Shown here piece after piece: positions 1 through 44,707 of a stretch of 44,707 bases of DNA. Numbering within the stretch: the stretch's first letter is position 1; every line of letters starts with the position of its first letter. The notes beneath the pieces are model-generated. The model was given only the letters and a program-made list of their open reading frames with translations, was not told the DNA's origin and ran no database searches. The position numbers were made by a program, and so were the translations under genes. The DNA lies in the sequence record PP786691.1. One strand, 5' to 3'. This DNA is from Escherichia phage phiEco273.

Positions 1-860
1 CCGTGGTGGAAAAATAGCGTGGTCTTGCCGTGCTGCACCATTTTGTAGACGTCCGGGGACGTATCCACATCGACGCGCGGCTCGTTCTCGTACAGCGTGT
101 TGAACATCTCAGCAAGCCAAATCATGCCCGACTCATCATGATTCCCCTGGACGATTAGCAGTTTGACTTTGTGGTGTTTTTGCAGCGCCAGTTCGACGAC
201 GTTGCGCACCATGCGAATCATGTAGCGGACCAACTTCTGGTATCGGGTGTCGGCGTCCAGTATGTGACCACTTGCCGGAGTGACAGCATCGAGGCTATCA
301 AAGTGGGCCATATCACCGAGGATATTAATTACGGCAGTGCCTGCGTCCGGGGCGCGTGCGAAGGCTTCGACAAACCAGCGGTAGAACAGGTCTTCGGCGA
401 TCGCCATATCCCAGTCTTCGCCAGTCTCCTCGCCCCATGCCAACATGCCCAGGTGGAAGTCTGACACGGTGTACAGGTTGAGCAAGTCGAGCGCCTGGAT
501 CGGTACTGGCGGGGCGTTTACTGGCGCTGCCGGTGTGATTTCGCTGTTCATACCCTCGACAACAGCGCGCATAGCTTCGAGTTGGCGCTCTTTGTCCTGC
601 TCAGTGATGACCCACGACATGACCTCTTCGCCATTGCCGCGTACCAGGGCCGATACGCGCTTAACACCGAAGCCATCGGCAACGCGCTTGCGGATTACAG
701 CGTCATTGCCGTGTCCAATGCCTTTTTTCGACAGGCGGGCTTTCCGCATGTAGACGTTTCGGAGGGATAAACCGTACTTCTTAGAAATCTCTTTCGATGT
801 AGCGCCGGATTGTAATTCAGCAATCAATTGCTCGTCTGTGATTTTAGTTTGCGGGTGCAT
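1..860 (-). CDS. Calcineurin-like metallophosphoesterase with N-terminal HTH-like region; N-terminal part (ORF runs off the window start and continues in frame at 44425..44707)
   Basis: ATG at 860-858 preceded by AGGAAG; hand translation gives DFHLG, GDMAHFD, GNHD, FHHG motifs; no stop before coordinate 1. Absent from the ORF track because it is open at the window edge. Confidence 0.7.
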   Translation of the reverse strand, partial: MHPQTKITDEQLIAELQSGATSKEISKKYGLSLRNVYMRKARLSKKGIGHGNDAVIRKRVADGFGVKRVSALVRGNGEEVMSWVITEQDKERQLEAMRAVVEGMNSEITPAAPVNAPPVPIQALDLLNLYTVSDFHLGMLAWGEETGEDWDMAIAEDLFYRWFVEAFARAPDAGTAVINILGDMAHFDSLDAVTPASGHILDADTRYQKLVRYMIRMVRNVVELALQKHHKVKLLIVQGNHDESGMIWLAEMFNTLYENEPRVDVDTSPDVYKMVQHGKTTLFFHH

Positions 861-956
861 AATTACTTCCTGATTATGGGGCCAGGGACAATATATCACG
901 GGACTTATCGAGGCGGGCAATAAAAAGCCCGGAATTAACCGGGCTTGATTGTTTAC

Positions 957-1121
957 GTCACGGGGTCAGATTCTTCCTGTGGTGGCGGGCTAGGCAGCTT
1001 CGCGTCAAAGACGCCCGCATGGCTGATAGTGTCCGCGATGATAGCGCGTGCGCCAGGATCTTCGGTTTTAGCCAGCGCGGCGAGCGCGTCAGCGTTATGA
1101 TCAAGAATGCTTTTTAACATA
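957..1121 (-). CDS. small hypothetical protein (54 aa)
   Basis: ATG at 1121-1119 with GAGGT 9 nt upstream; fills the gap between endolysin and phosphoesterase genes; below the ORF-track size cutoff. Confidence 0.3.
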
Positions 1122-1136
1122 CTGTGTTACCTCGTA

Positions 1137-1628
1137 TTATGCTGCGTTACGCCCGATTTTCTCGGCAACGTCCCACTGCTTTCCATCAAACAACGCCTGT
1201 CTGCCGATTGCACGGCGCACCAGACCCTTAAGCACTTCGCCACCTTGCTTGCGGAACTGCGGCAGAGTATCCCGTACCTTCGCCCAGTCGCCCAACCGCA
1301 CCGCATCATCGAAATCGTTCGCGACGTCATCCGGCACGATCGGACCAGGACCGGCGTTGATTACCAGATCCACCAGCGCGTCGAATTGCGCCTGGTTAAT
1401 GCTCGGATGTGCGTATTTGTTCACCCAGTCCTCGGCATACGCCACATCGCGCTTGAGCAGTTCCAGCGCTTCCGCACGGGTAATGCTTCGTGGCGGGTTA
1501 GTTCCGGTGTGACCATAGCCCCAAGTATACAGGCCGCGGGCCTGCTCTTTCTTGGTCGCGAAATACGGCACTGGGCTGAAAGCCTCCCATGCTGCCGTAA
1601 ATCGTAGACCGTTATCACTGAATCGCAT
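1137..1628 (-). CDS. endolysin, phage lysozyme (GH24-like muramidase)
   Basis: 163-aa ORF; N-terminal E...YxxxxxxxTxGxGH-type lysozyme signature (EAFSPVPYF...GLYTWGYGHTG); sits immediately downstream of two small membrane proteins. Confidence 0.75.
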   Translation of the reverse strand: MRFSDNGLRFTAAWEAFSPVPYFATKKEQARGLYTWGYGHTGTNPPRSITRAEALELLKRDVAYAEDWVNKYAHPSINQAQFDALVDLVINAGPGPIVPDDVANDFDDAVRLGDWAKVRDTLPQFRKQGGEVLKGLVRRAIGRQALFDGKQWDVAEKIGRNAA

Positions 1629-1860
1629 GTTTTACCCCATTCAAAACAGCATTACGCAGGGTGCGCAATGCAAACAGCCAGATTAACGCGGTCCAGGTGG
1701 CATCAGAGACGTCCCCCGTTTGCAACAGCCCGACAATACAGGTCATTGCTGTTAGCAGATATAACACCCGACCGAAGAAGCCATCCTGAACGGACGGCGC
1801 ATACACGTTAAACAGGGACGAAGCCCCTATGATAACAAACAACAGGACGGTGATAATCAT
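1615..1860 (-). CDS. small membrane protein, holin/antiholin-like
   Basis: 81 aa, two hydrophobic segments, overlaps endolysin start; position in lysis cassette. Confidence 0.5.
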   Translation of the reverse strand: MIITVLLFVIIGASSLFNVYAPSVQDGFFGRVLYLLTAMTCIVGLLQTGDVSDATWTALIWLFALRTLRNAVLNGVKHAIQ

Positions 1861-2147
1861 TTTGCGCCCCCCGGAAGGTGTAGCGACGCAATTGTCTCCC
1901 GGATCCGGTCAGCGATTGGCATCCAGAAGATGGCAGTTACGAAGCCCAAACCGGCAACAGTGCGCTCACCGGACAAACCAGACCACTCGGCAATAGCTGG
2001 CGCACCAAATATGGCGCACAGGAAGCCAACTACGACATATAAAACGAAGTTCAACGGCCCTTTCGTTGCCTCGCCATGAATGCGTGCGCCGACGAAGCCA
2101 CCAGCAAGACACGCAAGGGCGAATAACCACTCGTTTAGCTTATCCAT
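1857..2147 (-). CDS. holin-like membrane protein
   Basis: 96 aa with 2-3 predicted TM segments, 4-nt overlap with downstream ORF. Confidence 0.5.
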   Translation of the reverse strand: MDKLNEWLFALACLAGGFVGARIHGEATKGPLNFVLYVVVGFLCAIFGAPAIAEWSGLSGERTVAGLGFVTAIFWMPIADRIRETIASLHLPGGAK

Positions 2148-2199
2148 AAAAAAGTCCCAGTAAGTTTTATCTCACTGGGACTATATCACGCTTGCATAA

Positions 2200-2487
2200 T
2201 TAATCGAAAATGGACCACTTGCCGACGCCTTTCCACTCCCACCCTTCCGAACGGACGGCCTCGAACATCCGGCCCCCTATCATATCGCGATACCACAGCC
2301 ACCACATGCGCAACCTGGTCGGGTGCTCCGTGATTCCACGGCGCTTGTATATCTGGAACGTCATGCGGGTAATGCTGGCGGCTTCCACGGCGGGCCAAAT
2401 CAGGAAGACCCACACCAACAGCGCCAGCACCATAGCAAAGAGTGTCGCGCACCCCAATCCAAACCAATATATCAAATCGTGTAGCAT
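2200..2487 (-). CDS. small membrane protein (hypothetical)
   Basis: 95 aa, two hydrophobic helices; preferred over the overlapping Arg-rich frame 2186..2530. Confidence 0.4.
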   Translation of the reverse strand: MLHDLIYWFGLGCATLFAMVLALLVWVFLIWPAVEAASITRMTFQIYKRRGITEHPTRLRMWWLWYRDMIGGRMFEAVRSEGWEWKGVGKWSIFD

Positions 2488-2608
2488 CGAATTGCCCCTT
2501 CCGGCTTGCCAATATGGCGCGCCCAGGCACGCGCCACGAAGTAATTGCGAAATACCCGACCGCCTATCTCAAAGCGGTTGTGCTGAAGCATATCCCGGAT
2601 CGTCGCAC

Positions 2609-3148
2609 TCATTTCTGAATGACCCCGCGCGGATCGGTAGACTTCATGCTGCCGTCGGGGTAGACCAGAATAACACCAATCCCAAATCGTTTGGCATCGT
2701 TGCCAGCCTGAATCATGGCGGCAGCTTGCGCCCTGGCGTTGTCGATATGCTCGCGCACCTTGCGCTCGTCGTATTTGGTATATGGGTGTTCCGTACGGGT
2801 GATCTCTTTCGCCACTACACCAGGGCGCTTAAGTTTATAGTTACGGCCTACGCGGGCGTAATTCACCAGGCCCGTGAGCAGAACGCCGCGTTGTGTTTTA
2901 CCACTGCGCAGCATAACGCCGTCCGTGCTCACGCGGAGCACCTCTAACAGCGACCCGTCACGCACATCACGCAGCACATCACCTACGCGGACGTCATGGT
3001 GCACTACCTGCAAATGCTCATGCAGGGTGGCTTTCTTGTACCAGAATACGCGGTCGCTGGCTTCATGGTACATGCGAACATAGTTCGGCAGCACTTCAAT
3101 CGGGGTAAGGAATCTCCCATTATGCTTATTGCGGAATATCATTTTCAT
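2609..3148 (-). CDS. hypothetical protein
   Basis: 179-aa ORF, protein-like composition, no recognised motif. Confidence 0.5.
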   Translation of the reverse strand: MKMIFRNKHNGRFLTPIEVLPNYVRMYHEASDRVFWYKKATLHEHLQVVHHDVRVGDVLRDVRDGSLLEVLRVSTDGVMLRSGKTQRGVLLTGLVNYARVGRNYKLKRPGVVAKEITRTEHPYTKYDERKVREHIDNARAQAAAMIQAGNDAKRFGIGVILVYPDGSMKSTDPRGVIQK

Positions 3149-3305
3149 TCTGTCAATCTCCTGTAGTTACGAACTAATGTGAGGCGCGAGATAGTGCGGC
3201 GAGTACCACACTTAGGGTGTGAAATAGTCACGTTGCCGTTTGCTTCTTCTGTCACGAAGTAAGTCAGTCGCGTGGCCTTACTCCGCCAGCGTTCAGGTTG
3301 CTTGT

Positions 3306-3575
3306 TCATTTGCTCAGTCTCCAGTGTTTTCCTGCCCGCTCAATGGCAGGCTTCCGGCGTAATGTAATACGAACACCCATTGGTTGCAAGGAAGTCCGCA
3401 CATAGAATCCGTGCTTCGCTGCGAACTGGCGCAAGTAGCGGGTCTGCGTTAATGGCTTCACATCGTCGCGATAACTCCAGAACACAGAATCGCCCTCATT
3501 CGCATTCTCAGCCCATATTCGTATGCAATGCAGGCTAATGCTCCAGGAAAGCCGTTTTGCGCGTCTGCGGTCCAT
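3306..3575 (-). CDS. hypothetical protein
   Basis: 89-aa ORF in operon context. Confidence 0.35.
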   Translation of the reverse strand: MDRRRAKRLSWSISLHCIRIWAENANEGDSVFWSYRDDVKPLTQTRYLRQFAAKHGFYVRTSLQPMGVRITLRRKPAIERAGKHWRLSK

Positions 3576-3584
3576 TTTACCCCC

Positions 3585-3890
3585 TTATTTCGCAAGCTGG
3601 GCGAATAGCTCGCGCTGGGCTTTAATCCGGGCGACGTTTGTCACTGCCGTCTCACCGATCCCGAAGCGATACGCCAGGCGCTCGCGGGCAAAAGCCATCG
3701 CATATTCGCAGATTGCCACGCGCAGCGGTTCCAGTTCGTCCAGGCTGGCAAACATATCATCGAACGCGTGCATGATTCCCTGCTGGGCCAGGATGACAAC
3801 CTGGCGCGCGTCGTCTGCGTTGCCGTCTGTGTGCTTCGCTTCATACAGCTTCGCCACCGCCATTGTGTAATTCCAGATTAAAGCTCTCAT
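3585..3890 (-). CDS. hypothetical protein
   Basis: 101-aa ORF; ATG at 3890 preceded by GAGGA and by a TATATTGGTTGCACACCAACA element also found upstream of the 38330 gene. Confidence 0.5.
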   Translation of the reverse strand: MRALIWNYTMAVAKLYEAKHTDGNADDARQVVILAQQGIMHAFDDMFASLDELEPLRVAICEYAMAFARERLAYRFGIGETAVTNVARIKAQRELFAQLAK

Positions 3891-4105
3891 CGTTCAGTCC
3901 TCATGTTGGTGTGCAACCAATATAGCAGGGTGCTGGGGCGGGCGCAACCAATATTAATCACGCGTATGAAAAGTTGATCGCTATCTGCTGAAACTGCAAA
4001 CTGCATTTTTCACCCACCATTCTGCAACTCGCATTGGTTGCCTAGTTCATCGACGACCGCAATTTACATCATGTTGCCGTGCATTATGCAATCCAGGATT
4101 TTATG

Positions 4106-4290
4106 CAGTCTCAGACGAGGGGGGTGCCAGACCCCCCGTCTAGTCTGAAAGACTGGGGTGCTGTCCCGCTGTCCCGCTCCTCGCCAGGCCGCGTCATCCG
4201 GGGCGGGACAAGGGTGCTGTCCCGCTTTGTCCCGCCCCTGGTCTGTCCCGCTTTTTGTCCCGCTTAGTTTATGCAGTTTTATTGCATAAC
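4106..4290. repeat. Repeat element copy 1: imperfect GC hairpin (GACGAGGGGGG...CCCCCCGTC) followed by 6 direct and 1 inverted copy of GTCCCGC and TTATGCA(G/A)T motifs
   Basis: Direct reading; about 85 percent identical over ~185 bp to 32399-32585 in the same orientation. Confidence 0.8.
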
Positions 4291-4369
4291 TATTCACTAT
4301 ATTTACACTACACGGCAACCAATACGACCGCCTAAAAGCACGCAAAATGGCAACCAATGCGCGCAAAAT

Positions 4370-4600
4370 TTAATCTTTTAAATCGTCATCGGTCGCTGAA
4401 AGCGTGATGGGGATATCCGATTTGATGACCAAATTAGACGACCCATAGATGGCCCCGGTGTGCGGATCGGTATAGAAACCTATCACTCCGCGCTCCACCA
4501 TATCGTCGATTGCCTTCGTCGAAGTGCCACCTTTTGCCAGCCCAGCCTGGCGGACAATTGCCGATTTACTGAATCCAGTATGGTCCGGGTTGTCTTCCAT
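4370..4600 (-). CDS. hypothetical protein (76 aa from internal ATG overlapping primase stop)
   Basis: ORF 4370..4627; ATG at 4600 overlaps upstream stop by one base, suggesting translational coupling. Confidence 0.4.
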   Translation of the reverse strand: MEDNPDHTGFSKSAIVRQAGLAKGGTSTKAIDDMVERGVIGFYTDPHTGAIYGSSNLVIKSDIPITLSATDDDLKD

Positions 4601-6633
4601 CAGTTTTTCCAGTGCCGCATAAAGCACTTTCTCTTTTCGTTGCGCGGTCCGGCGGTGTTCTCTTCCTTAACCGCGGCCTTGCCTGCCGCCTTCGCCTGTT
4701 CAATAGCGAACGGTGCCAGGGCAACCGGTACGAGGTAGAGAGTCTCGTCGCGTGGCGTGGAGGCAATTGGCTTGACGTCCCATCCGGCAACCACGTCGCC
4801 GAAGTCTGGCCCGGTGCTGGTGGACTGGTGCGCCTCGAACGCTTCTGACTTGCGGAGATCTACCTTAACCTTGCACTTGAGCAGGACGAAGCCACGCGGC
4901 GCTTGCTTGATGCCGTTACGTGACTTCTCATGATACAGGTTCAATTGTCCGGGCTGGTTGTCGTCCGGCTGTTCCAGGAAGAACGCAGAATCGACAGCAC
5001 CATGCAGCGCGCCGGACCCGCGTGGCGTTCTGCTGCCGTTTGCACCTTTAGCCGGGTGGTGGATGACTCCCGCACTACCACCTGTATTTTCCGCGATGGC
5101 CTTCAGCGCTTTGACCACTTCACCCATATCGCTGGCGTTGTTCTCGTCGAACGGTTTAGCATCCGCGGACCGCAACGCAACAGTCTGGTTTAGTGAGTCG
5201 AACGCCACCAGGCCAACCGGTTCGCCGTTAGCGGTGCGGTTGATAAAGCTGATAACTTCGCGCAAGCCTGATTTGCTGGTGATATCCCAGCCGCGTGACT
5301 GCAGGTCTATAATGTGCAGCTTGTCCAGGTCGTGCTCATATTTAATCTGCAATGCTTCTTTACGCTGGTTGGAGGCTTCGCCACCTTCCGCATCGAAATA
5401 GAAGCAATGAGACTGGACGACCTTCGCACCGCCAAACGGAATACCGGCGGCAACCGCTCCCATCTGGCCCAGCACATAGAAAGACTTACCGATATTCGAC
5501 TCGCCAGCCATGTACCAGGTCGATTTAAAGTTAATCAACCCCTCGATAATCGGGTCGTGCTTACTGAACAGCGCAACCGGCTCGTTATCCAGATCCGCAT
5601 CGGTGCACACGCCGTATTCTTCGCCGTCGCCAACCGCATCAACGATATGTTCATAGCACGATTCCACTTCTTCGTCGTCCAGCCCCGGAAGGATGGCGGC
5701 GATTTGCTTACGGGACATATTGTGTGGCTCGACGTTCAGGTGATCCGGGATCCCGATAAGACGTAGCGCCAGGTGCTGGTGTCTGTTCAGTTCCGAGCAA
5801 CACTCGTTACCGGTGTGCATACACTTGAAACGGATCTCGCCATCCTTGACCATGATAGCCGTCGACCCTTCGCCGCTGTGCAGATGTTCGTTCGGGCACG
5901 GCACTTCATAACCGCGACCGGAAGATAACTCCTCGAATCCTGCCTGGAAGCACCAGTCCAGAATACCGTCTGCCACTGCGTCGTCACCCTGGGTAAGCTC
6001 GCGGCGTACTTCCTCTTTTTCCACCCCCAGCTTGTCAGCCAGGCGGAGCAGACGACGGACGCGGGCGCGCTTGCCATAGTGGCACTTAATAACAGACTGC
6101 TGGTGTGGCAGGTACATCAGGCGGTTTGTGTCTTTCGTGCAATCGTCGAAGTCCACATCTGACAGACCCAGTTGGTGTAATAGTGCATACTGGACGCGGC
6201 CCAGGTCTTCAGCCGGTACAGGCTTGTCAGTGAGTACCAGGAATCGAGCGCAACGCGTGCCGCCTTTCAGTGGGTGACGGTCGCCGGTTGTGGTGTGAAA
6301 TACGTGTTCCAGCCCCGCGTCAATGAACGCCTTACGGCAGCGGCGTAGGGTGCGGGTGTCGGTACGGTCAATATCGAAGAACAGGATCGAGCGGTCCACC
6401 GCACTGGTCTTACGACGCAATCCGTCACTGGTATACGCCACGATGCCGTCGGCCTTACGCTTGCGGCGCGCATACTCGGCTTTATCTTCCGTCTTGTTGA
6501 TATGCACCGAGGAGATTTCTTTCGCATCTTTGATAAATTCGAAAAATTCATCGGTGGTCATCTGGAAGTTTTCCGCCCTGGCTTTTTCGCCTTTTTTAGC
6601 GGGTCTTGTAACAGCGAATTTAATTAAGCTCAT
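4600..6633 (-). CDS. DNA primase/helicase (N-terminal primase-polymerase-like domain, C-terminal RecA/DnaB-like P-loop NTPase)
   Basis: 677 aa; Walker A GESNIGKS in C-terminal half; N-terminal region with acidic FFDIDRTD motif resembling prim-pol domains; AAGG RBS. Confidence 0.7.
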   Translation of the reverse strand: MSLIKFAVTRPAKKGEKARAENFQMTTDEFFEFIKDAKEISSVHINKTEDKAEYARRKRKADGIVAYTSDGLRRKTSAVDRSILFFDIDRTDTRTLRRCRKAFIDAGLEHVFHTTTGDRHPLKGGTRCARFLVLTDKPVPAEDLGRVQYALLHQLGLSDVDFDDCTKDTNRLMYLPHQQSVIKCHYGKRARVRRLLRLADKLGVEKEEVRRELTQGDDAVADGILDWCFQAGFEELSSGRGYEVPCPNEHLHSGEGSTAIMVKDGEIRFKCMHTGNECCSELNRHQHLALRLIGIPDHLNVEPHNMSRKQIAAILPGLDDEEVESCYEHIVDAVGDGEEYGVCTDADLDNEPVALFSKHDPIIEGLINFKSTWYMAGESNIGKSFYVLGQMGAVAAGIPFGGAKVVQSHCFYFDAEGGEASNQRKEALQIKYEHDLDKLHIIDLQSRGWDITSKSGLREVISFINRTANGEPVGLVAFDSLNQTVALRSADAKPFDENNASDMGEVVKALKAIAENTGGSAGVIHHPAKGANGSRTPRGSGALHGAVDSAFFLEQPDDNQPGQLNLYHEKSRNGIKQAPRGFVLLKCKVKVDLRKSEAFEAHQSTSTGPDFGDVVAGWDVKPIASTPRDETLYLVPVALAPFAIEQAKAAGKAAVKEENTAGPRNEKRKCFMRHWKN

Positions 6634-6643
6634 TGCCGTGGCC

Positions 6644-6973
6644 TTACTTCGAAGTTTTGTTATTGCGTACCCAGGAGCGCACGGTGCTCTGGTTAATCCC
6701 TGTCAACTCCGCGATCATCGCCCATGACTTTCCCTCGGCGCGCAAACGGATAACCTGCTTTTTGTATTCTTCCATTTCCTCATTGTGCTTCTGCAGCTTG
6801 CTCGCCGCCGTGCCGTTCAGCAATTCCAGCCTGGCGCGTAATTCTTTTTCTACACTGCGCAGGCGCTCGACCTCAAACAGCACCGCCCCAACGGCATCGG
6901 TATAAGCCCATGACCGGCTTGTTTCACTGCTAACAGTCTTCGTTAACATTTCGATTGCGTCGTTTACATTCAT
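6644..6973 (-). CDS. HTH DNA-binding protein, candidate transcriptional regulator
   Basis: 109 aa, coiled-coil middle, C-terminal HTH-like segment (KSWAMIAELTGINQSTVRSWV); first gene of leftward operon, directly downstream of a palindromic site. Confidence 0.55.
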   Translation of the reverse strand: MNVNDAIEMLTKTVSSETSRSWAYTDAVGAVLFEVERLRSVEKELRARLELLNGTAASKLQKHNEEMEEYKKQVIRLRAEGKSWAMIAELTGINQSTVRSWVRNNKTSK

Positions 6974-6987
6974 TGCTCTGCCCTCAG

Positions 6988-7033
6988 TTGGTTAATGACC
7001 AACGAAACTACACCCAAAACTGCACGGTGTCAA
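6988..7033 (-). promoter_or_regulatory. Leftward promoter (-35 TTGACA 7033-7028, 17-bp spacer, -10 TAGTTT 7010-7005) overlapping perfect palindrome GTTGGT-N5-ACCAAC (6988-7004)
   Basis: Sequence read on minus strand; palindrome lies at the predicted transcription start. Confidence 0.5.
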
Positions 7034-7148
7034 ATCCTTTGGATATTGAAACGGGCGCGCACGCGTGTAATAATAATTCCCGTCTCATTGTCTCTTATTG
7101 GTTAGCGCCGTTGCATTTTGCCTCGGCGCTTTTTTTTGAAATTAGTTG

Positions 7149-7177
7149 TTGACTCCCTTCTGCAACCAATCTAATAT
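7149..7177 (+). promoter_or_regulatory. Rightward early promoter: -35 TTGACT (7149-7154), 17-bp spacer containing GCAACCAA, -10 TAATAT (7172-7177)
   Basis: Near-consensus sigma70 hexamers with 17-bp spacing and AT-rich upstream tract. Confidence 0.55.
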
Positions 7178-7375
7178 GCACTCCGTCGACAGGATGCAGG
7201 ACGCAAACTGGAGAGGGGCAACGCAGGGGCCGGATCGAAGTGTCAGGATTCCCAACCGTGATTATATAACCAGGTCCACTACCCGAACGGGAGAACGCGT
7301 AACCTGGCAATATGTTAAGGCCACCGACGAAGTTAACTGCCGACACCTAAACTTAACCAATCGGAGATATAAAAC

Positions 7376-7894
7376 ATGTTTGAACAAATCGTAAACCTGA
7401 TTACTCGCGGCGTAGTAGCACTGGAAACCATCGCTAAGCATTATGAAACCGTTGGCGCTGCCGTTGGTAAGCCGGAAGACAAGAAGCCGTCTAAGGCCAA
7501 AAAAGAAGTCGTAGAAGATGACGACGATGAAACCGAAGACGAAAAACCGGCGAAAACCAAAAAAGCACCGGCTAAAGGTAAGGCCAAAAAAGAAGTCGTA
7601 GAAGATGACGACGATGAAGAAGCCGAAGACGAAAAACCGGCGAAGGGTAAAAAAGCACCGGCGAAAGGCAAAGGCAAGAAAGATGCCGATCCGCTGGCAG
7701 AGATGCGCGACGAGATCAAACAGTATGCCGCTATTATCGCTGGTGGTGACGACGACGATGCCAACGACGAATTCGACGACCTGCTGGAATCGTTCGAGAT
7801 CAAATCAATCGCCAAGCTGGAAGATGACGACGTCGAAGACTTCCACAAAGATCTTAAAGAAATCGTCGAAACTTATTTCGAACTGGAAGATTAA
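7376..7894 (+). CDS. highly charged acidic/basic repeat protein (172 aa), function unknown
   Basis: First ORF of rightward operon; internal 87-bp tandem duplication (7495-7581 / 7582-7668) encoding KAKKEVVEDDDDExEDEKPAKxKKAPAKG; followed by hairpin terminator. Confidence 0.65.
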   Translation: MFEQIVNLITRGVVALETIAKHYETVGAAVGKPEDKKPSKAKKEVVEDDDDETEDEKPAKTKKAPAKGKAKKEVVEDDDDEEAEDEKPAKGKKAPAKGKGKKDADPLAEMRDEIKQYAAIIAGGDDDDANDEFDDLLESFEIKSIAKLEDDDVEDFHKDLKEIVETYFELED

Positions 7895-7900
7895 TATTAT

Positions 7901-7930
7901 CCGGCCCGCTAATCTGCGGGCCTATTTTAG
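7901..7930 (+). terminator. intrinsic terminator (GGCCCGC-loop-GCGGGCC + T-rich tail)
   Basis: Hairpin plus TATTTTA directly after stop of 7376..7894. Confidence 0.5.
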
Positions 7931-7941
7931 AGGACGAGACA

Positions 7942-8193
7942 ATGGCACGCTTCACGCTAATCGAGGCGGTGGATTCCCGCGACCAGCGCCCGTACTATTG
8001 GCTATTCGAACGCATAGGCAGCTTTCAATCCCGCGTTGCCGTAATAGATAAACGCCGTAACACACCCGCGCAAATTAAGCGCACCACCTTTACTAATCCC
8101 GACTTTTATATTTGGGCGGATTCCAATCTGGAGTATGTTCGCTTTGCAGTTGCATCCGAAGCAAGAACGATTGACCGCTGGGAGACGAAATAA
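7942..8193 (+). CDS. hypothetical protein
   Basis: 83-aa ORF. Confidence 0.4.
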   Translation: MARFTLIEAVDSRDQRPYYWLFERIGSFQSRVAVIDKRRNTPAQIKRTTFTNPDFYIWADSNLEYVRFAVASEARTIDRWETK

Positions 8194-8382
8194 ATGGCTA
8201 TATTCTTTGTTTTATTTCGTTGCCGTATTACCGGCGACGAGCAACCGGAAATTGTTATGAATCAAAACTGGAATTGCTGCTGGATGCAAGCCCGAGGACT
8301 GGCGGCTACCATGAACAATGCCGCTAAGCGGGCCAATGTTGAACATGACTATTACATTGCTCAATTTACACGGGTGGAATGA
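8194..8382 (+). CDS. small hypothetical protein
   Basis: 62-aa ORF, Cys/Trp-rich; weak. Confidence 0.25.
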   Translation: MAIFFVLFRCRITGDEQPEIVMNQNWNCCWMQARGLAATMNNAAKRANVEHDYYIAQFTRVE

Positions 8383-9812
8383 TGGCGATTAAACCAAAAC
8401 GTAAGACGCAATCCGGCAGCAATACGGAACACTCATTACTCGGGCCATCCGGTGCTAAAAAATGGATGGGTTGCCCCGCCGCCCTGGTGGTAGAAAAAGA
8501 TATCCCGAACGAATCCGGGCAAGCCGCGATTAACGGTACGAGTATGCACACCGTATCGGAGGTGGTGCTAAACCGCATTATCGCCGGTGAGAAGCTGATA
8601 ACCGCGAAGACGTATAAAGGGTGCTACGTCGAGAACGAAGGCAAGGGGCCAGTAAAGGCACACCCGAAAGCACCGAAAGGCGGCGTACTGGTCAACGACG
8701 ACATGGTGAAACAGTGCGACGCGTACATCGACCACTGGCGACCGCTCATCGAAGTGGCGGAGTTTATCCAGCTTGAGATGCGCGCCGATCTGACCCGCGT
8801 CCTTCACTCAGGCTACGAGATCGACGGCAACAGGATTAAAACGTTCGGTACTGCCGATATGGTCATGGTCATGAAAAAGACCGATGGAACGTACATGCTG
8901 ATTGTTGGCGACCTGAAGACCGGGCGGCATAAGGTCGAGGCGAAAGAGAACAAACAGCTTATGTTGTACGCGCTCGGCCTGCTGCGCAAGCTGCAAACTA
9001 TGTACGACATTACGACCGTGCGCCTGGTTATCTTCCAGCCGTATTGCGGTGGGGCGTCGGAGTGGGATATTTCGGTAGAAGCGCTGGAGATATTCGCGAA
9101 GTTTGCATCCAAGCGCGCTATTGCCGCACTGGAGGCGTATTCCCGAGGCAAGAAGGGGCTTACCCGTGCCGACTTCCGCCCCAGCGTTGATGCGTGCCAG
9201 TGGTGCCGATTTGCGGATCAGTGTAGTGCCCGCGCTAAGGCCGCAATCGACACGATGACACACCCAACGGCAACCGACGAAGACCTGGGCGACGACGTGA
9301 GTATTGCGACAGAGGAAGAATGCGCCAACCATGACCGCAATATGGCCCGCGAAGCCAGGAAGGCGGCACGACGTGCGAAGCGTGGTAAGAAAGAAGCGGC
9401 CCACGGTGCTATGAGCGCTGCGGAACTGCGCAAGGCTTATGAAGGCCTGGACGCAATGCGCCAGCACATCAAGGCTATCGAGTCCGCGGTATTCAAGGCG
9501 GTCATGGCGGGCGATGGCGAATCGCTGGGCCTCAAGATGGTTGCCGGTAAGGAAGGGATCCGTAAGTGGGCGGACGAGAGCGAAGTGATTGAAATCTTCA
9601 CGAAGGCCCGGATCAAGCGCGATGTGATGTACAAAGAAACATTGCTCAGCCCTACGGATGCCGAGAAGGTACTGAAGGACGAAAAACCGAAAGTGTGGGC
9701 GAAGCTGTGTGCTAAAATCACGCGCGCACCCGCCAAACCGGTGTTAGCCCCAATCGACGACCCTCGCCCTGCGTGGTCGGAAGCTACTGACGAGGACTTA
9801 AACAATGAATAA
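8379..9812 (+). CDS. Cas4-like PD-(D/E)XK exonuclease (DUF2800-like) with C-terminal Cys cluster
   Basis: 477 aa; N-terminal LLGPSGAKKWMGCPA motif, D/E-K core (IVGDLKTG), CQWCRFADQC cluster; adjacent to SSB-like gene as in known phage replication modules. Confidence 0.65.
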   Translation: MMAIKPKRKTQSGSNTEHSLLGPSGAKKWMGCPAALVVEKDIPNESGQAAINGTSMHTVSEVVLNRIIAGEKLITAKTYKGCYVENEGKGPVKAHPKAPKGGVLVNDDMVKQCDAYIDHWRPLIEVAEFIQLEMRADLTRVLHSGYEIDGNRIKTFGTADMVMVMKKTDGTYMLIVGDLKTGRHKVEAKENKQLMLYALGLLRKLQTMYDITTVRLVIFQPYCGGASEWDISVEALEIFAKFASKRAIAALEAYSRGKKGLTRADFRPSVDACQWCRFADQCSARAKAAIDTMTHPTATDEDLGDDVSIATEEECANHDRNMAREARKAARRAKRGKKEAAHGAMSAAELRKAYEGLDAMRQHIKAIESAVFKAVMAGDGESLGLKMVAGKEGIRKWADESEVIEIFTKARIKRDVMYKETLLSPTDAEKVLKDEKPKVWAKLCAKITRAPAKPVLAPIDDPRPAWSEATDEDLNNE

Positions 9813-10047
9813 AGTATTCGCAATCTTATTGATGTTTTTGCTCGGCGCGCTGGGATTTATCCTGCATTGCGTGCAAGGCGTGTTAATGGTGGCCTGGATG
9901 ATTCGCCATCCGACCCGCTGGCTGGATAACGGCTATAGCGAAGCCGCCGTCGATTGGGCAAAGAAGAACATCGACCGACCGCCATTAAGCTGGCTCTGGA
10001 GCGCCATTAACTACGTAACCAGAAATCTTTTTAATGAAAATGCTTGA
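9805..10047 (+). CDS. small membrane protein
   Basis: 80 aa with two hydrophobic helices. Confidence 0.4.
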   Translation: MNKVFAILLMFLLGALGFILHCVQGVLMVAWMIRHPTRWLDNGYSEAAVDWAKKNIDRPPLSWLWSAINYVTRNLFNENA

Positions 10048-10137
10048 CCGCGTAGGCGCAACCAAGTAGATTAGCAACCAAGCCGAACGGGGTGGCTTCC
10101 AATAACCCCGATACATGTGAAAATGAGGAATTGGAAA

Positions 10138-10920
10138 ATGGCTAAAGTCAACCTGAAAAATGTGCGCGTATGTTTCCTTAAAATTTGGGAACGTGATACC
10201 CCTAAACAGGATGGACAAAAACCGGCATACCGCGCCGTGATTCTTCTTGATAAAGAAGATCCGCAGGTGGACAAAGTGGAAGCGGCAGCGCGCGCAGTGC
10301 TCACCGACAAGCTGAAATCCGAGAAGAATGCCGATAAGTGGATGGACCGCCACTACGCCCAGGATTCTAAGGAATGCGCAGTACGCGACGGTGACGAGCG
10401 CGACGAAGTAACCGAAGAATTCGAAGGCATGTTGTACATCAACGCCAAATCGTTCAAACAGCCAAACATTCAAACGTCACTCGGCGAGAAGCAGACCGAA
10501 CAGGGTCTGACCGTAGAAGGCGACGAAATCGAAGGCCAGGAGATCTACTCCGGTTGTTATTGCAATGTGTCCCTCGATATCTGGGCGTGGAACAATACCA
10601 ACGGCAAGGGACTCGGGGCTGGTTTGCTGGGGCTGCGATTCCGTGACGACGGCGAAGCCTTCGGCGGTGGCGGATCTTCTTGCTCAGACGAGGACCTGGG
10701 CGACGATGACGAAGATGAAAGCCCGCGCAAGTCCAAAAAGTCAAAACGTCGTGATGACGATGACGAAGATGACAAGCCGCGCAAGTCCAAAAAGTCCAAG
10801 CGCCGCGATGACGACGACGATGAGGAAGATGAAAAACCTCGCAAACGTCGTAAGCCACGCGATGACGAAGATGAGGACGACGACGAAGACGAAGCGCCAC
10901 GCAAACGTCGCCGCCGTTAA
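10138..10920 (+). CDS. ssDNA-binding/annealing protein, T7 gp2.5-like (DUF2815-like) with alternating acidic/basic C-terminal repeats
   Basis: ATG at 10138 with GAGGA RBS; N-terminus MAKVNLKNVRVCFLKIWER resembles gp2.5/DUF2815; C-terminal repeats DDDDEDDKPRKSKKSKRR x3-4. Confidence 0.55.
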   Translation: MAKVNLKNVRVCFLKIWERDTPKQDGQKPAYRAVILLDKEDPQVDKVEAAARAVLTDKLKSEKNADKWMDRHYAQDSKECAVRDGDERDEVTEEFEGMLYINAKSFKQPNIQTSLGEKQTEQGLTVEGDEIEGQEIYSGCYCNVSLDIWAWNNTNGKGLGAGLLGLRFRDDGEAFGGGGSSCSDEDLGDDDEDESPRKSKKSKRRDDDDEDDKPRKSKKSKRRDDDDDEEDEKPRKRRKPRDDEDEDDDEDEAPRKRRRR

Positions 10921-10938
10921 GGGCAAAGCCCACTATTC

Positions 10939-10965
10939 AAGCCCGCTTAATGCGGGCTTTTTAAT
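10939..10965 (+). terminator. intrinsic terminator (AGCCCGC-TTAAT-GCGGGCT + TTTTT)
   Basis: Hairpin and T-run directly after SSB stop. Confidence 0.55.
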
Positions 10966-10978
10966 AGGACAATGAAAA

Positions 10979-11148
10979 ATGCGCATTAAAGCCAGCGAAG
11001 TAAAAGTCGGAATGCGGGTATGGTCCAAGCTACTGGGGGAGTATTTCACAGTTGCCGAGATCCGCAACAACGGCGAGGAGATAGCCCTTTCCGACGGTAT
11101 ATTCTCCATGATCGGCAGCGCTGACGCCGTAGTGAGGATTAAGCAATG
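10979..11148 (+). CDS. small hypothetical protein (56 aa)
   Basis: ATG 10979; stop overlaps DNA polymerase ATG (ATGA); below ORF-track cutoff. Confidence 0.35.
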
Positions 11149-13437
11149 AAAGACTTCGAACGCCTTTTTCTCGATACCGAGACATTTAGCGGGGTGGACC
11201 TGAAGAAAGTGGGCGCATACGCCTACGCGGAACACCCAACTACCGAGATTATGATTTGCACATACGCCATCGACGAGGGCCGCGTACAGACATGGGATTG
11301 CACCGAATCCCCCACAATGCCGCGTGAACTGCGCAAGGCGCTCCGCCGGGTATCCCGCAAGAAAGCAAAAATCGTGATGGCTAACGGCCTCCTGTTTGAC
11401 CGCCTGGTTATTCGCGAGAAGTGGGGCATTGACCTGCCGGTAGGCCAGATCGAAGATACCATGATTATGGCCTTTCGCCACGCGCTGCCGGGTAGCCTCG
11501 ATATGCAGTGCCAGGTGTTGGGCGTTGACGCAGAGCACGCGAAGGATAAGGCTGGCAAGGCGCTAATCAAACGATTCTGTAAGCCAACCCCTAAGACCTA
11601 CAAAATCCGTCGCTATACGCGCGAGACGCACCCCGAGGAGTGGGCTAAATTCCTGCGCTACGCCGCGCTGGATATTGTTGCTATGCGTGAAGTCTACTGG
11701 CGCATACCAGACTGGGGCAACACGCCGAAGGAAGATGAAATCCTGCTTATTGACCAGATGATTAACGACCGCGGCTTCTATGTGGACGTTGACCTGGCTA
11801 ACGCCGCGATCAAAGCGGTGCAGGCGCATAAGGAAGAATTGAAGGAAGAAGCATGGGAGCGCTTCGGCGGTAAGCTGACCGGCAATGACTTCCTGCCAGC
11901 GCTGCGCGACCTCGCGCCTGCGTTCACAATACACAACGCGCAGAAATCCACGCTTAACGAACTGCTGGAAGACCAGGACTTCCCCGACGAGGGCAAAGTG
12001 CTTATCGAGATGCGCCTCGGCGCGTCATCAACGGCATCGACTAAGTACAATCCGCTCGTAAATGGGCTGTCTGCCGATGGTCGCCGCCGTGGTTGTCTTC
12101 AGTATGGTGGGGCAAAGCGCACGCTACGCTGGGCCGGAAAGGGCTTCCAGCCGCAAAACCTGGCACGCGGCGAGTATAGCGACGACCACGAAGGGAAGAT
12201 TAAGCGCCGTGATGGCGAGAGCGACGTCGCGTTTTGGGTGCGGTCGCACATGCTCACCAACGGCATCAACTCCCTGTTACGCGGGACCGCACACTGGGCG
12301 TATGACATATCGAAGCTAACGGCCTCGACTGTTCGCGGGTGCATTATTCCGGCGAAGGGTAAGAAGTTTGTCGTAGCGGACTACTCCAACGTGGAAGGGC
12401 GTGGCCTCGCCTGGATCGCTGGCGAGAAAACCGCGCTAATGGTGTTTAGGGCGGGTCGCGATATCTATTGTGAAACTGCCGGTAAGATGTTTGGCCTCGA
12501 CCCGGAATACATTAAAGCCAACCGCAAAGACTTACGCCAGATCGGTAAGGCGTGCGAATTGGGCCTGGGCTATGGTGGTGGCGTGGCGGCGTTCTTGCAG
12601 TTCGCTAAAAACCTGGGCCTCGACCTTTACGCGATGGCTGAAGTGATGAAGGGCACATTCCCCGATCACATTTGGGCGGCGGCGAAACGGGGTTATGAGT
12701 ACGCCCGGATCAACGAAGCGAAGCGCCCGCCGAAGCCTGGCAAGAAGGACGAGCGCCCAACTTATATACTGCCGAAAAACGTATGGTTGACGTGTGATGC
12801 GATCAAACGTATGTGGCGCGAGTCGCACCCGAAGACGGTAGCATTTTGGGCTGAACTGGAAGACGCGGTGCTCTGCGCGATCCGCAATCCGGGCAAAGCG
12901 TACTGGGCTGGCGCGAACGTTCGCCCGGATGGCAAGAAAGCGCTCAAGATAGTCCGCACGAAGGCGAAGCACGACCCCACCTTCGACGAGGAGCGCGACG
13001 ACCCGAACGCCGCGGGGTGGTGGTTGAAAATCGAGTTGCCGTCGGGGCGCATCATGAGTTATCCGGGCATTGCGCTGTCAGTGACTACCGAGATCGACGA
13101 AGATACCGGCAAGAAGCGCACCAGCACCCGCATTAAATATCAGGGCGAGAATCAGACGACCCGCCAGTGGGGCTTCCAGTACACCTACGGCGGCAAACTC
13201 ACGGAAAACATCATACAGGCGCTGTGTCGCGATATCCTCGCATGGTCCATGCCGGGCGTTGAATCTGCGGGATATGAGATCGTACTGTCCGTACACGATG
13301 AACTGATAACCGAAGTGCCGGATACTGACGACTACACAACCGAGGAGTTGTGCGCGCTGATGTGCGACCTGCCTGTTTGGGCGAAAGGCTTCCCGCTTGC
13401 CGCGGAAGGCGACATTATGTACAGGTACAGAAAATAA
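11146..13437 (+). CDS. DNA polymerase, family A (PolA-like) with 3'-5' exonuclease domain
   Basis: 763 aa; N-terminal exonuclease motif LFLDTETFSG; long polymerase-like C-terminal region ending ...SVHDELITEVP (family A motif C-like). Confidence 0.8.
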   Translation: MKDFERLFLDTETFSGVDLKKVGAYAYAEHPTTEIMICTYAIDEGRVQTWDCTESPTMPRELRKALRRVSRKKAKIVMANGLLFDRLVIREKWGIDLPVGQIEDTMIMAFRHALPGSLDMQCQVLGVDAEHAKDKAGKALIKRFCKPTPKTYKIRRYTRETHPEEWAKFLRYAALDIVAMREVYWRIPDWGNTPKEDEILLIDQMINDRGFYVDVDLANAAIKAVQAHKEELKEEAWERFGGKLTGNDFLPALRDLAPAFTIHNAQKSTLNELLEDQDFPDEGKVLIEMRLGASSTASTKYNPLVNGLSADGRRRGCLQYGGAKRTLRWAGKGFQPQNLARGEYSDDHEGKIKRRDGESDVAFWVRSHMLTNGINSLLRGTAHWAYDISKLTASTVRGCIIPAKGKKFVVADYSNVEGRGLAWIAGEKTALMVFRAGRDIYCETAGKMFGLDPEYIKANRKDLRQIGKACELGLGYGGGVAAFLQFAKNLGLDLYAMAEVMKGTFPDHIWAAAKRGYEYARINEAKRPPKPGKKDERPTYILPKNVWLTCDAIKRMWRESHPKTVAFWAELEDAVLCAIRNPGKAYWAGANVRPDGKKALKIVRTKAKHDPTFDEERDDPNAAGWWLKIELPSGRIMSYPGIALSVTTEIDEDTGKKRTSTRIKYQGENQTTRQWGFQYTYGGKLTENIIQALCRDILAWSMPGVESAGYEIVLSVHDELITEVPDTDDYTTEELCALMCDLPVWAKGFPLAAEGDIMYRYRK

Positions 13438-13715
13438 TGACACCAGAAGGCAAGATCCAAAGTTACCTTATGAAGCGGGTAAAAGCCGTCGGCGGATTCT
13501 GCCGTAAAGTGGCATGGGAGGGGCGCGCAGGAGCGCCCGACCTGATAATCATCATCAACGGCAAGATAGTTTTCGTCGAAGTGAAGCGCCCCGGCGGCAA
13601 ACCGAAGCCGCACCAGGTACGAGAACATGAGCGAATGGCCCGCCGCGGTGCGGACGTTCGCGTCATCGACAACATAGCCGACTGTGATTTATTGGTTGCT
13701 GAATTGGTCGCGTAG
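13437..13715 (+). CDS. VRR-NUC domain nuclease
   Basis: ATG overlaps polymerase stop (TAATG); sequence ...GAPDLIIIINGKIVFVEVKRPGGKPKPHQ matches the VRR-NUC D...E.K core. Confidence 0.7.
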   Translation: MTPEGKIQSYLMKRVKAVGGFCRKVAWEGRAGAPDLIIIINGKIVFVEVKRPGGKPKPHQVREHERMARRGADVRVIDNIADCDLLVAELVA

Positions 13716-13755
13716 CAGTATAGTTGGCAGGTTAGCCCTATCGAGGATTTTAGAA

Positions 13756-13929
13756 ATGGTTGAAGAAAAACGTTGTAGTAATTGCGGTTGCGTCAAGCCG
13801 CTATCCCAGTTCCACAAATACACCGGCAAAACTGCGCGCAGCCCCGATGGGTATCGTGCCGAGTGCAAATCGTGCCGCAATAAGAAAGAGCGTGAACGGC
13901 AGCGCCGCTACCGCGCAGCGCAAAAATAA
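13756..13929 (+). CDS. small zinc-ribbon protein (CxxC...CxxC)
   Basis: 57 aa from ATG 13756 with GAGGA RBS; CSNCGC ... CKSCRNK; basic C-terminus. Confidence 0.45.
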   Translation: MVEEKRCSNCGCVKPLSQFHKYTGKTARSPDGYRAECKSCRNKKERERQRRYRAAQK

Positions 13930-13972
13930 TTAATACGGCGGGCTTGTCCCGCCATTTTTGGGAGACATGACG

Positions 13973-14191
13973 ATGAAAGATCATTACCGACTCACCAAGC
14001 TGGGCGAATGTAAACCGGGCGATCGCGTATGGTTTATCGCGGGCATGAATGACCCGCTGCCGTTGACGGTATGCTGGCAAAAATTTAAGAGCTTCCGGGC
14101 GACGGGTGTGCACATCGGGCACCGCACCAACTACGACGCCACAAAAAGGAACTGGAACAGTGAAACCGAAGTCTGGAAAAAGGCGGAATAG
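13973..14191 (+). CDS. hypothetical protein
   Basis: 72 aa from ATG 13973 (GGGAGA RBS). Confidence 0.4.
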   Translation: MKDHYRLTKLGECKPGDRVWFIAGMNDPLPLTVCWQKFKSFRATGVHIGHRTNYDATKRNWNSETEVWKKAE

Positions 14192-14195
14192 AGAT

Positions 14196-15620
14196 ATGGC
14201 ACGTTTCCGACGTCGCGAATATCAGAAGTTGATAACCGCGTTCATCCTCAAGCATAAGCGCTGCAATATTTGGGCGACAATGGGGTCGGGTAAAACCGGC
14301 GCGACTATGTGGGCGCTGAATAAAATGTTCCAGACTGGTATCCTGTCCAACCAGGAGGACCGCGTACTGGTGCTGGCCCCGCTGCGCGTTGCGTCCGGTA
14401 CATGGCCCCCGGAGCAGGAGAAATGGCGCTTCCCCGCCCTGCTGGTAGTAGACGGCACCGGGTCAGAGAAGGACCGCATCGCTGCGCTTGAGAGCGACGC
14501 TAACGTGGTTTGTGTTAACTATGATGTGGTTGAGTGGCTGGTTGACTATTGCGGCGACGAGTGGCCCTTTACGGTCGTTGTTGCCGATGAATCCACTAAG
14601 CTGAAAGGCTACCGCAGCAAGCAGGGCAGTAAGCGCGCCCGCGCCCTGGCGGCGATCGCACATAAGCGCGTCAAGCGCTGGATTAACCTTACAGGCACAC
14701 CCGCGCCAAACGGATTGAAAGACCTGTGGGGTCAGACGTGGTTTGTCGACGGTGGCGAACGCCTCGGCAGTAGCTATAAGGCATTTACGGACCGCTGGTT
14801 TATTAGCAAGCCTGTTAAGCCTGGCAGCTTCACGATGCAACACGCCCCGCTCAAGAACTCCGAGAAAGAAATACAACAACGCCTGTCTGACGTATCGCTC
14901 ACCGTTGACGCGGCTGAATACTTCGGATGTGATAAACCAATCTATACGCCGGTTGTTGTGGACCTGCCGAGGAAAGCCCGCAAGATTTATGACCAGTTCG
15001 AAGCGGAGCTATTTGCCGAACTGGAAAGCGGAACGGTGGAGGCGGCGAACGCTGCGTCGAAGACTATTAAGTGCCTTCAGCTTGCTTCCGGGGCCGTGTA
15101 TAAGGTCGACGAAGACGGCGAACGGACCGACGAATGGGTGAAAATTCACGACGCTAAGCTGGACGCGCTGGAAAGTATCGTGGAGGAGTTGAACGGCGCA
15201 CCGTTGCTCGTCGCATACCAGTACAAGCATGACTTGGCACGTCTTAAGAAGAAATTCCCACACGGCGTCGCTATGGGTAAGGGAAAGCAAGGCAATAAGG
15301 ATATGGAAGCGTGGAACAGGGGCGAGATCCCCATCATGTTCGCACACCCGGCATCGGCGGGTCACGGCCTTAACTTGCAGGATGGCGGACACCACCTTGC
15401 TATCTTCTCAGACACCTGGAACTTTGAGCACTTTTCGCAGATCGTGGAGCGTATCGGGCCGGTTCGCCAGATACAAGCCGGACACCCTCGTCCGGTATTC
15501 GTCTACATTATCCAGGCGCGCGGCACACTTGACGAACTGGTCGCCGAGCGTCGCGACAGTAAGCGGGATATTCAGGACGATTTGATGGAATACATGAAAG
15601 CTAAAAAGGCGCGCAAATGA
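14196..15620 (+). CDS. SNF2/DEAD-like superfamily 2 helicase
   Basis: ATG 14196; Walker A GSGKTG, motif II VVADESTKLK, helicase C-terminal domain. Confidence 0.75.
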   Translation: MARFRRREYQKLITAFILKHKRCNIWATMGSGKTGATMWALNKMFQTGILSNQEDRVLVLAPLRVASGTWPPEQEKWRFPALLVVDGTGSEKDRIAALESDANVVCVNYDVVEWLVDYCGDEWPFTVVVADESTKLKGYRSKQGSKRARALAAIAHKRVKRWINLTGTPAPNGLKDLWGQTWFVDGGERLGSSYKAFTDRWFISKPVKPGSFTMQHAPLKNSEKEIQQRLSDVSLTVDAAEYFGCDKPIYTPVVVDLPRKARKIYDQFEAELFAELESGTVEAANAASKTIKCLQLASGAVYKVDEDGERTDEWVKIHDAKLDALESIVEELNGAPLLVAYQYKHDLARLKKKFPHGVAMGKGKQGNKDMEAWNRGEIPIMFAHPASAGHGLNLQDGGHHLAIFSDTWNFEHFSQIVERIGPVRQIQAGHPRPVFVYIIQARGTLDELVAERRDSKRDIQDDLMEYMKAKKARK

Positions 15621-16312
15621 TTATCTGGTCATTATTTGACGGCAGCGGCTTGATGATTGAGCGTGCTGCCGAGATGGGGCATAAGTGTTATTGCTTCAAC
15701 TACTCCGAAGCCGATCATGGGTCTTACCTGGACTACCGGATTTATGGTCGCGGGATCCGCTATCGTAATGAGTTTATCGATCTGGACTTTGTAGACCGCG
15801 CGATGAATGGCGATTTCGGCGCGCCGGATATCATCTACGCATTCCCGCCGTGTACGGATCTGGCGGTGAGCGGTGCGCCAGCTTTCCCGCGCAAGCGTGC
15901 AAAAGACCCAGCCTTTCAGCTTAAGGCGGTGCGCACCGCGAAGATCGCCGCTTACCTGGGTGACTTCTTCGAAGTGCCATATATGATTGAGAATCCGCGC
16001 AGCGTGCTATCAACTCAATGGCGTAAGCCGGACCACTCGTTTGATCCGTGGGAGTATGGCGGATATCTGCCGGAGGATGACGTGCACCCGTTATTCCCGG
16101 AATACATCAACGCCCGCGATTCATATCCGAAGCTGACCTGCTTATGGACCGGCAACGGCTTCCGTATGCCAGAGAAGAAACCTGTTTTCGTTGAAAAAGG
16201 GTACTCGAAGCAGTATAGTCGCCTCGGAGGCAAATCTGCCCGCACCAAATTAATCAGGTCGCTCACCCCGCGCGGCTTCGCGATAGCGGTTAACGAGGAA
16301 AATTTAAAATGA
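15617..16312 (+). CDS. minimal C5-cytosine methyltransferase-like protein
   Basis: 231 aa; motif I-like LFDGSG, motif IV-like FPPCTDLAVSG (catalytic Cys), motif VI-like IENPRS; no obvious target-recognition domain; ATGA coupling with upstream helicase. Confidence 0.45.
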   Translation: MIIWSLFDGSGLMIERAAEMGHKCYCFNYSEADHGSYLDYRIYGRGIRYRNEFIDLDFVDRAMNGDFGAPDIIYAFPPCTDLAVSGAPAFPRKRAKDPAFQLKAVRTAKIAAYLGDFFEVPYMIENPRSVLSTQWRKPDHSFDPWEYGGYLPEDDVHPLFPEYINARDSYPKLTCLWTGNGFRMPEKKPVFVEKGYSKQYSRLGGKSARTKLIRSLTPRGFAIAVNEENLK

Positions 16313-16632
16313 ATACTGCATTCGACGCCATCGACTTTTCAGTGGCAATGACCAATCAGCTTTTTTCCTACGACAGCAAGACCGGCGTTATCCGCCTTAA
16401 GTCAACCGGCTGCAAGATTGGCAACCTCAATACTGCCGATGGCGGTACTCGTATCGAATGCAACGGCAAGACGCTGTCTGGCGCGCGCGTGGCGTGGATT
16501 ATCGCGACCGGCAATACAATCCCCCCAGGCTTCGCCGTTGTGTGCCGTCAGCGCACGCCAGGCCATTACGGCAACCGGATCAGCAATCTTTATTTGGTGG
16601 ACGTTGCGCGCGACCCTAACTTTTATGCGTAA
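16309..16632 (+). CDS. HNH-like (degenerate) endonuclease-fold protein
   Basis: 107 aa; pattern SYDSKTGVIRLK...ARVAWIIATG...GNRISNLYLV resembles HNH_3 homing-endonuclease layout with catalytic His apparently replaced. Confidence 0.35.
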   Translation: MNTAFDAIDFSVAMTNQLFSYDSKTGVIRLKSTGCKIGNLNTADGGTRIECNGKTLSGARVAWIIATGNTIPPGFAVVCRQRTPGHYGNRISNLYLVDVARDPNFYA

Positions 16633-16666
16633 ATTGGTTGCATAATCGTATTGGTTGCATTATATT
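16633..16666 (+). promoter_or_regulatory. Promoter-like element with two direct ATTGGTTGCAT repeats: -35 TTGCAT (16638-16643), 17-bp spacer, -10 TATATT (16661-16666)
   Basis: Direct reading; same architecture recurs at 38270-38310, 18292-18325, 22216-22248 and on the minus strand at ~3895-3960. Confidence 0.5.
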
Positions 16667-16669
16667 GAG

Positions 16670-16696
16670 GGTGTCCGGTTTGGACGCCTTTTTTAA
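16670..16696 (+). terminator. intrinsic terminator-like hairpin (GGTGTCC-GGTTT-GGACGCC + TTTTTT) inside the leader of the next gene
   Basis: 7-bp stem with one G-U pair followed by six T; overlaps predicted start site of the upstream promoter. Confidence 0.4.
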
Positions 16697-16713
16697 TACC
16701 TGGAGACAACACG

Positions 16714-17172
16714 ATGAAAATTTTACAAGAAGAAAAAGATTACTGGTCCGCGCAATGCCTTAAAGCCCGCGAGCAGGCAGAGCGCGTCAGCGCGCTGGCA
16801 GATACCTACCTGTCAAGCTATGAAACGGAAGAAAAGCGCCGCATGGAGTTAGAGGATCGCTTCGAACTGCTTTTTGAATTGATGGGGATTATGCAGCGCA
16901 CAGGATACACCACCAGCGTGGCGCTAAACCGCATCACTGCCGAAGGTCTGCGCGAGCATTGTAAACGCGCCGAGGAGTACGTGCGACCGAAGGGTCGCCA
17001 GTCTAAGATCGACAGGAAAGACCTGGTGCTGATAGCGTGGCGTGCGAACGGCAGCTACTATTCCGATAGCCGACCTCTTGGCAAGGATGAGATGGCGCGG
17101 ATCCAGCGCGTACTTACCCGAGACAAGAAAACGGCCCTGTACGCACTGGACCCGCAGAATGACGAAGAGTGA
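16714..17172 (+). CDS. hypothetical coiled-coil protein
   Basis: 152 aa, GGAGA RBS. Confidence 0.5.
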   Translation: MKILQEEKDYWSAQCLKAREQAERVSALADTYLSSYETEEKRRMELEDRFELLFELMGIMQRTGYTTSVALNRITAEGLREHCKRAEEYVRPKGRQSKIDRKDLVLIAWRANGSYYSDSRPLGKDEMARIQRVLTRDKKTALYALDPQNDEE

Positions 17173-17644
17173 GCAGAAAGATAGCTGGCGCACGCCGCCA
17201 GCTTTATTTAAACCGCTTCGTCGGAAATACCGATTCCGTTACGATATGGCGGCAAGCGATGCCAATCACCTGCTACCGCGGTACTTCACGGCAGAACACA
17301 GCGCGCTTGATGCGGACTGGGCAGAGTTGAAAGGGTGGAAGTGGTGTAACCCGCCGTATTCCGATCCGCTGCCGTGGGTCGAGTGCGCAGCGCGCGGACG
17401 CCGGACCGTCATGCTACTGAATCAGGACACGTCGACTAAGTGGGCGAGGCTGGCCCGGAAGACCGCCAATATGATAATTCTTCTGGACTGGCGGATTAGA
17501 TTCATTCACGCCGTCACCGGCGAAGTCGGGCCGAGCAATAACAAGTGCCAGCAATTAATAATATTTGACGAAGCGCCGCCCATCGGCAGCGCACAAATTG
17601 AAATAATGAGCGAAGGAGAACTACGTGAATATCTTAATCGTTGA
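17159..17644 (+). CDS. DNA N6-adenine methyltransferase (phage Dam-like family)
   Basis: ATG 17159 (verified); WRTPPALF near N-terminus and NPPY motif (CNPPYS). Confidence 0.7.
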   Translation: MTKSEQKDSWRTPPALFKPLRRKYRFRYDMAASDANHLLPRYFTAEHSALDADWAELKGWKWCNPPYSDPLPWVECAARGRRTVMLLNQDTSTKWARLARKTANMIILLDWRIRFIHAVTGEVGPSNNKCQQLIIFDEAPPIGSAQIEIMSEGELREYLNR

Positions 17645-17849
17645 CCGCAACCACGCGGTCGTAGACCAAATGCAAAAAGACTATAACATCGACCCACGCC
17701 GCGATCGTGTGGTGCGCGCGTCTCGCCCCGAATACATCCTGGGCCTTGACCTCACCGGTTGGCTTGTCATGACCCGACGTTGTCATTTCGTGTGCAACTC
17801 TTACACCGCGCGTAGCGCCCGAGCCACCCTTATTGAGAGCCTAAAATGA
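17625..17849 (+). CDS. hypothetical protein
   Basis: 74-aa ORF overlapping neighbours by short couplings. Confidence 0.35.
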   Translation: MNILIVDRNHAVVDQMQKDYNIDPRRDRVVRASRPEYILGLDLTGWLVMTRRCHFVCNSYTARSARATLIESLK

Positions 17850-18316
17850 AATTACTTATTTGCGATTTGGATGGAGTTATTAACGGTTCAAGCGATGCGC
17901 GCGCCGACCTGGTGCCGGGCATAAAAACTAAATCCACCTTTTGGGCGAAGTGGCACAAAGCGCATATACGCGAAGATCTGAACATGGATATGCTGCCGCT
18001 GCTGACCATGTACAAAGAGCAAGGCTTCGAGATCGCGTATCTGACAAACCGGCAGCGAGAATGCTGGGACACCACAGCCGAGCAATTGGAAGTATTCCCT
18101 AGAGGCCGGTTGTTTATGCGCCACATGATGGACGACACCCCGCCACCAGAGTTTAAGGCGTGCGCCGTGTTCAAAATGGTCTGCTACGCGGACGTGTCGG
18201 AACTGGTCATCATTGAAGACTGTCCGAAGAACATCGCGGCAATTCGTCGGGCGTGCAGCGATTTGGTCCCGAAAATTTATGCGATAAACGTTGCAAAATT
18301 CACTTGCAACCAATAG
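17846..18316 (+). CDS. HAD-superfamily phosphatase (nucleotidase / polynucleotide 3'-phosphatase-like)
   Basis: N-terminal motif LICDLDGVI (DxDG[TV]); 156 aa. Confidence 0.5.
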   Translation: MKLLICDLDGVINGSSDARADLVPGIKTKSTFWAKWHKAHIREDLNMDMLPLLTMYKEQGFEIAYLTNRQRECWDTTAEQLEVFPRGRLFMRHMMDDTPPPEFKACAVFKMVCYADVSELVIIEDCPKNIAAIRRACSDLVPKIYAINVAKFTCNQ

Positions 18317-18380
18317 GTTGGTTGCAGTATCTTAATCACGTCGGGGGCAATATCGCCCCATCGCTAAAAAGGGTAATACT

Positions 18381-18875
18381 GTGAAAGCATACGAATACTG
18401 CAAAAATGCCGCCACCACTATGGAGCAGCGCGGGAAAGAAAACGGCTATGACAACGAGAAAGAAGAACGCAGCGCTAAACAGATCGCCGCCGTGTTTAAC
18501 GCGCTTACCGGTCGCGACCTGACCGAGCAAGAAGCCTGGACCTTCCTGATCTGCCTGAAGCTGGTGCGCCAGCACCGTAAGCACCAGGAAGATAATATCG
18601 TGGATCTGGTGGCGTATGCCGCCCTGCTGGGCGAGTCTTACATGACCGTGCAGGACGAGATCCAGGTCGATACAACGGCAGCGCAATACGACAGCCTAAA
18701 AGACTGGCCTACCAAGATCAAAGCCACTAATTTCAATGCTGCTAAGTTCGGCATTGCGGGTCAAGAATTCCAGCCTATGGTCGTGCTCACCGGCGAAGAC
18801 GGATCCAAAATCCTCATGACGCCGGAAGACTTCCGCAACATGGAAAAAACACTGGTGACTGGCGCACTTAAATAA
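18381..18875 (+). CDS. hypothetical protein
   Basis: 164 aa, GTG start with AAGGG RBS. Confidence 0.45.
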   Translation: MKAYEYCKNAATTMEQRGKENGYDNEKEERSAKQIAAVFNALTGRDLTEQEAWTFLICLKLVRQHRKHQEDNIVDLVAYAALLGESYMTVQDEIQVDTTAAQYDSLKDWPTKIKATNFNAAKFGIAGQEFQPMVVLTGEDGSKILMTPEDFRNMEKTLVTGALK

Positions 18876-18917
18876 TTCTAATCGCGGGCTTCGGCCCGCA
18901 TCAATGAGGACCACACA

Positions 18918-19493
18918 ATGTACGGCGAATATGAAATAACCGGTAAACAATTCCACCTGGCGGCAATGATCGCAAGCATCGAGTTTGACCAATGGCGCCT
19001 AAAGTCTGACGCGTGCAAGCAAAGCCGTCTTGTCGGTGTGCTGGGCGAGATGTTTGCGGGCATGTACCTTGAGGGGCAGGCGGGCGGGCGTAGTTGCATA
19101 CCGCAAGGCTTACTTATGCGTACCGGCCTGTTTAGCGCCAACACCATTGACCGCGGCGATATCATCATGGTCGGCAAGCGCAAGGTTAAGTCCGGCCCTG
19201 ACTTCCGCGAACATATGATTGATGCCGTCTGGACCTATGAGGTCAAAGCCACCAGCGGCATCCGTCGAGGACTGGTCGAGGCACGTTGCGCTCGCGAGTA
19301 TCTGACCCGTCGAGTTGCCGGTGTTATTCTGGTCGGTGTGTCGTTCGGGCAGCATAGCGCGCACGGTGTGATTGAGGATATAGCAGAGCCATACGTGATC
19401 GTGAACGATTGGCCTTTAGTGGAGGTTGAAGGTAAGGAATACTACGAAAGCCCGCTGGTGCGGCGCAAAATGGATTGGGAAAACTCAAATTAA
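18918..19493 (+). CDS. hypothetical protein
   Basis: 191 aa; last gene of rightward operon. Confidence 0.5.
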   Translation: MYGEYEITGKQFHLAAMIASIEFDQWRLKSDACKQSRLVGVLGEMFAGMYLEGQAGGRSCIPQGLLMRTGLFSANTIDRGDIIMVGKRKVKSGPDFREHMIDAVWTYEVKATSGIRRGLVEARCAREYLTRRVAGVILVGVSFGQHSAHGVIEDIAEPYVIVNDWPLVEVEGKEYYESPLVRRKMDWENSN

Positions 19494-19496
19494 GAA

Positions 19497-19520
19497 AAGG
19501 GCCGTATGGCCCTTTCTTTT
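19497..19520. terminator. bidirectional intrinsic terminator (AAGGGCC-GTAT-GGCCCTT flanked by A/T runs)
   Basis: Sits exactly between convergent stops at 19493 (+) and 19521 (-). Confidence 0.7.
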
Positions 19521-22199
19521 TCAACCAGCTAACTTAGCCTCCAGTTCTGAGATTCTTTGCTCAAGTCCTCGGGCGATAAACACGTTTAGTTCCGAATATC
19601 GCAAGCTATATCTATTTCCCGCTGGGGTTATCTTGATCGTAGACTTCGAATTATCATCGGGGTCGCTAATAACCTCGGAAGTCTCCTCCCATTCGTCGTA
19701 GCACACGAATCCATACTTCAAGGGGTCCAGACCGTAAGACTGCATGATTTCCATCACTTTCTGCACGGTAATACCGGCATGGAGCCTTGCCTCGTCCCCC
19801 TCTTCAGCTACTCGCGCAAGCCACTGGAAAATACCAACCTCGCGGGCGATTTCTTTAGAAGCGCCCATCTCGGCCTCTGTTAAACCCCTAACCTCGGTCT
19901 TGAGTCTTGCGTCCGAGGTCTGTATGGCCCCGTTTGCTGCGTAGACCGCGCTAACACGGGAGACTGCACTGCCGATCGGGTATGCGTTGTCCGCAGCGGG
20001 GGACAGCGAGCCGTCGCTCGTAAAGCTCCACCGATCCTTCCTCGTCGTAGACCCTTGTTCCGTTGTAGCAATCGTTATGCCGCACTGGAGGTTTGTCGTA
20101 GACCAGCCAGAAGACGCCTGAATACGAATACCAGCGGCAGCACCCGTAAAACTTACACCACTGTGTCCTGCAAAAGATAGCCACAAGTTGTCTCCCGGCT
20201 GAGTTGCCCCCTTAGTGCCAGCCATTGTGCCGTCAAAAGCCACACCTCGGATGTTTATATTAGCGGTCGACCCGTTTCGTGGGGTGATTAAGGCTATTTC
20301 ATTAGCTGTGTTATTTACTTGTTTAAGACCGCGACCGTTTAATACTTCCAATCCGTTGTAACTTTCCTGCGTTAGCTTATAAAGCCCCATAGGCACATCG
20401 AAACCTATATAAAGGTCGCCGTTGTTGCTGGTCGCGAATGTTTGCCTCCGGTCGGCGTTGGTCTTATTCAATGGGGTTGTTAGCAACCTAAACCAGCCGC
20501 CGTGGTTAGTATCCGAAGCGGTCCCGTCCATGAGGAAGTGCTGCGACACGTTTGAGTGGTCCGTATATGTAGTACCAGTCCACGGACGCGACCCATACCC
20601 CCCAATAAGCACTCCTGTAGCCACGCCGGATCCGTTTGCCGGTTTTGAGTAGTTGTGGAAAACCGCGGACCCCCCGCCGACATTCGCAATACCAAAACTT
20701 GCCTCCGTGGCGTTGCTGGATTCCCAAACAACCCCGTCACCGCTGCCCTCCCCAGAAGTTACGGGCCGTAGTGTAGCCGTGCCAACCCCAATCTTCGGTG
20801 CATTCACTTTACCCGTAAAAGTCGGCGACGACCCAGAGTGATACAATTCAAACCACTGCGACCAGTTGCCGGTATCCGGGTTACTAATCCATCGCATAAA
20901 ACGACGCCCGCCGATGTATATTGTATACGTCTGAATGCAACTCTTCGGGCCGTTAGCGCCGATTTGCTGCACCAGCAAGCAACCCGCTTCCTTGACGGGA
21001 TAGTTAAGCTCCGGTGTGGCTTTTGCCGATACGGATTGACGGTAGAATCCAGCTTTATCGCCGGTCAGGGTGTTAAGGTCTACACTATCCAACGACCCCT
21101 TCTGTTCATGCATGACCTGAAGGTTAGCGCGCGCCCCCTGTTCGTCCGATGCGCCTGTCCCGCCGTCCCCGATCGCCACGTCCCCATTTGGCCCCAGCTT
21201 CGCAAGCTCAATGGCGCTCACACTGCCCGACAACCCGTTAATCCCATTATCGTTTCCCGCGTAAACTTTGACGCGAGCAGTCGTGTAGTCAACGTTAATC
21301 GCAAAAAATGTGTCACCAGCGCGGCCGAACACCCCTGAACTGAATCTGAAAGGGGTCATCTCGCCTGCTTGGAACTGAGAAATATCATCGACGCGCCAGA
21401 ATCCGCCCTTGACCGAATCACGCAACCGCTTGAGCATATCCTTTACGCCAGTTGGTGCCGGTAGCATTACACCAGCATACGGCACTTTCTGCGATGCGTC
21501 CGCGCTGTTGGCGAAGCCTTCAGCCTCGTCGCGAAATCCTTTAGCCTGGTCTTTAGCGGTTACGGCCTGCGATTTAGCTGTCTCCGCAGCGGTCTTCGCC
21601 GACTCTGCTGCCGTTTTTGCTGTCTCGGCTTTACCTTGTGCTGTCTCCGCGGCGGTCTTAGCGGCTACGGCGGCATCTTTCGCAGAGTTGGCGGTGTTCT
21701 TGAATCCTTCAGCCTCGTTACGAAAGCCTTGCGCCTGGTTCTTCGCCGTGATGGTCTGGTCTGCAATCTGCTGCAACTCCACCGGGTCCACGTCTTTAAG
21801 CAGGCTAGACAGGTAGCCCCATGACATACCCTGCACAACTTGCCCACTCGGCAGCGTGACCGAGATTTCCTCTTCTTCTCCGAAGATTGCGCGCCAGTTG
21901 TTCTCATCTGCGATCATCAAGCGCAACGCTTTTTGCGCCTGGACGGTTACGCCCATCGTCGCCAGCGACATGGTATCGCGCTTAACGCCGTCCCACGCAA
22001 GGCCGGTCGCCGTCGGGCCGTCGAACGGCAGTACCAACGTTAGCGCGGTTGCGCTTTCAATGGAAGCGATCGCTACGGTGTAGGGTACTTGTCCTACCAC
22101 CAGCGTTAAGAAATCGCCTGCTTTAAACGCGGTGAACGTTGTGCCAACCCCTACTACCGCCTTGCTGTTGTTCGTTACGGATAGCGTACCCGCTGCCAT
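19521..22199 (-). CDS. tail fiber protein with Ala/Lys-rich repeat shaft and C-terminal intramolecular chaperone (peptidase S74-like) domain
   Basis: ORF 19521..22256 begins on a TTG; first ATG with GAGGA RBS at 22199; repeats AKTAAETAKSQAVTAKDQAKGF; C-terminal ...SDARLKTEV...LEQRISELEAKLAG typical of autoproteolytic chaperone domains. Confidence 0.7.
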   Translation of the reverse strand: MAAGTLSVTNNSKAVVGVGTTFTAFKAGDFLTLVVGQVPYTVAIASIESATALTLVLPFDGPTATGLAWDGVKRDTMSLATMGVTVQAQKALRLMIADENNWRAIFGEEEEISVTLPSGQVVQGMSWGYLSSLLKDVDPVELQQIADQTITAKNQAQGFRNEAEGFKNTANSAKDAAVAAKTAAETAQGKAETAKTAAESAKTAAETAKSQAVTAKDQAKGFRDEAEGFANSADASQKVPYAGVMLPAPTGVKDMLKRLRDSVKGGFWRVDDISQFQAGEMTPFRFSSGVFGRAGDTFFAINVDYTTARVKVYAGNDNGINGLSGSVSAIELAKLGPNGDVAIGDGGTGASDEQGARANLQVMHEQKGSLDSVDLNTLTGDKAGFYRQSVSAKATPELNYPVKEAGCLLVQQIGANGPKSCIQTYTIYIGGRRFMRWISNPDTGNWSQWFELYHSGSSPTFTGKVNAPKIGVGTATLRPVTSGEGSGDGVVWESSNATEASFGIANVGGGSAVFHNYSKPANGSGVATGVLIGGYGSRPWTGTTYTDHSNVSQHFLMDGTASDTNHGGWFRLLTTPLNKTNADRRQTFATSNNGDLYIGFDVPMGLYKLTQESYNGLEVLNGRGLKQVNNTANEIALITPRNGSTANINIRGVAFDGTMAGTKGATQPGDNLWLSFAGHSGVSFTGAAAGIRIQASSGWSTTNLQCGITIATTEQGSTTRKDRWSFTSDGSLSPAADNAYPIGSAVSRVSAVYAANGAIQTSDARLKTEVRGLTEAEMGASKEIAREVGIFQWLARVAEEGDEARLHAGITVQKVMEIMQSYGLDPLKYGFVCYDEWEETSEVISDPDDNSKSTIKITPAGNRYSLRYSELNVFIARGLEQRISELEAKLAG

Positions 22200-22219
22200 A
22201 GCTAAATCCTCGTAATTGG

Positions 22220-22248
22220 TTGCAATCCTGGTTGAACGGTGTAATACT
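22220..22248 (+). promoter_or_regulatory. promoter-like element with TTGGTTGCAA motif (-35 TTGCAA 22220-22225; -10 TAATAC(T) ~22242-22248)
   Basis: Direct reading upstream of lipoprotein gene; shares motif family with early promoters. Confidence 0.45.
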
Positions 22249-22277
22249 AAACTCAACCAAATAAAGGAGATGATACC

Positions 22278-22508
22278 ATGAAAACTCTAATCAAATCCGC
22301 AATCATTGCCGCGTTTGTAGTAATGGCTGTTGGTTGCTCTTCTGGCCCGCGTCCGGATGGTTGGTGCGCCACGCAAGCAAGCGGCGTATGTGTGGCTAAG
22401 TGGAAAGGCGGTGTAGTTGTTGCGGCGGGTGAAGTCGATATTCGTTATGACGGAATTAAAGGGCATGGCGGATCAGTTCGTGATTATGGCTCTCGGGAGT
22501 GGAACTAA
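22278..22508 (+). CDS. small lipoprotein (candidate superinfection-exclusion lipoprotein)
   Basis: 76 aa; signal peptide with lipobox AVGCSS; AAGGAGA RBS; encoded next to receptor-binding genes on the opposite strand. Confidence 0.55.
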
Positions 22509-23443
22509 TGGCGCAAGGTATCTACATCGATCTTAAGGACGGACGCAACCCGATGATAATCACCTCGGGTATGCGTGCCTTGAATTTTGCGGGTAACTTC
22601 GACGTTTCAAGTGGCGGGTTTAGCAAGTCATTCCCTATTAACGGTAATGAAGGGGCTTCAAGGTTTCTTCTGCCGAACAATGGCGCATACTCCTTCGAAC
22701 TGGATCGTGGTGTTGAGGTTTATTATATAACGGGCTTTTCGTCAACAGCATCCAGCGGAACTATATCTATTGGCTCTGAGAATGGTTATCCCGACCGCGT
22801 AACGCAGTTCTCTGGAACTGTAGTTGAGGTTCTTAGAGCATCGACAGGCCAGGGGATTTACGTTGCCGACAGTACGGATTTTACATCGATAACCACAACG
22901 GACCGGTTGCTTGTCTGCAAATTTGCTCAAACTATATCATTCCATGATAGTTACACCCTCCCAATCTACGGCATACCGTTCGGCAGGTGGGACAATTCCG
23001 GTGTTTCTGTTGAGTACGACGGAGTTAATCGGTTGATTTGTACAAACATAAACACAAATGATACAGGGCACACCCCCGGAAGTGTTACTATGGATTTGGT
23101 TATTTTCCAGATGGTTGCGCCCGTTCCGGGACCGGGGTTAAACATATTTAACCGCAACGGCGCCTGTACTCTTTCAACAGTTACCAGGCCCCTTGTTGTG
23201 TCCGGGTTTATAAGTCTGTCAGGAAGCAATCAGTATATCGGGGATTCTTACTTCCCCATTCTAAGGTGTGGGTTCAACACAAGGGCCATACCAGCATATA
23301 AGGAACTAAGAAACAAAGGCGTAGTTATGAGTGGCGGATATGTAAGGTCGGGAACTGGCTCCCGGATTGTAAGGTACGAAATCGGCAACAGACCCGACGT
23401 TACGATACCAACTCCGCTGCCGTACCTCCCAAACATGTATTAA
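22508..23443 (+). CDS. hypothetical Ser/Thr/Gly-rich protein (311 aa), translationally coupled to lipoprotein
   Basis: ATG 22508 overlaps lipoprotein stop (TAATG); no recognised motifs. Confidence 0.5.
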   Translation: MAQGIYIDLKDGRNPMIITSGMRALNFAGNFDVSSGGFSKSFPINGNEGASRFLLPNNGAYSFELDRGVEVYYITGFSSTASSGTISIGSENGYPDRVTQFSGTVVEVLRASTGQGIYVADSTDFTSITTTDRLLVCKFAQTISFHDSYTLPIYGIPFGRWDNSGVSVEYDGVNRLICTNINTNDTGHTPGSVTMDLVIFQMVAPVPGPGLNIFNRNGACTLSTVTRPLVVSGFISLSGSNQYIGDSYFPILRCGFNTRAIPAYKELRNKGVVMSGGYVRSGTGSRIVRYEIGNRPDVTIPTPLPYLPNMY

Positions 23444-23465
23444 AGCCCCTTGCGGGGCTTTAATT
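23443..23465. terminator. hairpin terminator (AAGCCCC-TTGC-GGGGCTT)
   Basis: Between convergent stops at 23443 (+) and 23477 (-). Confidence 0.5.
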
Positions 23466-23476
23466 TCAGAACACAC

Positions 23477-26400
23477 CTAATACAACCCTTCCCCTCCGGG
23501 TAGGTTAACCGTAACCCCATTCCCGTTAATCTGCACGGTGTTATTTTGTCCGTTAAAAGCGAACTCACCACTGTTAGCGTACAGCCTGCCGCGCACCGTC
23601 ACCTCGTTAAACTCCGCGGCCCCGCCTTTCTGGATACGCCAGCCACGTGACCCGGAAACGAAGTTATTTGATTGCAGCGTGTCCGTGATCTGTGCAAAGT
23701 TGATTGACGCATCCTTGATGCGTGCCGTGTCGATGTACACTGCACCACCGTCCACAATAAACGCGGACGAAAGCGTCCCATTCGACGGGTGCATGATGTA
23801 GAACTGGTCCGCCTTGAACGCAATACGTGATTTAACTGCGGTACCAGACGTCACAACGGAAAGCTGCATACCCGCATCATAGTAAGTCCCGTTATACGTC
23901 ACGCCAGCCTTAAGACTGTATGTGGCACTACCACCAGAGTGGTTAAACGAGGACGTCATCTTCTGCTCGATAGCGGCGGACTGCTGACCGAACTGTGTCG
24001 CGACCTGGGTCTTATATTCCGCCAGCGCTCCCGCCACGTCTGCGGTTGCCGTTTGCACCTGCTGGATGGCAGCTTCCTGTTCCCCGAACTTAGCGGCAAC
24101 AGTTTGCTGGTACTGGGCGAATGCTTGCTCGTGTGTGCTTTGCGCGGTCTGCAGCGTGTGGATTGATGCTTCCGCGTCATCAAGGCGCGTGCCGATCAAC
24201 GTTTCCAGTTGTGAGACTGCCTTGTTGGCGTCTGCCGCCACGTTATACGCCACCTTGATTTCAGCATAAATCCCTTTGTACTCGGCGCGGGCGTTGAATA
24301 GCTGCTGGGCGTCGGTGAGCATTGACTCATAAATGCCTTGCGGGATCGTGTTAATAGCTTCCTGGAAGTGTTTACCATCCTCGGAAGTCAAGAACTCGTC
24401 ATCAAGCCCCTTCATGTACTCGTCAACTTTGTCACTCACCTGGCCTTCGAACGGGGCGGACCAGTCCGACAGGTTGCCGATTTTATCCGCTACACGGGCG
24501 CGCAACTGCTGGTAAATTCCGAACTCAAGCGACGTTTGCGCGTACTCCGCGCCCGGATATGGGACGTTGGTAAGGAATTTCCATTCAGTCTCACCAGTCT
24601 TGCGCACTTCAAGCTCGGTGTATGAGATATCAGTCGCAGCGTTGTTGTGATTCCACTTCCATAGGATCTGGTGTAAACCTGAAATCGCGTTGGTGATGAT
24701 TGGCGCATTAAGCCCTCCGAGGCGACCTTCCACCGGCGTGATTGCGGAAGACACCCACGGAGATGAAATCTCGCCCATACCGATCGCACGGACGCGTGCC
24801 TGATAGTTACCGGAGAACACGTTAGGGATGTGTGCCCCATTCGACGCCGTGCGCGGAATATTCACCCAGTCGTTGCCCCACTGGATTTCCATATTCTGTA
24901 AGCTGGTGCGCCGCCACTGTATTTCATACACCACGGCGTCCTTCACCGGCGGGAAAACAATATCCACGTTGGTGATTAGCTGGCCTTGCGATGAAATCTG
25001 CGACGGGGTTATGGTCACGGATTCCGGCCCCTTCATTACGCCGTCAGGCACTTGCGTAAAGATGCCTGGGTCAAGGCGCGCGCCATTATCAACGGCATCA
25101 TATTTGCTATCGTTGTATTCAATCCCGCGCACCGAAAAAGTGCTGGTAGAGTCGTCATATTCCAGGTCGGTTATGCGGAACTTCTGCAACTGGATATCGT
25201 TGCCATCAACGCAAAACGGCTGGTCTGGAATCGGGTCGGCATCCAGTGCAGTTTTTAGCGTAACCTTGTTGCCGTTGACGCTGGCGATCTCGCGAGTCTC
25301 CACATTACCGCTATCGGTGCGCACCAGGAACTTATCGCCAGGGCGGAACGTGATTTCGCTGTCCGTGTTCAGCACGGTACGCGTTCCGGGGTCTGACAAC
25401 AGTCGACCGCCACGAGTCTCGAATCCGCCAGAAATATTAGTATCTGCGATCGCGACTACGCTACCAGGGATAAAGAATAACCCCTCCATGCCCACCTTAA
25501 AGCTAACTTGCTGGTCAAGCTGGTTGGAAATTAGCGCCCAGTGCCCGCGGCGTTGCGCTTCAGATTCACGCGTACAGCCGATCGCCGTAATATCAAGACG
25601 GTTAATCTTATGGCGGCGTACCAATTCGACACGTTGCCCCGTTGCGATGGCATCTTCATAGTGGTTCTTCGGGTTGCCGTATGCTACTGCGAACGTGGAG
25701 TACCGAGTTTTCTGGCTACCGGACGCGTAGTCGAAGCGCCCATCAATAACCGATGCGTTGGTGATAGTGTGCGATACCGCCGCGACCGGCTGGTCACTGA
25801 CGATATTCAACATCTGATTACCCCACCAGGTCATTCCGGCAAAGATAGCGGCTAAATCCTTAAGCACTGTCCAGGCATCGGTCTGCGACTGGATATACAT
25901 ATCATTCTTAAATCTGATTTCCTGCCCACCGTTGCCGTCACTGACCAGTTGATCGCAGCGCTGCGCAATCTGGTAAAGCGCGTACCGGTTCAACATTTGC
26001 GGCTTGATCCGGCGACCGAGGCCGAAGCGCTCAGTAATACAAATATCATACCAGTGCCACGCAGGGTTATCCGTCCATGCGCGTTTAAACGTCCCATCCC
26101 AGTTTCCAGAATAGGTATGCCTAATCGGGTCATAGTTGTTCGGCACCAGCACCTTACGTCCTTTGCACTTGATGGACACGCGCGGGATGTTCTGGAACGC
26201 TTTGGCGTCGAACTCCACGAACAACAGCGCGGTTAGCGGGTATCGCAGGCGGGCGTCGATAATCTCAGTAATGGATTGCACCCGGATATCATTAACCACT
26301 TTCGCCGATGTGGAGTCTGCCGTTATGCGGTGCACCTCCACGCGCCATCCGGTATTCACGCTCGCCGGTAACTCAATGCGGTGGTCGCGCTCGTACAGCG

Positions 26401-26917
26401 ACATTGTTTTACCAACGGCGGCGAATCTGAACTCACGCGGGTCGGCGTTATCCGTATACACCACGATTTTATAGTCGATGCGCCCGCCAACCAGGTCGCC
26501 ATTATCTTCGTTAGTGTACAGGGCCGGTATGCCGACTCGGATGCGCACGGCGTCCAAACTGGTGTCGTTAATCTGGCGCACCCACGGCGTGCCGTTTTCC
26601 AGTTTTACGCCGACAGATTGCTCACTTTCCACCGCCGAAAATCCGTGGATCACATCCTGGTGCTGTGTGCCAGGGCGGAACTCCACGCGAGCGCCTGGGA
26701 AGTTTTCTGACCGGTCCGCGTTCTGGATCGGGGTGCCGTCCAAATATACGCGCTGACGCAATTCGTTAGGGTCGGGAATGCCTTCGAACTCACCTTCGCC
26801 CAGTGCGAGCAAGATGCGGATTTTAGCCAGCGAATGCAGGCTATCGGGCGTCTCCTGTGGAGTGTGCTGTTTGCCGCCGCCGCCTTTATGCCCTGTGACG
26901 TCGTAGATAATCGTCAT
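23477..26917 (-). CDS. tail tip / host specificity protein, lambda J-like
   Basis: 1146 aa; recognisable similarity to lambda gpJ central region (VPNNYDP...YSGNWDGTFK...AWHWYD) recalled from memory; last gene of lambda-like tail tip cluster. Confidence 0.8.
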   Translation of the reverse strand: MTIIYDVTGHKGGGGKQHTPQETPDSLHSLAKIRILLALGEGEFEGIPDPNELRQRVYLDGTPIQNADRSENFPGARVEFRPGTQHQDVIHGFSAVESEQSVGVKLENGTPWVRQINDTSLDAVRIRVGIPALYTNEDNGDLVGGRIDYKIVVYTDNADPREFRFAAVGKTMSLYERDHRIELPASVNTGWRVEVHRITADSTSAKVVNDIRVQSITEIIDARLRYPLTALLFVEFDAKAFQNIPRVSIKCKGRKVLVPNNYDPIRHTYSGNWDGTFKRAWTDNPAWHWYDICITERFGLGRRIKPQMLNRYALYQIAQRCDQLVSDGNGGQEIRFKNDMYIQSQTDAWTVLKDLAAIFAGMTWWGNQMLNIVSDQPVAAVSHTITNASVIDGRFDYASGSQKTRYSTFAVAYGNPKNHYEDAIATGQRVELVRRHKINRLDITAIGCTRESEAQRRGHWALISNQLDQQVSFKVGMEGLFFIPGSVVAIADTNISGGFETRGGRLLSDPGTRTVLNTDSEITFRPGDKFLVRTDSGNVETREIASVNGNKVTLKTALDADPIPDQPFCVDGNDIQLQKFRITDLEYDDSTSTFSVRGIEYNDSKYDAVDNGARLDPGIFTQVPDGVMKGPESVTITPSQISSQGQLITNVDIVFPPVKDAVVYEIQWRRTSLQNMEIQWGNDWVNIPRTASNGAHIPNVFSGNYQARVRAIGMGEISSPWVSSAITPVEGRLGGLNAPIITNAISGLHQILWKWNHNNAATDISYTELEVRKTGETEWKFLTNVPYPGAEYAQTSLEFGIYQQLRARVADKIGNLSDWSAPFEGQVSDKVDEYMKGLDDEFLTSEDGKHFQEAINTIPQGIYESMLTDAQQLFNARAEYKGIYAEIKVAYNVAADANKAVSQLETLIGTRLDDAEASIHTLQTAQSTHEQAFAQYQQTVAAKFGEQEAAIQQVQTATADVAGALAEYKTQVATQFGQQSAAIEQKMTSSFNHSGGSATYSLKAGVTYNGTYYDAGMQLSVVTSGTAVKSRIAFKADQFYIMHPSNGTLSSAFIVDGGAVYIDTARIKDASINFAQITDTLQSNNFVSGSRGWRIQKGGAAEFNEVTVRGRLYANSGEFAFNGQNNTVQINGNGVTVNLPGGEGLY

Positions 26918-27531
26918 TCGTTCAAGTCCTCGGTTACGATTCCGGCGGAAATAATAGCGCCGCCGATCTCACGCTCACCCCATAATACACCAAGTGCTGT
27001 ACCTTGCGCGGTTGTGTTTACCGGACCACCGAACGCATACGAAGCCTTGTTATCCACGTCCTGCCGTGTCTGCAATCCTTTCGGTTGAGGCGACAGCAAT
27101 TGCATAACGCCACCCAGCGCCATCGACATACCGAACGAAAACGTCGCCGTCCCGATAGCGGCAGCGGTTGCAGCCGAAGCCCCAAAAGCGGCAGTAGCAA
27201 GCCCGCCGGTGTAGAACGACGCCACCACGATGGCTACGCCCGCCAGTAATTGGCCTAGTCCGCGTTTTGCGCCGGTCATAACCGGTGCGATGGTCACTAC
27301 GCGGTTGCCGTGGAACTCGCCAAGCTCATCATAACCGGTCATTGTGTGGTTGCCTTTGCGCACCTTGAACATCATATTGTCCAGGTGGGCCGACATTAGA
27401 AAGTCCTGTAAGCCTGGCAACTTCACACACAAGCCGGTGATTCCTTCACCCGGTGTGAAGCAGTCCAGCTTATGCACTTTACCGAATCGACGTCCTAAAA
27501 CGCCGTATAATTTAAATGTGGTCATTGCCAT
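26914..27531 (-). CDS. tail assembly protein, lambda I-like
   Basis: 205 aa; Gly/Ala-rich hydrophobic C-terminal half as in lambda gpI; position between K-like and J-like genes. Confidence 0.7.
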   Translation of the reverse strand: MAMTTFKLYGVLGRRFGKVHKLDCFTPGEGITGLCVKLPGLQDFLMSAHLDNMMFKVRKGNHTMTGYDELGEFHGNRVVTIAPVMTGAKRGLGQLLAGVAIVVASFYTGGLATAAFGASAATAAAIGTATFSFGMSMALGGVMQLLSPQPKGLQTRQDVDNKASYAFGGPVNTTAQGTALGVLWGEREIGGAIISAGIVTEDLNE

Positions 27532-28262
27532 TCTGTTATATTCCCCGGTAGGTCTTTATGACGTACCCATTTAACCACATTGTCCCGGAAAAATCCTGAT
27601 CGGAAGGGTATCACGCTCGACAGGCTGCCGTAGATGTGGTGTAGTAGTTGGTTGCCCGGAAGGAATATCCCGGCATGGTTAGGTACTGGCGCGCTGATCT
27701 GCATGATGACCATCGCCCCCGGCGTATTCTCCTCGCATTCCCTGAAGCCCGCACCGTACCAATTGTCCATATACAGGTTTTCGCCTGTCTCCCACCAGTT
27801 ATACGGCACGCGGAAGTCTGGCAGGTTTACCCCCTGCTTTTTGTGCCAGTCCATGACGAGGCCGTAACAATCCGTAATTCCGAGAACAAATCGGCGGCCC
27901 ACCAGCGGCGGGTCTTCCGGGTCGATCTCGATAAAGTCGCCATATTCGTTAGTGATGGTCCAGACGACGCCGCTGCCGTTGCATCCGTTAACGTCACCCA
28001 ATGATGGGGTTAACTCGCGCTGACCCGGGTGTGAGTGGACTACGCGAACGACGTCGCCCATATCCTCAGCGTCCATCCAGGCCGTATCACTAATGGTAAA
28101 CGCGTCCTTACGCGAGCGCGCACCGGTAGGGTCTTCGAATACGTTAACGCACGGGATAAAAACTTGTTTGCGACCCACCATGACAACCAGGCCGCAGGCT
28201 TCTTCCGGCAGACATGCCGCGACGTGTGCGGCGATATCGCTTTTAACCTTCTTCGTTAACAT
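27522..28262 (-). CDS. tail assembly protein, lambda K-like (MPN/JAB + NlpC/P60-like domains)
   Basis: 246 aa; HSHP motif region and Cys/His-containing C-terminal domain; synteny. Confidence 0.65.
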   Translation of the reverse strand: MLTKKVKSDIAAHVAACLPEEACGLVVMVGRKQVFIPCVNVFEDPTGARSRKDAFTISDTAWMDAEDMGDVVRVVHSHPGQRELTPSLGDVNGCNGSGVVWTITNEYGDFIEIDPEDPPLVGRRFVLGITDCYGLVMDWHKKQGVNLPDFRVPYNWWETGENLYMDNWYGAGFRECEENTPGAMVIMQISAPVPNHAGIFLPGNQLLHHIYGSLSSVIPFRSGFFRDNVVKWVRHKDLPGNITEWQ

Positions 28263-28264
28263 AA

Positions 28265-29053
28265 CTACCCCTTAATTAATCTGGACCCCGGAAAGCCGCC
28301 GAAGTCCAGCACCGCCGCTTTCGGGTCCGCAAGCCCTTGCCCAAATCGAAGATAACAGTCGGACAAACAGCCGCCGCATCGGTCCATATTCATCGCAATG
28401 ACTTCATTACCTCGCTCGTCGTAATACTTGATGCCGGGTTTCGCAAGGTTCCAGGTGCACCCGTCCCCGCTGGCGTACTTCCCGTTGAGCGCCCATTCGC
28501 ACATATTCATGATTTGGCGACGGGGGACGACCTGCCCTTCCATATCTGCGGGTGAGGATAGCGCGAAGGTGATCTGCTTACCCGGATTTCGGCCCACCTG
28601 GGAGTCGATGTAATACTCCTGAACTCGTTTCTGCGTCGGGTCTGGATCTGTCCCGTTATCCAGGAACTTCGCGAACGTATCTATGATCTCAACCTTCGCG
28701 CCCAGTAGCTGGTCATGGTTCAGCGACAGCCTGGTGATTATTCCGCCAATATCGACGATGGTTAGCTGCGGTTCTGCCGCCGTTGACGTGGAGAAGTTGA
28801 GTCCAGACAGCTCGAAGGGCCAGAATTCGAACTCCTGCCCGCCGAAGAAGATGGATTTTGGCTTCAGCTTATCCTCGTCACCCCCAGCGGCAGCAATATC
28901 CTCGGCAGTGTGCGGAATAAAGCAGTAGTGAAAATAGTGATGCCCCGCTCCGATCGCGCCGTCGCCCGGTTCCACGTCCTGAGCGTCAATGTGAATCAGG
29001 CGAACGCGTCCTGATGGGTCAAAGCGCGTCGCTTCACGATAGAGTTTATTCAT
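28265..29053 (-). CDS. minor tail protein, lambda L-like
   Basis: 262 aa; C-terminal Cys cluster (CEWALNGKYASGDGCTW...CGGCLSDC) as in gpL; synteny. Confidence 0.65.
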   Translation of the reverse strand: MNKLYREATRFDPSGRVRLIHIDAQDVEPGDGAIGAGHHYFHYCFIPHTAEDIAAAGGDEDKLKPKSIFFGGQEFEFWPFELSGLNFSTSTAAEPQLTIVDIGGIITRLSLNHDQLLGAKVEIIDTFAKFLDNGTDPDPTQKRVQEYYIDSQVGRNPGKQITFALSSPADMEGQVVPRRQIMNMCEWALNGKYASGDGCTWNLAKPGIKYYDERGNEVIAMNMDRCGGCLSDCYLRFGQGLADPKAAVLDFGGFPGSRLIKG

Positions 29054-29649
29054 CTTACGAATCCAATAGCAGTCTTAAGGGTGGCGGATACCGTTGCCGT
29101 GTAGTGCCCGTTGTCCGTGTACGACAAGCTCGAACGCTCGACCACGAATAAACCTGTTTCGCCATCCGGTGCTGTGACAATGAACGGTTTTACAAAGTGC
29201 CCGCGAAGGAAGTTGTAAACCAGTTTAGGGTCGCACCATTTGTCAGTAGTCAGTCCGACGAATTGCACGGGGAACTGTTTCGTTTCTGCGTTCGGGCCGT
29301 CCGCGATGTTCTGTCCGTAGCCATTACCGAATTGCAATTCCTCAGACCGGAAAGCTAACTGCACGTCGCCACCGCCCTGCAATTGCATGTGCCAGTAATA
29401 GGGCCATTCGTTTGATCGCGGGTCGTGTGCTTCGATTAGCTCATATACCGCACCGGATTTCGTTGGACCTACCCAGTTATCTTTCAGCGTAATGACCGTG
29501 TTCGAGTTGAATGCTGCAATTTTGCCGGTGTAGTCGTTGCCGTCGATGCGGGCGAATACGCGTACCTTCCCGATCTCGCTAAGGAACGCCGTCCCCACGC
29601 CCGTAACGGTCTTACTCCCCTTAGTCAATGTGATTGTACCTTGTGACAT
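29050..29649 (-). CDS. minor tail protein (lambda M position)
   Basis: 199 aa; synteny between tape measure and L-like gene. Confidence 0.5.
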   Translation of the reverse strand: MSQGTITLTKGSKTVTGVGTAFLSEIGKVRVFARIDGNDYTGKIAAFNSNTVITLKDNWVGPTKSGAVYELIEAHDPRSNEWPYYWHMQLQGGGDVQLAFRSEELQFGNGYGQNIADGPNAETKQFPVQFVGLTTDKWCDPKLVYNFLRGHFVKPFIVTAPDGETGLFVVERSSLSYTDNGHYTATVSATLKTAIGFVR

Positions 29650-29685
29650 AAAAAAGCCCCCACGATGGATGTGAGGGCCATTTTA

Positions 29686-32328
29686 TCATCGTTTGTAAAG
29701 TACACCACCTGGTTTAGTCGCTTTCACGATCTCGGACTTCACCGCCTCGGTGATTTGCTTGCCGAACGCCTGCGCGGTACGGGGATCCGGCCCGCTGACA
29801 CTGGTATCCGTTTTACCGGTCCCCGTGTAAACGTTAGTCGTCACGACCATACCACCGCCTGCGCCAGACGCGGCAACGCCCAGTTTCCCGTCCGGCCCGC
29901 GCTTCAGCGGCATGATGGCCTCGGGGCCAGCCTCGCCCATCAATCCTGCGCCCTTAGCGAACGCCTGGACGCCATAACTGAAAAAGGTAGGCTGACTTAC
30001 CACTTTCCCCGAATAGGCCGCGAGATTGCCTCCTGCGTACGCTCCGCCGTCCGCATTCTTAGTTAGGCCAGAGAAGATAGCGCCGAACAATCCGTTTTTG
30101 CCGCCGTCGCCACCGAAAGCGCTAACGATCGACTTGAAAGCCTGCGAGGTAGCCAGCTTGATTAATTCGCTAAGGATGGACTTAACCATATCCTTTGCGT
30201 TCAGCTTGCCAGTCTCGAAAAACTCGTTCATCGTGTCTTGCATAGCGCTGAACGTGAATTTCGTTAGCGTCGCCATCTGCGTATATCCGTTACCCATTTC
30301 ATCCACGCTATCCTTAAGCCCGCGACTGAATCCATCCCATAGCGAGGCGTTAGCGCCGGTCTGCGCCTCCTGCACTTCGCGCAGCTTAGACACCGCCTTG
30401 TCGATATCGGCATCGTTCGCGCCAACCCGCTTCAGGCGGTCAATTAGCTGCAATTCTTCGCGCAGGTTTGCCGCTTCGCGAGTAGAAAGCGCATAACCAG
30501 CGGCGGTAGCTTTTAGTTCGGCGTTCTGGTTCTTAACGAAGGCGTCGATCTGCGCGTGCGCCTTAACCTGCTTCTCTTTCGCATCCAGCAATTTGGCTTC
30601 TTCGACGATCTGCTCGCGGACTTCCTTCACGCGCCCGAACTCGACTAATTGCTGCTTCTCTGCTGCCGTCAGCGCCCTTTCTTTGCTTGCGGCAATTAAC
30701 TGCTCATTGTCGGCGATCAGCTTGTTTAAGGCCGCTTGAGCGCGTTGAGTGCGGGTCTGTGTAGATGCGTTGGCTTCGATCTGCTTGCCGGATTCTCGAA
30801 GCTGGGCCAGTTCACTCCGTGCTACTTCCAGCATTTTCATACCGGCGTCCACGCGAACAGCCGCGGCCTTCTTCGGGGCGGGGTCTTTGTAGCGCTCGTT
30901 GACCTGCTTAACCGCCTCGGCTAGTTCTTTCTCATCAATAACGCCGCGCTTATTCAGCAAATTGAGGCGGGCGATCTCGTCGGCGCGCTTCTTAGCGTTG
31001 GTGGCGTATTCCTTCTCGAACGCGGCGCGGTCACGGGCAGTGCGGTTGGCCTCCTCGTTCGCCTTTGCGGATTCGTCTGCGGCGCGGGCGTTGTCTCGCT
31101 CCGCACGGTTACGCAGGGTGAGCGACGCCACCACTTTTTCCTGGGCGACCAGTTCGCTGTAAAGCATGTTAATACGTGCTTTCTGCGCTTCAGTCATTAC
31201 CCCACCGGCAGCGTTTACCGCTTTCATCTCGGCATAATAAGCCGTGGTCATGCGCTGCAATGACTCACGCGCTTTCATCTCTGACTCATTCGAGGACTGC
31301 GCACGTCCAACATCCAGGATGGCATCCCACATAGATTTAGCTGCCGATGTGACGGTGTTCATCGACCGCTCAAGCGTACCCATGTTGGACTTGATTTCAT
31401 TGGTCATGCTGGTGAACGACGCAGCGGCTGTTTTGTTAGCCAACGCAACTGCGTCTGTCTCACGACCCGCATCAACGAGCGACTGTACCTGCTGGATCTG
31501 CGCTTCGTTTACGACGTGATACTTATCCGCCAGCGCACGCAGTCCGCCTACCGGGTCGGTAGACAGCTTAGCCACCGCCGCGACTACATCCTCGATCGGC
31601 TGGCTGGACACCTTCGCGAAGTCATTCACTACCTTAGCCAATGCGCCGAAGTCACCACCCGCTTTCACACCAGCCGCCGCCAGCGCCTGGATTGTGTCAC
31701 GCGTCTTGCGGAATGATCCGCCCATGCGCTCGGCGTTCTCGGATAGCACCAGGATCTGGTTAGCTGTGAGGCCGGAGATATTGCCGGACAGCGCCAGCGT
31801 CTTATTAAGCGCGGCTACCTGGTTCTCTGCCCGTGACGTAATTGCCACGCCCACGCCTAACGTCGCCGTTACGGCAGCAAGTCCGATCCCTACTGGGCCG
31901 AGGAAGCCCGCAACATAACGCAGCGTGTTACCCAGTCCGCCAAATGCGCCGGTTAGCTGTGGTAGCTGCTGAAGCATGACGCGGTGCACCGGCATACCCA
32001 TCTCAAGCGTAACCGCGATATCCTGTAACTGGAATGCCGCGTTCCGCGATGCGAATCCCAGGTTTTTGGTTGACATGCCTAGTCGGCTGGCGAGTCGCTC
32101 TTGTTTCGTCATGCCGTCGGCGGCACGCTGAGATTCAGTCGCTAACTTTTCCATTCCGCCAGCGGCGTCACCCGTGACCTTTTTCGACTTGCCGAGGGTG
32201 TCGTTTAATTTTTTGACTTTCTGTTCTGTGTTCTCGGATTTCTGCGCAAATGTGTCCAGCACAGTATTAGCCGTTTTAATTTGCGCGACGTCCGCCTTGA
32301 GCGTGATGCCCGCTGCCTGATCTGCCAT
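29686..32328 (-). CDS. tail tape measure protein
   Basis: ORF 29686..32367; probable start ATG 32328 with AAGGGGGG RBS; long Ala/Lys/Glu-rich coiled-coil protein in canonical position. Confidence 0.75.
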   Translation of the reverse strand: MADQAAGITLKADVAQIKTANTVLDTFAQKSENTEQKVKKLNDTLGKSKKVTGDAAGGMEKLATESQRAADGMTKQERLASRLGMSTKNLGFASRNAAFQLQDIAVTLEMGMPVHRVMLQQLPQLTGAFGGLGNTLRYVAGFLGPVGIGLAAVTATLGVGVAITSRAENQVAALNKTLALSGNISGLTANQILVLSENAERMGGSFRKTRDTIQALAAAGVKAGGDFGALAKVVNDFAKVSSQPIEDVVAAVAKLSTDPVGGLRALADKYHVVNEAQIQQVQSLVDAGRETDAVALANKTAAASFTSMTNEIKSNMGTLERSMNTVTSAAKSMWDAILDVGRAQSSNESEMKARESLQRMTTAYYAEMKAVNAAGGVMTEAQKARINMLYSELVAQEKVVASLTLRNRAERDNARAADESAKANEEANRTARDRAAFEKEYATNAKKRADEIARLNLLNKRGVIDEKELAEAVKQVNERYKDPAPKKAAAVRVDAGMKMLEVARSELAQLRESGKQIEANASTQTRTQRAQAALNKLIADNEQLIAASKERALTAAEKQQLVEFGRVKEVREQIVEEAKLLDAKEKQVKAHAQIDAFVKNQNAELKATAAGYALSTREAANLREELQLIDRLKRVGANDADIDKAVSKLREVQEAQTGANASLWDGFSRGLKDSVDEMGNGYTQMATLTKFTFSAMQDTMNEFFETGKLNAKDMVKSILSELIKLATSQAFKSIVSAFGGDGGKNGLFGAIFSGLTKNADGGAYAGGNLAAYSGKVVSQPTFFSYGVQAFAKGAGLMGEAGPEAIMPLKRGPDGKLGVAASGAGGGMVVTTNVYTGTGKTDTSVSGPDPRTAQAFGKQITEAVKSEIVKATKPGGVLYKR

Positions 32329-32398
32329 TATGCAGTCCCCCCTTTTTATGCAGTTGCCGTCGGTCATTGTATCAGCGAATTTAAAACAAACCTTATTC

Positions 32399-32712
32399 AG
32401 TCTCAGACGAGGGGGGCCATTGACCCCCGTCTAGTCTGAAAGACTGGGCTTTGTCCCGCCTGTCCCGATCGGCTAAAACCCGCGGCAGCACTGGCGGGGA
32501 CAGGGGTGCTGTCCCGCTTTGTCCCGCCTCATTCTGTCCCGCTTTTTGTCCCGCTTACTTTATGCAATAAAACTGAATAGACATTCACATTTTGGGGGCG
32601 GGACAGATCGGGACAGCACCCCTGTCCCGCTTTTAATTTATGCAATTGTGGTGAGTAAATATGCAGTTTTAGAGGTGCGGGACAAAACGGGACGTCCCGC
32701 CTGTCCCGCTCC
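32399..32712. repeat. Repeat element copy 2 (GC hairpin + GTCCCGC array, extended by additional direct/inverted heptamers and TTATGCA motifs) filling the GT-chaperone / tape-measure intergenic gap
   Basis: Direct reading; ~15 heptamer copies; first ~185 bp about 85 percent identical to 4106-4290. Confidence 0.8.
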
Positions 32713-32713
32713 G

Positions 32714-33037
32714 TTATGCGGGGTTCTGCCGCGCCATTTCATCCAGCGCAACGCGTTCCATTAGCTTGATATCTTTAAACGCACGTTGCGCGTTTTCGAT
32801 GCCGTGCATATTAAATAACCATTCCAGTACGCCGTAGTCGATGCCGTATGCGCCACCGAATCCGGTACGCCATTGCGTGGCGCAATCCGTGAAGACTGCG
32901 ACTACCTTCGCATTGTCGGGCCATAGTGCAACCGGCGGGCAAACATCTTCGGGGGCCGCACCCCATAAACTTGCGGCTAAATCTTCGGAGGGTGGCGGCG
33001 GGCCATAAAAGCGTCGCGCCGCCTCAATTAGTTTTTT
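32714..33037 (-). CDS. tail assembly chaperone -1 frameshift extension (GT-type fusion product)
   Basis: Slippery heptamer A_AAA_AAC (33037-33031) immediately before the G-like stop; the -1 frame stays open for ~105 codons to TAA at 32716-32714 with no internal start signal. Confidence 0.6.
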   Translation of the reverse strand, partial: KKLIEAARRFYGPPPPSEDLAASLWGAAPEDVCPPVALWPDNAKVVAVFTDCATQWRTGFGGAYGIDYGVLEWLFNMHGIENAQRAFKDIKLMERVALDEMARQNPA

Positions 33038-33390
33038 TCACGCAGCCCCATCAGTTCGAGATAGTACGACGTGTGGAACACGCCGAACGCGCGCGGGTAG
33101 TTGACCACCAGGCGGCGGACGTTCTCCGCGTTAAATTCGTCCGGCAGATTCCAGCCTTCAGCGACGTGCATTATGGCCTCGACCATAACGTTAAAGCCGT
33201 CAGGGTCATTGTCGTCATACTCCGACAACTTGCGCTCAGTATCCTGCATGGTCTGCGAAAATTCGTCGATCGGGCGGTGGCGCACGGTAAACGTCATTTT
33301 CCCCGGTTCGTTTTCACCGGGGCGCGGGATCTCAATCGGCAGCTTAAAGGTCGGCTTAGGGTCAAGTGTGAAGAGTGGTGCTTTTGCCAT
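33028..33390 (-). CDS. tail assembly chaperone (lambda G-like)
   Basis: ATG 33390 with GGAGA RBS; acidic ~120-aa protein between major tail and tape measure genes. Confidence 0.6.
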   Translation of the reverse strand: MAKAPLFTLDPKPTFKLPIEIPRPGENEPGKMTFTVRHRPIDEFSQTMQDTERKLSEYDDNDPDGFNVMVEAIMHVAEGWNLPDEFNAENVRRLVVNYPRAFGVFHTSYYLELMGLREKN

Positions 33391-33405
33391 TGTAGTATTC
33401 TCCAA

Positions 33406-33430
33406 TAAAAAAGGGGCCGTACTGGCCCCA
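33406..33430 (-). terminator. intrinsic terminator after major tail protein gene (GGGGCCAGTACGGCCCC + TTTTTT on minus strand)
   Basis: Strong hairpin followed by T6 on the coding strand. Confidence 0.65.
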
Positions 33431-33459
33431 TATTAACACCCGCTATTTAAGCGACCAAA

Positions 33460-34185
33460 TTACGACAGCGCTTCAACCAGGTCCTTACGGTAAATAACCA
33501 TATCGGATTGCATGGTCAGAGTGGACTCCACCGTCTCCACGTTGTTTACTTCAGCCGATGGAATCTTCTGGAAAGACACCTTAGCCGGGTAAATGCGGAT
33601 CTCACCTTTGCCGCTTGCCGCTGCCGGGTTGGTGAACTTAATCACAGTGGTTTTCTGTGTGTCGTCCAGGTCTTCCAGAATCGGGCGGATCGGGTCTTCT
33701 TCGTCGTGGGTGAAAGTGTAGGTCTGGACCAACGGGTTTTTCGTGGTGTTCAGACTGATCGCGGTATTCACCTGCAACGGCTGGAAGGTGGTGGTCTGCT
33801 GGTCGCCACCCGACACGGCAACGTTAGTGATATACGGGAAGTCGATAAAATTCGACACTTTCACCACTTCGCCTGGGGTTCCCGCCCCAAAAGCACCGGC
33901 AGGATATTTGGTGACGTCTTGAGTATCGAAGCGCGCCAGTGTAACGTCGTTAGTCGCCACTTTACCCACGATGAACGCGCGGTTCAGCGCACGGACCCAC
34001 GGGGCTTTAGTGAACATAACCACGTCGCCAACTTTCAAGCCATGAGAAGCCGCGCAGGTGATAACGCACCCTTTCGTAAGATCAGAGATCGACGCGGCGG
34101 CGTTGGTAGCTGCCGTAACAGCGATACCGTTGCCCAGTACGGACCCAATCTGGACGCTAGACCCGTTAGGAAGTTGATAACCCAT
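33460..34185 (-). CDS. major tail protein
   Basis: 241 aa; AGGAG RBS; followed by strong terminator and chaperone/tape measure genes. Confidence 0.65.
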   Translation of the reverse strand: MGYQLPNGSSVQIGSVLGNGIAVTAATNAAASISDLTKGCVITCAASHGLKVGDVVMFTKAPWVRALNRAFIVGKVATNDVTLARFDTQDVTKYPAGAFGAGTPGEVVKVSNFIDFPYITNVAVSGGDQQTTTFQPLQVNTAISLNTTKNPLVQTYTFTHDEEDPIRPILEDLDDTQKTTVIKFTNPAAASGKGEIRIYPAKVSFQKIPSAEVNNVETVESTLTMQSDMVIYRKDLVEALS

Positions 34186-34246
34186 AATGAACGCTCCTGT
34201 TTAGATATACGGTTCAATGATACAGCACGCGCAGAATAGCGCCAAA

Positions 34247-34669
34247 TCAGGCGCAACATGTGTAGGGGACTGTAACCACGATGCGTGCGCGGTCTACATC
34301 CTCAATCACGGAACTGGTGTATGGCGCGTCCTGAAGCTGGAACGCTGCGCCAGCGATCTTGACTGCCTGCCACTTATCCGACGTGGCGATGGAGTCCGCC
34401 AGTTCGCTCGCGTACTGTGTCCCCGTGCCCGCGGGAAACACTACTGCAACCTGATAAACGCCTGCATAGATCCGGCCTTTCTGCTGAAAGCCAACAAACT
34501 GGGTCGGGGCCGGTAGCAAGTACGGCTCCAGGTATACACCATTGCCGTTAGCGTGGTCGCCGCTCACGTTCTCCCAGTTAACCTGGATCGGACGCTGGCT
34601 AGTGCTCAGGCTAACCGCTAATTCTTCAACCACGCGGTTAAGCGCCTTGCGGATTAGAGTATTGCTCAT
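34247..34669 (-). CDS. tail terminator / tail completion protein (lambda U position)
   Basis: 140 aa; synteny. Confidence 0.45.
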   Translation of the reverse strand: MSNTLIRKALNRVVEELAVSLSTSQRPIQVNWENVSGDHANGNGVYLEPYLLPAPTQFVGFQQKGRIYAGVYQVAVVFPAGTGTQYASELADSIATSDKWQAVKIAGAAFQLQDAPYTSSVIEDVDRARIVVTVPYTCCA

Positions 34670-35262
34670 TATTTCACCTTAGAATTAATTTCAGCCGCTA
34701 CGACGCGAACAATCCCCGCGGGCGCTTGTTTACTCCAGCCATACTCAAGTCGCTGCGCATACGGCACATTGTTAGTAAACCAGATAGACCCGTATTCACC
34801 GGAATCGTAATGCGCCAGCACTTCACGCCCCGCGGCTAATGTTGCCGTTCCGGACTTGTCCACGCGGTCAATAGCGCCGACAGCCGGGCGGTCGAACGTA
34901 ACCTGCCAGTTCCCCCGGAAGCGTCCGCCGGTGTAATTCTTCGCAGCCCAGCCACGTTGGCGGAACGTGACGTTGCCGTTTTTAGTTTTAAATGAGATGA
35001 GCACACTGGCGTGCTTCTTCTGCCCGCGCTTCAGTTTGCCGCCATTCTTGCGGCGCTGTGCGGCGTTCACCTTGTTCGCGTGCTGGCGGGCCATCGCATA
35101 AGCCTTGTTAATCTTCCACCGGCGAGGGTCGCCCACCGGGGAGATCTCAATAAGGCGTCCGAGTATTTGCATACCGTACGCCCGCACCGCCTTATCGTTG
35201 TTCTCCTTCGTCTTATCCACCCATGTTGCAATGGTGGCAGCGAATGAGTAGACCTCAGCCAC
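34669..35262 (-). CDS. neck / tail completion protein (lambda Z or HK97 gp10 position)
   Basis: 197 aa; synteny. Confidence 0.45.
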   Translation of the reverse strand: MAEVYSFAATIATWVDKTKENNDKAVRAYGMQILGRLIEISPVGDPRRWKINKAYAMARQHANKVNAAQRRKNGGKLKRGQKKHASVLISFKTKNGNVTFRQRGWAAKNYTGGRFRGNWQVTFDRPAVGAIDRVDKSGTATLAAGREVLAHYDSGEYGSIWFTNNVPYAQRLEYGWSKQAPAGIVRVVAAEINSKVK

Positions 35263-35263
35263 G

Positions 35264-35617
35264 TTAGCCCCTTAGCTGTAATTGAAACAGCATGGTAATG
35301 CCCGCCGGTTGCAGGGGGTTGGGGTTGATAACCCGGTAGTCTGTATTGTTCAGGCTAACCAAATCTCCGACCTTTACTTCCTTGACGGCCTGGCATAAAA
35401 ACTTCACATCCCCGGCAACGATACGCGTACCGTCGATCTCGCTCGGCTTGTACTCCTCGCGAAGCCCGATGACGTCAAACGAGGTCGCAGGGATGACCAC
35501 TTCGTCGCCGTCTACGCGGTCAACCGACCCAGGACGCGTAACCGTAACGGTCATGCCGAACTTTTTAATCAGCGGATTGACTTTCCGCTTTAATCCCGTG
35601 TAATTAAAGCCCGCCAT
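35264..35617 (-). CDS. head-tail joining protein
   Basis: ORF 35264..35623; second ATG (35617) has AGGAGG at correct spacing. Confidence 0.45.
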   Translation of the reverse strand: MAGFNYTGLKRKVNPLIKKFGMTVTVTRPGSVDRVDGDEVVIPATSFDVIGLREEYKPSEIDGTRIVAGDVKFLCQAVKEVKVGDLVSLNNTDYRVINPNPLQPAGITMLFQLQLRG

Positions 35618-35721
35618 TTTCATCCTCCTGTACCGGTGGTTCCGGTTCTGGCGCTGGTTCCTGTTCCGGTTGGCGTTTAGTATTTGCGGCGATAATAGCC
35701 GCCAGTAATGCAGGATTCATA

Positions 35722-36222
35722 TCACCCCCGGAATACGTCAAAATTACCCGCTGCGTTGCCGTCTACATTCACCCAGTAGCCCAGCAAGCCATCCCACCAC
35801 GGGAAAGACACACCGCTACCAATCGTCGCGGCGTCATACTCCATCGTGATCGGGCCTACCGTTTCACGGATAGTCTCCTTTCCATCGCTGACCGGAGAAA
35901 TATCAACATCGTCCGCCACCAACATTGCCAGCCGGTAAACTGCTTGCTCAACGGCAACAGGGATTGATGCGAAGTCTACAATCTGCCCCGCCGGAACTAC
36001 TGTCAAATCTTCAGTAAGCGTGTTTTGCACCGGCTTACCGTCTGACGGGTAGTTGACGCGGGGCCATGCGTCAATTCCGGTCGGGTCCGCTTGTTCGCCG
36101 ATCCAGTCGATGCCGTTAAGGAAGTCATTAACAATGGTAAGGTGTCGCGTTGCGTCGCTCTGCGTAATTTCAACGCCTCGCGCCGCGGCATAAACAACAA
36201 ATGTTTGCGGGTCGCCATACAT
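35722..36222 (-). CDS. head-tail connector / head completion protein
   Basis: ATG 36222 with GGAG RBS (track ORF 35722..36408 has an Arg-rich spurious extension over the capsid gene terminator). Confidence 0.5.
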   Translation of the reverse strand: MYGDPQTFVVYAAARGVEITQSDATRHLTIVNDFLNGIDWIGEQADPTGIDAWPRVNYPSDGKPVQNTLTEDLTVVPAGQIVDFASIPVAVEQAVYRLAMLVADDVDISPVSDGKETIRETVGPITMEYDAATIGSGVSFPWWDGLLGYWVNVDGNAAGNFDVFRG

Positions 36223-36233
36223 TAGATTCACTC

Positions 36234-36262
36234 CTATAAAAAAGGCGGGCTTATGCCCGCCC
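36234..36262 (-). terminator. intrinsic terminator after major capsid gene (GGCGGGC-ATAA-GCCCGCC + TTTTTT on minus strand)
   Basis: Direct reading. Confidence 0.6.
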
Positions 36263-36280
36263 ATTTGGGATGTGCGTAGA

Positions 36281-37312
36281 TCAGGACGCTTTGGTCGGGG
36301 TAAGCGTAACCAGTACGCCTGCCGTTTCCTTGATGTGACGGGTCGGCACTTCCTGCGCGGCCTGGGTCTTACGACGGCCTTTAGTATCGCCATCACCAAC
36401 AGCGCCAACGTCCTGCACGGTTGCAGGGGCGTTGTCTACCTGGCCCTGGTCCAGTTCCCAGTTAGCGGAAGTGGTGATGTCGGACAGTTTGAACGAGCGA
36501 ACACCTTCGACCGGAGTACGTGCGGACGCCTTCAGACGATAGCCTTTAACCGCCACGTTGAAGTCGAACTCGCCCTGCCACCAACGTTCGATGTTCTCGT
36601 TACCGCCTTTCTCCTGCGCCAGCATATCAAGACCGTTGGTAGTAACTGCAACCGCGCCAGGGACCAGACCAAGCATGTTACCCGTGCCCATAGCATCGGC
36701 AGCGGCATCGGAGATAATGAAGCGACGGCCCAGGCCATCACCCATTACCTGGAGATCGCCAATTGCGAATACCTGTTCTGCGGAAGGGAGTGCCTGGTAC
36801 GCAATGAAGTTTGCCCAGGTGACGCCGTCCATAAACCAGGACTTAATCAAAGACGCCTGATCGCCGAACTTAGAAGCCGCCAGCGGGAAGTCTGCCAGGG
36901 TCGGGAAGGTACGACCGCCAACGCCGTCAACGCGCGCCGGTTGGGTGTATTTTGCCGCTGCGTTGCTCTCGATCGCCGCTTTACTTGCGCCGATACCCGC
37001 CTTCAGGTAATGCAGCATAATAGCTTGAGTAGCCTGTGCCGCAATCTCAGCCGCAACGCTGTTAACGTTGGTTTCGATCTTAGCCATCATGGCCTTAGTG
37101 ATTGCTACCGGACCCACTTTCGCCGACAGGTTAACGGAGTTGGTCAGCATACGCGCCAGCACTTTTGCGGTCGCCGGAGTACCGACAGGGGCATAGGCGT
37201 TACGGTCGGTAACGAGGTTGGCGATCAAGCCTACGGACATTTTTTCTACAACGTCCTTCAGCACTTCACCCGTACCGAGAACAACAGCGCCGTTAGCGGC
37301 GGCGTTGAACAC
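36281..37312 (-). CDS. major capsid protein (main ORF; likely true start at ATG 37382 in another frame, see findings)
   Basis: 343-aa ORF from GTG without RBS; ATG with AAAGGA RBS at 37382 opens a 20-codon ORF in a different frame; composition and position typical of a major capsid protein. Confidence 0.7.
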   Translation of the reverse strand: MFNAAANGAVVLGTGEVLKDVVEKMSVGLIANLVTDRNAYAPVGTPATAKVLARMLTNSVNLSAKVGPVAITKAMMAKIETNVNSVAAEIAAQATQAIMLHYLKAGIGASKAAIESNAAAKYTQPARVDGVGGRTFPTLADFPLAASKFGDQASLIKSWFMDGVTWANFIAYQALPSAEQVFAIGDLQVMGDGLGRRFIISDAAADAMGTGNMLGLVPGAVAVTTNGLDMLAQEKGGNENIERWWQGEFDFNVAVKGYRLKASARTPVEGVRSFKLSDITTSANWELDQGQVDNAPATVQDVGAVGDGDTKGRRKTQAAQEVPTRHIKETAGVLVTLTPTKAS

Positions 37313-37479
37313 GTTCAGGTTATCGGGGATTATTTTGCGTAACCGCGGTAACGAGTTTACGCTGGAACACTGTTAAAGACATATCTAAATCCTTTGAGTT
37401 GTGAGCATACGCCCAGTACCGTTAATGTTACCCTAGATTTACGCGCTCGCAAAATTGCCCGCTTTCGCGGGCAATTTGC

Positions 37480-38181
37480 TTACTCGTCGCCCATTTTAGC
37501 GATGATTTCACCGGCCTGTTTCGTTAAGTCAGTGATACCGAAGCTGTGGCCCATAGTGATTTTCGACTTCACATCTTCGACAACCTGCGTCGGTTTGCTA
37601 GGCGCACCACCGGCTGGCGTGCCAGCCAGGACGGATGCAAAATCGGCGTTATTACGGAACTCTTTTTCAAGCTCTTCCATAGTCAGCGCGGACGGTTTGC
37701 CATCCTGCAAAACACGCACTTTCAAGCTGCCGTCTTCGCCGTCTTCCAGCGTGAGGCGGTCCATAACGTGGCGTTGCATAATGCCAGCATTCTTACCGAA
37801 TAACTTCGAGGCCAGGTCTTTGGCAGCGCTGCCGATGGTTAGATCGTGGATCTGCTTGCGGTAGGCTTCGATTTTTCCCGATGTGTCTGCTTCGTGTTTC
37901 GCAAACTTATCTTTCCAGGACTTGTCGATCGCTTCGAGGTCGCCATTTTTGCGCGCGGCGGCTTCCTCTTTCTCTTTCGCAAGGCGCTCGGCTTCGGCGC
38001 GACGTTCGGCTTCGGCTTTCTTCTCGCTAACCAGCTTCGCGTTATTGTCTTTCAGACCCTTAATCTCCGACTGTACTTCTTCGGCGGTCATGAACGTTGA
38101 TTTATACCCGTCACCATCGGCAACAAAAAGCGCCTTCATACCTTCCGGCAACGCGTCATATTCTGCTTTAGTAAGTTTCAT
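37480..38181 (-). CDS. scaffolding protein
   Basis: ATG 38181 with GGGGGA RBS; acidic, coiled-coil rich (KAEAERRAEAERLAKEKEEAAARK), immediately upstream of capsid gene. Confidence 0.55.
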   Translation of the reverse strand: MKLTKAEYDALPEGMKALFVADGDGYKSTFMTAEEVQSEIKGLKDNNAKLVSEKKAEAERRAEAERLAKEKEEAAARKNGDLEAIDKSWKDKFAKHEADTSGKIEAYRKQIHDLTIGSAAKDLASKLFGKNAGIMQRHVMDRLTLEDGEDGSLKVRVLQDGKPSALTMEELEKEFRNNADFASVLAGTPAGGAPSKPTQVVEDVKSKITMGHSFGITDLTKQAGEIIAKMGDE

Positions 38182-38329
38182 GCTATCCCCCTGGGATTGT
38201 GGCAAAGCGGGCCACCCGCTTGACTTCACGCCTTAATATTATCAGCGATAAAAATAATCGCAAAATTCGCTTGCAATCCGAGTATTGGTTGCATTATATT
38301 GGTTGCACACCAACAACGAGGACACAAAA

Positions 38330-39094
38330 ATGAGACTTACTAAAGACATTAAAAATCAGATTCTGGCTAACATCCTGCGCGACCACGAAATCGCAACCGA
38401 AGCCAAACAAATCATGATGGACTCGCGCGACCTGGCTTATGCCATTACGCTGGACTGTATGCCGGAAGGCATTCGCACGTTCGCCGAGCTACTCGCGCGC
38501 ATTGAAGCAATCGGCGATGACCCGTCGCAGATGTACGGCGTCTGCGTATACACCAACAAGGCGACGTATAGTTATAACACAGACCGCCCAAAAGGTATCG
38601 GCAGCGTTTACGACGCCACTTTCGAAATCAACGCAGGCGGAAACGTCCGTACCGTGTCATTGAGCGGAGACGGACACCGATTCCGAGTACATCGCGGATA
38701 CTGGGAGTATAAATACATGAATAAACTGTCTCCCGATCTCGGCGATATTGTGCCAGGGTATGAGGAAATTTTGTTAGCGTCAGTGTGCGAAGTCGACGAC
38801 GACGGGAAAGCGCTGCCGATATACATGCCACGCGGTCGTATAGACTACCCGGCGGACCATGATTTCTGTAAGCGCCTGGACCGTAACGACAAGGCCCGCC
38901 GTGAGTTGCGGGCTAAGTATGACGCGTTCAAGTTGACCGTTACCGGTGTGCTGGACCTGCACAATACTGACAAGAAGCTGATTAAGGCATGGCCTGAAGT
39001 TGAGCAATTCATCCCTTACCCGGACAAGCCAAAATCCACGGCGGTGGCGCTGGACGTGAAAACACTCAACGAGATTTGCGGCATTCCGCGCTAA
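38330..39094 (+). CDS. hypothetical protein (254 aa), opposite-strand moron within head module
   Basis: ATG 38330 with GAGGA RBS; preceded by TTGGTTGCAT/TATATT promoter-like element and followed by bidirectional terminator. Confidence 0.55.
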   Translation: MRLTKDIKNQILANILRDHEIATEAKQIMMDSRDLAYAITLDCMPEGIRTFAELLARIEAIGDDPSQMYGVCVYTNKATYSYNTDRPKGIGSVYDATFEINAGGNVRTVSLSGDGHRFRVHRGYWEYKYMNKLSPDLGDIVPGYEEILLASVCEVDDDGKALPIYMPRGRIDYPADHDFCKRLDRNDKARRELRAKYDAFKLTVTGVLDLHNTDKKLIKAWPEVEQFIPYPDKPKSTAVALDVKTLNEICGIPR

Positions 39095-39096
39095 CG

Positions 39097-39125
39097 AAAA
39101 AGGGGCCATTACGGCCCCTTAATCA
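39097..39125. terminator. bidirectional terminator (GGGGCC-ATTAC-GGCCCC flanked by A5 / T-rich)
   Basis: Direct reading between 39094 (+ stop) and 39109 (- stop). Confidence 0.55.
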
Positions 39126-39348
39126 TTTGCTGCAACTCCAACACCTGCGCCCTCAGCTTCGCCCCGCATTCCATATTTTTCACGTCAATCATCAAATCCT
39201 CGTCGGGGTCCGCGGACGGGCTATCGAACTTGCACGGCGGTCGCAGTGCCGACTCCGTTAGCGGCATCAACGGCGCGTTGCTTGATCCGCACGCGCTCAG
39301 CATCAAAACTACAATCAGGGCGGTTAGGGCGCGTAACATATTTAACAA
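39109..39348 (-). CDS. o-spanin (Rz1-like outer-membrane lipoprotein)
   Basis: 79 aa; signal peptide with lipobox LSAC; Pro-rich mature region; overlaps 3' end of i-spanin in another frame. Confidence 0.55.
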   Translation of the reverse strand: MLNMLRALTALIVVLMLSACGSSNAPLMPLTESALRPPCKFDSPSADPDEDLMIDVKNMECGAKLRAQVLELQQMIKGP

Positions 39349-39580
39349 CCTCTTTCGTGATAGTCCGGTATTCTACGTCGCGGGCTTGTTCTGCCTGCAC
39401 GGAGCGCTCAACAACTTTAGTTTGCTGCCGTTGGGCTTTTGCTCGTGCCTGTTTCTCAGCCTCTGCCACTACGCCAGCGCGATAGGAGTCCCCTAGCCAG
39501 AATCCTACCGCCAGACCGATAACCAGTCCGATCGCTGCATATTTAATCACGCCATAACCCCCGGTTTTTAAGCTGTGCAA
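39221..39580 (-). CDS. i-spanin (Rz-like)
   Basis: 119 aa; N-terminal TM helix then charged coiled coil (AEAEKQARAKAQRQQ). Confidence 0.55.
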   Translation of the reverse strand: MHSLKTGGYGVIKYAAIGLVIGLAVGFWLGDSYRAGVVAEAEKQARAKAQRQQTKVVERSVQAEQARDVEYRTITKEVVKYVTRPNRPDCSFDAERVRIKQRAVDAANGVGTATAVQVR

Positions 39581-40646
39581 TAGTCATCAGTTCGCCAGAA
39601 TCGGTAAACATCTTCGGCACTTTCACGCCGCGCATAATCTGGTCGGCGCGCTGCACCCCATATAATTCCTCCAGGATGTGGCGCGGCTGGCGCTGCACCC
39701 ATGAGAAGAAATCTGTCTGCGCGTCGACCTGCTCACTAAGCAATCTGCCTGCGTCGGCCTTCAGTGCCGGACGCTTACCACTGGGCCAATCTTCCATACC
39801 TTTGACTTTCCACGTCTCCGTTGAGCGGCAGCAATAATGTAGCTTGCCCGGACCAGCGCCATACTGTGATCCCGCCACCACTTTTCCGCCTCGCTTCCCT
39901 TTCGTATCGGGAGTAACATCAACCGGATAAAACAGGCGATCGCGTAGCTGGCACATGGGAGAAGTATGCGTGTCCAATGTAGATAACCATTGGCGACCTT
40001 CGAGAATATCGTCATTAGCTTTCACCATTAATTCGCGGGCGGTCGCCGCATAGTGGTTGACTGCGGACTTAACAACGCTTGATATTGCTTGCGCACTTCG
40101 ACCGCCTAGCGCGCGCCTCACATCCGCGATAATTTCCATCGTCGGCTTGCCCTGGATGAATCCGGCACGCACCTGATTGCCGATCTGCGTCCTGGTCCAC
40201 TCGGAAAGTGAATCGGGCCACTGCATCATGGTGTTACCCTGGAACGGGTTTTTCATTGCAGTCGCCGCGATCTGCGCGCCGGTCACAACACCCACCACCT
40301 CAACAGCCGGTACGGCGACCGCGGGCTGGATCGCTGCCGTTAATGTGTCGGCGAGATAATCAGCCTCGGTGTCGGCGAACTCCTGAAGGCTTTCCGCCAA
40401 CACCTTAAACTCGGTGCGCAGTTCTGTTTTAACGGTCTTGTCGAGTTGCGTTAACAGAGTGGTAAGTGCCTTGTTGTTCATGGACTTTTTGCCATCAAGT
40501 AACTCGGTCAGCTTACCCAGTAACGTGGGCCGGAACTTCTCCCACATAGCCAACACCCTCCGCGCCTGGTCATTGCTCAGGCGCTGGGTGAAGATGTGAC
40601 GGCGGATCATGCGATCCGCCATATATTGATTAATTGTTCTCGCCAT
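39543..40646 (-). CDS. head morphogenesis protein (minor head protein)
   Basis: 367 aa directly downstream of portal gene; synteny. Confidence 0.6.
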   Translation of the reverse strand: MARTINQYMADRMIRRHIFTQRLSNDQARRVLAMWEKFRPTLLGKLTELLDGKKSMNNKALTTLLTQLDKTVKTELRTEFKVLAESLQEFADTEADYLADTLTAAIQPAVAVPAVEVVGVVTGAQIAATAMKNPFQGNTMMQWPDSLSEWTRTQIGNQVRAGFIQGKPTMEIIADVRRALGGRSAQAISSVVKSAVNHYAATARELMVKANDDILEGRQWLSTLDTHTSPMCQLRDRLFYPVDVTPDTKGKRGGKVVAGSQYGAGPGKLHYCCRSTETWKVKGMEDWPSGKRPALKADAGRLLSEQVDAQTDFFSWVQRQPRHILEELYGVQRADQIMRGVKVPKMFTDSGELMTIAQLKNRGLWRD

Positions 40647-42150
40647 CGTCCGCTACCTTGTCCGGGTCTTCTTCGGTAGATTCTACCGCATCCGGGGACA
40701 TTTGAGGCAATGGGTTCTGATTTCGCAACTCGTCTTCCACCTGCTCGACGGTCTGCGAGTCATCAATGACCCCCTGTGCCATCATCCACTTGATAAAGTC
40801 AGCCAGTCGGACAGTACCGGTCTGCACACCTGCCATCATCGCGGTCATAAGCTGTGCGTCAACCGTGATTTCGGTGTAGAACTTATTCAGCGTTACGCGT
40901 TGATCTGCGGTGTCGCCAGTGAACAGCTTGACGATTTGCAGCGCACGGTTGAAAGCCTTCTCAACGTTACCGGCAATTAGTGACAGGATACTGTTATCAG
41001 TCTGCGCATCGTAGGCCGCTTCAGTTGCCGTCTTCGGTGCGGTCCCCTTCTCGACCAGGGCCGCGCCCAGTTTAGCCATTTGCAATTCGCGGCGCTCACA
41101 CAGTGCAACAGACAAGTTGCGCTCCTCCGCCTGAAGCAGTTTGGCGTCCATGTTCTGGCCCAGGATAACGCCCTTAGTTGCCCCGAGCGCGATTCCGCCT
41201 TTCAGGTTCTTGTCCGCCCATGACTGGGTCAGACCGGTCGCAATGAGTGTAGGCTGGCCCACGATGTGCGCAATCTCTGCGACGTCTGCTTCGGCGTTGT
41301 AGTGCTTAATGTTGATGGACGCAATATCCGCCAGCGGTGCGGCGTCCGGTGTCGCGTTGTTGTCCACCGCACCACACCAGCAAAACGGCAGTTGAGTAAG
41401 CGCATTACCGGAGGCATCCACCAGCGGTACAAGGTCGGTGCGGGTAAACCCACGCGGCAAGTCCATTTGCACCTCGGACGTGTCGGCGTTGTAAAACCAG
41501 CGGCGGGCGTGTGCCGCACCGTTAATCATGCGAAGCTCGGTCCAGATCGTTACTTCGTGGTTTGCGAAGTCGTCCGGGTCTTCGGTGCTGATTTCGTCCG
41601 TTTCCTTCAGCACAATTAGCGTATCAACGCCGTGGGTCTGCCGCCAGTTGATGATCTGTTCTGCCGTGTACAGGCGGATCAACGGACGGTGCGCCGCCAT
41701 CTCAGCGGCGGTCTGCGGCACTACGTTACCCAGTTCATCAAAGTTAGCCTGGCGGTCGTAGTCCACCATAAAGCCCGCTCGGCCCGATTGCAGCACTTCC
41801 GACATAGCACCGCGCAGGAGTTGCGGCAGCGGCATACCACTGCCGTCAACGTCATCAATCAGGTCAGCCATTGCCCCGGAAAGGTCCAGACTTACCGGCT
41901 TCGCAAAGGCAACGCCTAACAGCGCGTTTAGTGTGCGGGCGGTGGCGTTCAGGAATACAGCGCGTTGCTTATACGCTTTATACCGCGCCCGTGATTTAGG
42001 GTCGGTGTTGTCCCCGCTGGCTGGGTGTGGCAGATACAAAGGGCCGCACGCCTTCACGGCGCGCTCACCTGCTACACAATCACGGATCATTTTCCACTCT
42101 GGCGCGATGCGCGCATAGAGCGGGTGCTGGTTGTCAACGTTAACGGTCAT
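40630..42150 (-). CDS. portal protein
   Basis: 506 aa; between terminase large subunit and head morphogenesis genes; acidic C-terminus. Confidence 0.75.
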   Translation of the reverse strand: MTVNVDNQHPLYARIAPEWKMIRDCVAGERAVKACGPLYLPHPASGDNTDPKSRARYKAYKQRAVFLNATARTLNALLGVAFAKPVSLDLSGAMADLIDDVDGSGMPLPQLLRGAMSEVLQSGRAGFMVDYDRQANFDELGNVVPQTAAEMAAHRPLIRLYTAEQIINWRQTHGVDTLIVLKETDEISTEDPDDFANHEVTIWTELRMINGAAHARRWFYNADTSEVQMDLPRGFTRTDLVPLVDASGNALTQLPFCWCGAVDNNATPDAAPLADIASINIKHYNAEADVAEIAHIVGQPTLIATGLTQSWADKNLKGGIALGATKGVILGQNMDAKLLQAEERNLSVALCERRELQMAKLGAALVEKGTAPKTATEAAYDAQTDNSILSLIAGNVEKAFNRALQIVKLFTGDTADQRVTLNKFYTEITVDAQLMTAMMAGVQTGTVRLADFIKWMMAQGVIDDSQTVEQVEDELRNQNPLPQMSPDAVESTEEDPDKVADDGENN

Positions 42151-42161
42151 GGTCGGTTTCC

Positions 42162-43547
42162 TTAGTAGAAGTCTACAGTTGGAACAACGGCGATCGGACG
42201 AATCACAGGGAACAAGTGCGCAATAGGGTAGCCAGCCGCGTCATTCATGTGGTCCACACCGGCAGTTTTATCCGGCTCGCCTTTCTTCAGGTCGTACACC
42301 TGCTGTTCCAGACATTTCGCTAGTGTAGGGCATTTATCCAGGTTGACAAAATACTGGCGCACGCCCTTCGAGTTGCACATCATCGTATTCATCGCGATAA
42401 GTCTGTCTTTCACAGGCGGGTTAACGCTGTCGTATTCCACCTCGAAGCCCGCGTCTTCCAGTTGCGCGATATCAGACGAGGATGCGTTAACAGTCTTACG
42501 AGACTTGCCACTGCTATCCGGGTAAACGACAACCTTACCGGCAGCGCAATGATCTGGGTAGCGCTCCTCGATCGCCTCAATCATAGCCGGTGTGTCAAAC
42601 AGGTCCACAAATTCATCCACCGCGTGAATCTCGTCGCGGAACTCCTTGTTCTCGGTGGTACGCTGCCGTCTTACATACACGACCGCCGCCATTTTCGTGA
42701 CGTTAAAGTCCATACCGATAATCAGCGTGTCTTCCGGCTGCACTTCTTCGGTGCTTGCGTTCTCCTCACGGTTAAACATCTTGTATACCGCGCCCGACGT
42801 AAGGTTAACAAACATACCGTTCAGGTACGCATCGATCAGGTTAGCCGGGTACTGACTGCGAAGCGTGTCGATAAAGTCTGCCGGTAAATGGTGGTTGTCG
42901 GTGGTCTTCGCCCGGATCAGGCGCTTTTGGCTATCCTTCTCCACCTCGAAGATTTGATACATCGCCCGGAAGCCTTCCGGCGTGGACACGATGACAAACT
43001 GGCGGACAAGACCTGCACGCAGACGACCGAGCAATTTGTGATAAGCCGCCATTGCGACGTCTTGCTTCGTGGTGTCGAACTCGTCGGCAACAATCCACGC
43101 GGCGTTAACCCCGATTAGGCGGGTGTAGTTCTCCATTGACTCGCAGATAACGCGGGTCCATTTTCCTTTCACCAGAACGCTATAGATCTTGTCCTGCTTG
43201 TTGAACTTCCACCGGAAGCCCGCCTCGTCGAAAGCCTTCTCCAGTTCCGGATACATGATTTTAACCAGGAGTGGGATAGTCGGCTCGGTCACGATGCCGT
43301 CATGCCCCGGGTTCAGTGTCAGAAGCTGGATGACCTTTCTCGCAGCGACCCACGACTTTCCACCACCGAAGCCGGAACACAGGCCGAGGATTTTAGTCTT
43401 CGTGTCGCGCAGTAGTTCCACCTGGTGCGGAAGGCAATCAGGCTGGTACAGGCGGACGGCCTGCGCAACGCGCGTCGGGCGTGGTGGTCGGTTGCGCTTT
43501 GCGATCGCGCGCTCCAGTGCGCGGTGTTCTGCCGCATAGTTACGCAT
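42162..43547 (-). CDS. terminase large subunit
   Basis: 461 aa; Walker A-like GLCSGFGGGKS, Walker B-like AWIVADEFD, C-terminal nuclease-like region. Confidence 0.8.
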   Translation of the reverse strand: MRNYAAEHRALERAIAKRNRPPRPTRVAQAVRLYQPDCLPHQVELLRDTKTKILGLCSGFGGGKSWVAARKVIQLLTLNPGHDGIVTEPTIPLLVKIMYPELEKAFDEAGFRWKFNKQDKIYSVLVKGKWTRVICESMENYTRLIGVNAAWIVADEFDTTKQDVAMAAYHKLLGRLRAGLVRQFVIVSTPEGFRAMYQIFEVEKDSQKRLIRAKTTDNHHLPADFIDTLRSQYPANLIDAYLNGMFVNLTSGAVYKMFNREENASTEEVQPEDTLIIGMDFNVTKMAAVVYVRRQRTTENKEFRDEIHAVDEFVDLFDTPAMIEAIEERYPDHCAAGKVVVYPDSSGKSRKTVNASSSDIAQLEDAGFEVEYDSVNPPVKDRLIAMNTMMCNSKGVRQYFVNLDKCPTLAKCLEQQVYDLKKGEPDKTAGVDHMNDAAGYPIAHLFPVIRPIAVVPTVDFY

Positions 43548-44098
43548 TATTCGCCCTGGCCTTTTCCGGTAGGTTCGACAACGACGTCGCCGTTATCATC
43601 TTCGTCGTCATCCAGTGGGATATCGTCGCGTACGCCGTGGTTTGCTTTAAGCAGGAACGTAGCGAAGCCCGCCGCGATGGTCACGCCGCCAGCTTCCATC
43701 AGGAAAGTTTTCTGCAACTCCATTGCGTCAGCCATCGCCTCGGCGAACTCCTCATGTGCACGCGCCCAGCGGTACAGGCAGGCAACGCCCACACCGATTT
43801 CCGCGGCAAATCTGCCGAAGGTTGGCATTTTGTTGCGGGGAATTACTTGCGCAGCGCCTTTATCGGAGTAATTGACCTGCCAGGCGTCGGCGTCGGCAAA
43901 ATAGCGACGAAGCTGGTCGCAGTAAACAGATCGGTAGTCAGTAGGGCGTCCACATTTGCCGCCTTTACGGCGCTTTCCGTACTCGATTTCAGGTCCGAGA
44001 TTGGTATGCTCAGTTTGCTCGCCTGGTTTACGGCGCGGGGTTACTGCTACTCGTCCGTCCAGTTTGGCGCGTCGGCCCTTAACTTTGATTTCTGCCAT
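43547..44098 (-). CDS. terminase small subunit
   Basis: ORF 43547..44197; probable start ATG 44098; basic N-terminal DNA-binding-like region (GRPTDYRSVYCDQL...), acidic C-terminus; overlaps terL start. Confidence 0.55.
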   Translation of the reverse strand: MAEIKVKGRRAKLDGRVAVTPRRKPGEQTEHTNLGPEIEYGKRRKGGKCGRPTDYRSVYCDQLRRYFADADAWQVNYSDKGAAQVIPRNKMPTFGRFAAEIGVGVACLYRWARAHEEFAEAMADAMELQKTFLMEAGGVTIAAGFATFLLKANHGVRDDIPLDDDEDDNGDVVVEPTGKGQGE

Positions 44099-44168
44099 GA
44101 TATATGCCCTTTTGTTCATATGCGCCGACCATCGGCAACATAGGAGACGGCCCTGCCATCTAATGGGG

Positions 44169-44197
44169 ATTATAACAGGCACAAAAAAGCCCACCAA
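44169..44197 (-). promoter_or_regulatory. candidate late promoter: -35 TTGGTG (44197-44192), 17-bp spacer, extended -10 TGTTATAAT (44177-44169)
   Basis: Perfect TATAAT with TG extension read on minus strand upstream of terS. Confidence 0.4.
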
Positions 44198-44212
44198 ATC
44201 GGCGGGCTGGGA
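44183..44212 (-). terminator. intrinsic terminator ending the junction-spanning operon (AGCCCGCC-GATTT-GGTGGGCT + TTTTTT on minus strand)
   Basis: Direct reading; overlaps -35 of the candidate late promoter. Confidence 0.5.
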
Positions 44213-44215
44213 GGG

Positions 44216-44428
44216 CTAAACGGCGCGACCGTAGTATCGGGTTAACATGCTTTCTACTTCGCGTATTGCGCCTTCTGTGTAGCGTATTTGCGATAGTATC
44301 TCGATCCGTTCGCTGATAGACATGCCTACCGCCGCTGCCGTTCGTTCGAATCGGCGCAAGCCTTCGAGTTGTTTGCGTAATTCCTTCAGGCGTGTGGCCT
44401 GCGTGCTCATGAATACTTGTCTAATCAT
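44216..44428 (-). CDS. hypothetical protein (70 aa)
   Basis: ATG overlaps upstream stop (ATGA). Confidence 0.4.
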   Translation of the reverse strand: MIRQVFMSTQATRLKELRKQLEGLRRFERTAAAVGMSISERIEILSQIRYTEGAIREVESMLTRYYGRAV

Positions 44429-44707
44429 TTCAACATTTCCGGGCTAATGGTTAAGCGCGCTACTTCGCCGTAGTTGGCGCTATAGGTGATGACGTTTGCG
44501 CTGCGACCGGACATCCAACCACCACGACTGGCGTAGGCGTCTTTCGCTGCGAGCGTCCGGTGCTGTTCAACAATCATGTTGCGGGATTCTACAATCTTCT
44601 GGTGGTGCAAGTGGCCTACGTGCGCGTAGCTGTACTCACTGGCCCCGAAAGCCTGTCTGAATTTAGAAATCATGACGGTTTCGATAGCGTCAAAGCGCGC
44701 TTTATGC
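44425..44707 (-). CDS. Calcineurin-like metallophosphoesterase, C-terminal part (continuation of 1..860 across the window junction)
   Basis: Reading frame stays open to the last base of the window and is in phase with the ORF leaving coordinate 1 (...FFHHG|HKARFDAIETVMISKF...); contains GHLHH motif. Confidence 0.7.
   Translation of the reverse strand, partial: HKARFDAIETVMISKFRQAFGASEYSYAHVGHLHHQKIVESRNMIVEQHRTLAAKDAYASRGGWMSGRSANVITYSANYGEVARLTISPEMLK

Follow-up and report, generated by a model that had tools for sequence, protein, structure and literature searches.

An octamer within sigma70-type promoters of a Dhillonvirus as a candidate shared operator, and a predicted promoter fused to a terminator at 16633-16696

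The octamer TTGGTTGC recurs within the promoter regions of Escherichia phage phiEco273. We favor, with somewhat better than even confidence, the explanation that one DNA-binding protein reads this word inside sigma70 promoter cores and thereby exerts coordinated negative control, with the promoter at 16633-16696 fused to a terminator. The window, i.e., the whole stretch of 44,707 bases analysed here, is the complete, circularly permuted genome of a Dhillonvirus, a virulent E. coli siphophage resembling HK578 and SO-1, and its two ends are bridged by one wrapping gene. It shares ~91% identity with TheodorHerzl (Bas14) and others, and we obtained the gene map by projecting the TheodorHerzl proteins onto the window. 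Non-coding DNA amounts to ~6.0% of the genome, and Rfam and tRNA scans of the window gave no matches. The core comparison covered six Dhillonvirus genomes, the window and five others. The helicase-primase gene on the minus strand, a single 754-aa ORF in relatives, is split in the window into the overlapping frames 4600-6633 and 4370-4627, which points to a frameshift or else to an error of sequencing around 4620-4640.

The octamer or its complement, which the sequence-only reading had described as occurring in most intergenic or promoter regions, is present in 19 copies in the window against ~1.8 expected (mean 1.81, sd 1.25, maximum 6, among 100 dinucleotide-preserving shuffles). The claimed preference for intergenic over coding DNA is borne out, as 14 of the 19 exact copies lie in the non-coding 6.0% of the genome (binomial p=7e-14), and two further copies fall within the last 25 nt of genes. 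The one-mismatch variants, only 2 of 40 of which are non-coding, show no such enrichment, indicating that the word is sharply defined; its extended form is aTTGGTTGCa. Among the over-represented 8-mers of the window, the octamer ranks fourth, after three that are dispersed in coding DNA and enriched also in phages lacking the octamer. The words ACGGCAGC, ACGGCAAC, and CGCTGCCG, each ~10-fold over-represented and located mostly in coding DNA, are top 8-mers also in related octamer-lacking phages, and their excess could reflect codon or peptide bias or a Chi-like signal. Each of the 14 non-coding octamers adjoins an early, accessory, or replication gene, and none falls between the genes of the structural block, which has a roughly equal amount of non-coding DNA. 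The chance of all 14 copies falling into the early/accessory half of the non-coding DNA is 0.52^14, about 1e-4.

The motif was found at every locus named previously, with full octamers on the plus strand at 4034, 16634, 16651, 18318, 22216, 38285, and 38299, and on the minus strand at 3913, 3944, 4315, 4350, 7162, 10058, 10074, and 18306. At the remaining named site, 6988-7002, there is no full octamer but a palindrome TTGGT-N5-ACCAA. Copies absent from that earlier list are one at 13692 (plus), accompanied by a degenerate copy at 13704, and three intragenic ones at 3380, 22330, and 27648 (all plus). The 21-mer TATATTGGTTGCACACCAACA indeed precedes both the gene at 3890 (minus) and the gene at 38330 (plus), as had been noted. 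The five other Dhillonvirus genomes carry 16-23 octamers each, compared with ~2 expected, at homologous places. We aligned all intergenic regions of the six genomes to obtain a conservation footprint, in which 120 of 128 octamer columns (94%) are invariant compared with 1756 of 2944 other intergenic columns (60%, p=1e-17). The flanks and the spacers between paired octamers vary across the six genomes.

We mapped promoters with a sigma70 position-weight (PWM) scan and a consensus promoter scan. By PWM mapping, 15 of the 19 copies are located at -39, -34, -22, -21, -8, or -5 of promoter-like sites, and 16 of 19 overlap a promoter when the 3380 copy, at a weaker internal candidate, is counted. 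Three positions recur. Copies at -39 (3944, 13692, 16634, and 22216) always point along transcription, and their final four bases open a -35 hexamer TTGCnn, although this class is partly circular because TTGC itself lifts the -35 score. Copies at -22, two bases upstream of the -10 hexamer, are direct at 16651, 18318, and 38285 and inverted at 7162 and 10058, and those at -8/-5 over the start are direct at 3913 and 38299 and inverted at 10074. The inverted copies at 7162, 10058, 10074, and 18306 thus occupy the same positions as direct ones. The octamer-bearing promoters score in the top 0.02% of the genome, and most of them contain two octamers, 12 to 35 bp apart. Several have good hexamers of their own, such as TTGACT-17-TAATAT, TTGACC-17-TAGATT, and TTGCAA-18-TATATT. 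Since copies of the word point in either direction and are placed within spacers as well as across start sites, it does not behave as a recognition element for the polymerase and resembles a repressor operator.

The promoters that carry the octamer serve diverse transcription units. On the minus strand, the promoter of a leftward small-gene operon (3913..3951) contains octamers at 3944-3951 (-39, with TTGCGC as the -35 hexamer) and 3913-3920 (-8) and a -10 TATATT at 3924-3919; the octamer at 3913 extends into the palindrome TTGGTTGCACACCAA. A conserved octamer at 4034..4041 (plus) lies in a repeat region, termed B below, without a clear promoter, and two more (4350-4357 and 4315-4322, within 4315..4357 on the minus strand) stand upstream of an array of GCGGGACA, where weak promoter candidates overlap the 4315 copy. 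The promoter of the operon that begins with a helix-turn-helix (HTH) gene and includes the helicase-primase gene (6988..7033, minus) has a -35 TTGACA at 7033-7028 and a -10 TAGTTT at 7010-7005, and the palindrome TTGGTcattaACCAA at 7002-6988 covers its predicted start. This conserved promoter (TTGACA-17-TAGTTT) was identified by eye and listed by neither promoter scan; for the PWM scan, the region was masked by a doubtful ORF. A full octamer is found at this promoter in the divergent relatives L006 and L007 and none in L168 (phage CHD5UKE2), where the palindrome that the rest of the genus carries at the HTH gene promoter is missing as well. In the adjoining plus-strand segment 7046-7136, a near-consensus promoter, TTGAAA-17-TGtAATAAT, has a T8 terminator about 30-60 nt or less downstream. 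The pair would give a conserved RNA of ~50 nt, transcribed divergently from the HTH gene; the ORF 'hyp49' annotated at this place in a relative is probably not a gene.

On the plus strand, the rightward early promoter (7149..7177, TTGACT-17-TAATAT, score 12.3) carries an inverted octamer in its spacer at 7162-7169, and the promoter of the single-stranded DNA-binding protein gene (10044..10081, TTGACC-17-TAGATT, score 12.9) carries two inverted copies, one within the spacer (10058-65) and one covering the start (10074-81). The promoter of a zinc-ribbon gene (13692..13724) has the octamer at -39 (13692-99), a degenerate octamer TTGGTCGC at 13704-11, and a -10 TATAGT at 13719-24. In the promoter TTGCAA-18-TATCTT at 18304..18333, the -35 is overlapped by an inverted octamer (18306-13), and a direct copy occupies -22 (18318-25). 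The promoter of a lipoprotein gene (22216..22248) combines an octamer at -39 with a -35 TTGCAA and a -10 AATACT; in genome L003, a degenerate copy in the lipoprotein promoter has become a perfect second octamer at -22. The promoter of the accessory Nmad5 gene (38271..38306, TTGCAA-18-TATATT, score 10.5) contains octamers at -22 (38285-92) and -8 (38299-306). The Nmad5 (nucleotide-modification-associated) gene itself occupies 38330-39094, and in TheodorHerzl and SO-1 an unrelated gene is found behind the same promoter (38103-38621 in genome L001), suggesting a swappable accessory-gene slot behind a conserved promoter. A weak candidate for an internal promoter, TTGCAA-17-TACATT (3361..3389, minus, score 9.9), overlaps the intragenic octamer at 3380, which recurs at the homologous place in relatives.

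In the explanation that we favor, the octamer would be the target of one sequence-specific DNA-binding protein, and its copies would lie within promoters of the host sigma70 type from which the replication, early, and accessory genes are transcribed. Given the placement at -39, -22, and -8/-5, the bound protein would cover the -35 hexamer, the spacer, or the start site and close the promoter. Such negative control would span about ten transcription units, with the promoters of the structural genes exempt. Enrichment, promoter placement, occurrence in both orientations, conservation, and spread over three lineages were observed directly; protein binding, repression, and timing are what we infer from them.

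The same copies could be read as positive elements recognised by an activator or a sigma-remodelling factor in the manner of a MotA box. In five promoters, the octamer provides a -35 that falls short of consensus (TTGCnn), always from position -39 and in one orientation, and the HTH protein described below matches the family Sigma70_r4_2. An activator site would, however, not tolerate copies in the spacer and over the start in both orientations, and several promoters have a near-consensus -35 apart from the octamer; promoters such as TTGACT-17-TAATAT and TTGACC-17-TAGATT would not need an activator. We therefore regard positive control as improbable. A slimmer chance still is given to the view that no dedicated binding protein exists and that the octamers belong to a promoter cassette spread by recombination, with linkers for gene shuffling as proposed for the PeSL elements of T4-type phages, a precedent for this view. 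The promoters at 18290 and 38255 do share the longer stretch gcaaaattcRcTTGCAA-N8-TTGGTTGCA, and the genes behind the promoters at 16661 and 38295 differ among relatives. Nevertheless, only the 8-mer is invariant while the flanks diverge, and a match of just 8 bp would not suffice for homologous exchange. The inverted copies and the persistence of the exact word across genera whose helicase-primases are ~47% identical point to selection on the word itself.

A role of the octamer in replication deserves consideration as well. Two paralogous non-coding regions, B (4100-4297) and A (32329-32713), hold 16 of the 18 copies of GCGGGACA in the genome and share a conserved hairpin cagactagacgggg...cccctcgtctgagactg; they could be origins or non-coding RNA genes. 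Small ORFs of relatives in these regions look spurious, since the region A copy in the window has in-frame stops, and the equivalent regions of the Edwardsiella phage eiAU carry CGCCCCG repeats. Region B is located just downstream of the helicase-primase gene and region A near the tape-measure gene. The window has five octamers in region B and none in region A, and eiAU has about 10 and five, respectively. These clusters in repeat regions beside the helicase-primase gene, clearest in eiAU, suggest a replication role in addition. The octamer could accordingly be an initiator box, with a replication protein binding clusters at the origin and promoter sites coupling transcription to replication. 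The adjacency of the clusters to the helicase-primase gene in both the window and eiAU is in line with this reading, as are the asymmetric site of 8-9 bp in both orientations with variable spacing, the labelling of both regions A and B as repeat regions in the SO-1 record, and the site in the promoter of the helicase-primase operon. It is weakened by the octamer-free region A of the window, by the finding that no helicase-primase segment is specially conserved among the octamer-positive lineages, and by the many window copies, the majority, that are single promoter sites far from regions A and B. We consider an initiator box unlikely, and it can coexist with the repressor-operator explanation.

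The octamer is not confined to Dhillonvirus. In eiAU, which belongs to another genus and whose helicase-primase is ~47% identical to that of the window lineage, it is the top 8-mer of the genome with 23 copies, compared with 1.75 expected, found in comparable promoter layouts. We further compared 38 IMG/VR loci around helicase-primase homologs, among which an uncultured lineage, E1, has 8-11 octamers per 20 kb; divergent relatives reach 9 copies in 6.1 kb and 13 in 10.9 kb. A scan of IMG/VR for octamer pairs (TTGGTTGC-N1-5-TTGGTTGC) gave, among the matches listed, one Dhillonvirus and mostly chance matches and 9-bp coding repeats. The three octamer lineages share ~47-50% protein identity and differ in their regulators (HTH or XRE-type), with the exact 8-mer being the same, both in promoters and in the repeat regions that resemble origins. 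The paper describing the related Edwardsiella phages reports no phage-encoded transcription factor among its detections (PMC3025963).

As for the protein that reads the octamer, the leading candidate is a 109-aa HTH protein encoded at 6644..6973 (minus) by the gene that opens the helicase-primase operon. Among 30 small window proteins scanned against Pfam, it was the sole helix-turn-helix protein, with bit scores above the gathering cut-offs for HTH_23 (30.8/24.6), HTH_28 (28.5/25.0), and Sigma70_r4_2 (27.9/25.7). Across 25 homologs, the last 60 residues do not vary, while the first 45 are freely replaced. The predicted model (pLDDT 87) consists of one long helix followed by the C-terminal HTH. 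In a fold search, only the HTH region of ~35-45 residues matched solved DNA-binding domains (34-46 aligned columns, about 1 Å r.m.s.d.). The full-length protein has no informative relative in the PDB by sequence or by fold, nor a full-length one among 1.84 billion representative proteins, and the family is tiny. The homolog in CHD5UKE2 is a divergent 150-aa protein (20200-20649) with a different N-terminal half. The HTH domain, the invariant C-terminus, and the site at its own promoter fit an autoregulated repressor, and we tentatively assign it a possible, though far from assured, role as the reader. What speaks against it is that eiAU and lineage E1 keep the octamer without a homolog of this protein, having an XRE-type gene in its position, and that CHD5UKE2, within the genus, retains 20 unchanged octamers although the recognition helix of its homolog differs at five residues and the promoter of that homolog has no site.

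The second candidate is a 57-aa zinc-ribbon protein with a basic tail (13756..13929, plus), with an octamer promoter and a terminator (13937-13953) of its own. An octamer-pair promoter lies just upstream of the zinc-ribbon gene in two of the three octamer-positive lineages; in eiAU, where the promoter layout is the same, the pair stands upstream of gp21, with the ribbon reading frame next downstream. The zinc-ribbon protein is nevertheless intact in the octamer-negative phage SE1, in which no other dispersed motif was found that might co-vary with it, and we consider it an unlikely reader. Phyletic profiling of all frames within 10 kb of the helicase-primase gene found no family that occurs at every octamer-positive locus but at none of the octamer-negative loci. 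The helicase-primase itself was rejected since no 100-residue segment is closer among octamer-positive lineages than to octamer-negative ones. An XRE-type reader in eiAU and E1 was likewise rejected, as the two lineages have unlike recognition helices (SRPFISQLLN and SQSALSFVQN) and XRE proteins occur in octamer-negative phages as well. With no phage family within 10 kb tracking the octamer, the reader may be another phage protein or a host protein. A host protein is a possibility to which we give about one chance in four in our own estimation, and the rest of the probability falls to readers that are none of these three. The E. coli sites of CytR (GTTGCATT), PdhR (ATTGGT-N3-ACCAAT), NtrC, FNR, and sigma54 are not known to fit the invariant TTGGTTGC core or the spacing. 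The proposal of an operator set for a single phage regulator therefore stands in part. The sites are promoter-embedded, operator-like, and common to early, replication, and accessory units, but a single phage regulator is not supported, because eiAU and E1 are equally rich in octamers without the HTH homolog and no family within 10 kb tracks the octamer.

The promoter/terminator module at 16633-16696 follows the end of the HNH gene at 16632. Its first octamer (16634..16641, plus) lies at -39, with its last four bases starting the -35 TTGCAT (16638-16643), and the second (16651..16658, plus) is a spacer copy at -22, separated from the -10 by two bases; both are invariant in six genomes and are separated by a variable stretch of 9 nt. 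The conserved -10 TATATT (16661..16666, plus) completes the promoter of the gene at 16714, with a core reading TTGCAT (16638-43)-17 nt-TATATT (16661-66) and a PWM score of 9.9, above the genome's top 0.02%. Transcription is predicted to start at about 16672-16674. Directly after the -10, which ends at 16666, begins an intrinsic-terminator-like hairpin with T6 (16667..16694, plus), composed of a core stem 16670-76/16682-88, a loop GGTTT, and T6 at 16689-94, so that the predicted start falls in the 5′ arm. The T6 is followed by a GGAG ribosome-binding site and the ATG at 16714. The hairpin closes the upstream helicase-Dcm-HNH unit 35 nt past the HNH stop codon. The full hairpin has a stem of 7-10 bp and a folding energy of -14.5 kcal/mol (z=-4.1), whereas RNA starting at 16673 retains a stub of 4 bp with -5.4 kcal/mol (z=0.2), no better than shuffled sequences. 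Among six sequences, two versions of the stem, GGGTGTCC/GGACGCCC and GGGTGTTCC/GGAACGCCC, both keep the pairing while the loops differ. In three of five relatives an extra gene directly follows the module. A simple terminator scan of the window did not list this hairpin, and a terminator is annotated at the homologous place in the WF5505 record from another laboratory. With the hairpin, the U tract, the location at the end of a unit, and conserved pairing, the element has the characteristics of an intrinsic (Rho-independent) terminator.

The overlap of promoter and terminator postulated for 16633-16696 is therefore upheld by sequence, folding, and comparative data, with the start site as the inferred part. 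Because the -10 ends one base before the hairpin, a polymerase arriving from upstream would transcribe the whole of 16667-16694, make the full hairpin, and terminate, while a polymerase starting at the 16661 promoter would begin within the 5′ arm and yield RNA unable to form the hairpin. The simplest reading is that read-through stops while promoter-initiated transcripts would escape, provided that the start lies where predicted. ONT-cappable-seq maps of Pseudomonas phages commonly show terminators inside 5′ leaders and directly behind promoters, which raises the rival reading of the hairpin as a regulated premature terminator within the 5′ untranslated region of the transcript from its own promoter. 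A second -10-like hexamer, CATAAT (16641-46), after the first octamer could serve such an attenuator. It lacks a usable -35, though, and no promoter with a score of 6 or more emerged at this place from the PWM scan; moreover, the stem begins one base past the end of the conserved TATATT, and a second module shows the same geometry. We thus deem attenuation rather doubtful. That second promoter-into-terminator module (2153..2188, minus) is without an octamer, and its extended -10 TGaTATAGT runs into a hairpin with T6 that abuts the ATG of the holin gene (-19.8 kcal/mol, conserved in six genomes). The right arm of the holin hairpin may hold the ribosome-binding site, in which case only promoter-initiated RNA would be translatable. 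These were the only two promoter-hairpin modules found, and neither their hairpins nor their promoters are related to each other in sequence.

Several known systems resemble parts of this arrangement. In phage P1, operators of the C1 repressor are asymmetric words scattered over the genome, overlapping many promoters and controlling many operons, and the octamer is likewise a dispersed asymmetric word over many promoters. Whereas P1 is temperate with a known repressor and an operator of 17 bp, the present phage is virulent, and its word of 8-10 bp is unrelated in sequence to the P1 operator. DnaA boxes and the iterons of the P4 alpha protein (ori and crr) are asymmetric words of 8-9 bp in both orientations and with variable spacing. 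The octamer also clusters beside a replication gene and sits in promoters, but it is unrelated in sequence, and most of its copies are promoter sites. The MotA box of T4 is a phage-specific word in host-type middle promoters that defines a temporal class, always at one position and in one orientation, where it replaces the -35. The octamer is similarly a short phage-specific word embedded in host-type promoters, but it occupies three positions in two orientations, unlike a MotA box.

The PeSLs of T4-type phages are short intergenic elements in which a sigma70 promoter is fused to a stem-loop terminator, with the stem-loop mostly between -35 and -10 or over the -10 (PMC2839356, PMC4122927). The module at 16633-16696 is likewise a composite of promoter and stem-loop at a variable gene boundary that would isolate the upstream unit and start the next. 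It differs in that the stem begins right after the -10 and covers the predicted start site, in the octamer carried by its promoter, and in its siphovirus host genome, where two unrelated modules are found instead of many near-identical copies that flank shuffled genes and mediate recombination. The operator regulon and the composite promoter/terminator are thus already known kinds of element, and the octamer network itself is undescribed. Our literature search found nothing on the octamer word or on promoters or regulators of Dhillonvirus, and no binding, start-site, or expression data for any Dhillonvirus.

Dhillonviruses are common E. coli phages that are used in the BASEL collection, in studies of defence systems, and in therapy work, with no publication known to us on the timing of their genes. 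The octamer marks out some ten promoters as putatively co-regulated and offers a defined bait with which to find the regulator, and the regulated sigma70 promoters and promoter/terminator junctions are portable parts for phage engineering. The mismatch between the distribution of the octamer and that of the candidate regulators poses a testable puzzle, as the word outlives the regulators that seem to accompany it. A tentative possibility is that the octamer network predates, and is independent of, the adjoining small DNA-binding genes, with the reader being a host protein or an unrecognised non-HTH phage protein. If true, these virulent phages would have co-opted a conserved host protein for the timing of their early genes, or, alternatively, an unrecognised non-HTH phage protein would couple origin binding to a global shut-off of promoters.

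Follow-up and report, generated by a model that had tools for sequence, protein, structure and literature searches.

A conserved HAD-superfamily phosphatase gene beside ksap1 in Escherichia phage phiEco273 and its relationship to Pnkp-type 3'-phosphatases

Background

The C-terminal 3'-phosphatase domain of T4 Pnkp (pseT; 1LTQ, 5UJ0; Pfam PF25109) has a HAD fold and uses DxDG(T/V) chemistry, in which roles have been described for residues D165, D167, S211, K258 and D278 (PMC3592404). Pnkp1 of Capnocytophaga gingivalis (4XRP/4XRU) is a kinase-phosphatase fusion that acts on RNA, with a ligase and a methyltransferase, in the Pnkp1-Rnl-Hen1 repair system. HAD 3'-phosphatases also include yeast Tpp1 and the phosphatase domain of eukaryotic PNKP (PF08645), and enzymes of the Tpp1 type act without a kinase, leaving a 3'-OH for polymerase or ligase. 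These Tpp1/PNK3P enzymes offer a functional precedent for a stand-alone HAD 3'-phosphatase, but they belong to a HAD subfamily different from that of the phage protein described here. The class B and C acid phosphatases (PF03767), among them B. anthracis 2I33 and the e(P4)-type 5'-nucleotidases, are secreted proteins or lipoproteins of about 230-270 aa with larger caps; those of class C are mononucleotidases.

Two bacterial defences enter the discussion below. PUA-Cal-HAD is a two-gene bacterial operon with a filament and a PUA sensor, whose calcineurin-like and HAD pair depletes dNTPs when triggered by m6-dAMP (bioRxiv 10.64898/2026.01.15.699771). KpAvs2, an NLR-like bacterial receptor, has as its infection signal the Dhillonvirus protein Ksap1, which binds it and triggers the defence.

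The stretch of DNA analyzed here (the window) comprises the 44,707 nucleotides of record PP786691.1, from Escherichia phage phiEco273. A first-pass annotation of these letters had drawn attention to two phosphohydrolases, one of the HAD type and one calcineurin-like, and had offered for them roles as 5'-nucleotidases, as polynucleotide 3'-phosphatases in RNA or tRNA repair, or as phosphodiesterases of signalling nucleotides, adding that sequence alone could not decide. This caution was fair.

Results and discussion

A conserved gene in a replication operon

The window holds the entire, circularly permuted genome of a Dhillonvirus, an E. coli siphophage of the HK578/SECphi18 group. The HAD-type DxDGV protein placed by the first-pass annotation at 17846-18316 is indeed encoded there, on the plus strand, as a product of 156 aa that begins MKLLICDLDGVING. 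The gene is real, strongly conserved and under strong purifying selection: across more than 140 Dhillonvirus records its product shows about 96% amino-acid identity against about 90% at the nucleotide level, and pairwise dN/dS is 0.03-0.08. It is present in 192 phage records, and a locus search with an alignment of close relatives returned Dhillonviruses only. In several sister-phage genomes it already carries the name 'putative phosphatase' or 'polynucleotide kinase/phosphatase'. The only mention of the gene that we found in the literature is as a 'phosphatase-encoding' neighbour of ksap1 in a 2024 paper, and searches for work on the biochemistry of the protein, on Dhillonvirus phosphatases and on phage HAD anti-defence enzymes returned none. 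As it stands, the gene encodes an ordinary accessory enzyme. Two antisense ORFs over the same region, at 17830-18174 and 17888-18313, are mechanical artefacts.

The gene lies in a long plus-strand operon coding for PolA, a SNF2 helicase, two methyltransferases, an HNH protein, Dam, Ksap1, the HAD phosphatase and a DUF6378 protein, and would be expressed as part of this replication and DNA-modification unit. Its upstream neighbours, both on the plus strand, are a Dam-type N6-adenine DNA methyltransferase (17159-17644; PF05869, 9.7e-36; start inferred from SECphi18) and a 74-aa Ksap1 homologue (17625-17849), whose stop overlaps the HAD start; this overlap is kept by divergent homologues. Downstream on the same strand follow the DUF6378 protein (18381-18875) and a 191-aa protein of phrog_10558 (18918-19493), which is the last gene of the module and is named 'restriction endonuclease' in one record. 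The TAG stop codon of the HAD gene lies in the 4-nt loop of a perfect 9-bp inverted repeat (18305-18326) kept in 14 of 17 close relatives, and a bidirectional terminator-like hairpin (19495-19516) separates the end of the plus-strand module from the tail-fibre gene that converges on it.

Catalytic motifs and predicted structure

All four motifs of the HAD superfamily (DxDxT acylphosphatase) are present in the 156-aa protein, each encoded on the plus strand. Motif I, D7-L-D9-G-V (17864-17878), contains the predicted nucleophile D7 and the predicted general acid/base D9, equivalent to D165 and D167 of T4 Pnkp. Between motifs I and II lies a subfamily-specific helical insert (17900-17983) with the residues R19 and W33-x-x-W36-H37-K38-A-H40-x-x-E43-x-x-N46, where R19 aligns with T4 R176 and E43 with D187. 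Motif II is T67-N68-R69 (18044-18052; T4 S211-G-R213), position 67 being S or T among relatives. R92 (18119-18121), nearly invariant in the family, aligns with T4 R246, and the motif III lysine, K104 (18155-18157), with K258. Motif IV, E124-D125 (18215-18223), corresponds to the Mg2+ ligands D277-D278 and is followed by C126, where T4 has R279. Across an alignment of 13 relatives, the most distant at 40% identity, D7, D9, R69, K104 and D125 were invariant; in 23 diverse relatives that included T4 Pnkp itself, D7, D9, R69 and D125 were again invariant and K104 nearly so.

An AlphaFold2 model of the protein (pLDDT 87) has a Rossmann-like core of alternating strands and helices. Compared with T4 Pnkp, the insert that follows motif I has about 14 additional residues; it is modelled, at a lower pLDDT of 65-75, as a small hairpin of helices 17-22 and 29-42, which could close over a small molecule.

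From homology with T4 Pnkp, D7 is predicted to attack the phosphate and form an aspartyl-phosphate, while D9 would protonate the leaving 3'-oxygen and then activate water; T67 and K104 would hold the phosphate oxygens, and Mg2+ would be bound by E124, D125 and D7. The protein is thus predicted to be a catalytically competent, Mg2+-dependent phosphomonoesterase, a divergent stand-alone relative of the T4 3'-phosphatase domain, and it is very probably an active member of the Pnkp clade of HAD enzymes.

Assignment within the HAD superfamily

Taken alone, the protein reaches no Pfam family at threshold. Its sole Pfam match is to Acid_phosphat_B (PF03767), over residues 24-82, at 22.6 bits against a cutoff of 27 (8.6e-5); PF25109 HAD_PNKP gave no match even at E<=10, there was no direct match to PF08645 PNK3P, and searches of NCBIfam and PADLOC and a single-sequence search of the PDB returned sub-threshold or meaningless matches only. 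Assignment therefore needed a family profile; the family numbers about 424 proteins. Among 23 diverse relatives, 22 match Acid_phosphat_B, 18 match HAD_PNKP at E<=0.01 and 3 match PNK3P weakly. PHROG 415, 'polynucleotide kinase', matches the protein across residues 1-154 at 2e-35. Searched against PDB sequences, the family profile found Pnkp1 first (4xrp, 0.0024) and the class C acid phosphatase 2i33 second (0.0054).

In a structural comparison, Foldseek returned 35 PDB matches at E<=1e-3 for the model, those listed being HAD-type enzymes, with Pnkp1 at the top (4xru, 9e-6, 20% identity), followed by the T4 Pnkp phosphatase (5uj0/1ltq, 1e-4, TM 0.65); 2i33 scored 1.7e-3. The Pnkp-type structures lead lipin, sEH and beta-PGM folds by small margins. 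In BFVD, most neighbours bear the name Pnkp or phosphatase, at TM 0.72-0.78. When the family was compared by hhalign with the single T4 sequence, the match was weak (probability 32%, 35 columns); it became decisive when the target was changed to an alignment of Pnkp-type domains (probability 99.3%, E 1.1e-20, 123 columns). Multidomain relatives show the same affinity: five of those scanned have an AAA_33 kinase N-terminal to the HAD domain, which is the Pnkp architecture, and one joins HAD to a 2H/LigT phosphoesterase, an RNA end-healing combination.

The HMM-based subfamily assignment that the first-pass annotation had proposed as a check thus narrows the protein to the branch of Pnkp-type 3'-phosphatases and class B/C acid phosphatases; it is not an NT5C-type 5'-nucleotidase. 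Since these 156-aa proteins lack a kinase domain, the common label 'polynucleotide kinase', which derives from PHROG, is a misnomer for them.

Probable substrate

The substrate that we favour, tentatively and at somewhat short of even chances, is a 3'-phosphate, carried either by DNA or RNA ends or by 3'-mononucleotides. A 2',3'-cyclic phosphate might also be accepted, and the product would be a 3'-OH. We infer that the enzyme clears blocking 3'-phosphates, so that the ends can be used by the phage PolA and host ligase, and that its role would be DNA end-healing or counter-defence rather than tRNA repair of the T4 type. Fold and DxDG(T/V) chemistry are common to the phage protein and T4 Pnkp, whose D165, D167, R176, S211, R213, R246, K258, D277 and D278 are here D7, D9, R19, T67, R69, R92, K104, E124 and D125. 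Identity between the two is 17-19%, however, and the phage protein differs from T4 Pnkp in lacking the kinase domain, in having C126 for R279 and P100 for D254, and in carrying a W-x-x-W-H-K-A-H signature in its longer insert. These two replacements, the insert, the likeness of W33-x-x-W36 to class C acid phosphatases and the failure of the protein itself to reach any curated threshold all count against the favoured reading, as do the small margins over other HAD folds.

It is unlikely, yet worth weighing, that the protein is instead a nucleotide-pool enzyme, a phosphatase of 5'- or 3'-(d)NMPs that would clamp the base between aromatic residues in the manner of e(P4). In its favour, Acid_phosphat_B is the one Pfam family that the protein touches and that nearly all of its diverse relatives match; 2i33 is its second-best PDB profile match, aligning over the motif I-II region, with W33 and W36 superposed on the W-x-x-W of that structure; some records call homologues 'nucleotidase'; and the genome provides no kinase or ligase partner. 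R279 and R246 of T4 Pnkp are said (Zhu et al. 2007) to bind the penultimate phosphodiester, and the first of these proposed polynucleotide-binding residues is missing here. Against such a role, comparisons by PHROG, PDB profile, Foldseek and hhalign all place the protein nearer to Pnkp-type domains, the structural match to acid phosphatases being the weaker one. Kinase-fused relatives have an insert of the same type (W-x-x-F/W), and the insert is therefore no guide to which reading holds. A 5'-dNMPase would, moreover, waste replication precursors unless it were specific for an unwanted nucleotide.

The downstream DUF6378 protein would have favoured a nucleotide-pool pathway had it been a MazG-like NTP pyrophosphatase, but single-sequence and profile searches of the PDB gave no match. 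Its PHROG label, 'phosphofructokinase', is not credible, and we found no literature on DUF6378 function.

Linkage with adenine methyltransferases

Gene contexts beyond the close relatives were assembled from tblastn matches and contig look-ups. Of the 11 informative contexts, 10 placed the HAD gene in a module of PolA, helicase and DNA-methyltransferase genes, and in 9 of 11 the W-x-x-W-H-x-A subfamily had a gene for an N6-adenine (or N6/N4) DNA methyltransferase on the same strand, no more than about 1.6 kb away. The adjoining methyltransferases belong to four Pfam families: PF05869 Dam (the window, L008, L011, L040 and Otaku), PF05063 MT-A70 (L015, Kc259 and L043), PF02086 D12 (CB3, Kc283, EK8, Halo_KS_7 and L045) and PF01555 (L042). 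Contexts L041 and L044 contained no methyltransferase. In a more distant homologue from Drexlerviridae the W-H motif is missing, and no methyltransferase is encoded within 3.5 kb of it.

This adjacency raises the possibility, which we consider doubtful, that the phosphatase acts on N6-methyl-dAMP or a related breakdown product of adenine-methylated DNA, either blocking re-incorporation of the modified nucleotide or erasing the m6-dAMP alarm that activates PUA-Cal-HAD. The recurrence of methyltransferases of unrelated Pfam families beside the gene would fit such a substrate, as would the joint absence of motif and methyltransferase in the Drexlerviridae homologue, and m6-dAMP is a demonstrated defence trigger; the paper that demonstrates this mentions no phage phosphatase (bioRxiv 10.64898/2026.01.15.699771). 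Two contexts do without the methyltransferase, however. All contexts represent no more than two broad types of phage architecture, the Dhillonvirus/Guernseyvirinae-like siphophages and the Schitoviridae, so the linkage may be positional, reflecting a shared place where the replication module ends, a hot spot for accessory genes.

A wider proposal, improbable as it stands, is that HAD proteins with the W-x-x-W-H-x-A(H/F) signature are partners of phage adenine methylation, and that the Dam-Ksap1-HAD block is a counter-defence cassette and not a housekeeping one. Dephosphorylation of m6-dAMP would then sanitise the pool or silence the danger signal of PUA-Cal-HAD-type defences, and in Dhillonviruses the phosphatase may act with the translationally coupled Ksap1. 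The methyltransferase adjacency and the Ksap1 overlap go beyond what the first-pass annotation had noticed, and we regard them as modest leads. The former is a cheap lead that might tie a large family of phage phosphatases to methylation-derived nucleotides, recently shown to be immune triggers; as for the latter, the phosphatase is a co-translated neighbour of Ksap1, and its substrate could reveal the function of that protein.

Partners required for RNA repair

Of the three roles proposed in the first-pass annotation, that of polynucleotide 3'-phosphatase is the best supported, on the homology described above; the part attached to it, tRNA repair against anticodon nucleases, is not borne out. 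The genome contains no P-loop kinase of the Pnk type, Walker A motifs being confined to the primase-helicase, the SNF2 helicase and spurious ORFs, and the annotation of the relative Bas84 lists no Pnk kinase. Nor does it contain a KxDG ligase, so that the Rnl partner of T4 Pnkp is missing as well; the sole KxDG is a chance match in a 216-aa ORF at 43547-44197. With neither kinase nor ligase, T4-style tRNA repair, the role implied by the label 'polynucleotide kinase', is not encoded. A '152-aa DNA ligase' (16714-17172, phrog_10530), considered as a partner, is without Pfam or PDB support.

The phage might still take part in such repair by borrowing a host kinase and ligase, and the phosphatase domains to which the protein is homologous, those of T4 Pnkp and Pnkp1, do come from RNA-repair enzymes, as the relative fused to a 2H phosphoesterase also recalls. 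We consider this very unlikely. Pnkp1 works on RNA as a kinase fusion, whereas the phage protein stands alone in a DNA replication module, and host RtcB seals 3'-P and 2',3'>P ends directly, so that removal of a 3'-phosphate would work against host repair.

The junction-spanning metallophosphoesterase

When the ends of the window are joined, they form an ORF of 380 aa on the minus strand, complement(join(44425..44707,1..860)), with its start codon at 860 in the 5' part (1-860) and its stop codon in the 3' part (44425-44707). The calcineurin-like phosphoesterase reported in the first-pass annotation is a real gene. Its N-terminus is HTH-like, with a weak UhpA/LuxR-type match, and its five calcineurin motifs, D134xH136, G182D183, G239N240H241(D/E), H285/H286/H288 and G318H319xH321, are intact and invariant in 16 sequences; the protein has 3,658 homologues. 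Matches to Pfam Metallophos and Metallophos_2 fall below threshold, and PHROG 704, 'DNA repair exonuclease', matches at 3e-160. That PHROG label is the sole support for an exonuclease of the Mre11/SbcD type, and no SbcC-like neighbour is annotated. A PDB sequence search gave only a spurious match to a repeat protein. An AF2 model of the 97%-identical P0165, built from a shallow alignment, was too poor (pLDDT 56) for its fold search, blank at E<=1e-3, to carry meaning, and the search was discarded.

The first-pass annotation had also grouped the two enzymes. This is unsupported, since about 17 kb separates their genes, which lie on opposite strands, in the replication and the lysis/packaging modules respectively, and differ in spread, the HAD gene occurring in the 192 phage records given above and the metallophosphoesterase gene in about 2,060, so that most phages with the latter lack the former. 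That one or both break down the signalling nucleotides of immune systems (anti-CBASS, anti-Pycsar or anti-Thoeris), or that they deplete dNTPs as a pair like Cal-HAD, is scarcely credible on these grounds, even though the metallophosphoesterase fold includes cyclic-nucleotide phosphodiesterases and PUA-Cal-HAD likewise combines HAD and calcineurin-like phosphoesterases acting on nucleotides with a tie to Dam methylation (bioRxiv 10.64898/2026.01.15.699771): HAD enzymes are phosphomonoesterases, neither phage protein matched a PADLOC-DB v2 model at E<=1 or resembles Acb1 (2H) or Apyc1 (MBL), and the phage genes, unlike the PUA-Cal-HAD operon, are unlinked. The metallophosphoesterase itself has an HTH of the DNA-binding type and groups with 'DNA repair exonuclease' PHROGs.

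Gene and conservation

The reading frame at 17846-18316 (+) encodes a 156-aa protein (N-terminus MKLLICDLDGVING) that the first-pass annotation had taken for a HAD-type DxDGV phosphatase, and the gene is real. Residues D7, D9, R69, K104 and D125 are invariant among 13 homologues with identities down to 40%. In an alignment of 23 diverse relatives, including the C-terminal domain of T4 polynucleotide kinase-phosphatase (Pnkp), D7, D9, R69 and D125 are invariant, and G10, R19, W33, R92, D96, K104 and position 124 (D/E) nearly so. Protein identity is 95-99% in 112 phage records against only about 90% for the DNA, pairwise dN/dS with SECphi18, UDS3lw and SSL-2009a is 0.03-0.08, and the AlphaFold2 model is confident (pLDDT 87, pTM 0.82), with an alternating strand-helix core and a helical hairpin of lower confidence at residues ~13-45. 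The antisense frames across the gene, 17830-18174 (-) and 17888-18313 (-), are artefacts, and the second 'hypothetical protein' placed under it in many GenBank Dhillonvirus records, such as SSL-2009a orf31, is probably spurious. Sister genomes already name the protein a phosphatase; some records call it 'polynucleotide kinase' despite the absence of a kinase domain.

A perfect 9-bp inverted repeat at 18305-18326 (TGCAACCAA / TTGGTTGCA) has the HAD stop codon TAG within its 4-nt loop; 14 of 17 close Dhillonvirus loci have it unchanged, and divergent ones lack it. It is not a classical terminator, because there is no plus-strand T-run, and could be a site for RNA processing, attenuation or protein binding. 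In two IMG/VR Dhillonvirus contigs (L025 and L033, both 6001-6516) the frame is 45 nt longer, giving 171 aa, and the stop-codon hairpin was not found, which suggests that the usual stop codon was lost.

Family assignment

Taken alone, the protein reached no curated threshold in Pfam, NCBIfam, PADLOC or a single-sequence PDB search: its only Pfam match was Acid_phosphat_B (PF03767; 22.6 bits, cutoff 27), NCBIfam gave nothing usable, and PADLOC and the PDB nothing. The HMM assignment to a HAD subfamily envisaged in the first-pass annotation needed a family profile. PHROG 415 ('polynucleotide kinase') matched over the whole length at 2e-35. A profile of 13 homologues retrieved Pnkp1 (4xrp, 0.0024) and then a class C acid phosphatase (2i33, 0.0054) from the PDB, where Foldseek ranked highest Pnkp1 (4xru, 9e-6) and the T4 Pnkp phosphatase (5uj0/1ltq, 1e-4, TM ~0.65), with lipin, sEH and beta-PGM-type HADs close behind; against BFVD it returned mainly phage proteins named Pnkp or phosphatase (TM 0.72-0.78). 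An exhaustive profile search yielded 424 relatives, most of which stand alone at 145-175 aa. Among 20 longer ones scanned, five have the Pnkp architecture, with an AAA_33 kinase at the N-terminus; the others comprise a tandem HAD, a fusion to a 2H/LigT phosphoesterase, a fusion to DUF551, and proteins whose extensions have no assignment. Pfam HAD_PNKP (PF25109) was matched by 18 of the 23 diverse relatives and Acid_phosphat_B by 22. Finally, hhalign joined the family to an alignment of Pnkp-type domains (T4, kinase-fused and 2H-fused relatives) with a probability of 99.3% (E 1e-20, 123 columns). At the level of sequence families this evidence converges, and so establishes homology to the Pnkp 3'-phosphatase clade. 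Within that clade the window protein is divergent, a Pnkp-type HAD phosphatase that stands alone and represents a divergent subfamily.

Active site and substrate

The alignment of the 23 relatives and the hhalign alignment pair T4 D165/D167 with window D7/D9, R176 with R19, D187 with E43, S211 with T67, R213 with R69, R246 with R92, K258 with K104, and D277/D278 with E124/D125. In T4 Pnkp, D165 acts as nucleophile and, together with D278, as Mg ligand; D167 serves as acid-base, while S211 and K258 contact phosphate (PMC3592404). The flagged protein is very probably an active phosphomonoesterase of the Pnkp clade.

Two T4 residues are replaced in the window protein, D254 by Pro100 and R279 by Cys126. 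Zhu and colleagues reportedly saw, in 2007, a sulfate mimicking the penultimate phosphodiester held by R246 and R279 of T4 Pnkp, and are said to have found S211T and D277E still active. The best supported substrate class, tentative and at somewhat under even odds, is 3'-phosphates, perhaps 2',3'-cyclic phosphates, of nucleic-acid ends or 3'-nucleotides. An aspartyl-phosphate would form on D7 as the 3'-phosphate is removed, leaving 3'-OH ends that phage PolA and host ligase could use.

A general (d)NMP nucleotidase acting in the manner of class B/C acid phosphatases is a less probable reading, perhaps half as likely. The insert after motif I is ~14 residues longer than that of T4 Pnkp and bears the subfamily signature R-x-x-L-V-P ... 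W-x-x-W-H-K-A-H-x-x-E-x-x-N; a similar insert (W-x-x-F-F) occurs in kinase-fused relatives, and a W-x-x-W of class C acid phosphatases aligns with it, so that the insert cannot separate polynucleotide from mononucleotide substrates.

Genomic context and Ksap1

Phage phiEco273 has a complete, circularly permuted Dhillonvirus genome of 44,707 bp and belongs to the HK578 / SSL-2009a / SECphi18 group of E. coli siphophages. Nearly all of the 158 phage records that match the region 16500-19600 (~88-91% nucleotide identity) are Escherichia or Shigella Dhillonviruses. The HAD gene lies in a long plus-strand replication/DNA-modification module, which begins with an exonuclease and a Gp2.5-like SSB and continues with PolA (11146-13437), an SNF2 helicase (14106-15620), a methyltransferase (15617-16312), HNH (16309-16632), a 152-aa frame (16714-17172), Dam (17159-17644; PF05869, 9.7e-36), a 74-aa frame (17625-17849), HAD, a DUF6378 protein (18381-18875) and, last, a 191-aa frame (18918-19493). 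A bidirectional terminator-like hairpin at 19495-19516 (AAAGGGCC-GTAT-GGCCCTTT), with T-runs flanking on both strands, closes the module and faces the convergent tail-fibre gene; no plus-strand terminator was found between Dam and HAD.

The DUF6378 protein recurs within ~1 kb of HAD in several lineages (L008 4508-5029, L011 6824-7339, L040 4703-5155, and L044 2291-2998, the last though no methyltransferase is nearby). Its conserved core is QRG-x-x-NGYD ... ERSA ... LTE-x-EAW-x-F-x-ICLKLVR ... DN-x-x-DL-x-x-YA-x-LL-x-E. A PDB search gave no match; we suspect a MazG-like fold, and the PHROG label 'phosphofructokinase' looks wrong.

Only two leads could raise the interest of the HAD gene, its coupling to Ksap1 and its linkage to methyltransferases. 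The 74-aa frame, which overlaps the Dam stop, is a Ksap1 homologue whose own stop codon overlaps the start of HAD. Ksap1 has been shown to bind KpAvs2, an NLR-like defence, and to activate it, and a phosphatase-encoding gene was named as the neighbour of ksap1 (Bechon et al. 2024, PMC11564622); the flagged gene is that phosphatase, the SECphi18 copy being 96.8% identical. We found no functional data on it in the literature. In divergent Dhillonvirus-like contigs, where HAD is 42-45% identical, a Ksap1 homologue (30-36% identity) still overlaps its start. SECphi18 Ksap1 has K30, L39, L47, T50 and F60 exactly as published by Bechon et al. The window copy starts with GTG and has V30 and Y60 in place of K30 and F60. 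Since two of the three changes known to abolish KpAvs2 activation affect these positions (K30V and F60V; PMC11564622), phiEco273 may be a weaker KpAvs2 trigger.

Methyltransferase neighbours

In 9 of the 11 informative contexts with the W-x-x-W-H-x-A motif, a DNA N6-adenine (or N6/N4) methyltransferase is encoded no more than ~1.6 kb away on the HAD strand; two further contigs were too short to judge. None was detectable near HAD at L041 and L044, nor within 3.5 kb of a more distant homologue without the W-H signature in Drexlerviridae phage tunus. At the loci with such a neighbour (the window, L003, L004, L005, L008, L011, L013, L015, L035, L036, L038, L040, L042, L043 and L045) the enzymes belong to four Pfam families that change between contexts: PF05869 Dam (window, L008-L011, L040, Serratia phage Otaku/L013), PF05063 MT-A70 (L015, Kosakonia Kc259, L043), PF02086 D12 class (Pectobacterium CB3, Kosakonia Kc283, Escherichia EK8, SonariX, L045, Klebsiella Halo_KS_7) and PF01555 (L042).

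Only two broad architectures underlie these contexts, that of Dhillonvirus/Guernseyvirinae-like siphophages and that of Schitoviridae, and in both HAD and methyltransferase are found where the replication module ends. This shared position is sufficient to explain the adjacency, which could reflect a functional link or merely module-end placement; a methylation-linked nucleotide phosphatase is a rather improbable reading, at about one chance in eight. The adjacency gains interest from a 2026 preprint (bioRxiv 10.64898/2026.01.15.699771) in which Dam-derived m6-dAMP triggers the bacterial PUA-Cal-HAD defence; it mentions no phage phosphatase, and a connection with our HAD is speculation. Two metagenomic relatives neighbour a PAPS-reductase-like protein (faint match; L041 4483-5340) and an Nmad5 'nucleotide modification associated' domain protein (L042 141-824), further hints of an association between the subfamily and genes for DNA or nucleotide modification.

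RNA repair and the metallophosphoesterase

Of the roles first proposed for HAD, polynucleotide 3'-phosphatase is the one best supported, by Pnkp-clade homology, and RNA repair fell away: neither a Pnk-type P-loop kinase nor a KxDG ligase was found in the whole window, so T4-type repair is not encoded, and tRNA repair with host partners is very unlikely. PHROG 10530 and several GenBank records label the 152-aa frame at 16714-17172 'DNA ligase'; it has no ligase motif and no Pfam or PDB match, and the label appears to be a mis-annotation propagated from SSL-2009a orf35.

Least probable of all is degradation of signalling nucleotides, or a joint system of HAD with the metallophosphoesterase grouped with it in the first-pass annotation. 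Since the metallophosphoesterase is spread ten-fold more widely than HAD, they do not form a system. That second enzyme is itself borne out. Joining the window ends gives a 380-aa minus-strand frame, complement(join(44425..44707,1..860)), with all five calcineurin-type motifs, invariant in 16 sequences, and ~45 HTH-like N-terminal residues (weak LuxR/UhpA-type match); by sequence it is an HTH-fused calcineurin-like enzyme. Pfam Metallophos and Metallophos_2 are sub-threshold, and PHROG 704 'DNA repair exonuclease' matches at 3e-160. Structure prediction was poor (pLDDT 56) and a fold search on that model uninformative; no SbcC-like partner was found. The gene is widespread and strongly conserved among phages (3,658 protein clusters, ~2,060 phage records), being present in Dhillonvirus, Guernseyvirinae, Drexlerviridae, Vibrio phages and other groups; Dhillonvirus and Guernseyvirinae (Jersey/Kagunavirus-like) copies share ~75% identity. 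On one side of it are the lysis genes, and directly downstream come a small ORF and the small terminase gene.

Follow-up and report, generated by a model that had tools for sequence, protein, structure and literature searches.

Exclusion lipoproteins and receptor-binding proteins of small siphophages

Rtp45 was reportedly first described, by Wietzorrek et al. in 2006, as the exclusion lipoprotein of phage Rtp. Decker et al. are said to have characterized llp of T5 in 1994 as an early gene with its own promoter. Rtp45 has been solved on the periplasmic side of the translocon LptDE, with a Cys30–Cys38 disulfide and a strand (residues 30–35) that forms a β-sheet with LptD; an exclusion mechanism was given, and Rtp45 without Rtp44 suffices for the LptDE complex that explains exclusion (PMC12685063). 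The receptor-binding protein (RBP) of Oekolampad (Bas18) was soluble when purified, and its structures show it attached to LptDE from outside the cell, with an open state of the translocon (PDB 9RPT/9RPW/9RQI); it also bound in vitro, and LptD mutations conferring phage resistance abolished its binding (PMC12685063). Spontaneous host mutants resistant to seven small siphophages, TheodorHerzl (Bas14) among them, carried lptD deletions, and these phages share an RBP locus downstream of gpJ; Bas14 and Bas02 were both blocked by lptD loop deletions (ΔY658–Y678, ΔL394–V396; Maffei et al.), and LptD dependence is on record for TheodorHerzl and JeanPiccard (PMC8594841). Three loop groupings have been distinguished by Black et al. 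(PMC13035648).

T5 offers a parallel on a different receptor, FhuA rather than LptD. Its monomeric RBP, pb5 (oad), is located at the central fibre tip; the adjacent gene encodes a small periplasm-facing lipoprotein, Llp, that likewise inactivates the RBP's receptor (PMC9586334). Llp acts by long-range allostery, whereas Rtp45 sterically displaces loop EL4.

Gene layout of the phiEco273 cassette

The window, a stretch of 44,707 nucleotides from Escherichia phage phiEco273 (PP786691.1), is the genome of a Dhillonvirus (an HK578-like virulent siphophage). Between its lateral tail fibre gene and J lies a two-gene cassette transcribed opposite to both, which we interpret with high confidence as the LptD-type host-recognition module, RBP plus exclusion lipoprotein, of this phage. 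The ORFs, their homologies and synteny, the hairpin and the motif are seen directly in the phiEco273 sequence:

22199, minus strand: start codon of the lateral tail fibre gene, the neighbour upstream of the cassette
22216–22225, plus strand: TTGGTTGCAA motif (from sequence and conservation), whose last six bases, TTGCAA (22220–22225), are a putative −35 element
22240–22248, plus strand: putative extended −10 element TGTAATACT, read from the sequence, with hexamer AATACT at 22243–22248
22254–22263, minus strand: inverted degenerate copy of the motif in the sequence (TTGGTTGAGT on the minus strand)
22264–22269, plus strand: Shine–Dalgarno sequence AAGGAG, read directly, 8 nt 5′ of the lipoprotein ATG
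22278–22508, plus strand: gene of the predicted exclusion lipoprotein, 76 aa, Rtp45 ortholog (Pfam PF24052, PDB 9RPS chain D, identities)
22506–22510, plus strand: TAATG stop/start overlap, with an SD-like GGGAG 8 nt before the second ATG
22508–23443, plus strand: gene of the predicted RBP, 311 aa, Rtp44/Oekolampad RBP family (DUF6453, PDB 9RPT chain C)
23441–23463, no strand assigned: GC-rich hairpin TTAAAGCCCC-TTGC-GGGGCTTTAA between the convergent stop codons
23477–23590, minus strand: 3′ end of J, encoding its last ~37 residues (LYANSGEFAFNGQNNTVQINGNGVTVNLPGG...), an LptD-type tip segment
23477–26917, minus strand: J, convergent with the cassette

The original prediction, made from the letters of this DNA, had described ORFs of 76 and 311 aa joined at a TAATG and opposed to the late operon; both ORFs and the junction were found as it had described them, and the orientation against the tail fibre gene and J agrees. 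By the locus definition of LptD-type RBP genes that we took from PMC13035648 and PMC8594841, the 936-bp second ORF belongs to this class: it directly follows the lipoprotein gene, and 33 bp separate it from the J stop codon. The order of lipoprotein then RBP, convergent on J, is identical in Rtp, JeanPiccard, TheodorHerzl and Oekolampad; the TAATG overlap is common to TheodorHerzl, Rtp and JeanPiccard, while Oekolampad has a 2-nt gap. We propose that a single transcript carries both genes, with the lipoprotein gene leading and coupled to the second through TAATG, and ends at the shared hairpin.

TheodorHerzl, of the same genus, carries the closest counterpart (bas14_0026/0025), with the same position between J and tail fibre gene, orientation and TAATG overlap. 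Cassette DNA was 95.2% identical to that of TheodorHerzl and 90.8% to that of HK578, and the Bas14 proteins differed by 4 substitutions in the lipoprotein and 12 in the RBP. The lateral tail fibre departs from TheodorHerzl's past the first ~171 residues (911 aa versus 574 aa), and, set against TheodorHerzl, phiEco273 J is missing a G close to its 3′ terminus, a 1-nt frameshift in the last codons that alters the final 8 residues and, if real, could affect RBP docking. Oekolampad, also a Dhillonvirus, shares locus, orientation, promoter region and Pfam families (DUF6453, PF24052); its allele is divergent, with 32% identity in the RBP and 37.5% in the lipoprotein. Rtp (Drexlerviridae), a phage of another family and backbone, has the same gene pair (rtp45/rtp44), order, overlap and convergence on J, but the upstream neighbour is a block of recombination genes and not a tail fibre gene, and its promoter context therefore differs.

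In FhuA-type Dhillonviruses the very slot of the lipoprotein gene is taken by a Cor-type gene (e.g. Pubbukkers gp27), which shares its promoter and first five codons (MKTLI); the Pubbukkers protein has 27.4% global identity to the lipoprotein and no match to PF24052. There, J and the candidate RBP genes share a strand, and the exclusion gene alone is inverted. No sequence relationship of the cassette to T5 Llp/pb5 was detected (Pfam returned only PF24052 and DUF6453), and the phiEco273 RBP would share the transcription unit of the lipoprotein, unlike the T5 llp arrangement.

The two proteins and their predicted receptor

The 76-aa protein matched Pfam PF24052 (Phage_lipoprotein) over residues 1–75 (score 113 bits, curated cut-off 27; E = 6.6e-33), as did Rtp45 and the Oekolampad lipoprotein, and matched Rtp45 in PDB 9RPS chain D (E = 1.5e-39). 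It is 94.7% identical to bas14_0026 and 81.6% to Rtp45, rising to 89.5% in the mature part. A rule-based check (PROSITE PS51257-style) bore out the lipobox noted in the original prediction: residues 1–19 form a signal peptide that fits the rule, followed by lipidated Cys20, as in Rtp45, and then Ser-Ser, with no Asp at +2, as for sorting to the outer membrane. Residues 20–43 are identical to Rtp45, and Cys30, Cys38 and residues 30–35 are unchanged; the mature parts differ at 6 of 57 residues (positions 44, 49, 55, 63, 64 and 73). Family membership and identity to Rtp45 thus support the assignment of the lipoprotein as an Rtp45 ortholog and a predicted superinfection-exclusion factor acting on LptD, in line with the receptor-blocking role first suggested for it. 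A Pfam scan carried to E = 0.1 gave only PF24052 and no assignment to the T5 Llp or T1/phi80 Cor families, so that, judged by sequence, these are functional analogues of the lipoprotein and not members of its family.

The 311-aa partner matched DUF6453 almost end to end (E = 3.4e-121, 404.5 bits, profile positions 1–290 of 291), as did Rtp44 and the Oekolampad RBP, and it matched the latter in PDB 9RPT chain C over residues 1–311 (E = 6.4e-41; 32% identity by BLASTP, E = 1e-47). Its identity was 96.1% to the Bas14 protein, 88.7% to that of Bas02 and 78.1% to Rtp44. The sequence match to solved structures settles its family and, through predicted similarity, its fold. As the original prediction had it, the protein is rich in Gly, Ser and Thr (11.6%, 10.0% and 8.4%); the claim that it has no recognizable domain does not survive the full-length DUF6453 match. 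Homologs with DUF6453 extend to phages of Klebsiella, Salmonella and Aeromonas, down to ~32% identity. PHROG 1265 and several GenBank records label the partner family 'membrane protein', and PHROGs files it under 'moron'; GenBank lists both genes as 'hypothetical protein' in the nearest relatives, including Bas14, and Pfam knows the larger family only by its DUF name. A scan of both cassette proteins against NCBIfam returned nothing meaningful.

Because of its DUF6453 match, its identity to the Bas14 and Rtp44 proteins and its full-length homology to 9RPT, we assign the partner as the phage's RBP, with LptD as its predicted receptor, and not as a second component of exclusion or defence. The original prediction had proposed the latter, with the 311-aa protein and the lipoprotein working jointly within infected cells. 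Co-transcription and translational coupling of the genes would suit such a cassette, as would their orientation opposite to the late operon, a promoter motif that otherwise precedes only non-structural genes and the PHROGs category 'moron / membrane protein'. We nevertheless consider it highly improbable: the partner is homologous end to end to the Oekolampad RBP, whose structure on the outer face of LptDE is solved and whose binding is abolished by LptD resistance mutations (PMC12685063); it has neither an export signal nor a membrane segment; no family among the PADLOC-DB defence models matched either cassette protein at E up to 1; Rtp45 alone, without Rtp44, makes the LptDE complex that explains exclusion; and the J tip co-varies with the partner allele, as a docking partner would. 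The partner had also been placed outside the paradigm of small receptor-blocking lipoproteins, although T5 llp likewise adjoins a receptor-binding gene (PMC9586334). Proof that it is a virion structural protein was to count against the two-component idea, and its close homologs point to just that. Scarcely credible, too, is a host-membrane 'moron' protein, the reading suggested by the 'membrane protein' label. Its highest 19-residue Kyte–Doolittle mean was 1.29, below the usual membrane-segment threshold of ~1.6, neither a signal peptide nor a membrane segment was found in it, and the homolog was purified soluble before being solved. In a megablast search the cassette had no match in 5,426 complete E. 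coli genomes and is therefore not a prophage moron.

An RBP and exclusion factor that act on a receptor other than LptD, or on LptD and a second protein, would be quite improbable in our estimate. RBP tip loops evolve fast, twelve substitutions separate the phiEco273 and Bas14 RBPs, and the ~32% identical DUF6453 homologs of Klebsiella, Salmonella and Aeromonas phages have no receptor assigned. Bas01, which bears a close Rtp44 homolog, requires NupG in addition to LptD, so LptD need not be the sole protein receptor, but the NupG requirement is ascribed to a domain of J and not to the RBP locus (bioRxiv 10.64898/2026.04.02.716166). Against another receptor stand the 96.1% and 88.7% identity of the RBP to those of the LptD-dependent Bas14 and Bas02, and the LptD-contacting strand of the lipoprotein, which is identical to that of Rtp45. 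The solved RBP, that of Oekolampad, is only 32% identical to the phiEco273 protein, and the way in which Rtp44-type RBPs engage LptD may differ somewhat.

With LptD as the predicted receptor, the 311-aa RBP, a predicted monomer, would be made in the cytoplasm, dock on the J-like central fibre at its C-terminal tip and bind LptDE, the essential LPS translocon, from the extracellular side, leading to irreversible adsorption. The 76-aa lipoprotein would leave the cytoplasm, receive its lipid at Cys20 and reach the outer membrane's inner leaflet, where it would bind the periplasmic side of LptDE and push extracellular loop 4 of LptD outward; with loop 4 displaced, binding of the RBP to LptD would be blocked. 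Superinfecting phages that use the same receptor would be excluded, and progeny would not be lost to cells already infected or to debris. For phiEco273 itself, receptor, exclusion activity and virion location are predictions carried over from the homologs.

The C terminus of J fits a role in docking. Its tip segment is 92% identical to that of Rtp and JeanPiccard J, compared with ~25% for the remaining C-terminal region, and differs in the Cor-type Pubbukkers; across phage families, these C-terminal ~37 residues co-vary with RBP type. Receptor-specific GpJ C termini have been reported as well (bioRxiv 10.64898/2026.04.02.716166). The segment accompanies the RBP and exclusion genes from phage to phage and probably docks the RBP.

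Regulatory signals and significance

The promoter motif noted in the original prediction, TTGGTTGCAA, is present at 22216–22225 and enriched in the window, where it occurred 13 times at up to one mismatch against 3.25 expected (none of 100 shuffles reached 13). TheodorHerzl, Oekolampad and Pubbukkers carry the motif unchanged. The copy at 22216 and the inverted TTGGTTGAGT copy lie on either side of the putative −10 element and of the presumed start of transcription near 22255. The arrangement TTGCAA-17 nt-AATACT with an upstream TG agrees with the consensus at 8 of 12 positions, under the threshold of our scan, and the consensus scan for promoters or terminators in the upstream gap returned none above threshold. 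Both hexamers are invariant in four Dhillonviruses, with a variable spacer between them, and the promoter region is 83–96% conserved in 154 phage records. A cassette promoter is plausible, and so, from motif sharing, is its 'early-type' label; both the promoter and its timing are predictions. A literature search on the timing of transcription in Dhillonviruses gave nothing usable. A promoter-like match inside the RBP gene (22911–22940) was rejected as being at chance level (1 found, 1.9 expected), and inspection by eye, which took in the 78 bp between the divergent genes and the first part of the lipoprotein gene, revealed no convincing sigma-70-type promoter for the tail fibre gene.

The 8-mer TTGGTTGC has 19 copies in the window, 14 of which fall in the 11% outside mapped genes; its sites are mostly tandem or palindromic pairs and precede non-structural genes only. 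On the RBP reading, a virion protein would share its transcript with an exclusion factor, under a promoter motif shared with non-structural genes, and this speaks against that reading. It is conceivable, though we think it unlikely, that TTGGTTGC is a putative operator of a phage regulator that times a 'non-late' regulon including a virion protein, thereby coupling the amounts of RBP and receptor blocker. If so, the TTGGTTGC regulon would unexpectedly take in a virion protein.

Terminators had been predicted on both sides of the cassette, and the downstream one was recovered. The hairpin at 23441–23463 folds at −16.5 kcal/mol on the plus strand and −19.2 kcal/mol on the minus strand (z = −4.6 and −4.3) and probably terminates transcription in both directions, that of the cassette and that of J; a hairpin stands at the matching place in Oekolampad, with a different sequence, and in Rtp and JeanPiccard, with a similar one. 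No counterpart was found in the upstream 78-bp gap, which, folded on both strands, was indistinguishable from shuffled sequence (z = −1.3 and −0.3).

The module is already characterized in LptD-targeting small E. coli siphophages, and its coding content holds nothing new. The comparison links a published function to two poorly annotated families, the PF24052 lipoprotein and the DUF6453 RBP, and makes the terminal receptor of phiEco273 predictable as LptD, an essential and conserved outer-membrane protein considered for phage steering.

Layout of the inverted cassette

The sequence is an essentially complete Dhillonvirus genome, with ~91–93% identity to TheodorHerzl (Bas14), SD276, UHP65 and others over 82–86% of its first 25 kb. 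Consistent with the original prediction, two ORFs run against the lateral tail fibre gene and the J-like tail tip gene (J) that enclose them, and are coupled through TAATG, in which the stop codon of the lipoprotein gene overlaps the start codon of its 311-aa partner.

22278–22508 (+), lipoprotein ORF, 76 aa
22508–23443 (+), ORF of the predicted receptor-binding protein (RBP), 311 aa
23441–23463, GC-rich hairpin within the 33 bp between the convergent stop codons
23477–26917 (−), J-like tail tip gene
19521–22199 (−), lateral tail fibre gene, real start codon at 22199

A Shine–Dalgarno sequence, AAGGAG, precedes the lipoprotein gene, and GGGAG lies within that gene upstream of the RBP start. 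Identity across the cassette region reaches 95.2% with TheodorHerzl and 90.8% with HK578, neither of whose records gives the two genes any annotation beyond hypothetical protein.

Relationship to the LptD-type exclusion and receptor-binding proteins

The N terminus of the lipoprotein (residues 1–19, then CSS) conforms to the rule for lipoprotein signal peptides (Cys20, followed at +2 by a residue other than Asp), supporting the signal predicted earlier. Pfam places the protein in PF24052 ('Phage lipoprotein family', E = 6.6e-33), and it also matches chain D of PDB 9RPS (E = 1.5e-39), which is Rtp45 of phage Rtp, solved on the periplasmic side of the outer-membrane LPS translocon LptDE (Dunbar et al. 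2025, PMC12685063). Residues 20–43, including Cys30, Cys38 and the 30–35 strand, are identical to Rtp45. Together with the PF24052 match, the identity to Rtp45 (81.6% overall, 89.5% in the mature part) backs the proposal of a receptor-blocking exclusion lipoprotein.

The 311-aa partner (Gly 11.6%, Ser 10.0%, Thr 8.4%) had been described as lacking a recognisable domain, but DUF6453 covers its full length (E = 3.4e-121). It is 96.1% identical to bas14_0025, 88.7% to the JeanPiccard (Bas02) homologue and 78.1% to Rtp44, and aligns end to end with chain C of PDB 9RPT (E = 6.4e-41, 32% identity), the RBP of Oekolampad (Bas18); the Oekolampad RBP and Rtp44 are also DUF6453 proteins. By cryo-EM, the Oekolampad RBP inserts into the extracellular face of open LptDE, and LptD point mutations that confer phage resistance on E. 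coli abolish its binding (PMC12685063). Spontaneous mutants resistant to seven small siphophages, including TheodorHerzl, Oekolampad, AugustePiccard and JeanPiccard, carried lptD deletions, and a 'bona fide RBP locus' downstream of gpJ is common to all seven (Maffei et al. 2021, PMC8594841). The association of this RBP family with LptD has been confirmed across more phages (2026 preprint, bioRxiv 10.64898/2026.04.02.716166).

These relationships contradict the earlier reading of the pair as a two-component exclusion or defence cassette. The supposed second component is homologous to RBPs, it has no detectable signal peptide for export, PADLOC returned zero matches, and Rtp45 alone forms the excluding complex (PMC12685063). 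Nor is the RBP likely to recognise a receptor other than LptD, given its 96% and 89% identity to the RBPs of LptD-dependent phages. It also has no membrane segment (top 19-residue hydrophobicity average 1.29; usual threshold ~1.6). The database label 'membrane protein / moron' for the 311-aa protein is without sequence support. No copy of the cassette was found in 5,426 complete E. coli genomes.

By analogy with the homologues, the RBP would be made in the cytoplasm, join the tail tip and, after lysis, bind LptDE on a new host. The lipoprotein would be exported, lipidated and sorted to the outer membrane, where it would lock LptDE in a conformation that the RBP cannot bind; phages using the same receptor would thereby be excluded, and progeny spared loss to infected cells and debris. 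We infer that having the exclusion gene in the leading position, with the better ribosome-binding site of the two, would suit a need for many blocker molecules: a cell holds roughly 400–600 LptDE (PMC12685063), and the RBP would be needed at one per virion if it resembles the monomeric pb5 of T5 (PMC9586334). The module works like those of T5 Llp/pb5, where the exclusion gene also adjoins the RBP gene, and Cor. The cassette proteins are, however, not sequence members of the Llp/pb5 and Cor families; judged by every feature that could be tested, they belong to the Rtp45 and Rtp44/Oekolampad-RBP families. The original observation is thus largely real and its interpretation half right.

When the cassette (22278–23443) is compared with phage records, the lipoprotein is far more conserved across LptD-type modules than the RBP (for example Rogue1, 76.5% versus 39.3%; phiEB49, 73.3% versus 42.4%; ESCO41, 73.4% versus 38.5%; BECP10, 74.1% versus 39.9%). 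Such a gap would make sense if the periplasmic LptD interface is constrained while the extracellular one evolves fast, or if the two genes recombine independently.

Synteny and the J tip

In Rtp, JeanPiccard, TheodorHerzl and Oekolampad alike, the lipoprotein gene comes first and the RBP gene second, the pair converging on J. Pubbukkers, a Cor-type Dhillonvirus, carries an exclusion gene that sits behind the same promoter and opens with the same five codons; its candidate RBP genes come after J and are encoded on the strand of J. The C-terminal ~37 residues of J (23477–23590, −) are 92% identical to those of the Drexlerviridae Rtp and JeanPiccard, on a background of only ~25% identity across the preceding ~260 residues of the C-terminal region, and they differ in Pubbukkers. 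The J tip thus travels horizontally with the genes for the RBP and the exclusion lipoprotein, and the unit exchanged comprises J tip, hairpin, RBP and exclusion gene. The tip is likely to be the docking site of the RBP. Receptor-specific GpJ C termini have already been reported (bioRxiv 10.64898/2026.04.02.716166).

At its 3′ end (23477–23500, −), J has one G fewer in a G-run than in TheodorHerzl (GGAGGGGAAGG versus GGAGGGGGAAGG), so that it ends in ...VNLPGGEGLY* instead of the ...GGGRVVLGVF* conserved in Bas14, Bas18, Rtp and Bas02. Either this is a sequencing error in a homopolymer, or the probable RBP-docking segment really is frameshifted.

Flanking signals and transcription

Of the terminators predicted on both sides, the downstream one is supported: the hairpin at 23441–23463 has free energies of −16.5 (+ strand) and −19.2 kcal/mol (− strand; z = −4.6 and −4.3). 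The upstream one was not confirmed, since nothing of the kind folds in the 78-bp gap there (z = −1.3 and −0.3). The downstream position is occupied by a similar hairpin in Rtp and JeanPiccard and by one of different sequence in Oekolampad, which argues for a functional bidirectional terminator.

The proposed promoter, from which the RBP would be transcribed along with its exclusion factor, consists of TTGCAA at 22220–22225, a 17-nt spacer, and AATACT preceded by TG; it agrees with the consensus at 8 of 12 positions, under the scan threshold. Both hexamers are invariant and the spacer variable among four Dhillonviruses, and the region through 14 nt into the lipoprotein gene is 83–96% conserved in 154 phage records, irrespective of the cassette that follows. 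The predicted TTGGTTGCAA motif is real and enriched (13 matches at ≤1 mismatch versus 3.25 expected; 0 shuffles reach 13). The exact 8-mer TTGGTTGC occurs 19 times on both strands (~1.4 expected for a random 8-mer), and 14 copies avoid the mapped genes, which leave only 11% of the window free. They usually form tandem pairs 14–35 bp apart or palindromes (for example 3913/3944, 4315/4350, 10058/10074, 16634/16651, 18306/18318, 22216/22254 and 38285/38299), and a TAT(A/C)TT −10 element abuts those at 16651, 18318 and 38285. TTGGTTGC could serve as a promoter element or as the operator of a putative phage regulator. Because the copies lie upstream of non-structural genes only, 'early-type' is a reasonable label, by association, for the cassette promoter; a literature search found no Dhillonvirus transcription data.

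Directly behind one TTGGTTGC tandem pair lies an opposite-strand ORF of ~255 aa (MRLTKDIKNQILANILRDHE...; ~38328–39095, +), embedded in the late structural operon in the slot of TheodorHerzl's DnaN-like bas14_0007, to which it has no homology by tblastn.

The inverted cassette and hairpin separate the lateral tail fibre gene from the transcript of J, and scanning and inspection of the − strand revealed no evident sigma-70-like promoter for it in 22200–22277 or 22278–22400. The fibre may be expressed by read-through antisense to the cassette or from an unrecognised late promoter. Counted from the ATG at 22199, the fibre protein is ~892 aa long and carries a Peptidase_S74 chaperone domain at its C terminus; what it has in common with the 574-aa fibre of TheodorHerzl is confined to the first ~171 residues. 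The locus is the genus's usual hypervariable O-antigen-recognition locus (PMC8594841).

The module itself is not new: close relatives have it, and there its structure has already been characterised.

Follow-up and report, generated by a model that had tools for sequence, protein, structure and literature searches.

Genomic context of the two repeat regions

The window analyzed here is the whole 44,707-nucleotide sequence of Escherichia phage phiEco273 (PP786691.1), a Dhillonvirus, that is, a virulent siphovirus with headful packaging whose host is E. coli. On its minus strand, the ORF for tail chaperone G (33028-33405) matched Pfam Phage_TAC_4, and the T frame, which overlaps G, terminates at the stop codon 32714-32716. 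Translation of the tape-measure gene most likely begins from the ATG at 32328, which follows the ribosome-binding site AAAGGGGGGA; the gene would then be 2643 nt long, as in relatives. The ORF maps thus leave a non-coding gap of 384 bp between the two genes (region A, hereafter copy 2), in agreement with the approximately 385 bp given in an earlier note on this DNA. Such a gap is indeed unusual, as the chaperone ORF of Hafnia phage TS33 overlaps the tape-measure gene. The note had framed the locus as lambda-like; this framing was abandoned, since the phage is a virulent Dhillonvirus with a T7-like set of replication genes (helicase-primase, PolA, and gp2.5-like SSB).

A related region (region B, hereafter copy 1) lies on the 3' side of the helicase-primase gene, 106 bp past its stop codon. 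The two copies are on the leftward-transcribed strand in window coordinates, 28.3 kb apart or 16.4 kb apart the other way round the circularized genome, and no further copies of the element were found elsewhere in the window. The observation reported in the note, namely a second hairpin and heptamer array before the tape-measure gene, is confirmed, and its interpretation is partly supported, as described below. The features of both regions and the genes of candidate reader proteins are listed in Table 1.

Table 1. Features of the two repeat regions and of candidate reader genes in the phiEco273 window
Feature	Position	Strand	Basis
Copy 1 (region B), from the helicase-primase stop (4370) to the first small downstream gene	4007..4369	-	ORF map, alignment; SO-1 'region B'
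GCAACCAA sites flanking copy 1	4034, 4315, 4350		Motif scan
Copy 1 palindrome	4106-4155	-	Alignment
Copy 1 heptamers (n = 7)	4163-4263	-	Motif scan
Copy 1 AT-rich block, most AT-rich 40-mer of the window	4264-4303		A+T ranking
Helicase-primase gene, AAA_25 helicase core	4370..6633	-	Pfam, PHROGs ('replicative helicase-primase')
Last 85 aa of helicase-primase, predicted winged helix, candidate iteron reader	4370-4627	-	AlphaFold, Foldseek
109-aa HTH protein (HTH_23 / Sigma70_r4_2-like), first gene of the helicase-primase operon, alternative candidate reader	6644..6973	-	Domain searches
Two TGCATAA (32328-32334, 32346-32352) on both sides of the G-rich ribosome-binding site, with overlap of the tape-measure start codon	32328..32352	-	Motif scan, alignment
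Copy 2 (region A), whole non-coding region from the G/T chaperone stop to the tape-measure start	32330..32713	-	ORF maps, sequence; homologous to SO-1 'region A'
Extended -10-like element TGATACAAT, ~37 nt upstream of the tape-measure ATG	32366..32374	-	Alignment of 9 genomes
49-nt imperfect palindrome/extended hairpin; transcribed strand CAGTCTTTCAGACTAGACGGGGG-loop-CCCCCCTCGTCTGAGACTG	32398..32446	-	Alignments, folding
Core iteron array, CGGGAC(A) on the transcribed strand; starts 32453, 32462, 32511, 32521, 32536, 32548	32453..32554	-	Motif scan, alignment
Degenerate inverted heptamer in the core array, making palindrome GGGGACAGGGGTGCTGTCCCGC	32496		Motif scan
AT-rich block 1, 75% A+T over 40 bp, TGCATAA at 32560-32566; candidate DNA-unwinding element	32555..32595	.	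A+T ranking
Second iteron cluster, inverted heptamers 32599(-), 32609(-), 32624(+), palindrome CGGGACAGCACCCCTGTCCCG	32597..32630	.	Inverted-repeat and motif scans
AT-rich block 2, 75% A+T, TGCATAA at 32638-32644 and TGCATA at 32660	32631..32672	.	Motif and A+T scans
Third iteron cluster, adjoining the chaperone stop; 32678(-), 32688(-), 32694(+), 32703(+); perfect palindrome CGGGACGTCCCG	32677..32709	.	Motif scan

Heptamers and AT-rich blocks

The heptamer GTCCCGC occurred 20 times in the window, compared with 9.2 +/- 3.0 in shuffles, and 17 of the 20 were located inside the two regions. Its hexamer GTCCCG was found in copy 2 as 13 exact sites in both orientations between 32453 and 32708, against an expectation of 0.105 per 384 bp (Poisson P ~3e-23), together with one degenerate site. 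The earlier figure of about 15 heptamers was close. Clusters of the kind seen in iteron-type origins were present in both regions, copy 1 containing seven heptamers. Every core heptamer was invariant among 15 aligned A and B copies, and the spacing was irregular (approximately 9-15 bp) and lacked helical phasing. In the record of phage PTXU06, the second cluster of copy 2 carries the label of a putative terminator, and in that of phage jat it is a repeat_region.

Copy 2 contains three iteron clusters, each adjoining an AT-rich block; these blocks are among the 40-mers with the highest A+T content in the window. The AT-rich elements of both regions (40-bp blocks at 32555, 32632, and 4264) had A+T contents of 75-78%, and at most 0.02% of the 40-bp windows in the whole stretch exceeded the best block of each region. 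The motif TGCATAA/TTATGCA was found 15 times in the window (5.3 +/- 2.0 expected), eight of the sites being within the two regions or at their margins. Reading TTATGCA as a DnaA box was dropped, as only seven of nine positions match. GC and AT skew at 1-kb resolution tracked gene orientation, with no inflection at either copy; this and the irregular heptamer spacing count against an origin function.

Relationship and concerted evolution of the two copies

When 32393-32590 was aligned globally with 4101-4300, 167 of 206 columns (81%) were identical, in the same orientation. The earlier estimate of about 85% over about 185 bp was right as to co-orientation and essential likeness and slightly generous as to identity. 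In relatives, blastn gave 83-88% over approximately 175-195 nt. The length of the core is 173-175 nt in all A and B copies. Derived states are common to A and B of one genome, pointing to concerted evolution: in Ioannina and LM40P1, both copies share the palindrome type, a G deletion, and a TCC bulge, and in JL1 the loop sequence is common to A and B. Judging from these alignments, A and B appear to behave as equivalent targets of one trans factor.

Conservation among Dhillonviruses and related phages

Both copies were present at the same two positions in all 158 Dhillonvirus genomes in GenBank. The orthologous loci of Sodalis phage SO-1 (NC_013600 / GQ502199) are annotated as repeat_region, namely 'region A' (11214-11597, between gp16 and the tape-measure gene) and 'region B' (40178-40657, after the helicase-primase gene). 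The record's note on region A, which is available as far as the words 'possible ...', mentions direct, inverted, and palindromic repeats and similarity to region B. No description of the two regions was found in the literature on Dhillonvirus, SO-1, eiAU, or the heptamer as an iteron.

In Eiauvirus eiAU, which belongs to a distinct genus and has a helicase-primase 43-44% identical to that of Dhillonvirus, both gaps are present and contain different GC-rich repeats; CGCCCCG repeats and a similar bulged hairpin precede the tape-measure gene. In the L047 clade (helicase-primase 49% identical), a TTGCGAGT module follows the helicase-primase gene and recurs after a Mu-F-like head gene. These sequence comparisons show that the arrangement in two sites is old and that the second site can lie at different positions.

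The conservation bears on the earlier idea that a small mobile, MITE-like, or homing-associated element was inserted twice. The two co-oriented copies are alike, and TGCATAA(A) stands on either side of the 175-nt core, both of which would suit such an element. However, TGCATAA also recurs inside the regions and is conserved in eiAU, and is therefore a functional motif rather than a target-site duplication. In addition, the comparison of the chaperone/tape-measure junction across relatives that the note had called for revealed the insert in 158 of 158 Dhillonvirus genomes and a gap also in Eiauvirus, with no presence/absence polymorphism and no further copies within the genome. No match to either copy was detected in 5,426 E. 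coli genomes or in 72,556 plasmids, indicating that the repeats are not a mobile element. A mobile origin is thus effectively refuted.

Heptamer arrays beside replication genes of other phages

A scan of IMG/VR for three closely spaced TGTCCCG heptamers yielded at least 120 stretches, and 116 of those listed were outside Dhillonvirus. Among the matches listed, 46 non-Dhillonvirus array loci carried an AAA_25 helicase(-primase) homologue, and in 39 of these 46 the array started within 150 bp of the 3' end of the AAA_25 gene, which is also where copy 1 is placed in phiEco273. Most heptamers of the arrays beside AAA_25 genes read CGGGACA on the coding strand of the gene. Representative helicase-primases were 750-760 aa in length, with AAA_25 positioned as in phiEco273. 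Other arrays adjoined Toprim+DnaB_C or DUF5906 replication genes, and one contig contained two CGGGACA arrays separated by 11.5 kb. The gene that comes next after the array was co-oriented in 27 of the 33 loci with a called neighbour and convergent in six, according to crude ORF calls. This orientation does not separate an origin from a promoter.

Palindrome and RNA-level function

The hairpin proposed in the note was recovered: the segment 32398-32446 folds at -13 to -15 kcal/mol as DNA (z approximately -4 against shuffles). In the alignments, the palindrome has an invariant stem, a freely variable loop, and a TC bulge in the 3' arm. Its 17-mer core was found in IMG/VR in Dhillonvirus genomes only, usually twice per genome, apart from one chance match in a coding sequence.

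Several functions at the RNA level had been suggested for the leftward transcript. With the hairpin and inverted heptamers folded in the mRNA, a processing site, an attenuator or terminator separating strongly from weakly expressed tail genes, a put-like antiterminator, or translational control through the ribosome-binding site of the tape-measure gene could be envisaged. For 32320-32720, the predicted fold of the transcribed strand is much more stable than those of shuffles (-169.5 vs -127 kcal/mol, z -6.5), base pairing is conceivable between the C-run of the hairpin and the G-rich ribosome-binding site before the tape-measure gene, and ARNOLD-predicted terminators are annotated at this place in PTXU06. 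Nevertheless, the fold signal was equal on both strands because its source is the DNA palindromes. RNAalifold predicted the hairpin from 15 copies with a covariation term of -0.04, only the loop-closing pair being variable; covariation is absent because the stems are invariant, and RNA, single-stranded DNA, and double-stranded DNA palindrome readings are therefore not separable by this method. A search of both copies against Rfam at a permissive threshold returned no family near threshold, only meaningless miRNA-type hairpin matches far under the gathering scores. The main hairpin has no U-tract and is followed by TGAGACTGAATAAGG. A scan of 32000-33100 for intrinsic terminators detected no minus-strand site in the gap, where the only terminator-like site (32609-32629) is on the antisense strand. 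Moreover, the second copy occupies different transcript contexts across clades, and heptamer arrays also adjoin replication genes of unrelated phages. The put-like, processing, and antitermination ideas are accordingly unsupported, and we regard an RNA-level role of any kind as improbable.

Promoter elements and transcription of the late region

The main rival to an origin is a regulated late promoter. A phage regulator, such as the HTH protein, would bind the CGGGAC arrays and activate a promoter just downstream, so that the late operon (small genes, lysis, terminase, head, and tail tube) would be transcribed from copy 1 and copy 2, as an internal promoter, would boost the tape-measure and tail-tip genes. 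The palindrome would serve as operator or would block read-through from upstream. Copy 1 is indeed located at the boundary between the early HTH/helicase-primase genes and a co-oriented string of late genes of approximately 33 kb, and in each of three lineages (Dhillonvirus, eiAU, and the L047 clade) the two copies run in the direction of transcription. Before the tape-measure gene, GCTGATACAAT (TGnTAnnnT) was unchanged in nine of nine aligned genomes, with adjacent bases varying. Matches to the sigma-70 consensus were depleted in the late region (3 vs 13.8 +/- 3.5 expected), and few promoters must therefore serve it. The second copy of the L047 clade lies upstream of the next head genes, and the usual co-orientation of the gene after the IMG/VR arrays also agrees with a promoter. 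It further counts against an origin that linkage to the 3' end of the helicase-primase gene is equally expected of a promoter or operator for the next operon, and that co-orientation with transcription and the invariant -10-like element fit a transcriptional role equally well.

On the other hand, 13-14 irregularly spaced sites in both orientations over 260 bp would be unusual for an activator, and tail-tip genes require low expression rather than a boost. At the corresponding place in copy 1, a good -10 is not conserved, and scanning this region gave no promoter. Consensus promoter and terminator scans of both regions gave nothing convincing; the TGATACAAT element lacks a -35 and was absent from the promoter scan output. 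The genome also has a separate, abundant promoter-associated motif, GCAACCAA, which is absent from copy 2, and the heptamer arrays track replication genes of three different architectures. We consider a regulated late-promoter module rather unlikely. A sigma-54 promoter noted by eye in copy 1 was dropped, as its -12 element is not conserved in other Dhillonviruses.

DNA packaging

Terminase recognition sites such as lambda cosB, SPP1 pacL/pacR, and P1 pac are arrays of short repeats. The arrays described here resemble them and might be bound by the terminase small subunit as a pac-like site, or might load a nucleoid or roadblock protein unrelated to initiation. For Sponge, welsh, Kente, and Maverick, the start of the GenBank record or a break in it falls within copy 2 or close by, which would agree with packaging. 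However, such record starts are conventions or assembly breaks, and Kente simply lacks approximately 86 nt of the repeat. The genus packages by headful, with no pac site mapped (PMC9022532). The element is approximately 11 kb from the terminase genes, is present in two copies, and is linked elsewhere to helicase-primase rather than terminase genes. The packaging idea of the note draws no support in either direction, and we consider a packaging or other protein-loading site very improbable. The cos sequence ATCTTAAGGG reported for phage EE09 was absent from the window. The idea that copy 1 marks a genome terminus was rejected, as PTXU06 and similar records end 49 nt after it by gene-order convention and not at mapped ends.

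Candidate reader proteins

In phiEco273, a 1-nt deletion splits the helicase-primase into ORFs of 677 and 85 aa. The AlphaFold model of the C-terminal 85 aa comprises H1-H2-H3 plus a wing (pLDDT 80.6), and the best Foldseek matches were MarR-type wHTH, linker histone, and ORC2 winged-helix domains, with E-values of only 0.01-0.1. The protein is therefore predicted to combine a primase-helicase with a C-terminal winged helix, as in P4 alpha. The putative recognition helix differs among lineages with different repeats. A comparison of the helicase-primase with PDB sequences found no relatives.

No homologue of the HTH protein or of the winged-helix domain was detectable in the 116 listed non-Dhillonvirus IMG/VR array loci. 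Likewise, hhalign gave no significant match between the C-terminal domains of the Dhillonvirus helicase-primase and the array-adjoining IMG/VR proteins. This counts against the origin model: with no homology detected between these domains, the same heptamer could be convergent.

Comparison with known replication systems

Bacillus phage SPP1 carries two regions, each with an AT-rich unwinding element: oriL, inside a replication gene, and oriR, in non-coding DNA that breaks up the late genes. Both are bound by gp38, and oriR has been proposed to stall forks and trigger the theta-to-sigma switch (PMC6316719). Like phiEco273, SPP1 is a virulent, headful (pac) siphovirus of approximately 44 kb with two similar direct-repeat regions, each including an AT-rich element. 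The same arrangement was found here, with copy 1 beside a replication gene and copy 2 in a non-coding gap among tail genes, as oriR lies among late genes. The regions are separated by 13 kb on the SPP1 circle and by 16.4 kb in phiEco273. SPP1 uses the dedicated gp38, a loader, a DnaB-type helicase, and host primase and polymerase, whereas phiEco273 encodes a fused helicase-primase and its own PolA. In addition, oriR is located among head genes and copy 2 in the chaperone/tape-measure gap, and the SPP1 repeats are unrelated in sequence to the heptamers. We know of no SPP1 counterpart of the 49-nt palindrome.

In satellite phage P4, one multidomain protein, alpha, combines primase, helicase, and a C-terminal winged-helix origin-binding domain and binds short iterons in both orientations. 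These iterons form two separated cis sites (ori and crr) flanking or neighbouring the alpha gene. For P4 alpha, Yeo et al. 2002 and Ziegelin & Lanka 1995 appear in the reference list of PMC4234260. The helicase-primase of phiEco273 is similarly multidomain, with a predicted winged helix at its C-terminus and two candidate cis sites. P4 alpha has a Toprim-type primase and an SF3 helicase, whereas the core here is RecA-like AAA_25; Pfam reported AAA_25 only, with neither Toprim or D5_N plus SF3 nor a D5/P4 helicase domain. The P4 sites are 4.5 kb apart, compared with 16 or 28 kb here, and the iteron sequences are unrelated. By this comparison, the helicase-primase resembles P4 alpha at most in its working and is not a member of its family.

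Archaeal plasmid pRN1 has a small repressor gene, a winged-helix primase-helicase gene, and then, just downstream, an essential stem-loop proposed as the origin; the stem-loop is relocatable, and the authors noted similar layouts in some phages (PMC4234260). The pRN1 order (orf56 / orf904 / stem-loop) equals that of phiEco273, with a small DNA-binding regulator, a primase-helicase, and a stem-loop on the 3' side. The pRN1 stem-loop is approximately 100 nt long, is kept in structure rather than sequence, lacks flanking heptamer arrays, and occurs in a single copy with a prim-pol plus SF3 helicase, whereas the palindrome here is 49 nt long, has arrays, and occurs twice.

The RepA helicase of RSF1010 (IncQ) belongs to the RecA-like family covered by AAA_25. 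RSF1010 oriV combines iterons, an AT-rich segment, and hairpin priming signals of approximately 40 nt that are recognized by the plasmid primase (PMC8567376), and to this extent it is like the modules described here. RSF1010 uses three separate proteins for binding, unwinding, and priming, in contrast to the single fused helicase-primase proposed here, and its ssiA and ssiB are inverted on opposite strands in one origin, whereas the palindromes of phiEco273 are co-oriented and 28 kb apart.

Proposed function of the second copy

Copy 1 directly follows the helicase-primase gene, and copy 2 is therefore most likely a second origin-type site. Our best explanation, to which we give about an even chance of being correct, is that the two regions are paralogous iteron modules of replication-origin type that co-evolve and bind an initiator, with copy 2 as the second site, comparable to SPP1 oriR or P4 crr. 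It draws on the anatomy and conservation of the modules, the concerted evolution of A and B, the association of heptamer arrays with helicase-primase genes across phages, and the predicted winged-helix fold. Among the alternatives raised earlier, a second origin acting at the DNA level is thus the one favoured by the evidence.

We infer that a phage initiator binds the CGGGAC(A) arrays at both loci. The likeliest initiator would be the helicase-primase, acting through its C-terminal winged helix, and the alternative would be the small HTH protein encoded just upstream. Binding beside the AT-rich blocks of approximately 40 bp may lead to strand opening, and the invariant 49-nt palindrome may extrude or be exposed as a hairpin that serves as a loading or priming site for the helicase-primase. 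Copy 1 would be the primary origin, and copy 2 could serve as another origin, could enhance initiation in cis, or could be bound by the initiator so as to stall forks and aid the switch to concatemers. Transcription of the tail genes is probably restarted or strengthened by a putative sigma-70 extended -10 element on the tape-measure side of the palindrome, which may also activate the site transcriptionally.

A broader proposal, tentative and on balance doubtful, is that CGGGACA arrays directly 3' of helicase-primase genes constitute a widespread, undescribed class of phage origin, present in more than 100 IMG/VR contigs and all Dhillonviruses. The helicase-primase would load itself via its C-terminal winged helix, and Dhillonvirus, Eiauvirus, and related clades would possess an obligatory two-site system. 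In these phages, gene conversion would keep the distal copy among the late genes identical to the first, and this copy would govern initiation or the concatemer switch and couple it to late transcription.

Implications

Dhillonviruses are among the most often isolated E. coli phages and serve in the BASEL collection, in screens of defence systems, and in work on phage therapy. For engineering of these phages, the 384-bp 'spacer' before the tape-measure gene should not be taken as a neutral insertion site. If the model is right, the origin or origins of a large phage group would be identified, together with a testable candidate initiator-DNA pair consisting of the winged helix and the heptamer. 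It would also provide a second natural case of an SPP1-style origin plus a distal origin inside late genes, and the signature of heptamer arrays 3' of AAA_25 helicase-primase genes would predict origins in many uncultured phages.

Genomic context and structure of the repeat regions

The window region was 99% identical to Escherichia phage vB_EcoS_Sponge and matched 158 GenBank phage records, nearly all of them from Dhillonvirus, a genus of virulent siphoviruses of ~44-45 kb with headful packaging (PMC9022532). The lambda-like setting assumed in the earlier note was thus not borne out, as this is a virulent headful siphovirus and not a lambda-like temperate phage. A gene map derived from Sponge, SSL-2009a, and SO-1 contained two divergent arms. 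The first encodes PolA, a gp2.5-like SSB, an exonuclease, and an SNF2 helicase, and the second, leftward in window coordinates, opens with a 109-aa HTH protein and a helicase-primase and continues on a single strand through small genes, lysis, terminase, head, and tail genes up to the tail fibre. Additionally, in-frame tandem repeats encoding acidic/basic low-complexity stretches were found in two early-protein ORFs (90 nt x2 at 7499-7678 in ORF 7376-7894; 54 nt x3 at 10702-10869 in ORF 10117-10920).

The frameshifted T extension of tail chaperone G ended at 32714-32716, and the most probable start codon of the tape-measure gene is the ATG at 32328, which is preceded by AAAGGGGGGA and gives a gene of 2643 nt, equal to that of relatives. 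Therefore, 32330-32713 is a non-coding gap of 384 bp (copy 2, region A). The hexamer GTCCCG occurred 13 times in this gap, in both orientations (expected 0.1; P ~3e-23), and 17 of the 20 GTCCCGC heptamers in the window (9.2 +/- 3.0 in shuffles) were located in copy 2 and in copy 1 (region B), the non-coding stretch 3' of the helicase-primase gene. TGCATAA was threefold enriched in the window, with 8 of 15 copies inside the two regions or at their edges, and the AT-rich 40-mers adjoining the arrays were at the extreme of the window's AT ranking, the copy 1 block being tied for the most AT-rich 40-mer. Positions 32393-32590 aligned with 4101-4300 in the same orientation at 81% identity. These results confirm that a second copy of the repeat array and hairpin occupies the chaperone/tape-measure gap, as the earlier note had described with slightly generous but fair numbers. 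A 49-nt imperfect palindrome (32398-32446) had a folding z of ~ -4; an RNA-level role, which had also been proposed, is a minor alternative and gained no support: neither an Rfam match nor covariation was found, and a U-tract is lacking.

Features of the window and of related phages, with the elements of copy 2 in minus-strand order
Feature	Position	Strand	Content
109-aa HTH protein	6644-6973	minus	Head of leftward arm
Helicase-primase	4370-6633	minus	Second gene of leftward arm
Tail chaperone G	33028-33405	minus	Phage_TAC_4
Copy 2, 1			Chaperone stop codon
Copy 2, 2	32709-32677	minus	Iteron cluster 3, with perfect palindrome CGGGACGTCCCG
Copy 2, 3		minus	AT-rich block 2, with TGCATA and TGCATAA
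Copy 2, 4	32630-32597	minus	Iteron cluster 2, palindrome CGGGACAG-N5-CTGTCCCG
Copy 2, 5		minus	AT-rich block 1, with TGCATAA
Copy 2, 6		minus	174-nt core common to copies 1 and 2: four direct CGGGACA heptamers; palindromic heptamer pair; 25-nt copy-specific spacer; two further heptamers; palindrome CAGTCTTTCAGACTAGACGGGGG-loop-CCCCCCTCGTCTGAGACTG
Copy 2, 7		minus	AT-rich DNA, invariant GCTGATACAAT at its end
Copy 2, 8		minus	ACGGCAAC
Copy 2, 9		minus	TGCATAA, RBS GGGGGG, second TGCATAA, tape-measure ATG
GCAACCAA(T) sites	3380, 3913, 3944, 4034, 4315, 4350, 7162, 10058, 10074, 13692, 16634, 16651, 18306, 18318, 22216, 22330, 27648, 38285, 38299		
Gaps in eiAU (L049)	42121-43015 plus 1-221; 26895-27792		
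Modules in L047	12302-12856; 22090-22301		TTGCGAGT repeats

Conservation and concerted evolution

Both copies were present in all 158 Dhillonvirus records found, including the insert at the chaperone/tape-measure junction, which the earlier note had proposed to check in relatives. They correspond to repeat_region 'region A' and 'region B' in the Sodalis phage SO-1 record, whose annotation reads in part 'direct, inverted and palindromic repeat sequences ... possible ...'; our literature search found no paper discussing them. When nine genomes, with overall identities as low as ~75%, were aligned, all heptamers and both palindrome arms were invariant and the hairpin loop and spacers were variable, with a core length of 173-175 nt in 19/19 A and B copies. 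The two regions also showed concerted evolution: Ioannina and LM40P1 carried a derived palindrome GCGGGACGTCCCGCC, a one-base deletion, and a TCC bulge in both A and B, JL1 had an identical loop in A and B, and loop variants were swapped between A and B in other genomes. Two targets that share one trans-acting factor behave in this way, as do copies under ongoing gene conversion; a recent double insertion does not. A search of 5,426 complete E. coli genomes and 72,556 plasmids found no match to the element. Taken together with the presence of both copies in every record, these results refute the suggestion of a mobile element that inserted twice.

Copy 2 was 99% identical to that of Sponge and copy 1 only ~87% (window 4007-4369 versus Sponge 28900-29302), and Sponge, Gluttony, and Kente had a 54-bp insertion at copy 1 that adds one more GCAACCAA-type site; mosaic exchange at or near these regions is therefore indicated by the sequences. 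The public assemblies of Kente (OX460974), which lacks ~86 nt of copy 2, and Maverick (LR990702) were broken inside copy 2, whose repeats and palindrome appear to disturb assembly or sequencing. Such breaks could be wrongly taken for genome termini. A packaging-related site, a minor alternative for the module, gained no positive support.

Two-site modules in other lineages

Relatives outside the genus were traced by the helicase-primase protein. The sister clade of L046 and L017 (69% identity) had the same CGGGAC array and palindrome 3' of this gene. Eiauvirus eiAU (43-44%) had large non-coding gaps at both positions, with another GC-rich repeat, CGCCCCG, many GCAACCAAC sites, and a closely similar bulged hairpin (GAGACGGGGGTG...CACCCCTCGTC) immediately ahead of the tape-measure gene. 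Its gaps, 1.1 kb before the tape-measure gene (with reverse-strand ORF P858_54 inside) and 0.9 kb after the helicase-primase gene, also have in common a ~50-bp segment at 88% identity, and its GenBank record is linearised within the GCAACCAAC repeats. The L047 clade (49%) had a repeat module with a GC-rich hairpin 3' of the helicase-primase gene. The second copy in this clade, clearly homologous and in the same orientation, was located 3' of a Mu-F-like head-morphogenesis gene, approximately where SPP1 has oriR, instead of at the tape-measure gene. GTTGGCAGC repeats followed the helicase-primase gene in the L048 clade (46%), and the chaperone/tape-measure gap was absent in Hafnia phage TS33. 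The position of the first site is therefore tied to the helicase-primase gene; a further site at some place among the late genes recurs in several lineages, and the repeat sequence changes together with the lineage.

Scanning IMG/VR for three closely spaced TGTCCCG copies identified at least 120 stretches, at least 116 of them outside Dhillonvirus, and the heptamer is thus not private to this genus. Among the matches listed (loci L052 and L054-L168), the arrays held 3-24 copies each and were widespread in unrelated, mostly GC-rich viral contigs, in one of which two arrays were separated by 11.5 kb. We searched the ORFs of these loci by local jackhmmer with the Dhillonvirus protein and a 752-aa protein of one such locus. 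An AAA_25 helicase(-primase) homologue was found in at least 46 array loci, and the array started within 150 bp of its 3' end in 39 of 46, again among the matches listed; four further arrays overlapped the called 3' end, and the heptamers mostly read CGGGACA on the coding strand of the gene. This is the layout of copy 1, and its frequency is far beyond chance, because a 300-bp target by one gene makes up a few per cent of a ~9-kb locus. The AAA_25 proteins were only ~26% identical to the Dhillonvirus protein, in the helicase core only, with the same size and domain position. Other arrays listed adjoined a Toprim+DnaB_C or DUF5906 gene.

Promoter-like signals and candidate heptamer readers

The main rival, a regulated late promoter, is consistent with the position of copy 1 at the early/late boundary, the co-orientation of both copies with transcription in three lineages, the paucity of sigma-70-like sites in the late region, and an invariant extended -10-like TGATACAAT in copy 2, ~37 nt ahead of the tape-measure ATG. 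We nevertheless consider it unlikely as the role of the module. A promoter alone leaves unexplained the grouping of 13 sites into three clusters, the AT-rich blocks, the palindrome, and the linkage of the heptamer to replication genes that differ in architecture. One part of region A is probably a promoter. Promoters are common in origins, and the oriR of SPP1 is 'bracketed between transcriptional signals' (PMC6316719).

Sigma-70 consensus matches were strongly depleted at 20001-40000, the late structural region (3 versus 13.8 +/- 3.5 in shuffles), with no depletion in 1-20 kb (17 versus 14.4). The octamer GCAACCAA(T) occurred 19 times in the window (2.3 +/- 1.6 expected), mostly in intergenic DNA or by gene boundaries, often in pairs spaced by 12-17 bp that directly adjoin -10-like hexamers. 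One copy was within TTGACT-17-TAATAT (7149-7177), one pair formed a palindrome (18306-18325), and five copies surrounded copy 1, with zero in copy 2. The motif was conserved in eiAU, concentrated in both its gaps, and probably serves a conserved factor as an early or middle promoter/operator motif.

The 754-aa helicase-primase of relatives is split here into a 677-aa ORF and an 85-aa ORF by a 1-nt deletion in an A5 run near ~4627 (CGAAAAAGAG to CGAAAAGAG), either a sequencing/assembly error or a real variant that detaches the DNA-binding domain. The last 85 aa were predicted to form a winged helix (pLDDT 80.6), and the best structural matches of the model were all winged-helix DNA-binding domains (MarR family, linker histone, and ORC2), at weak E-values of 0.01-0.1. 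Its putative recognition helix was conserved in Dhillonvirus and the heptamer-sharing sister clade and differed in eiAU, L047, and L048; the upstream HTH protein followed the same pattern, with a family switch from HTH_23 to HTH_3. Neither had detectable homologues in the IMG/VR array loci among the matches listed, and both therefore stay candidate readers only.

An iteron-type origin as the best explanation

We give an even chance to the explanation that the module is an iteron-type origin. The array would provide initiator sites, the AT-rich block an unwinding element, and the hairpin-forming palindrome a signal for loading or priming; the adjoining gene encodes a helicase-primase with its own predicted DNA-binding domain. 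Copy 2 would be a second such site, with an SPP1- or P4-like role. We infer these and all other functions of the regions from sequence. P4, with its ori and crr sites and an alpha primase-helicase that carries a winged helix, is a precedent for a two-site module. The known system that comes nearest is that of SPP1, which equals this phage in size and is also a virulent pac siphovirus, with oriL within a replication gene and oriR, 13 kb away on the circle, in a non-coding gap breaking the late genes (PMC6316719). Both contain repeats and an AT-rich unwinding element and are bound by gp38, whose proposed role at oriR is to stall forks and bring about the theta-to-sigma switch (PMC6316719). In pRN1, a further precedent, an essential stem-loop origin comes directly downstream of a small repressor gene and a primase-helicase gene (PMC4234260).

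The existence of the two regions is already known from one GenBank annotation. In the searchable literature we found no description of their conservation throughout the genus, their concerted evolution, the occurrence of two sites in other genera, the winged helix predicted for the helicase-primase or, most importantly, the broad linkage between CGGGACA arrays and helicase-primase genes, and all of these appear to be new.

Follow-up and report, generated by a model that had tools for sequence, protein, structure and literature searches.

Does the tail assembly chaperone gene of Escherichia phage phiEco273 yield only the protein that ends at its stop codon, or do some ribosomes change frame just before that codon and add a second domain to the product? 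The question is raised by the 3' end of a 120-codon ORF, where a heptamer of the X_XXY_YYZ type precedes the stop codon and a second reading frame lies open beyond it. The DNA analysed, called the window here at its full length of 44,707 nucleotides (PP786691.1), is that of a Dhillonvirus-like coliphage, being 93-97% identical to coliphages of this genus (Psq-1, SSL-2009a, HK578, JL1) and matched by 158 records. A frameshift in the G/GT tail chaperone genes of phage lambda was reportedly described by Levin, Hendrix and Casjens in 1993 and by Xu, Hendrix and Duda in 2004, 2013 and 2014. The evidence assembled below makes it very probable that the tail chaperone pair in the window uses a programmed -1 ribosomal frameshift of the lambda G/GT type.

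Two reading frames between the tail tube and tape-measure genes

The genes around the putative slip site lie on the minus strand throughout, in the order major tail tube gene, chaperone gene (G), its -1 extension (T) and tape-measure gene (Table 1). The G ORF begins with an ATG at 33390 that has GGAG 9 nt to its 5' side, and the records of relatives annotate a G CDS of the same length. When the window was aligned without gaps to 16 close relatives, G gave a pN/pS of 0.03 in its own frame. The first-pass annotation, made from the letters of the window, had called this a tail assembly chaperone gene, an assignment now supported by a full-length match of the G protein to the Pfam family Phage_TAC_4 (PF08748, residues 1-120, E=1.4e-23), by a match to phrog_569 (E=1e-40) and by the place of the gene between those for the tube and the tape measure. 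A sequence search of solved structures with the chaperone gave no match, and a single-sequence AlphaFold2 model of the fused GT product (pLDDT 40) was unusable.

The 3' end of the G ORF reads CTG CGT GAA AAA AAC TAA on the minus strand, and the A_AAA_AAC heptamer that it contains sits within a run of seven A residues (33038-33032). Since the heptamer is flanked by a TGA in the -1 frame and by the TAA that ends G, the productive overlap of the two frames is exactly 7 nt, and the heptamer is the only possible productive shift site between these two stops. The +1 frame is closed after 8 codons at this place. Translated from 33037, T starts with KKLIEAARRFYGPPPP (KKLIEAARRFYGPPPPSEDL) and ends with MARQNPA, which gives a predicted GT fusion of 225 aa. 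Each of the structural claims that had been made for this locus agrees with the translation: G does end in GAA AAA AAC TAA, with A_AAA_AAC at 33037-33031 just before the stop; the -1 frame, said to be open for about 105 codons to 32714, spans 107 codons from 33037, or 105 past the slip codons; a -1 stop close to the slip site, the feature that the first-pass annotation had set against its own proposal, is absent, the first such stop being that at 32716-32714; and the frame, said to lack a start codon and ribosome binding site of its own, has its first ATG, GTG or TTG only at codon 76 of 107.

Table 1. Coordinates of the features of the chaperone locus in the window
Feature	Coordinates	Strand	Remarks
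Major tail tube gene	33460..34185	minus	Upstream neighbour of G; Pfam Phage_tail_3 E=4e-33; phrog_584 E=1e-74
G-like tail assembly chaperone ORF	33390-33028	minus	120 codons and TAA; 363-nt CDS
GGGG, candidate SD-like stimulator	33046..33049	minus	8 nt 5' of the heptamer, positions -12 to -9
-1 frame TGA	33038..33040	minus	Directly 5' of the heptamer; closes the -1 frame there
Slippery heptamer A_AAA_AAC	33031..33037	minus	X_XXY_YYZ in the phase of the G frame; last two G codons
Last codons of G	GAA 33039-33037, AAA 33036-33034, AAC 33033-31, TAA 33030-33028	minus	
0-frame stop TAA	33028..33030	minus	Directly 3' of the heptamer; ends G
Candidate hairpin GGCGGCG-N16-CGCCGCC	32994..33023	minus	Starts 7 nt past the heptamer; predicted, -17 kcal/mol locally
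T extension, -1 frame	32714..33037	minus	107 codons and TAA 32716-32714
DUF1799 domain	32735..32965	minus	T residues 25-101; Pfam PF08809 E=6.4e-21
Tape-measure gene	29686..32367	minus	893 aa; downstream neighbour; Pfam TMP_2 E=3e-43, Tape_meas_lam_C E=7e-14; phrog_24 E=1e-184

Between the tube and chaperone genes, at 33413-33429 on the minus strand, lies a terminator-like hairpin (GGGGCCAGTACGGCCCC) followed by TTTTTT, and the T1 record carries an annotated terminator at the equivalent place in the gap between tube and chaperone. Such a hairpin could lower the transcription of the chaperone and tape-measure genes relative to that of the tube protein.

The heptamer, the open frame and chance

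Taken by itself the heptamer is uninformative, its count being at chance level, and simple statistics on ORF length and heptamer counts are uninformative as well. The window has two copies of AAAAAAC where 3.4 would be expected, ORFs of at least 100 aa in the window contain 43 in-phase X_XXY_YYZ heptamers, and 15 of the 95 ORF ends in the window are followed by a -1 frame that stays open for at least 107 codons. Long -1 frames after stop codons are common because they are mostly ordinary gene overlaps in which the second gene has its own start. What goes beyond chance at this locus is a combination, namely a heptamer placed exactly on the two final codons of a chaperone gene, the lack of a start codon in T, homology that runs from the slip site, and conservation.

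The same heptamer scan flagged two other places in the window. On the minus strand, an ORF at 7848-7441 contains several T6 heptamers, with long -1 extensions. On the plus strand, an ORF at 15617-16312 has AAATTTA/TTTAAAA near its stop and is followed by a -1 frame ORF listed from 16309, a pair that, at 16312/16309, looks like an ordinary gene overlap.

Chance-level heptamer counts and the frequency of long -1 frames after ORF ends would be compatible with a T frame that is open by accident, or with a decaying remnant that is not expressed, but the substitutions in this region say otherwise. Among the same 16 close relatives, reading T in the -1 frame gives a pN/pS of 0.08, and the two alternative frames give 1.7 and 3.8. 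Counted by -1 codon position (1/2/3), the variable sites number 20/7/67, a strong third-position bias seen in this frame only. The -1 frame is thus real coding sequence under strong purifying selection. In addition, T matches DUF1799 and has a core that is found in 1136 phage records and that lies downstream of G in the -1 relation in every lineage inspected. An accidental frame or remnant is refuted by these tests of selection and homology, and we put its likelihood at practically nil.

DUF1799 as the probable second half of the chaperone

Pfam still labels DUF1799 as a domain of unknown function. The T product matches phrog_680 (E=3e-30) besides the Pfam domain, and a further profile, phrog_17368, spans both halves of the predicted fusion, with G aligned to profile positions 1-107 and T to positions 147-212. 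The match of this single profile to both G and T indicates that fused members exist in the PHROG library. When 1.84 billion representative proteins were searched, the matches covered either G only (ending at query residue 120) or T only, plus one fusion. DUF1799 is read here as the T domain of the Phage_TAC_4 chaperone family.

The one fusion found in that search is a 206-aa protein (P0011) in which homologues of G and T are joined in one frame. Its junction reads VVDVYL-LRAAVRAIY and is devoid of the usual R-x-K-N / KKL segment; the protein could be a natural fusion or the result of a deletion in a prophage.

Initiation in the T frame

If T were a separate gene, its translation would have to begin by re-initiation or coupling at the ATT at 33028-33026, which overlaps the G stop (TAATT). 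A public record is written in just this way: in HK578 (JQ086375), the CDS HK578_016 is annotated from the last base of the G stop as a 104-aa protein that begins MEAARR. DUF1799 proteins are often called as ORFs of their own by gene callers, as in one published description (PMC9658991). Against such annotations stands the fact that ATT is a very poor initiator, and the sole SD-like element before it lies about 20 nt upstream, which is too far for initiation. Across 37 non-redundant lineages, the codon equivalent to ATT is ATC in 17, ATT in 10, ATA in five, AAA in three, and ACG and AAG in one each, and is ATG, GTG or TTG in none. The first possible start in the T frame of these lineages lies at inconsistent positions, at a median of 30 codons past the slip site. 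Protein homology of T, in turn, begins at the slip site itself (KKLIEAAR / KKLKRAVYL), that is, two codons before the ATT, at the KK encoded within the heptamer. Across lineages it is the slippery motif that is conserved and not a start codon. A variable codon at the ATT position and conservation that starts upstream of it make re-initiation unlikely, and we regard it as an extremely improbable source of the T product.

Conservation of the shift motif across phages

The heptamer is unchanged across 18 distinct Dhillonvirus sequences. When viral contigs were first scanned with the T peptide, 78 loci came up whose T relatives have 28-97% identity, and nearly all of them had a G-like ORF that ends in AAAAAAC followed by TGA or TAA, and a T in the -1 frame. 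Because the KKLIEAAR seed of that scan extends into the slip site, the set is biased; it overstates A6C and was not used for motif frequencies. The searches were therefore repeated with queries free of the slip site: tblastn with T residues 21-107 matched 1136 phage records, in groups that include Dhillonvirus, T1-like Drexlerviridae, Klebsiella Webervirus, and Ralstonia and Pseudomonas phages, and tblastn with G residues 1-105 matched 926 records from the same phage groups.

Seventeen diverse lineages from these searches were inspected, 13 of them found through the T core and four through the N-terminal part of G, neither query covering the slip site. Every one of the 17 has T downstream of G in the -1 frame and carries a shift-prone motif within the last one to three G codons. 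The motif is A_AAA_AAC in nine lineages (T1, SH2, LL5, IME253, SRT8, Motto, ESP2949-1, phiES15, tunzivis), an A_AAG tetramer in five (Rogue1, vB_Kp3, HSE3, ATCEA23, Koroua), G_GGA_AAC in two (Pseudomonas phiAH14a, Ralstonia YO089_1) and A_AAA in one (SegesCirculi). The earlier suggestion that a G/GT arrangement is conserved here, made from one genome, consequently holds in every one of these lineages, retrieved independently of the slip site, with both the -1 position of T and the shift motif at the end of G.

The variety of these motifs also bears on whether the change of frame could take place during transcription. RNA polymerase might stutter on the seven consecutive A residues at 33038-33032 and insert one more, after which some mRNAs would encode GT in a single frame; a single inserted A would yield precisely the -1 product (REKKLIE). 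For slippage by bacterial RNA polymerase to be productive, a run of about nine residues or more is generally required. The run in the window falls below that length and many relatives have only A6, and at homologous sites the sequence is G_GGA_AAC or CAA_AAG / GCA_AAG, the latter with runs of three to four A residues that cannot stutter. These variants are classical ribosomal shift motifs without a long homopolymer, which argues against transcriptional slippage as the mechanism of the family. Some bacterial and IS genes do use slippage of this kind (PMC5009743), but for this locus we consider it very unlikely.

Proposed mechanism

With a ribosomal -1 frameshift as the preferred reading, we infer the following course of events. 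Most ribosomes on the chaperone gene (33390-33031) would stop at the TAA at 33030-33028 and release the 120-aa G protein, and a minority would slip back by one base on A_AAA_AAC (33037-31). In this slip the peptidyl-tRNA-Lys would re-pair from AAA to AAA; in the A site, tRNA-Asn would re-pair from AAC to AAA, or else the P-site tRNA may slip alone while the A site waits. Shifted ribosomes would then continue with CTA ATT GAG and on through 105 more codons to produce the 225-aa GT protein, whose C-terminal half is DUF1799. By analogy with lambda, the G part that both products share would coat the 893-aa tape-measure protein, the rare T part would recruit the tail tube protein, and a fixed ratio of G to GT would serve tail assembly.

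The heptamer has been proven to act as a -1 site in E. coli, in IS1 (PMC4066793), and it has also been proposed as the g-t frameshift site of an archaeal tailed virus (PMC5009743). It is far less shift-prone in E. coli than A_AAA_AAG (PMC5009743). Since A_AAA_AAC is weak in this host, the efficiency of the shift is probably a few percent or less. A weak motif fits a chaperone that needs just a small GT fraction; in lambda, the ratio of G to GT is about 30:1 (PMC5009743).

Candidate stimulators of the shift

Several elements around the heptamer may raise the frequency of slippage. On the 5' side, the GGGG of Table 1 belongs to a purine run that is kept at positions -12 to -8 across 37 lineages. 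In these lineages, 8-mers whose first base is at -15 to -11 pair with the anti-SD sequence at a mean duplex energy of about -4 kcal/mol, where the background elsewhere in G is -0.76 +/- 0.67 kcal/mol. Part of this signal coincides with a Gly/Glu/Lys codon. The encoded residues vary by lineage (Gly, Glu-Ala, Lys-Ala) while the purines persist. This pattern suggests that the GGGG may act as an SD-like stimulator of frameshifting, at a spacing of about 8 nt that is shorter than the dnaX optimum. A second and stronger SD-like match is the GAGG at 33025-33022 (+12 to +15 from the start of the heptamer), which derives from the Glu-Ala codons of KKLIEAAR; it is conserved just past the G stop in most lineages, and the T frame has no start codon after it.

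On the 3' side, the stop codon of G is overlapped by a codon of the T frame. The Leu codon at this position is CTG in 22 of the 37 lineages, CTA in 11, CTC in four and CTT in none, and the lineages with CTC carry a TAG one codon later. By this choice of Leu codon, the 0-frame stop falls zero or one codon past the heptamer in all 37. Such an adjacent stop is compatible with stimulation of the kind termed a 'shifty stop', an effect attributed to Weiss et al. 1987 (cited in PMC5009743).

The candidate hairpin downstream of the heptamer was weighed by several controls. Synonymous sites are nearly frozen from -5 to +43 among the 18 distinct Dhillonvirus sequences (scan permutation p=0.005), a stretch that includes the hairpin. 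The predicted stability of the hairpin is not exceptional: compared with dinucleotide shuffles of 81 nt, z was only -0.9, and compared with synonymous recodings of the same peptide it was no more stable (p=0.25). The corresponding hairpin of T1 did differ from its synonymous recodings (p=0.0065). A codon-shuffle control over the 37 lineages gave no family-wide excess of pairing downstream (p=0.77), and an Rfam search returned nothing above threshold, its only matches being weak, miRNA-like chance hits on the repeat region described below. On the shuffle score, the recoding test and the family-wide control, the hairpin was rejected as an established stimulator; it is retained as a candidate because the synonymous sites there are frozen.

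A broader reading of these features can be put forward tentatively, although we lean against it. It holds that the Phage_TAC_4/DUF1799 family carries a rigid recoding cassette that includes an SD-like run about 8 nt 5' of the heptamer and a stop zero or one codon past it, and that a very low G:GT would be set by the 'shifty stop' and not by RNA structure. The position of the stop may then be kept even at the cost of rare Leu and Ile codons.

Comparison with known frameshift systems

The slip site of lambda is G_GGA_AAG. The window resembles lambda in that genes for the major tail protein and the tape measure flank two overlapping ORFs, that the second is in the -1 frame without a start of its own, that a canonical heptamer stands near the end of G, and that a minor GT fusion would be the expected outcome. 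It differs from lambda in its heptamer, A_AAA_AAC; in an overlap of merely 7 nt, with the 0-frame stop directly after the heptamer; and in its protein families, which are Phage_TAC_4 for G and DUF1799 for T. The lambda system is summarised in PMC5009743.

A close parallel is Escherichia phage LL5 (Tlsvirus, Drexlerviridae), whose GenBank record MH491968 annotates the homologous pair as a joined frameshift CDS. LL5 and the window share homologous G and T proteins and their -1 relation, and in both of them G ends on A_AAA_AAC in its final two codons, with TAA as the stop. LL5 nevertheless belongs to another genus and family, its T core is about 41% identical to that of the window, and its T N-terminus is KKLKRAVYL in place of KKLIEAARR. 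The downstream hairpin of LL5 and T1-like phages (GGCGGTTT/AAACCGCC) differs in sequence from the candidate in the window and has the same spacing.

Among E. coli systems, dnaX shifts on A_AAA_AAG with an efficiency of about 50% and has proven strong stimulators. The window is like dnaX in its proposed -1 shift on an A-rich heptamer, accompanied by a possible SD-like element and a possible hairpin, and unlike it in that the GGGG is just 8 nt upstream and the hairpin lacks statistical support. With insA-insB' of IS1 the window shares the A_AAA_AAC heptamer, E. coli ribosomes and, as expected here, a fusion of low abundance. The IS1 product, in contrast, is a transposase, a protein unrelated to the phage chaperones. 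In IS1 the fusion is of low abundance and its stimulator has not been established (PMC4066793).

Repeat arrays beside the locus

The 8-mer GCGGGACA occurs 18 times in the window, where 2.2 copies are expected, and its copies form two dense arrays, at 32452-32709 and at 4162-4263. The former fills the 347-nt non-coding gap from the T stop to the start of the tape-measure gene. Several copies form inverted pairs (GCGGGAC...GTCCCGC), and both arrays are flanked by the same hairpin module of about 50 nt (CAGTCTCAGACGAGGGGGG...CCCCCCGTCTAGTCTGA) and by an element like TTATTGCATAA. The array between T and the tape-measure gene is kept in Dhillonvirus relatives and absent in distant relatives, in which about 40 nt separate T from the tape-measure gene. 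From its sequence the array looks like a repeated regulatory or protein-binding module.

Annotation in public records and significance

The annotation of the T ORF is at odds with a frameshift in all five Dhillonvirus-genus records whose feature tables were read, none of which has a joined frameshift CDS, and among the product names listed for the remaining genus records (158 related records) none indicates a frameshift product. For HK578, which is the genus type phage, the record (JQ086375) places the T ORF at 663-977, the equivalent of 33028-32714 in the window, with ATT as its start; other records of the genus have T as an internal fragment of 31-42 aa or have nothing. T is split, truncated or omitted in T1 RefSeq, SSL-2009a, Pandora71, HK578 and JLBYU37. 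A published phage description similarly places a stand-alone 'DUF1799 domain-containing phage protein' beside the chaperone (PMC9658991).

Recognition of the frameshift would give the correct 225-aa GT product, and the main value of the finding lies in annotation. What is known of the mechanism is unchanged by it, frameshifting of the lambda G/GT type being already well known. The frameshift reading gives DUF1799 a role in about 1100 phage genomes, and if the more tentative reading of the surrounding elements as a rigid cassette were true, DUF1799 would simply be the T domain in over 1000 sequenced phages. The family would also lend itself to studies of how low frameshift efficiencies are set in E. 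coli, as its members form a natural collection of weak -1 motifs next to a stop codon.

Follow-up and report, generated by a model that had tools for sequence, protein, structure and literature searches.

The assembled genome of Escherichia phage phiEco273 raises the question of how its major capsid protein could be translated. Within the window, by which we mean the entire 44,707-nt sequence of record PP786691.1, the 5′ end of the capsid gene is divided between two reading frames on the minus strand. A preliminary description offered three explanations for the break: a sequencing indel, a programmed frameshift, or a real short ORF upstream to which a GTG-initiated capsid protein is coupled. 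The frame discontinuity can be read off the sequence itself and does not rest on statistics. The features of the locus are as follows:

37395-37390, minus strand: Shine-Dalgarno-like AAAGGA, read directly; invariant in six relatives, set off from the ATG by a 7-nt spacer, and serving the true capsid start
36281-37382, minus strand: major capsid (head) protein gene, Gp13-like with an HK97 fold; 1102 nt as assembled, 1101 nt and 366 aa when repaired
37333-37336, minus strand: A4 run with one extra A (A3 in relatives), located by alignment with relatives; the cause of the frame discontinuity
37331, minus strand: private G>A substitution that turns ATG into ATA (M17I after repair) and removes a GATC site that the relatives have
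37320-37328, minus strand: CCC CGA TAA in the ATG frame (AAT AAT CCC CGA TAA), the only plausible, and putative, +1 slip site for rescue of the frame were the extra A real
37320-37322, minus strand: TAA closing the 20-codon frame; in the true frame these three bases do not form a codon (GA TAA C)
37310-37312, minus strand: GTG from which the 343-aa ORF was reported to start; in the 366-aa protein it is no start codon but encodes internal Val24, and no ribosome-binding site precedes it
36243-36262, minus strand: intrinsic terminator hairpin just 3′ of the capsid stop, with an 8-pair stem (7 G-C pairs) followed by TTTTTT

The ATG at 37382-37380 opens a frame of 20 codons, encoding MSLTVFQRKLVTAVTQNNPR, which closes with the TAA at 37322-37320. 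The 343-aa ORF extends from the GTG at 37312 to the stop at 36281 and occupies the +1 frame relative to this ATG. That frame is open upstream as far as 37372, where the TAA at 37375-37373 closes it. The bases preceding the GTG, CCCCGATAACCTGAAC, contain no Shine-Dalgarno-like sequence. Direct reading agrees with the preliminary description on the stop after 20 codons, on the 343-aa ORF in the +1 frame without a ribosome-binding site of its own, and on the upstream limit of that frame. The AAAGGA element and the ATG at 37382 also stand as described, but the spacing between them is 7 nt rather than 8 nt.

Alignment with six relatives locates the break. All six read ACGC-AAATGATCCCCGA at the junction, and the window reads ACGCAAAATAATCCCCGA. 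The shift point had been correctly placed within the A-rich stretch CAAAATAAT (37337-37329), and the alignment narrows the extra A to positions 37336-37333. The private G>A change at 37331 lies two bases downstream of this insertion; otherwise the ribosome-binding site, the ATG, and codons 1-16 are the same in the window as in the six aligned relatives. From the ATG at 37382 to the capsid stop there are 1102 nt, or 1101 nt once a single A is removed. The extra A pushes the frame into the TAA after 20 codons, and an ORF finder therefore restarts at the internal GTG (Val24). In a comparison with five complete relatives the insertion is private to the window. The cause of the discontinuity is a private one-base insertion, and it is not a novel biological feature. 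Taken with the adjacent substitution, the insertion has the look of a small complex change (TG to ATA) rather than of a plain miscount of run length.

The window belongs to a Dhillonvirus, an HK578-like coliphage and siphovirus. There are 159 phage records that match the capsid region; almost all are Escherichia or Shigella phages of this genus, and the closest over the region is Shigella phage StarDew (97.6%). Compared as a whole, the window is reverse-complemented and circularly permuted with respect to StarDew and roughly 94% identical to it. No match to the capsid region was found in 5,426 complete E. coli genomes, which indicates a lytic-phage genome; a pseudogene in a decaying prophage was rejected on the same grounds.

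The annotations of the relatives agree on where the gene begins. In six of six genomes (StarDew, UAE_MI-01, EE09, EK99P-1, PS2, and Bas84) the major head CDS starts at the equivalent of the ATG at 37382. Four of the six annotations are 1101 nt long (366 aa); that of Bas84 is 1095 nt, and the PS2 entry is truncated at its 3′ end to 996 nt. Codons 1-23 contain only three variable sites among the six relatives, all of them third-position and synonymous in the ATG frame. This is the signature of protein-level selection acting on the ATG frame across the junction. The synteny of the head module is also preserved, in the order scaffold gene, capsid gene, terminator, and head-tail adaptor. The scaffold homologue occupies 38229-37483 and is 99% identical to StarDew gp8, and the adaptor homologue follows downstream of the capsid gene.

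We note a separate irregularity in the adaptor region. A 228-aa TTG-initiated ORF (35722-36408, minus strand) shares about 130 nt with the 3′ end of the capsid gene, and StarDew has a comparable 690-nt annotation, "head tail adaptor". In most of the other relatives the annotated adaptor (Ad1, 501 nt) begins only beyond the capsid terminator, at a position corresponding to the ATG at 36222 in the window, which is preceded by TAGGAG. The longer version at 35722-36408 is probably over-extended.

Deletion of one A yields a stop-free protein of 366 residues, of which residues 1-40 are those of the relatives except for M17I. The repaired protein is 99.5% identical to the StarDew major head protein. 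It matches the Pfam family PF20036 (Gp13-like major capsid protein) over residues 3-309 of 366 with a score of 205 bits (E = 1.9e-60), against a family cut-off of 26.4 bits, and phrog_247 ("major head protein") over residues 2-364 (E = 4.3e-54). It also aligns from residue 1 to 366 with the 366-aa chain of PDB entry 9zys_A ("Major capsid protein gp09"), which starts with MSLTVFQRKLVTAVTQMIPDNL. In every feature of family membership that was tested, the repaired gene is an ordinary member of the Dhillonvirus/Gp13-like major capsid family. It resembles the major head proteins of StarDew (gp9, UGO46620.1) and EK99P-1 (YP_009055288.1) in its 366-aa length, start codon, and ribosome-binding site, and differs from the Dhillonvirus proteins in that the window alone has A4 instead of A3 and carries M17I.

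The residues encoded upstream of the GTG are not peculiar to close relatives. The peptide MSLTVFQRKLVTAVTQ is the conserved capsid N-terminus in both close and distant relatives and in the 9zys sequence. When searched with tblastn against all phage records, the repaired protein finds matches of 33-48% identity, in a single frame and from query residue 1, in Pectobacterium phage Taid, Klebsiella phage VLCpiS8c, Serratia phage Scapp, and Salmonella SE4-like phages. Among the annotated N-termini that were aligned, M1 and F6 are invariant, and the pattern MS(L/F)x(V/I)F is kept down to 39% identity. N-terminal residues 1-23 share one ORF with the remainder of the protein in relatives ranging from 99% down to 39% identity. 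The preliminary description had asked whether MSLTVFQRKL is part of the capsid N-terminus; by alignment of the relatives it is, down to 39% identity, and none of their capsid proteins begins at the equivalent of the GTG-encoded residue without the upstream peptide. Taken together, the repair, the profile matches, the sequence of the structural entry, the tblastn matches, and the aligned N-termini identify the 20-codon ORF as the true N-terminal part of the capsid protein. In the in-frame product, LVTAVTQ(M/I)IPDNLNVFNAAANGAVVLGTGEVLK is the tryptic peptide that crosses the junction.

The frameshifted junction was not encountered in any other sequence collection. A 111-nt query spanning it matches 157 phage records in INPHARED, the best at 95.5% identity, and each of the 60 matches listed among these 157 spans 110 nt, that is, one base less than the query. 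Searches for the exact 21-nt frameshifted junction in IMG/VR, JGI metagenomes, and GTDB genomes gave no match. The wild-type in-frame junction has 12 exact matches in IMG/VR, and an intermediate allele, with ATA and A3 only, has none there.

The capsid insertion is not the only private indel in the assembly. Compared with five complete relatives (StarDew, UAE_MI-01, EK99P-1, Bas84, and EE09), the window contains exactly four indels of its own, each a gain or loss of one base in a mononucleotide run. Written for the plus strand, these are:

About 3973 (3973-3976): A5 to A4, in a conserved small ORF, which is truncated
About 4634-4638: T5 to T4, in the helicase-primase gene, which is split
About 32337: C5 to C6, non-coding, 8 nt upstream of the tape-measure start
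About 37333-37336: T3 to T4, in the capsid gene, which is split

The helicase-primase gene offers a close parallel to the capsid gene. It is a single CDS of 754 aa in StarDew, UAE_MI-01, EK99P-1, and Bas84, and in the window (4373-6633, minus strand) it is divided into ORFs of 677 and 85 aa in different frames, with the break at about 4634-4642. The run on the gene strand is A5 in five of five relatives and A4 in the window. One added A restores a 754-aa protein without internal stops, 99-100% identical to StarDew gp49, and the portion after the break is 100% identical to StarDew. The small ORF at about 3890-4020 (minus strand) is a homologue of StarDew gp51 and UAE_MI-01 0029 (44 aa); here a gene-strand T5 has become T4, and the addition of one T to this putative ORF restores MVGEKCSLQFQQIAINFFIRVINIGC...TER*. 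The indel at about 32337, G5 to G6 on the gene strand, falls within AAAAAGGGGG(G)ACTGCATAATG just upstream of the tape-measure start, and this stretch is the probable ribosome-binding site of the tape-measure gene.

The same private-to-one-genome criterion was applied to StarDew, UAE_MI-01, EK99P-1, and Bas84 as controls, and the indels were mapped onto the annotation of each relative. These genomes have 2-6 private indels each, all of which are intergenic, multiples of 3, or compensated (+2/−2) within 6 nt. Private coding events break the frame in three of three cases in the window and in none of six in the four relatives, a difference for which Fisher's exact test, calculated by hand on these small numbers, gives about 0.012. 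Private substitutions tell a different story from the indels: the window has 419 and the relatives have 356 to 878. A globally noisy assembly was rejected for this reason, as the substitution load is within the range of the relatives and only the indels stand out. Basecalling error at methylation motifs was rejected as well, the private substitutions showing no enrichment for loss of GATC or CCWGG (5 GATC sites lost and 9 gained; 5 CCWGG sites lost and 4 gained), as in the five controls.

Two of the deposited relatives are irregular in their own right. In EE09 (OR756193.1) the scaffold and helicase-primase genes are annotated in pieces and the sequence contains an N. In PS2 (PV637039.1) the capsid CDS is 996 nt, and a 1321-nt locus is one base longer than that of the other relatives. 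These irregularities are probably similar artefacts, which are evidently not rare among deposited Dhillonvirus genomes.

We consider that the split capsid gene is very probably the product of a homopolymer-length error in sequencing or assembly. On this reading the true gene is the minus-strand frame that opens with the ATG at 37382, closes with the stop at 36281, and encodes a 366-aa Gp13-like capsid protein translated from the AAAGGA ribosome-binding site, and the extra A in the run at 37336-37333 would be one of four single-base homopolymer errors in this genome. The insertion has a defined position, is private to this assembly, restores the protein when removed, and is accompanied by other frame-breaking indels; its origin most likely lies in the sequencing rather than in the phage DNA. 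The indels in the window do not resemble variation that has passed through selection, and a plaque-forming phage with simultaneous frameshifts in the major capsid and helicase-primase genes is implausible, so a residual homopolymer error is the most economical reading. Of the three proposals made for this locus at the outset, it is the sequencing indel in the A-rich stretch that the private extra A and the other private homopolymer indels, which break conserved genes, bear out. The arrangement also resembles the split genes known from homopolymer errors in deposited phage genomes, where changes of one base in runs divide conserved ORFs into adjacent frames; here several sites are affected in one assembly, and comparable fragmentation is seen in EE09 and PS2. 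The capsid site departs from that type in having a run of only A3 and an adjacent substitution, whereas the other three sites are runs of A5, T5, and C5. Several points speak against an assembly error. A3 is a short run by the standard of classic homopolymer errors, and the insertion adjoins a private substitution, so that the two resemble a small complex change rather than a miscount. Natural polymerase slippage likewise favors homopolymers, and the 419 private substitutions are not in excess of those in the relatives.

A rival reading is that the extra A is a genuine mutation of the phage DNA, present in a defective or minority variant or accompanied by low-efficiency rescue of the capsid. 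We regard this as unlikely, though less so than any of the other alternatives. In its favor, the adjacent private G>A suggests a small complex change. Two routes of rescue are conceivable. In one, peptidyl-tRNA-Pro would slip spontaneously by +1 on CCC_C (37328-37325), where CGA and then TAA follow. The product would read ...TQNNPDNLNVFN... across the slip, giving MSLTVFQRKLVTAVTQNNPDNLNVFN..., which differs from wild type at two residues only. CCC_N is a shift-prone codon context in enterobacteria, where tRNA-Pro and its m1G37 modification are implicated in +1 frameshifting, and CGA is among the less used Arg codons (4.8 per 1000 compared with 29 for CGC, in a rough count over the long ORFs of the window). 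Spontaneous +1 slippage, however, typically has an efficiency of around 1%, far too little for a protein needed at hundreds of copies per virion, and the CCC codon lacks an upstream Shine-Dalgarno-like stimulator. In the other route, termination at the TAA at 37322-37320 would be followed by re-initiation at the GTG at 37312, 7 nt downstream. A capsid protein started there would be missing its first 23 residues, which do not vary within the genus and remain conserved down to 39% identity. Both routes would be inefficient for a capsid protein, and neither would explain the broken helicase-primase; the genome would also have to tolerate that frameshift and a third broken ORF. Moreover, the change is absent from the other records in INPHARED, IMG/VR, JGI metagenomes, and GTDB. 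The stronger version, that of a viable phage which truly carries the extra A and makes enough capsid protein by efficient +1 slippage of tRNA-Pro on CCC_CGA_UAA at codon 19 or by re-initiation at the GTG, is very improbable. Were the mutation real, an essential and highly expressed capsid gene would be surviving on recoding by spontaneous +1 slippage that had arisen recently. Transcriptional slippage was also considered and set aside, the A4 run being judged too short.

Two further proposals treat the discontinuity as a functional arrangement, and we give each of them next to no credence. A programmed, evolutionarily maintained +1 ribosomal frameshift joining the short ORF to the capsid ORF has only the local geometry to recommend it, namely a stop in the 0 frame, a +1 frame that is open over the overlap, and CCC_C just before the stop. 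In this it recalls prfB of E. coli (CUU_UGA) and yeast Ty1 (CUU_AGG): a short 0 frame runs to a stop, the product would continue in the +1 frame, and CCC_C, a possible shift-prone P-site codon, precedes a poorly used codon and the stop. Unlike those sites, the one in the window is unconserved, lacks an upstream stimulator, and owes its need for a shift to a private insertion. The sequence upstream of the CCC codon, GTTACGCAAAATAAT, contains no GGAGG-like element, and the string CCC CGA TAA arises only through the insertion, the relatives reading the same bases as ATC CCC GAY AAC. The −1 shifts of T7 gene 10A/10B and of the lambda-type tail chaperones G/GT likewise change frame in a late structural gene. 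Those shifts rely on conserved slippery heptamers close to the 3′ end and give rise to two functional products, and their conservation extends across families; the window would need a +1 shift at the 5′ end, confined to one assembly, without which no capsid protein could be made. Programmed frameshifts are conserved among relatives, yet here no shift is needed in the six aligned genomes, the 60 matches listed of 157, the 12 IMG/VR contigs, or the distant homologues, all of which are in frame. Other homopolymer indels of one base also break unrelated genes in the same assembly.

The remaining proposal, a genuine 20-codon leader or coupling ORF followed by a capsid protein that truly initiates at the GTG at 37312, has in its favor the strong ribosome-binding site and ATG at 37382, and coupling is geometrically possible with the GTG 7 nt after the stop. 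But residues 1-16 of this "leader" match the capsid N-terminus residue for residue in all relatives and in the 9zys chain, the leader residues lie inside the Pfam and PHROG family models and are conserved in distant relatives, and the GTG is an internal Val24 codon without a ribosome-binding site. We conclude that both the programmed frameshift and the upstream ORF are refuted, because the discontinuity is not conserved and the peptide is conserved as the capsid N-terminus.

With a homopolymer error as the preferred reading, the locus is best annotated as one 366-aa capsid CDS from the ATG at 37382, and either the assembly should be corrected or a flag placed at the site. Annotation as a 343-aa GTG-initiated protein together with a 20-aa hypothetical ORF is to be avoided. 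The same correction is due for the helicase-primase gene, split at about 4634-4638, and for one small ORF. More generally, when a single frame break turns up in a highly conserved gene, comparison with relatives and with the remainder of the assembly should come before any appeal to recoding.

Other elements of the genome were observed along the way. Two non-coding copies of an element of about 165 nt (4133-4297 and 32424-32588) are 71-82% identical and rich in GTCCCGC/GGGACAG repeats. One copy lies 3′ of the helicase-primase gene and the other 5′ of the tape-measure gene, and the same pair is found in StarDew. The element may be regulatory or origin-like.

A 12-mer, TATTGGTTGCAC, is present in six copies with no more than one mismatch, compared with an expectation of 0.14, and six copies were reached in none of 100 shuffles. 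Three copies are on the minus strand (3911-3922, 3942-3953, and 18304-18315) and three on the plus strand (16649-16660, 38283-38294, and 38297-38308); they include two closely spaced pairs. This 12-mer is probably a phage-specific promoter or operator motif, and it accounts for the appearance of the peptide YWLHTN in the translations of two unrelated ORFs.

Finally, early-region genes contain in-frame tandem repeats at 7499-7678 and 10702-10869 (2 × 90 nt and 3 × 54 nt), which encode acidic and basic low-complexity stretches (DDDEDE...KPRKSKKSK). The first of these falls within the homologue of StarDew gp47, a protein whose middle part varies among the relatives.
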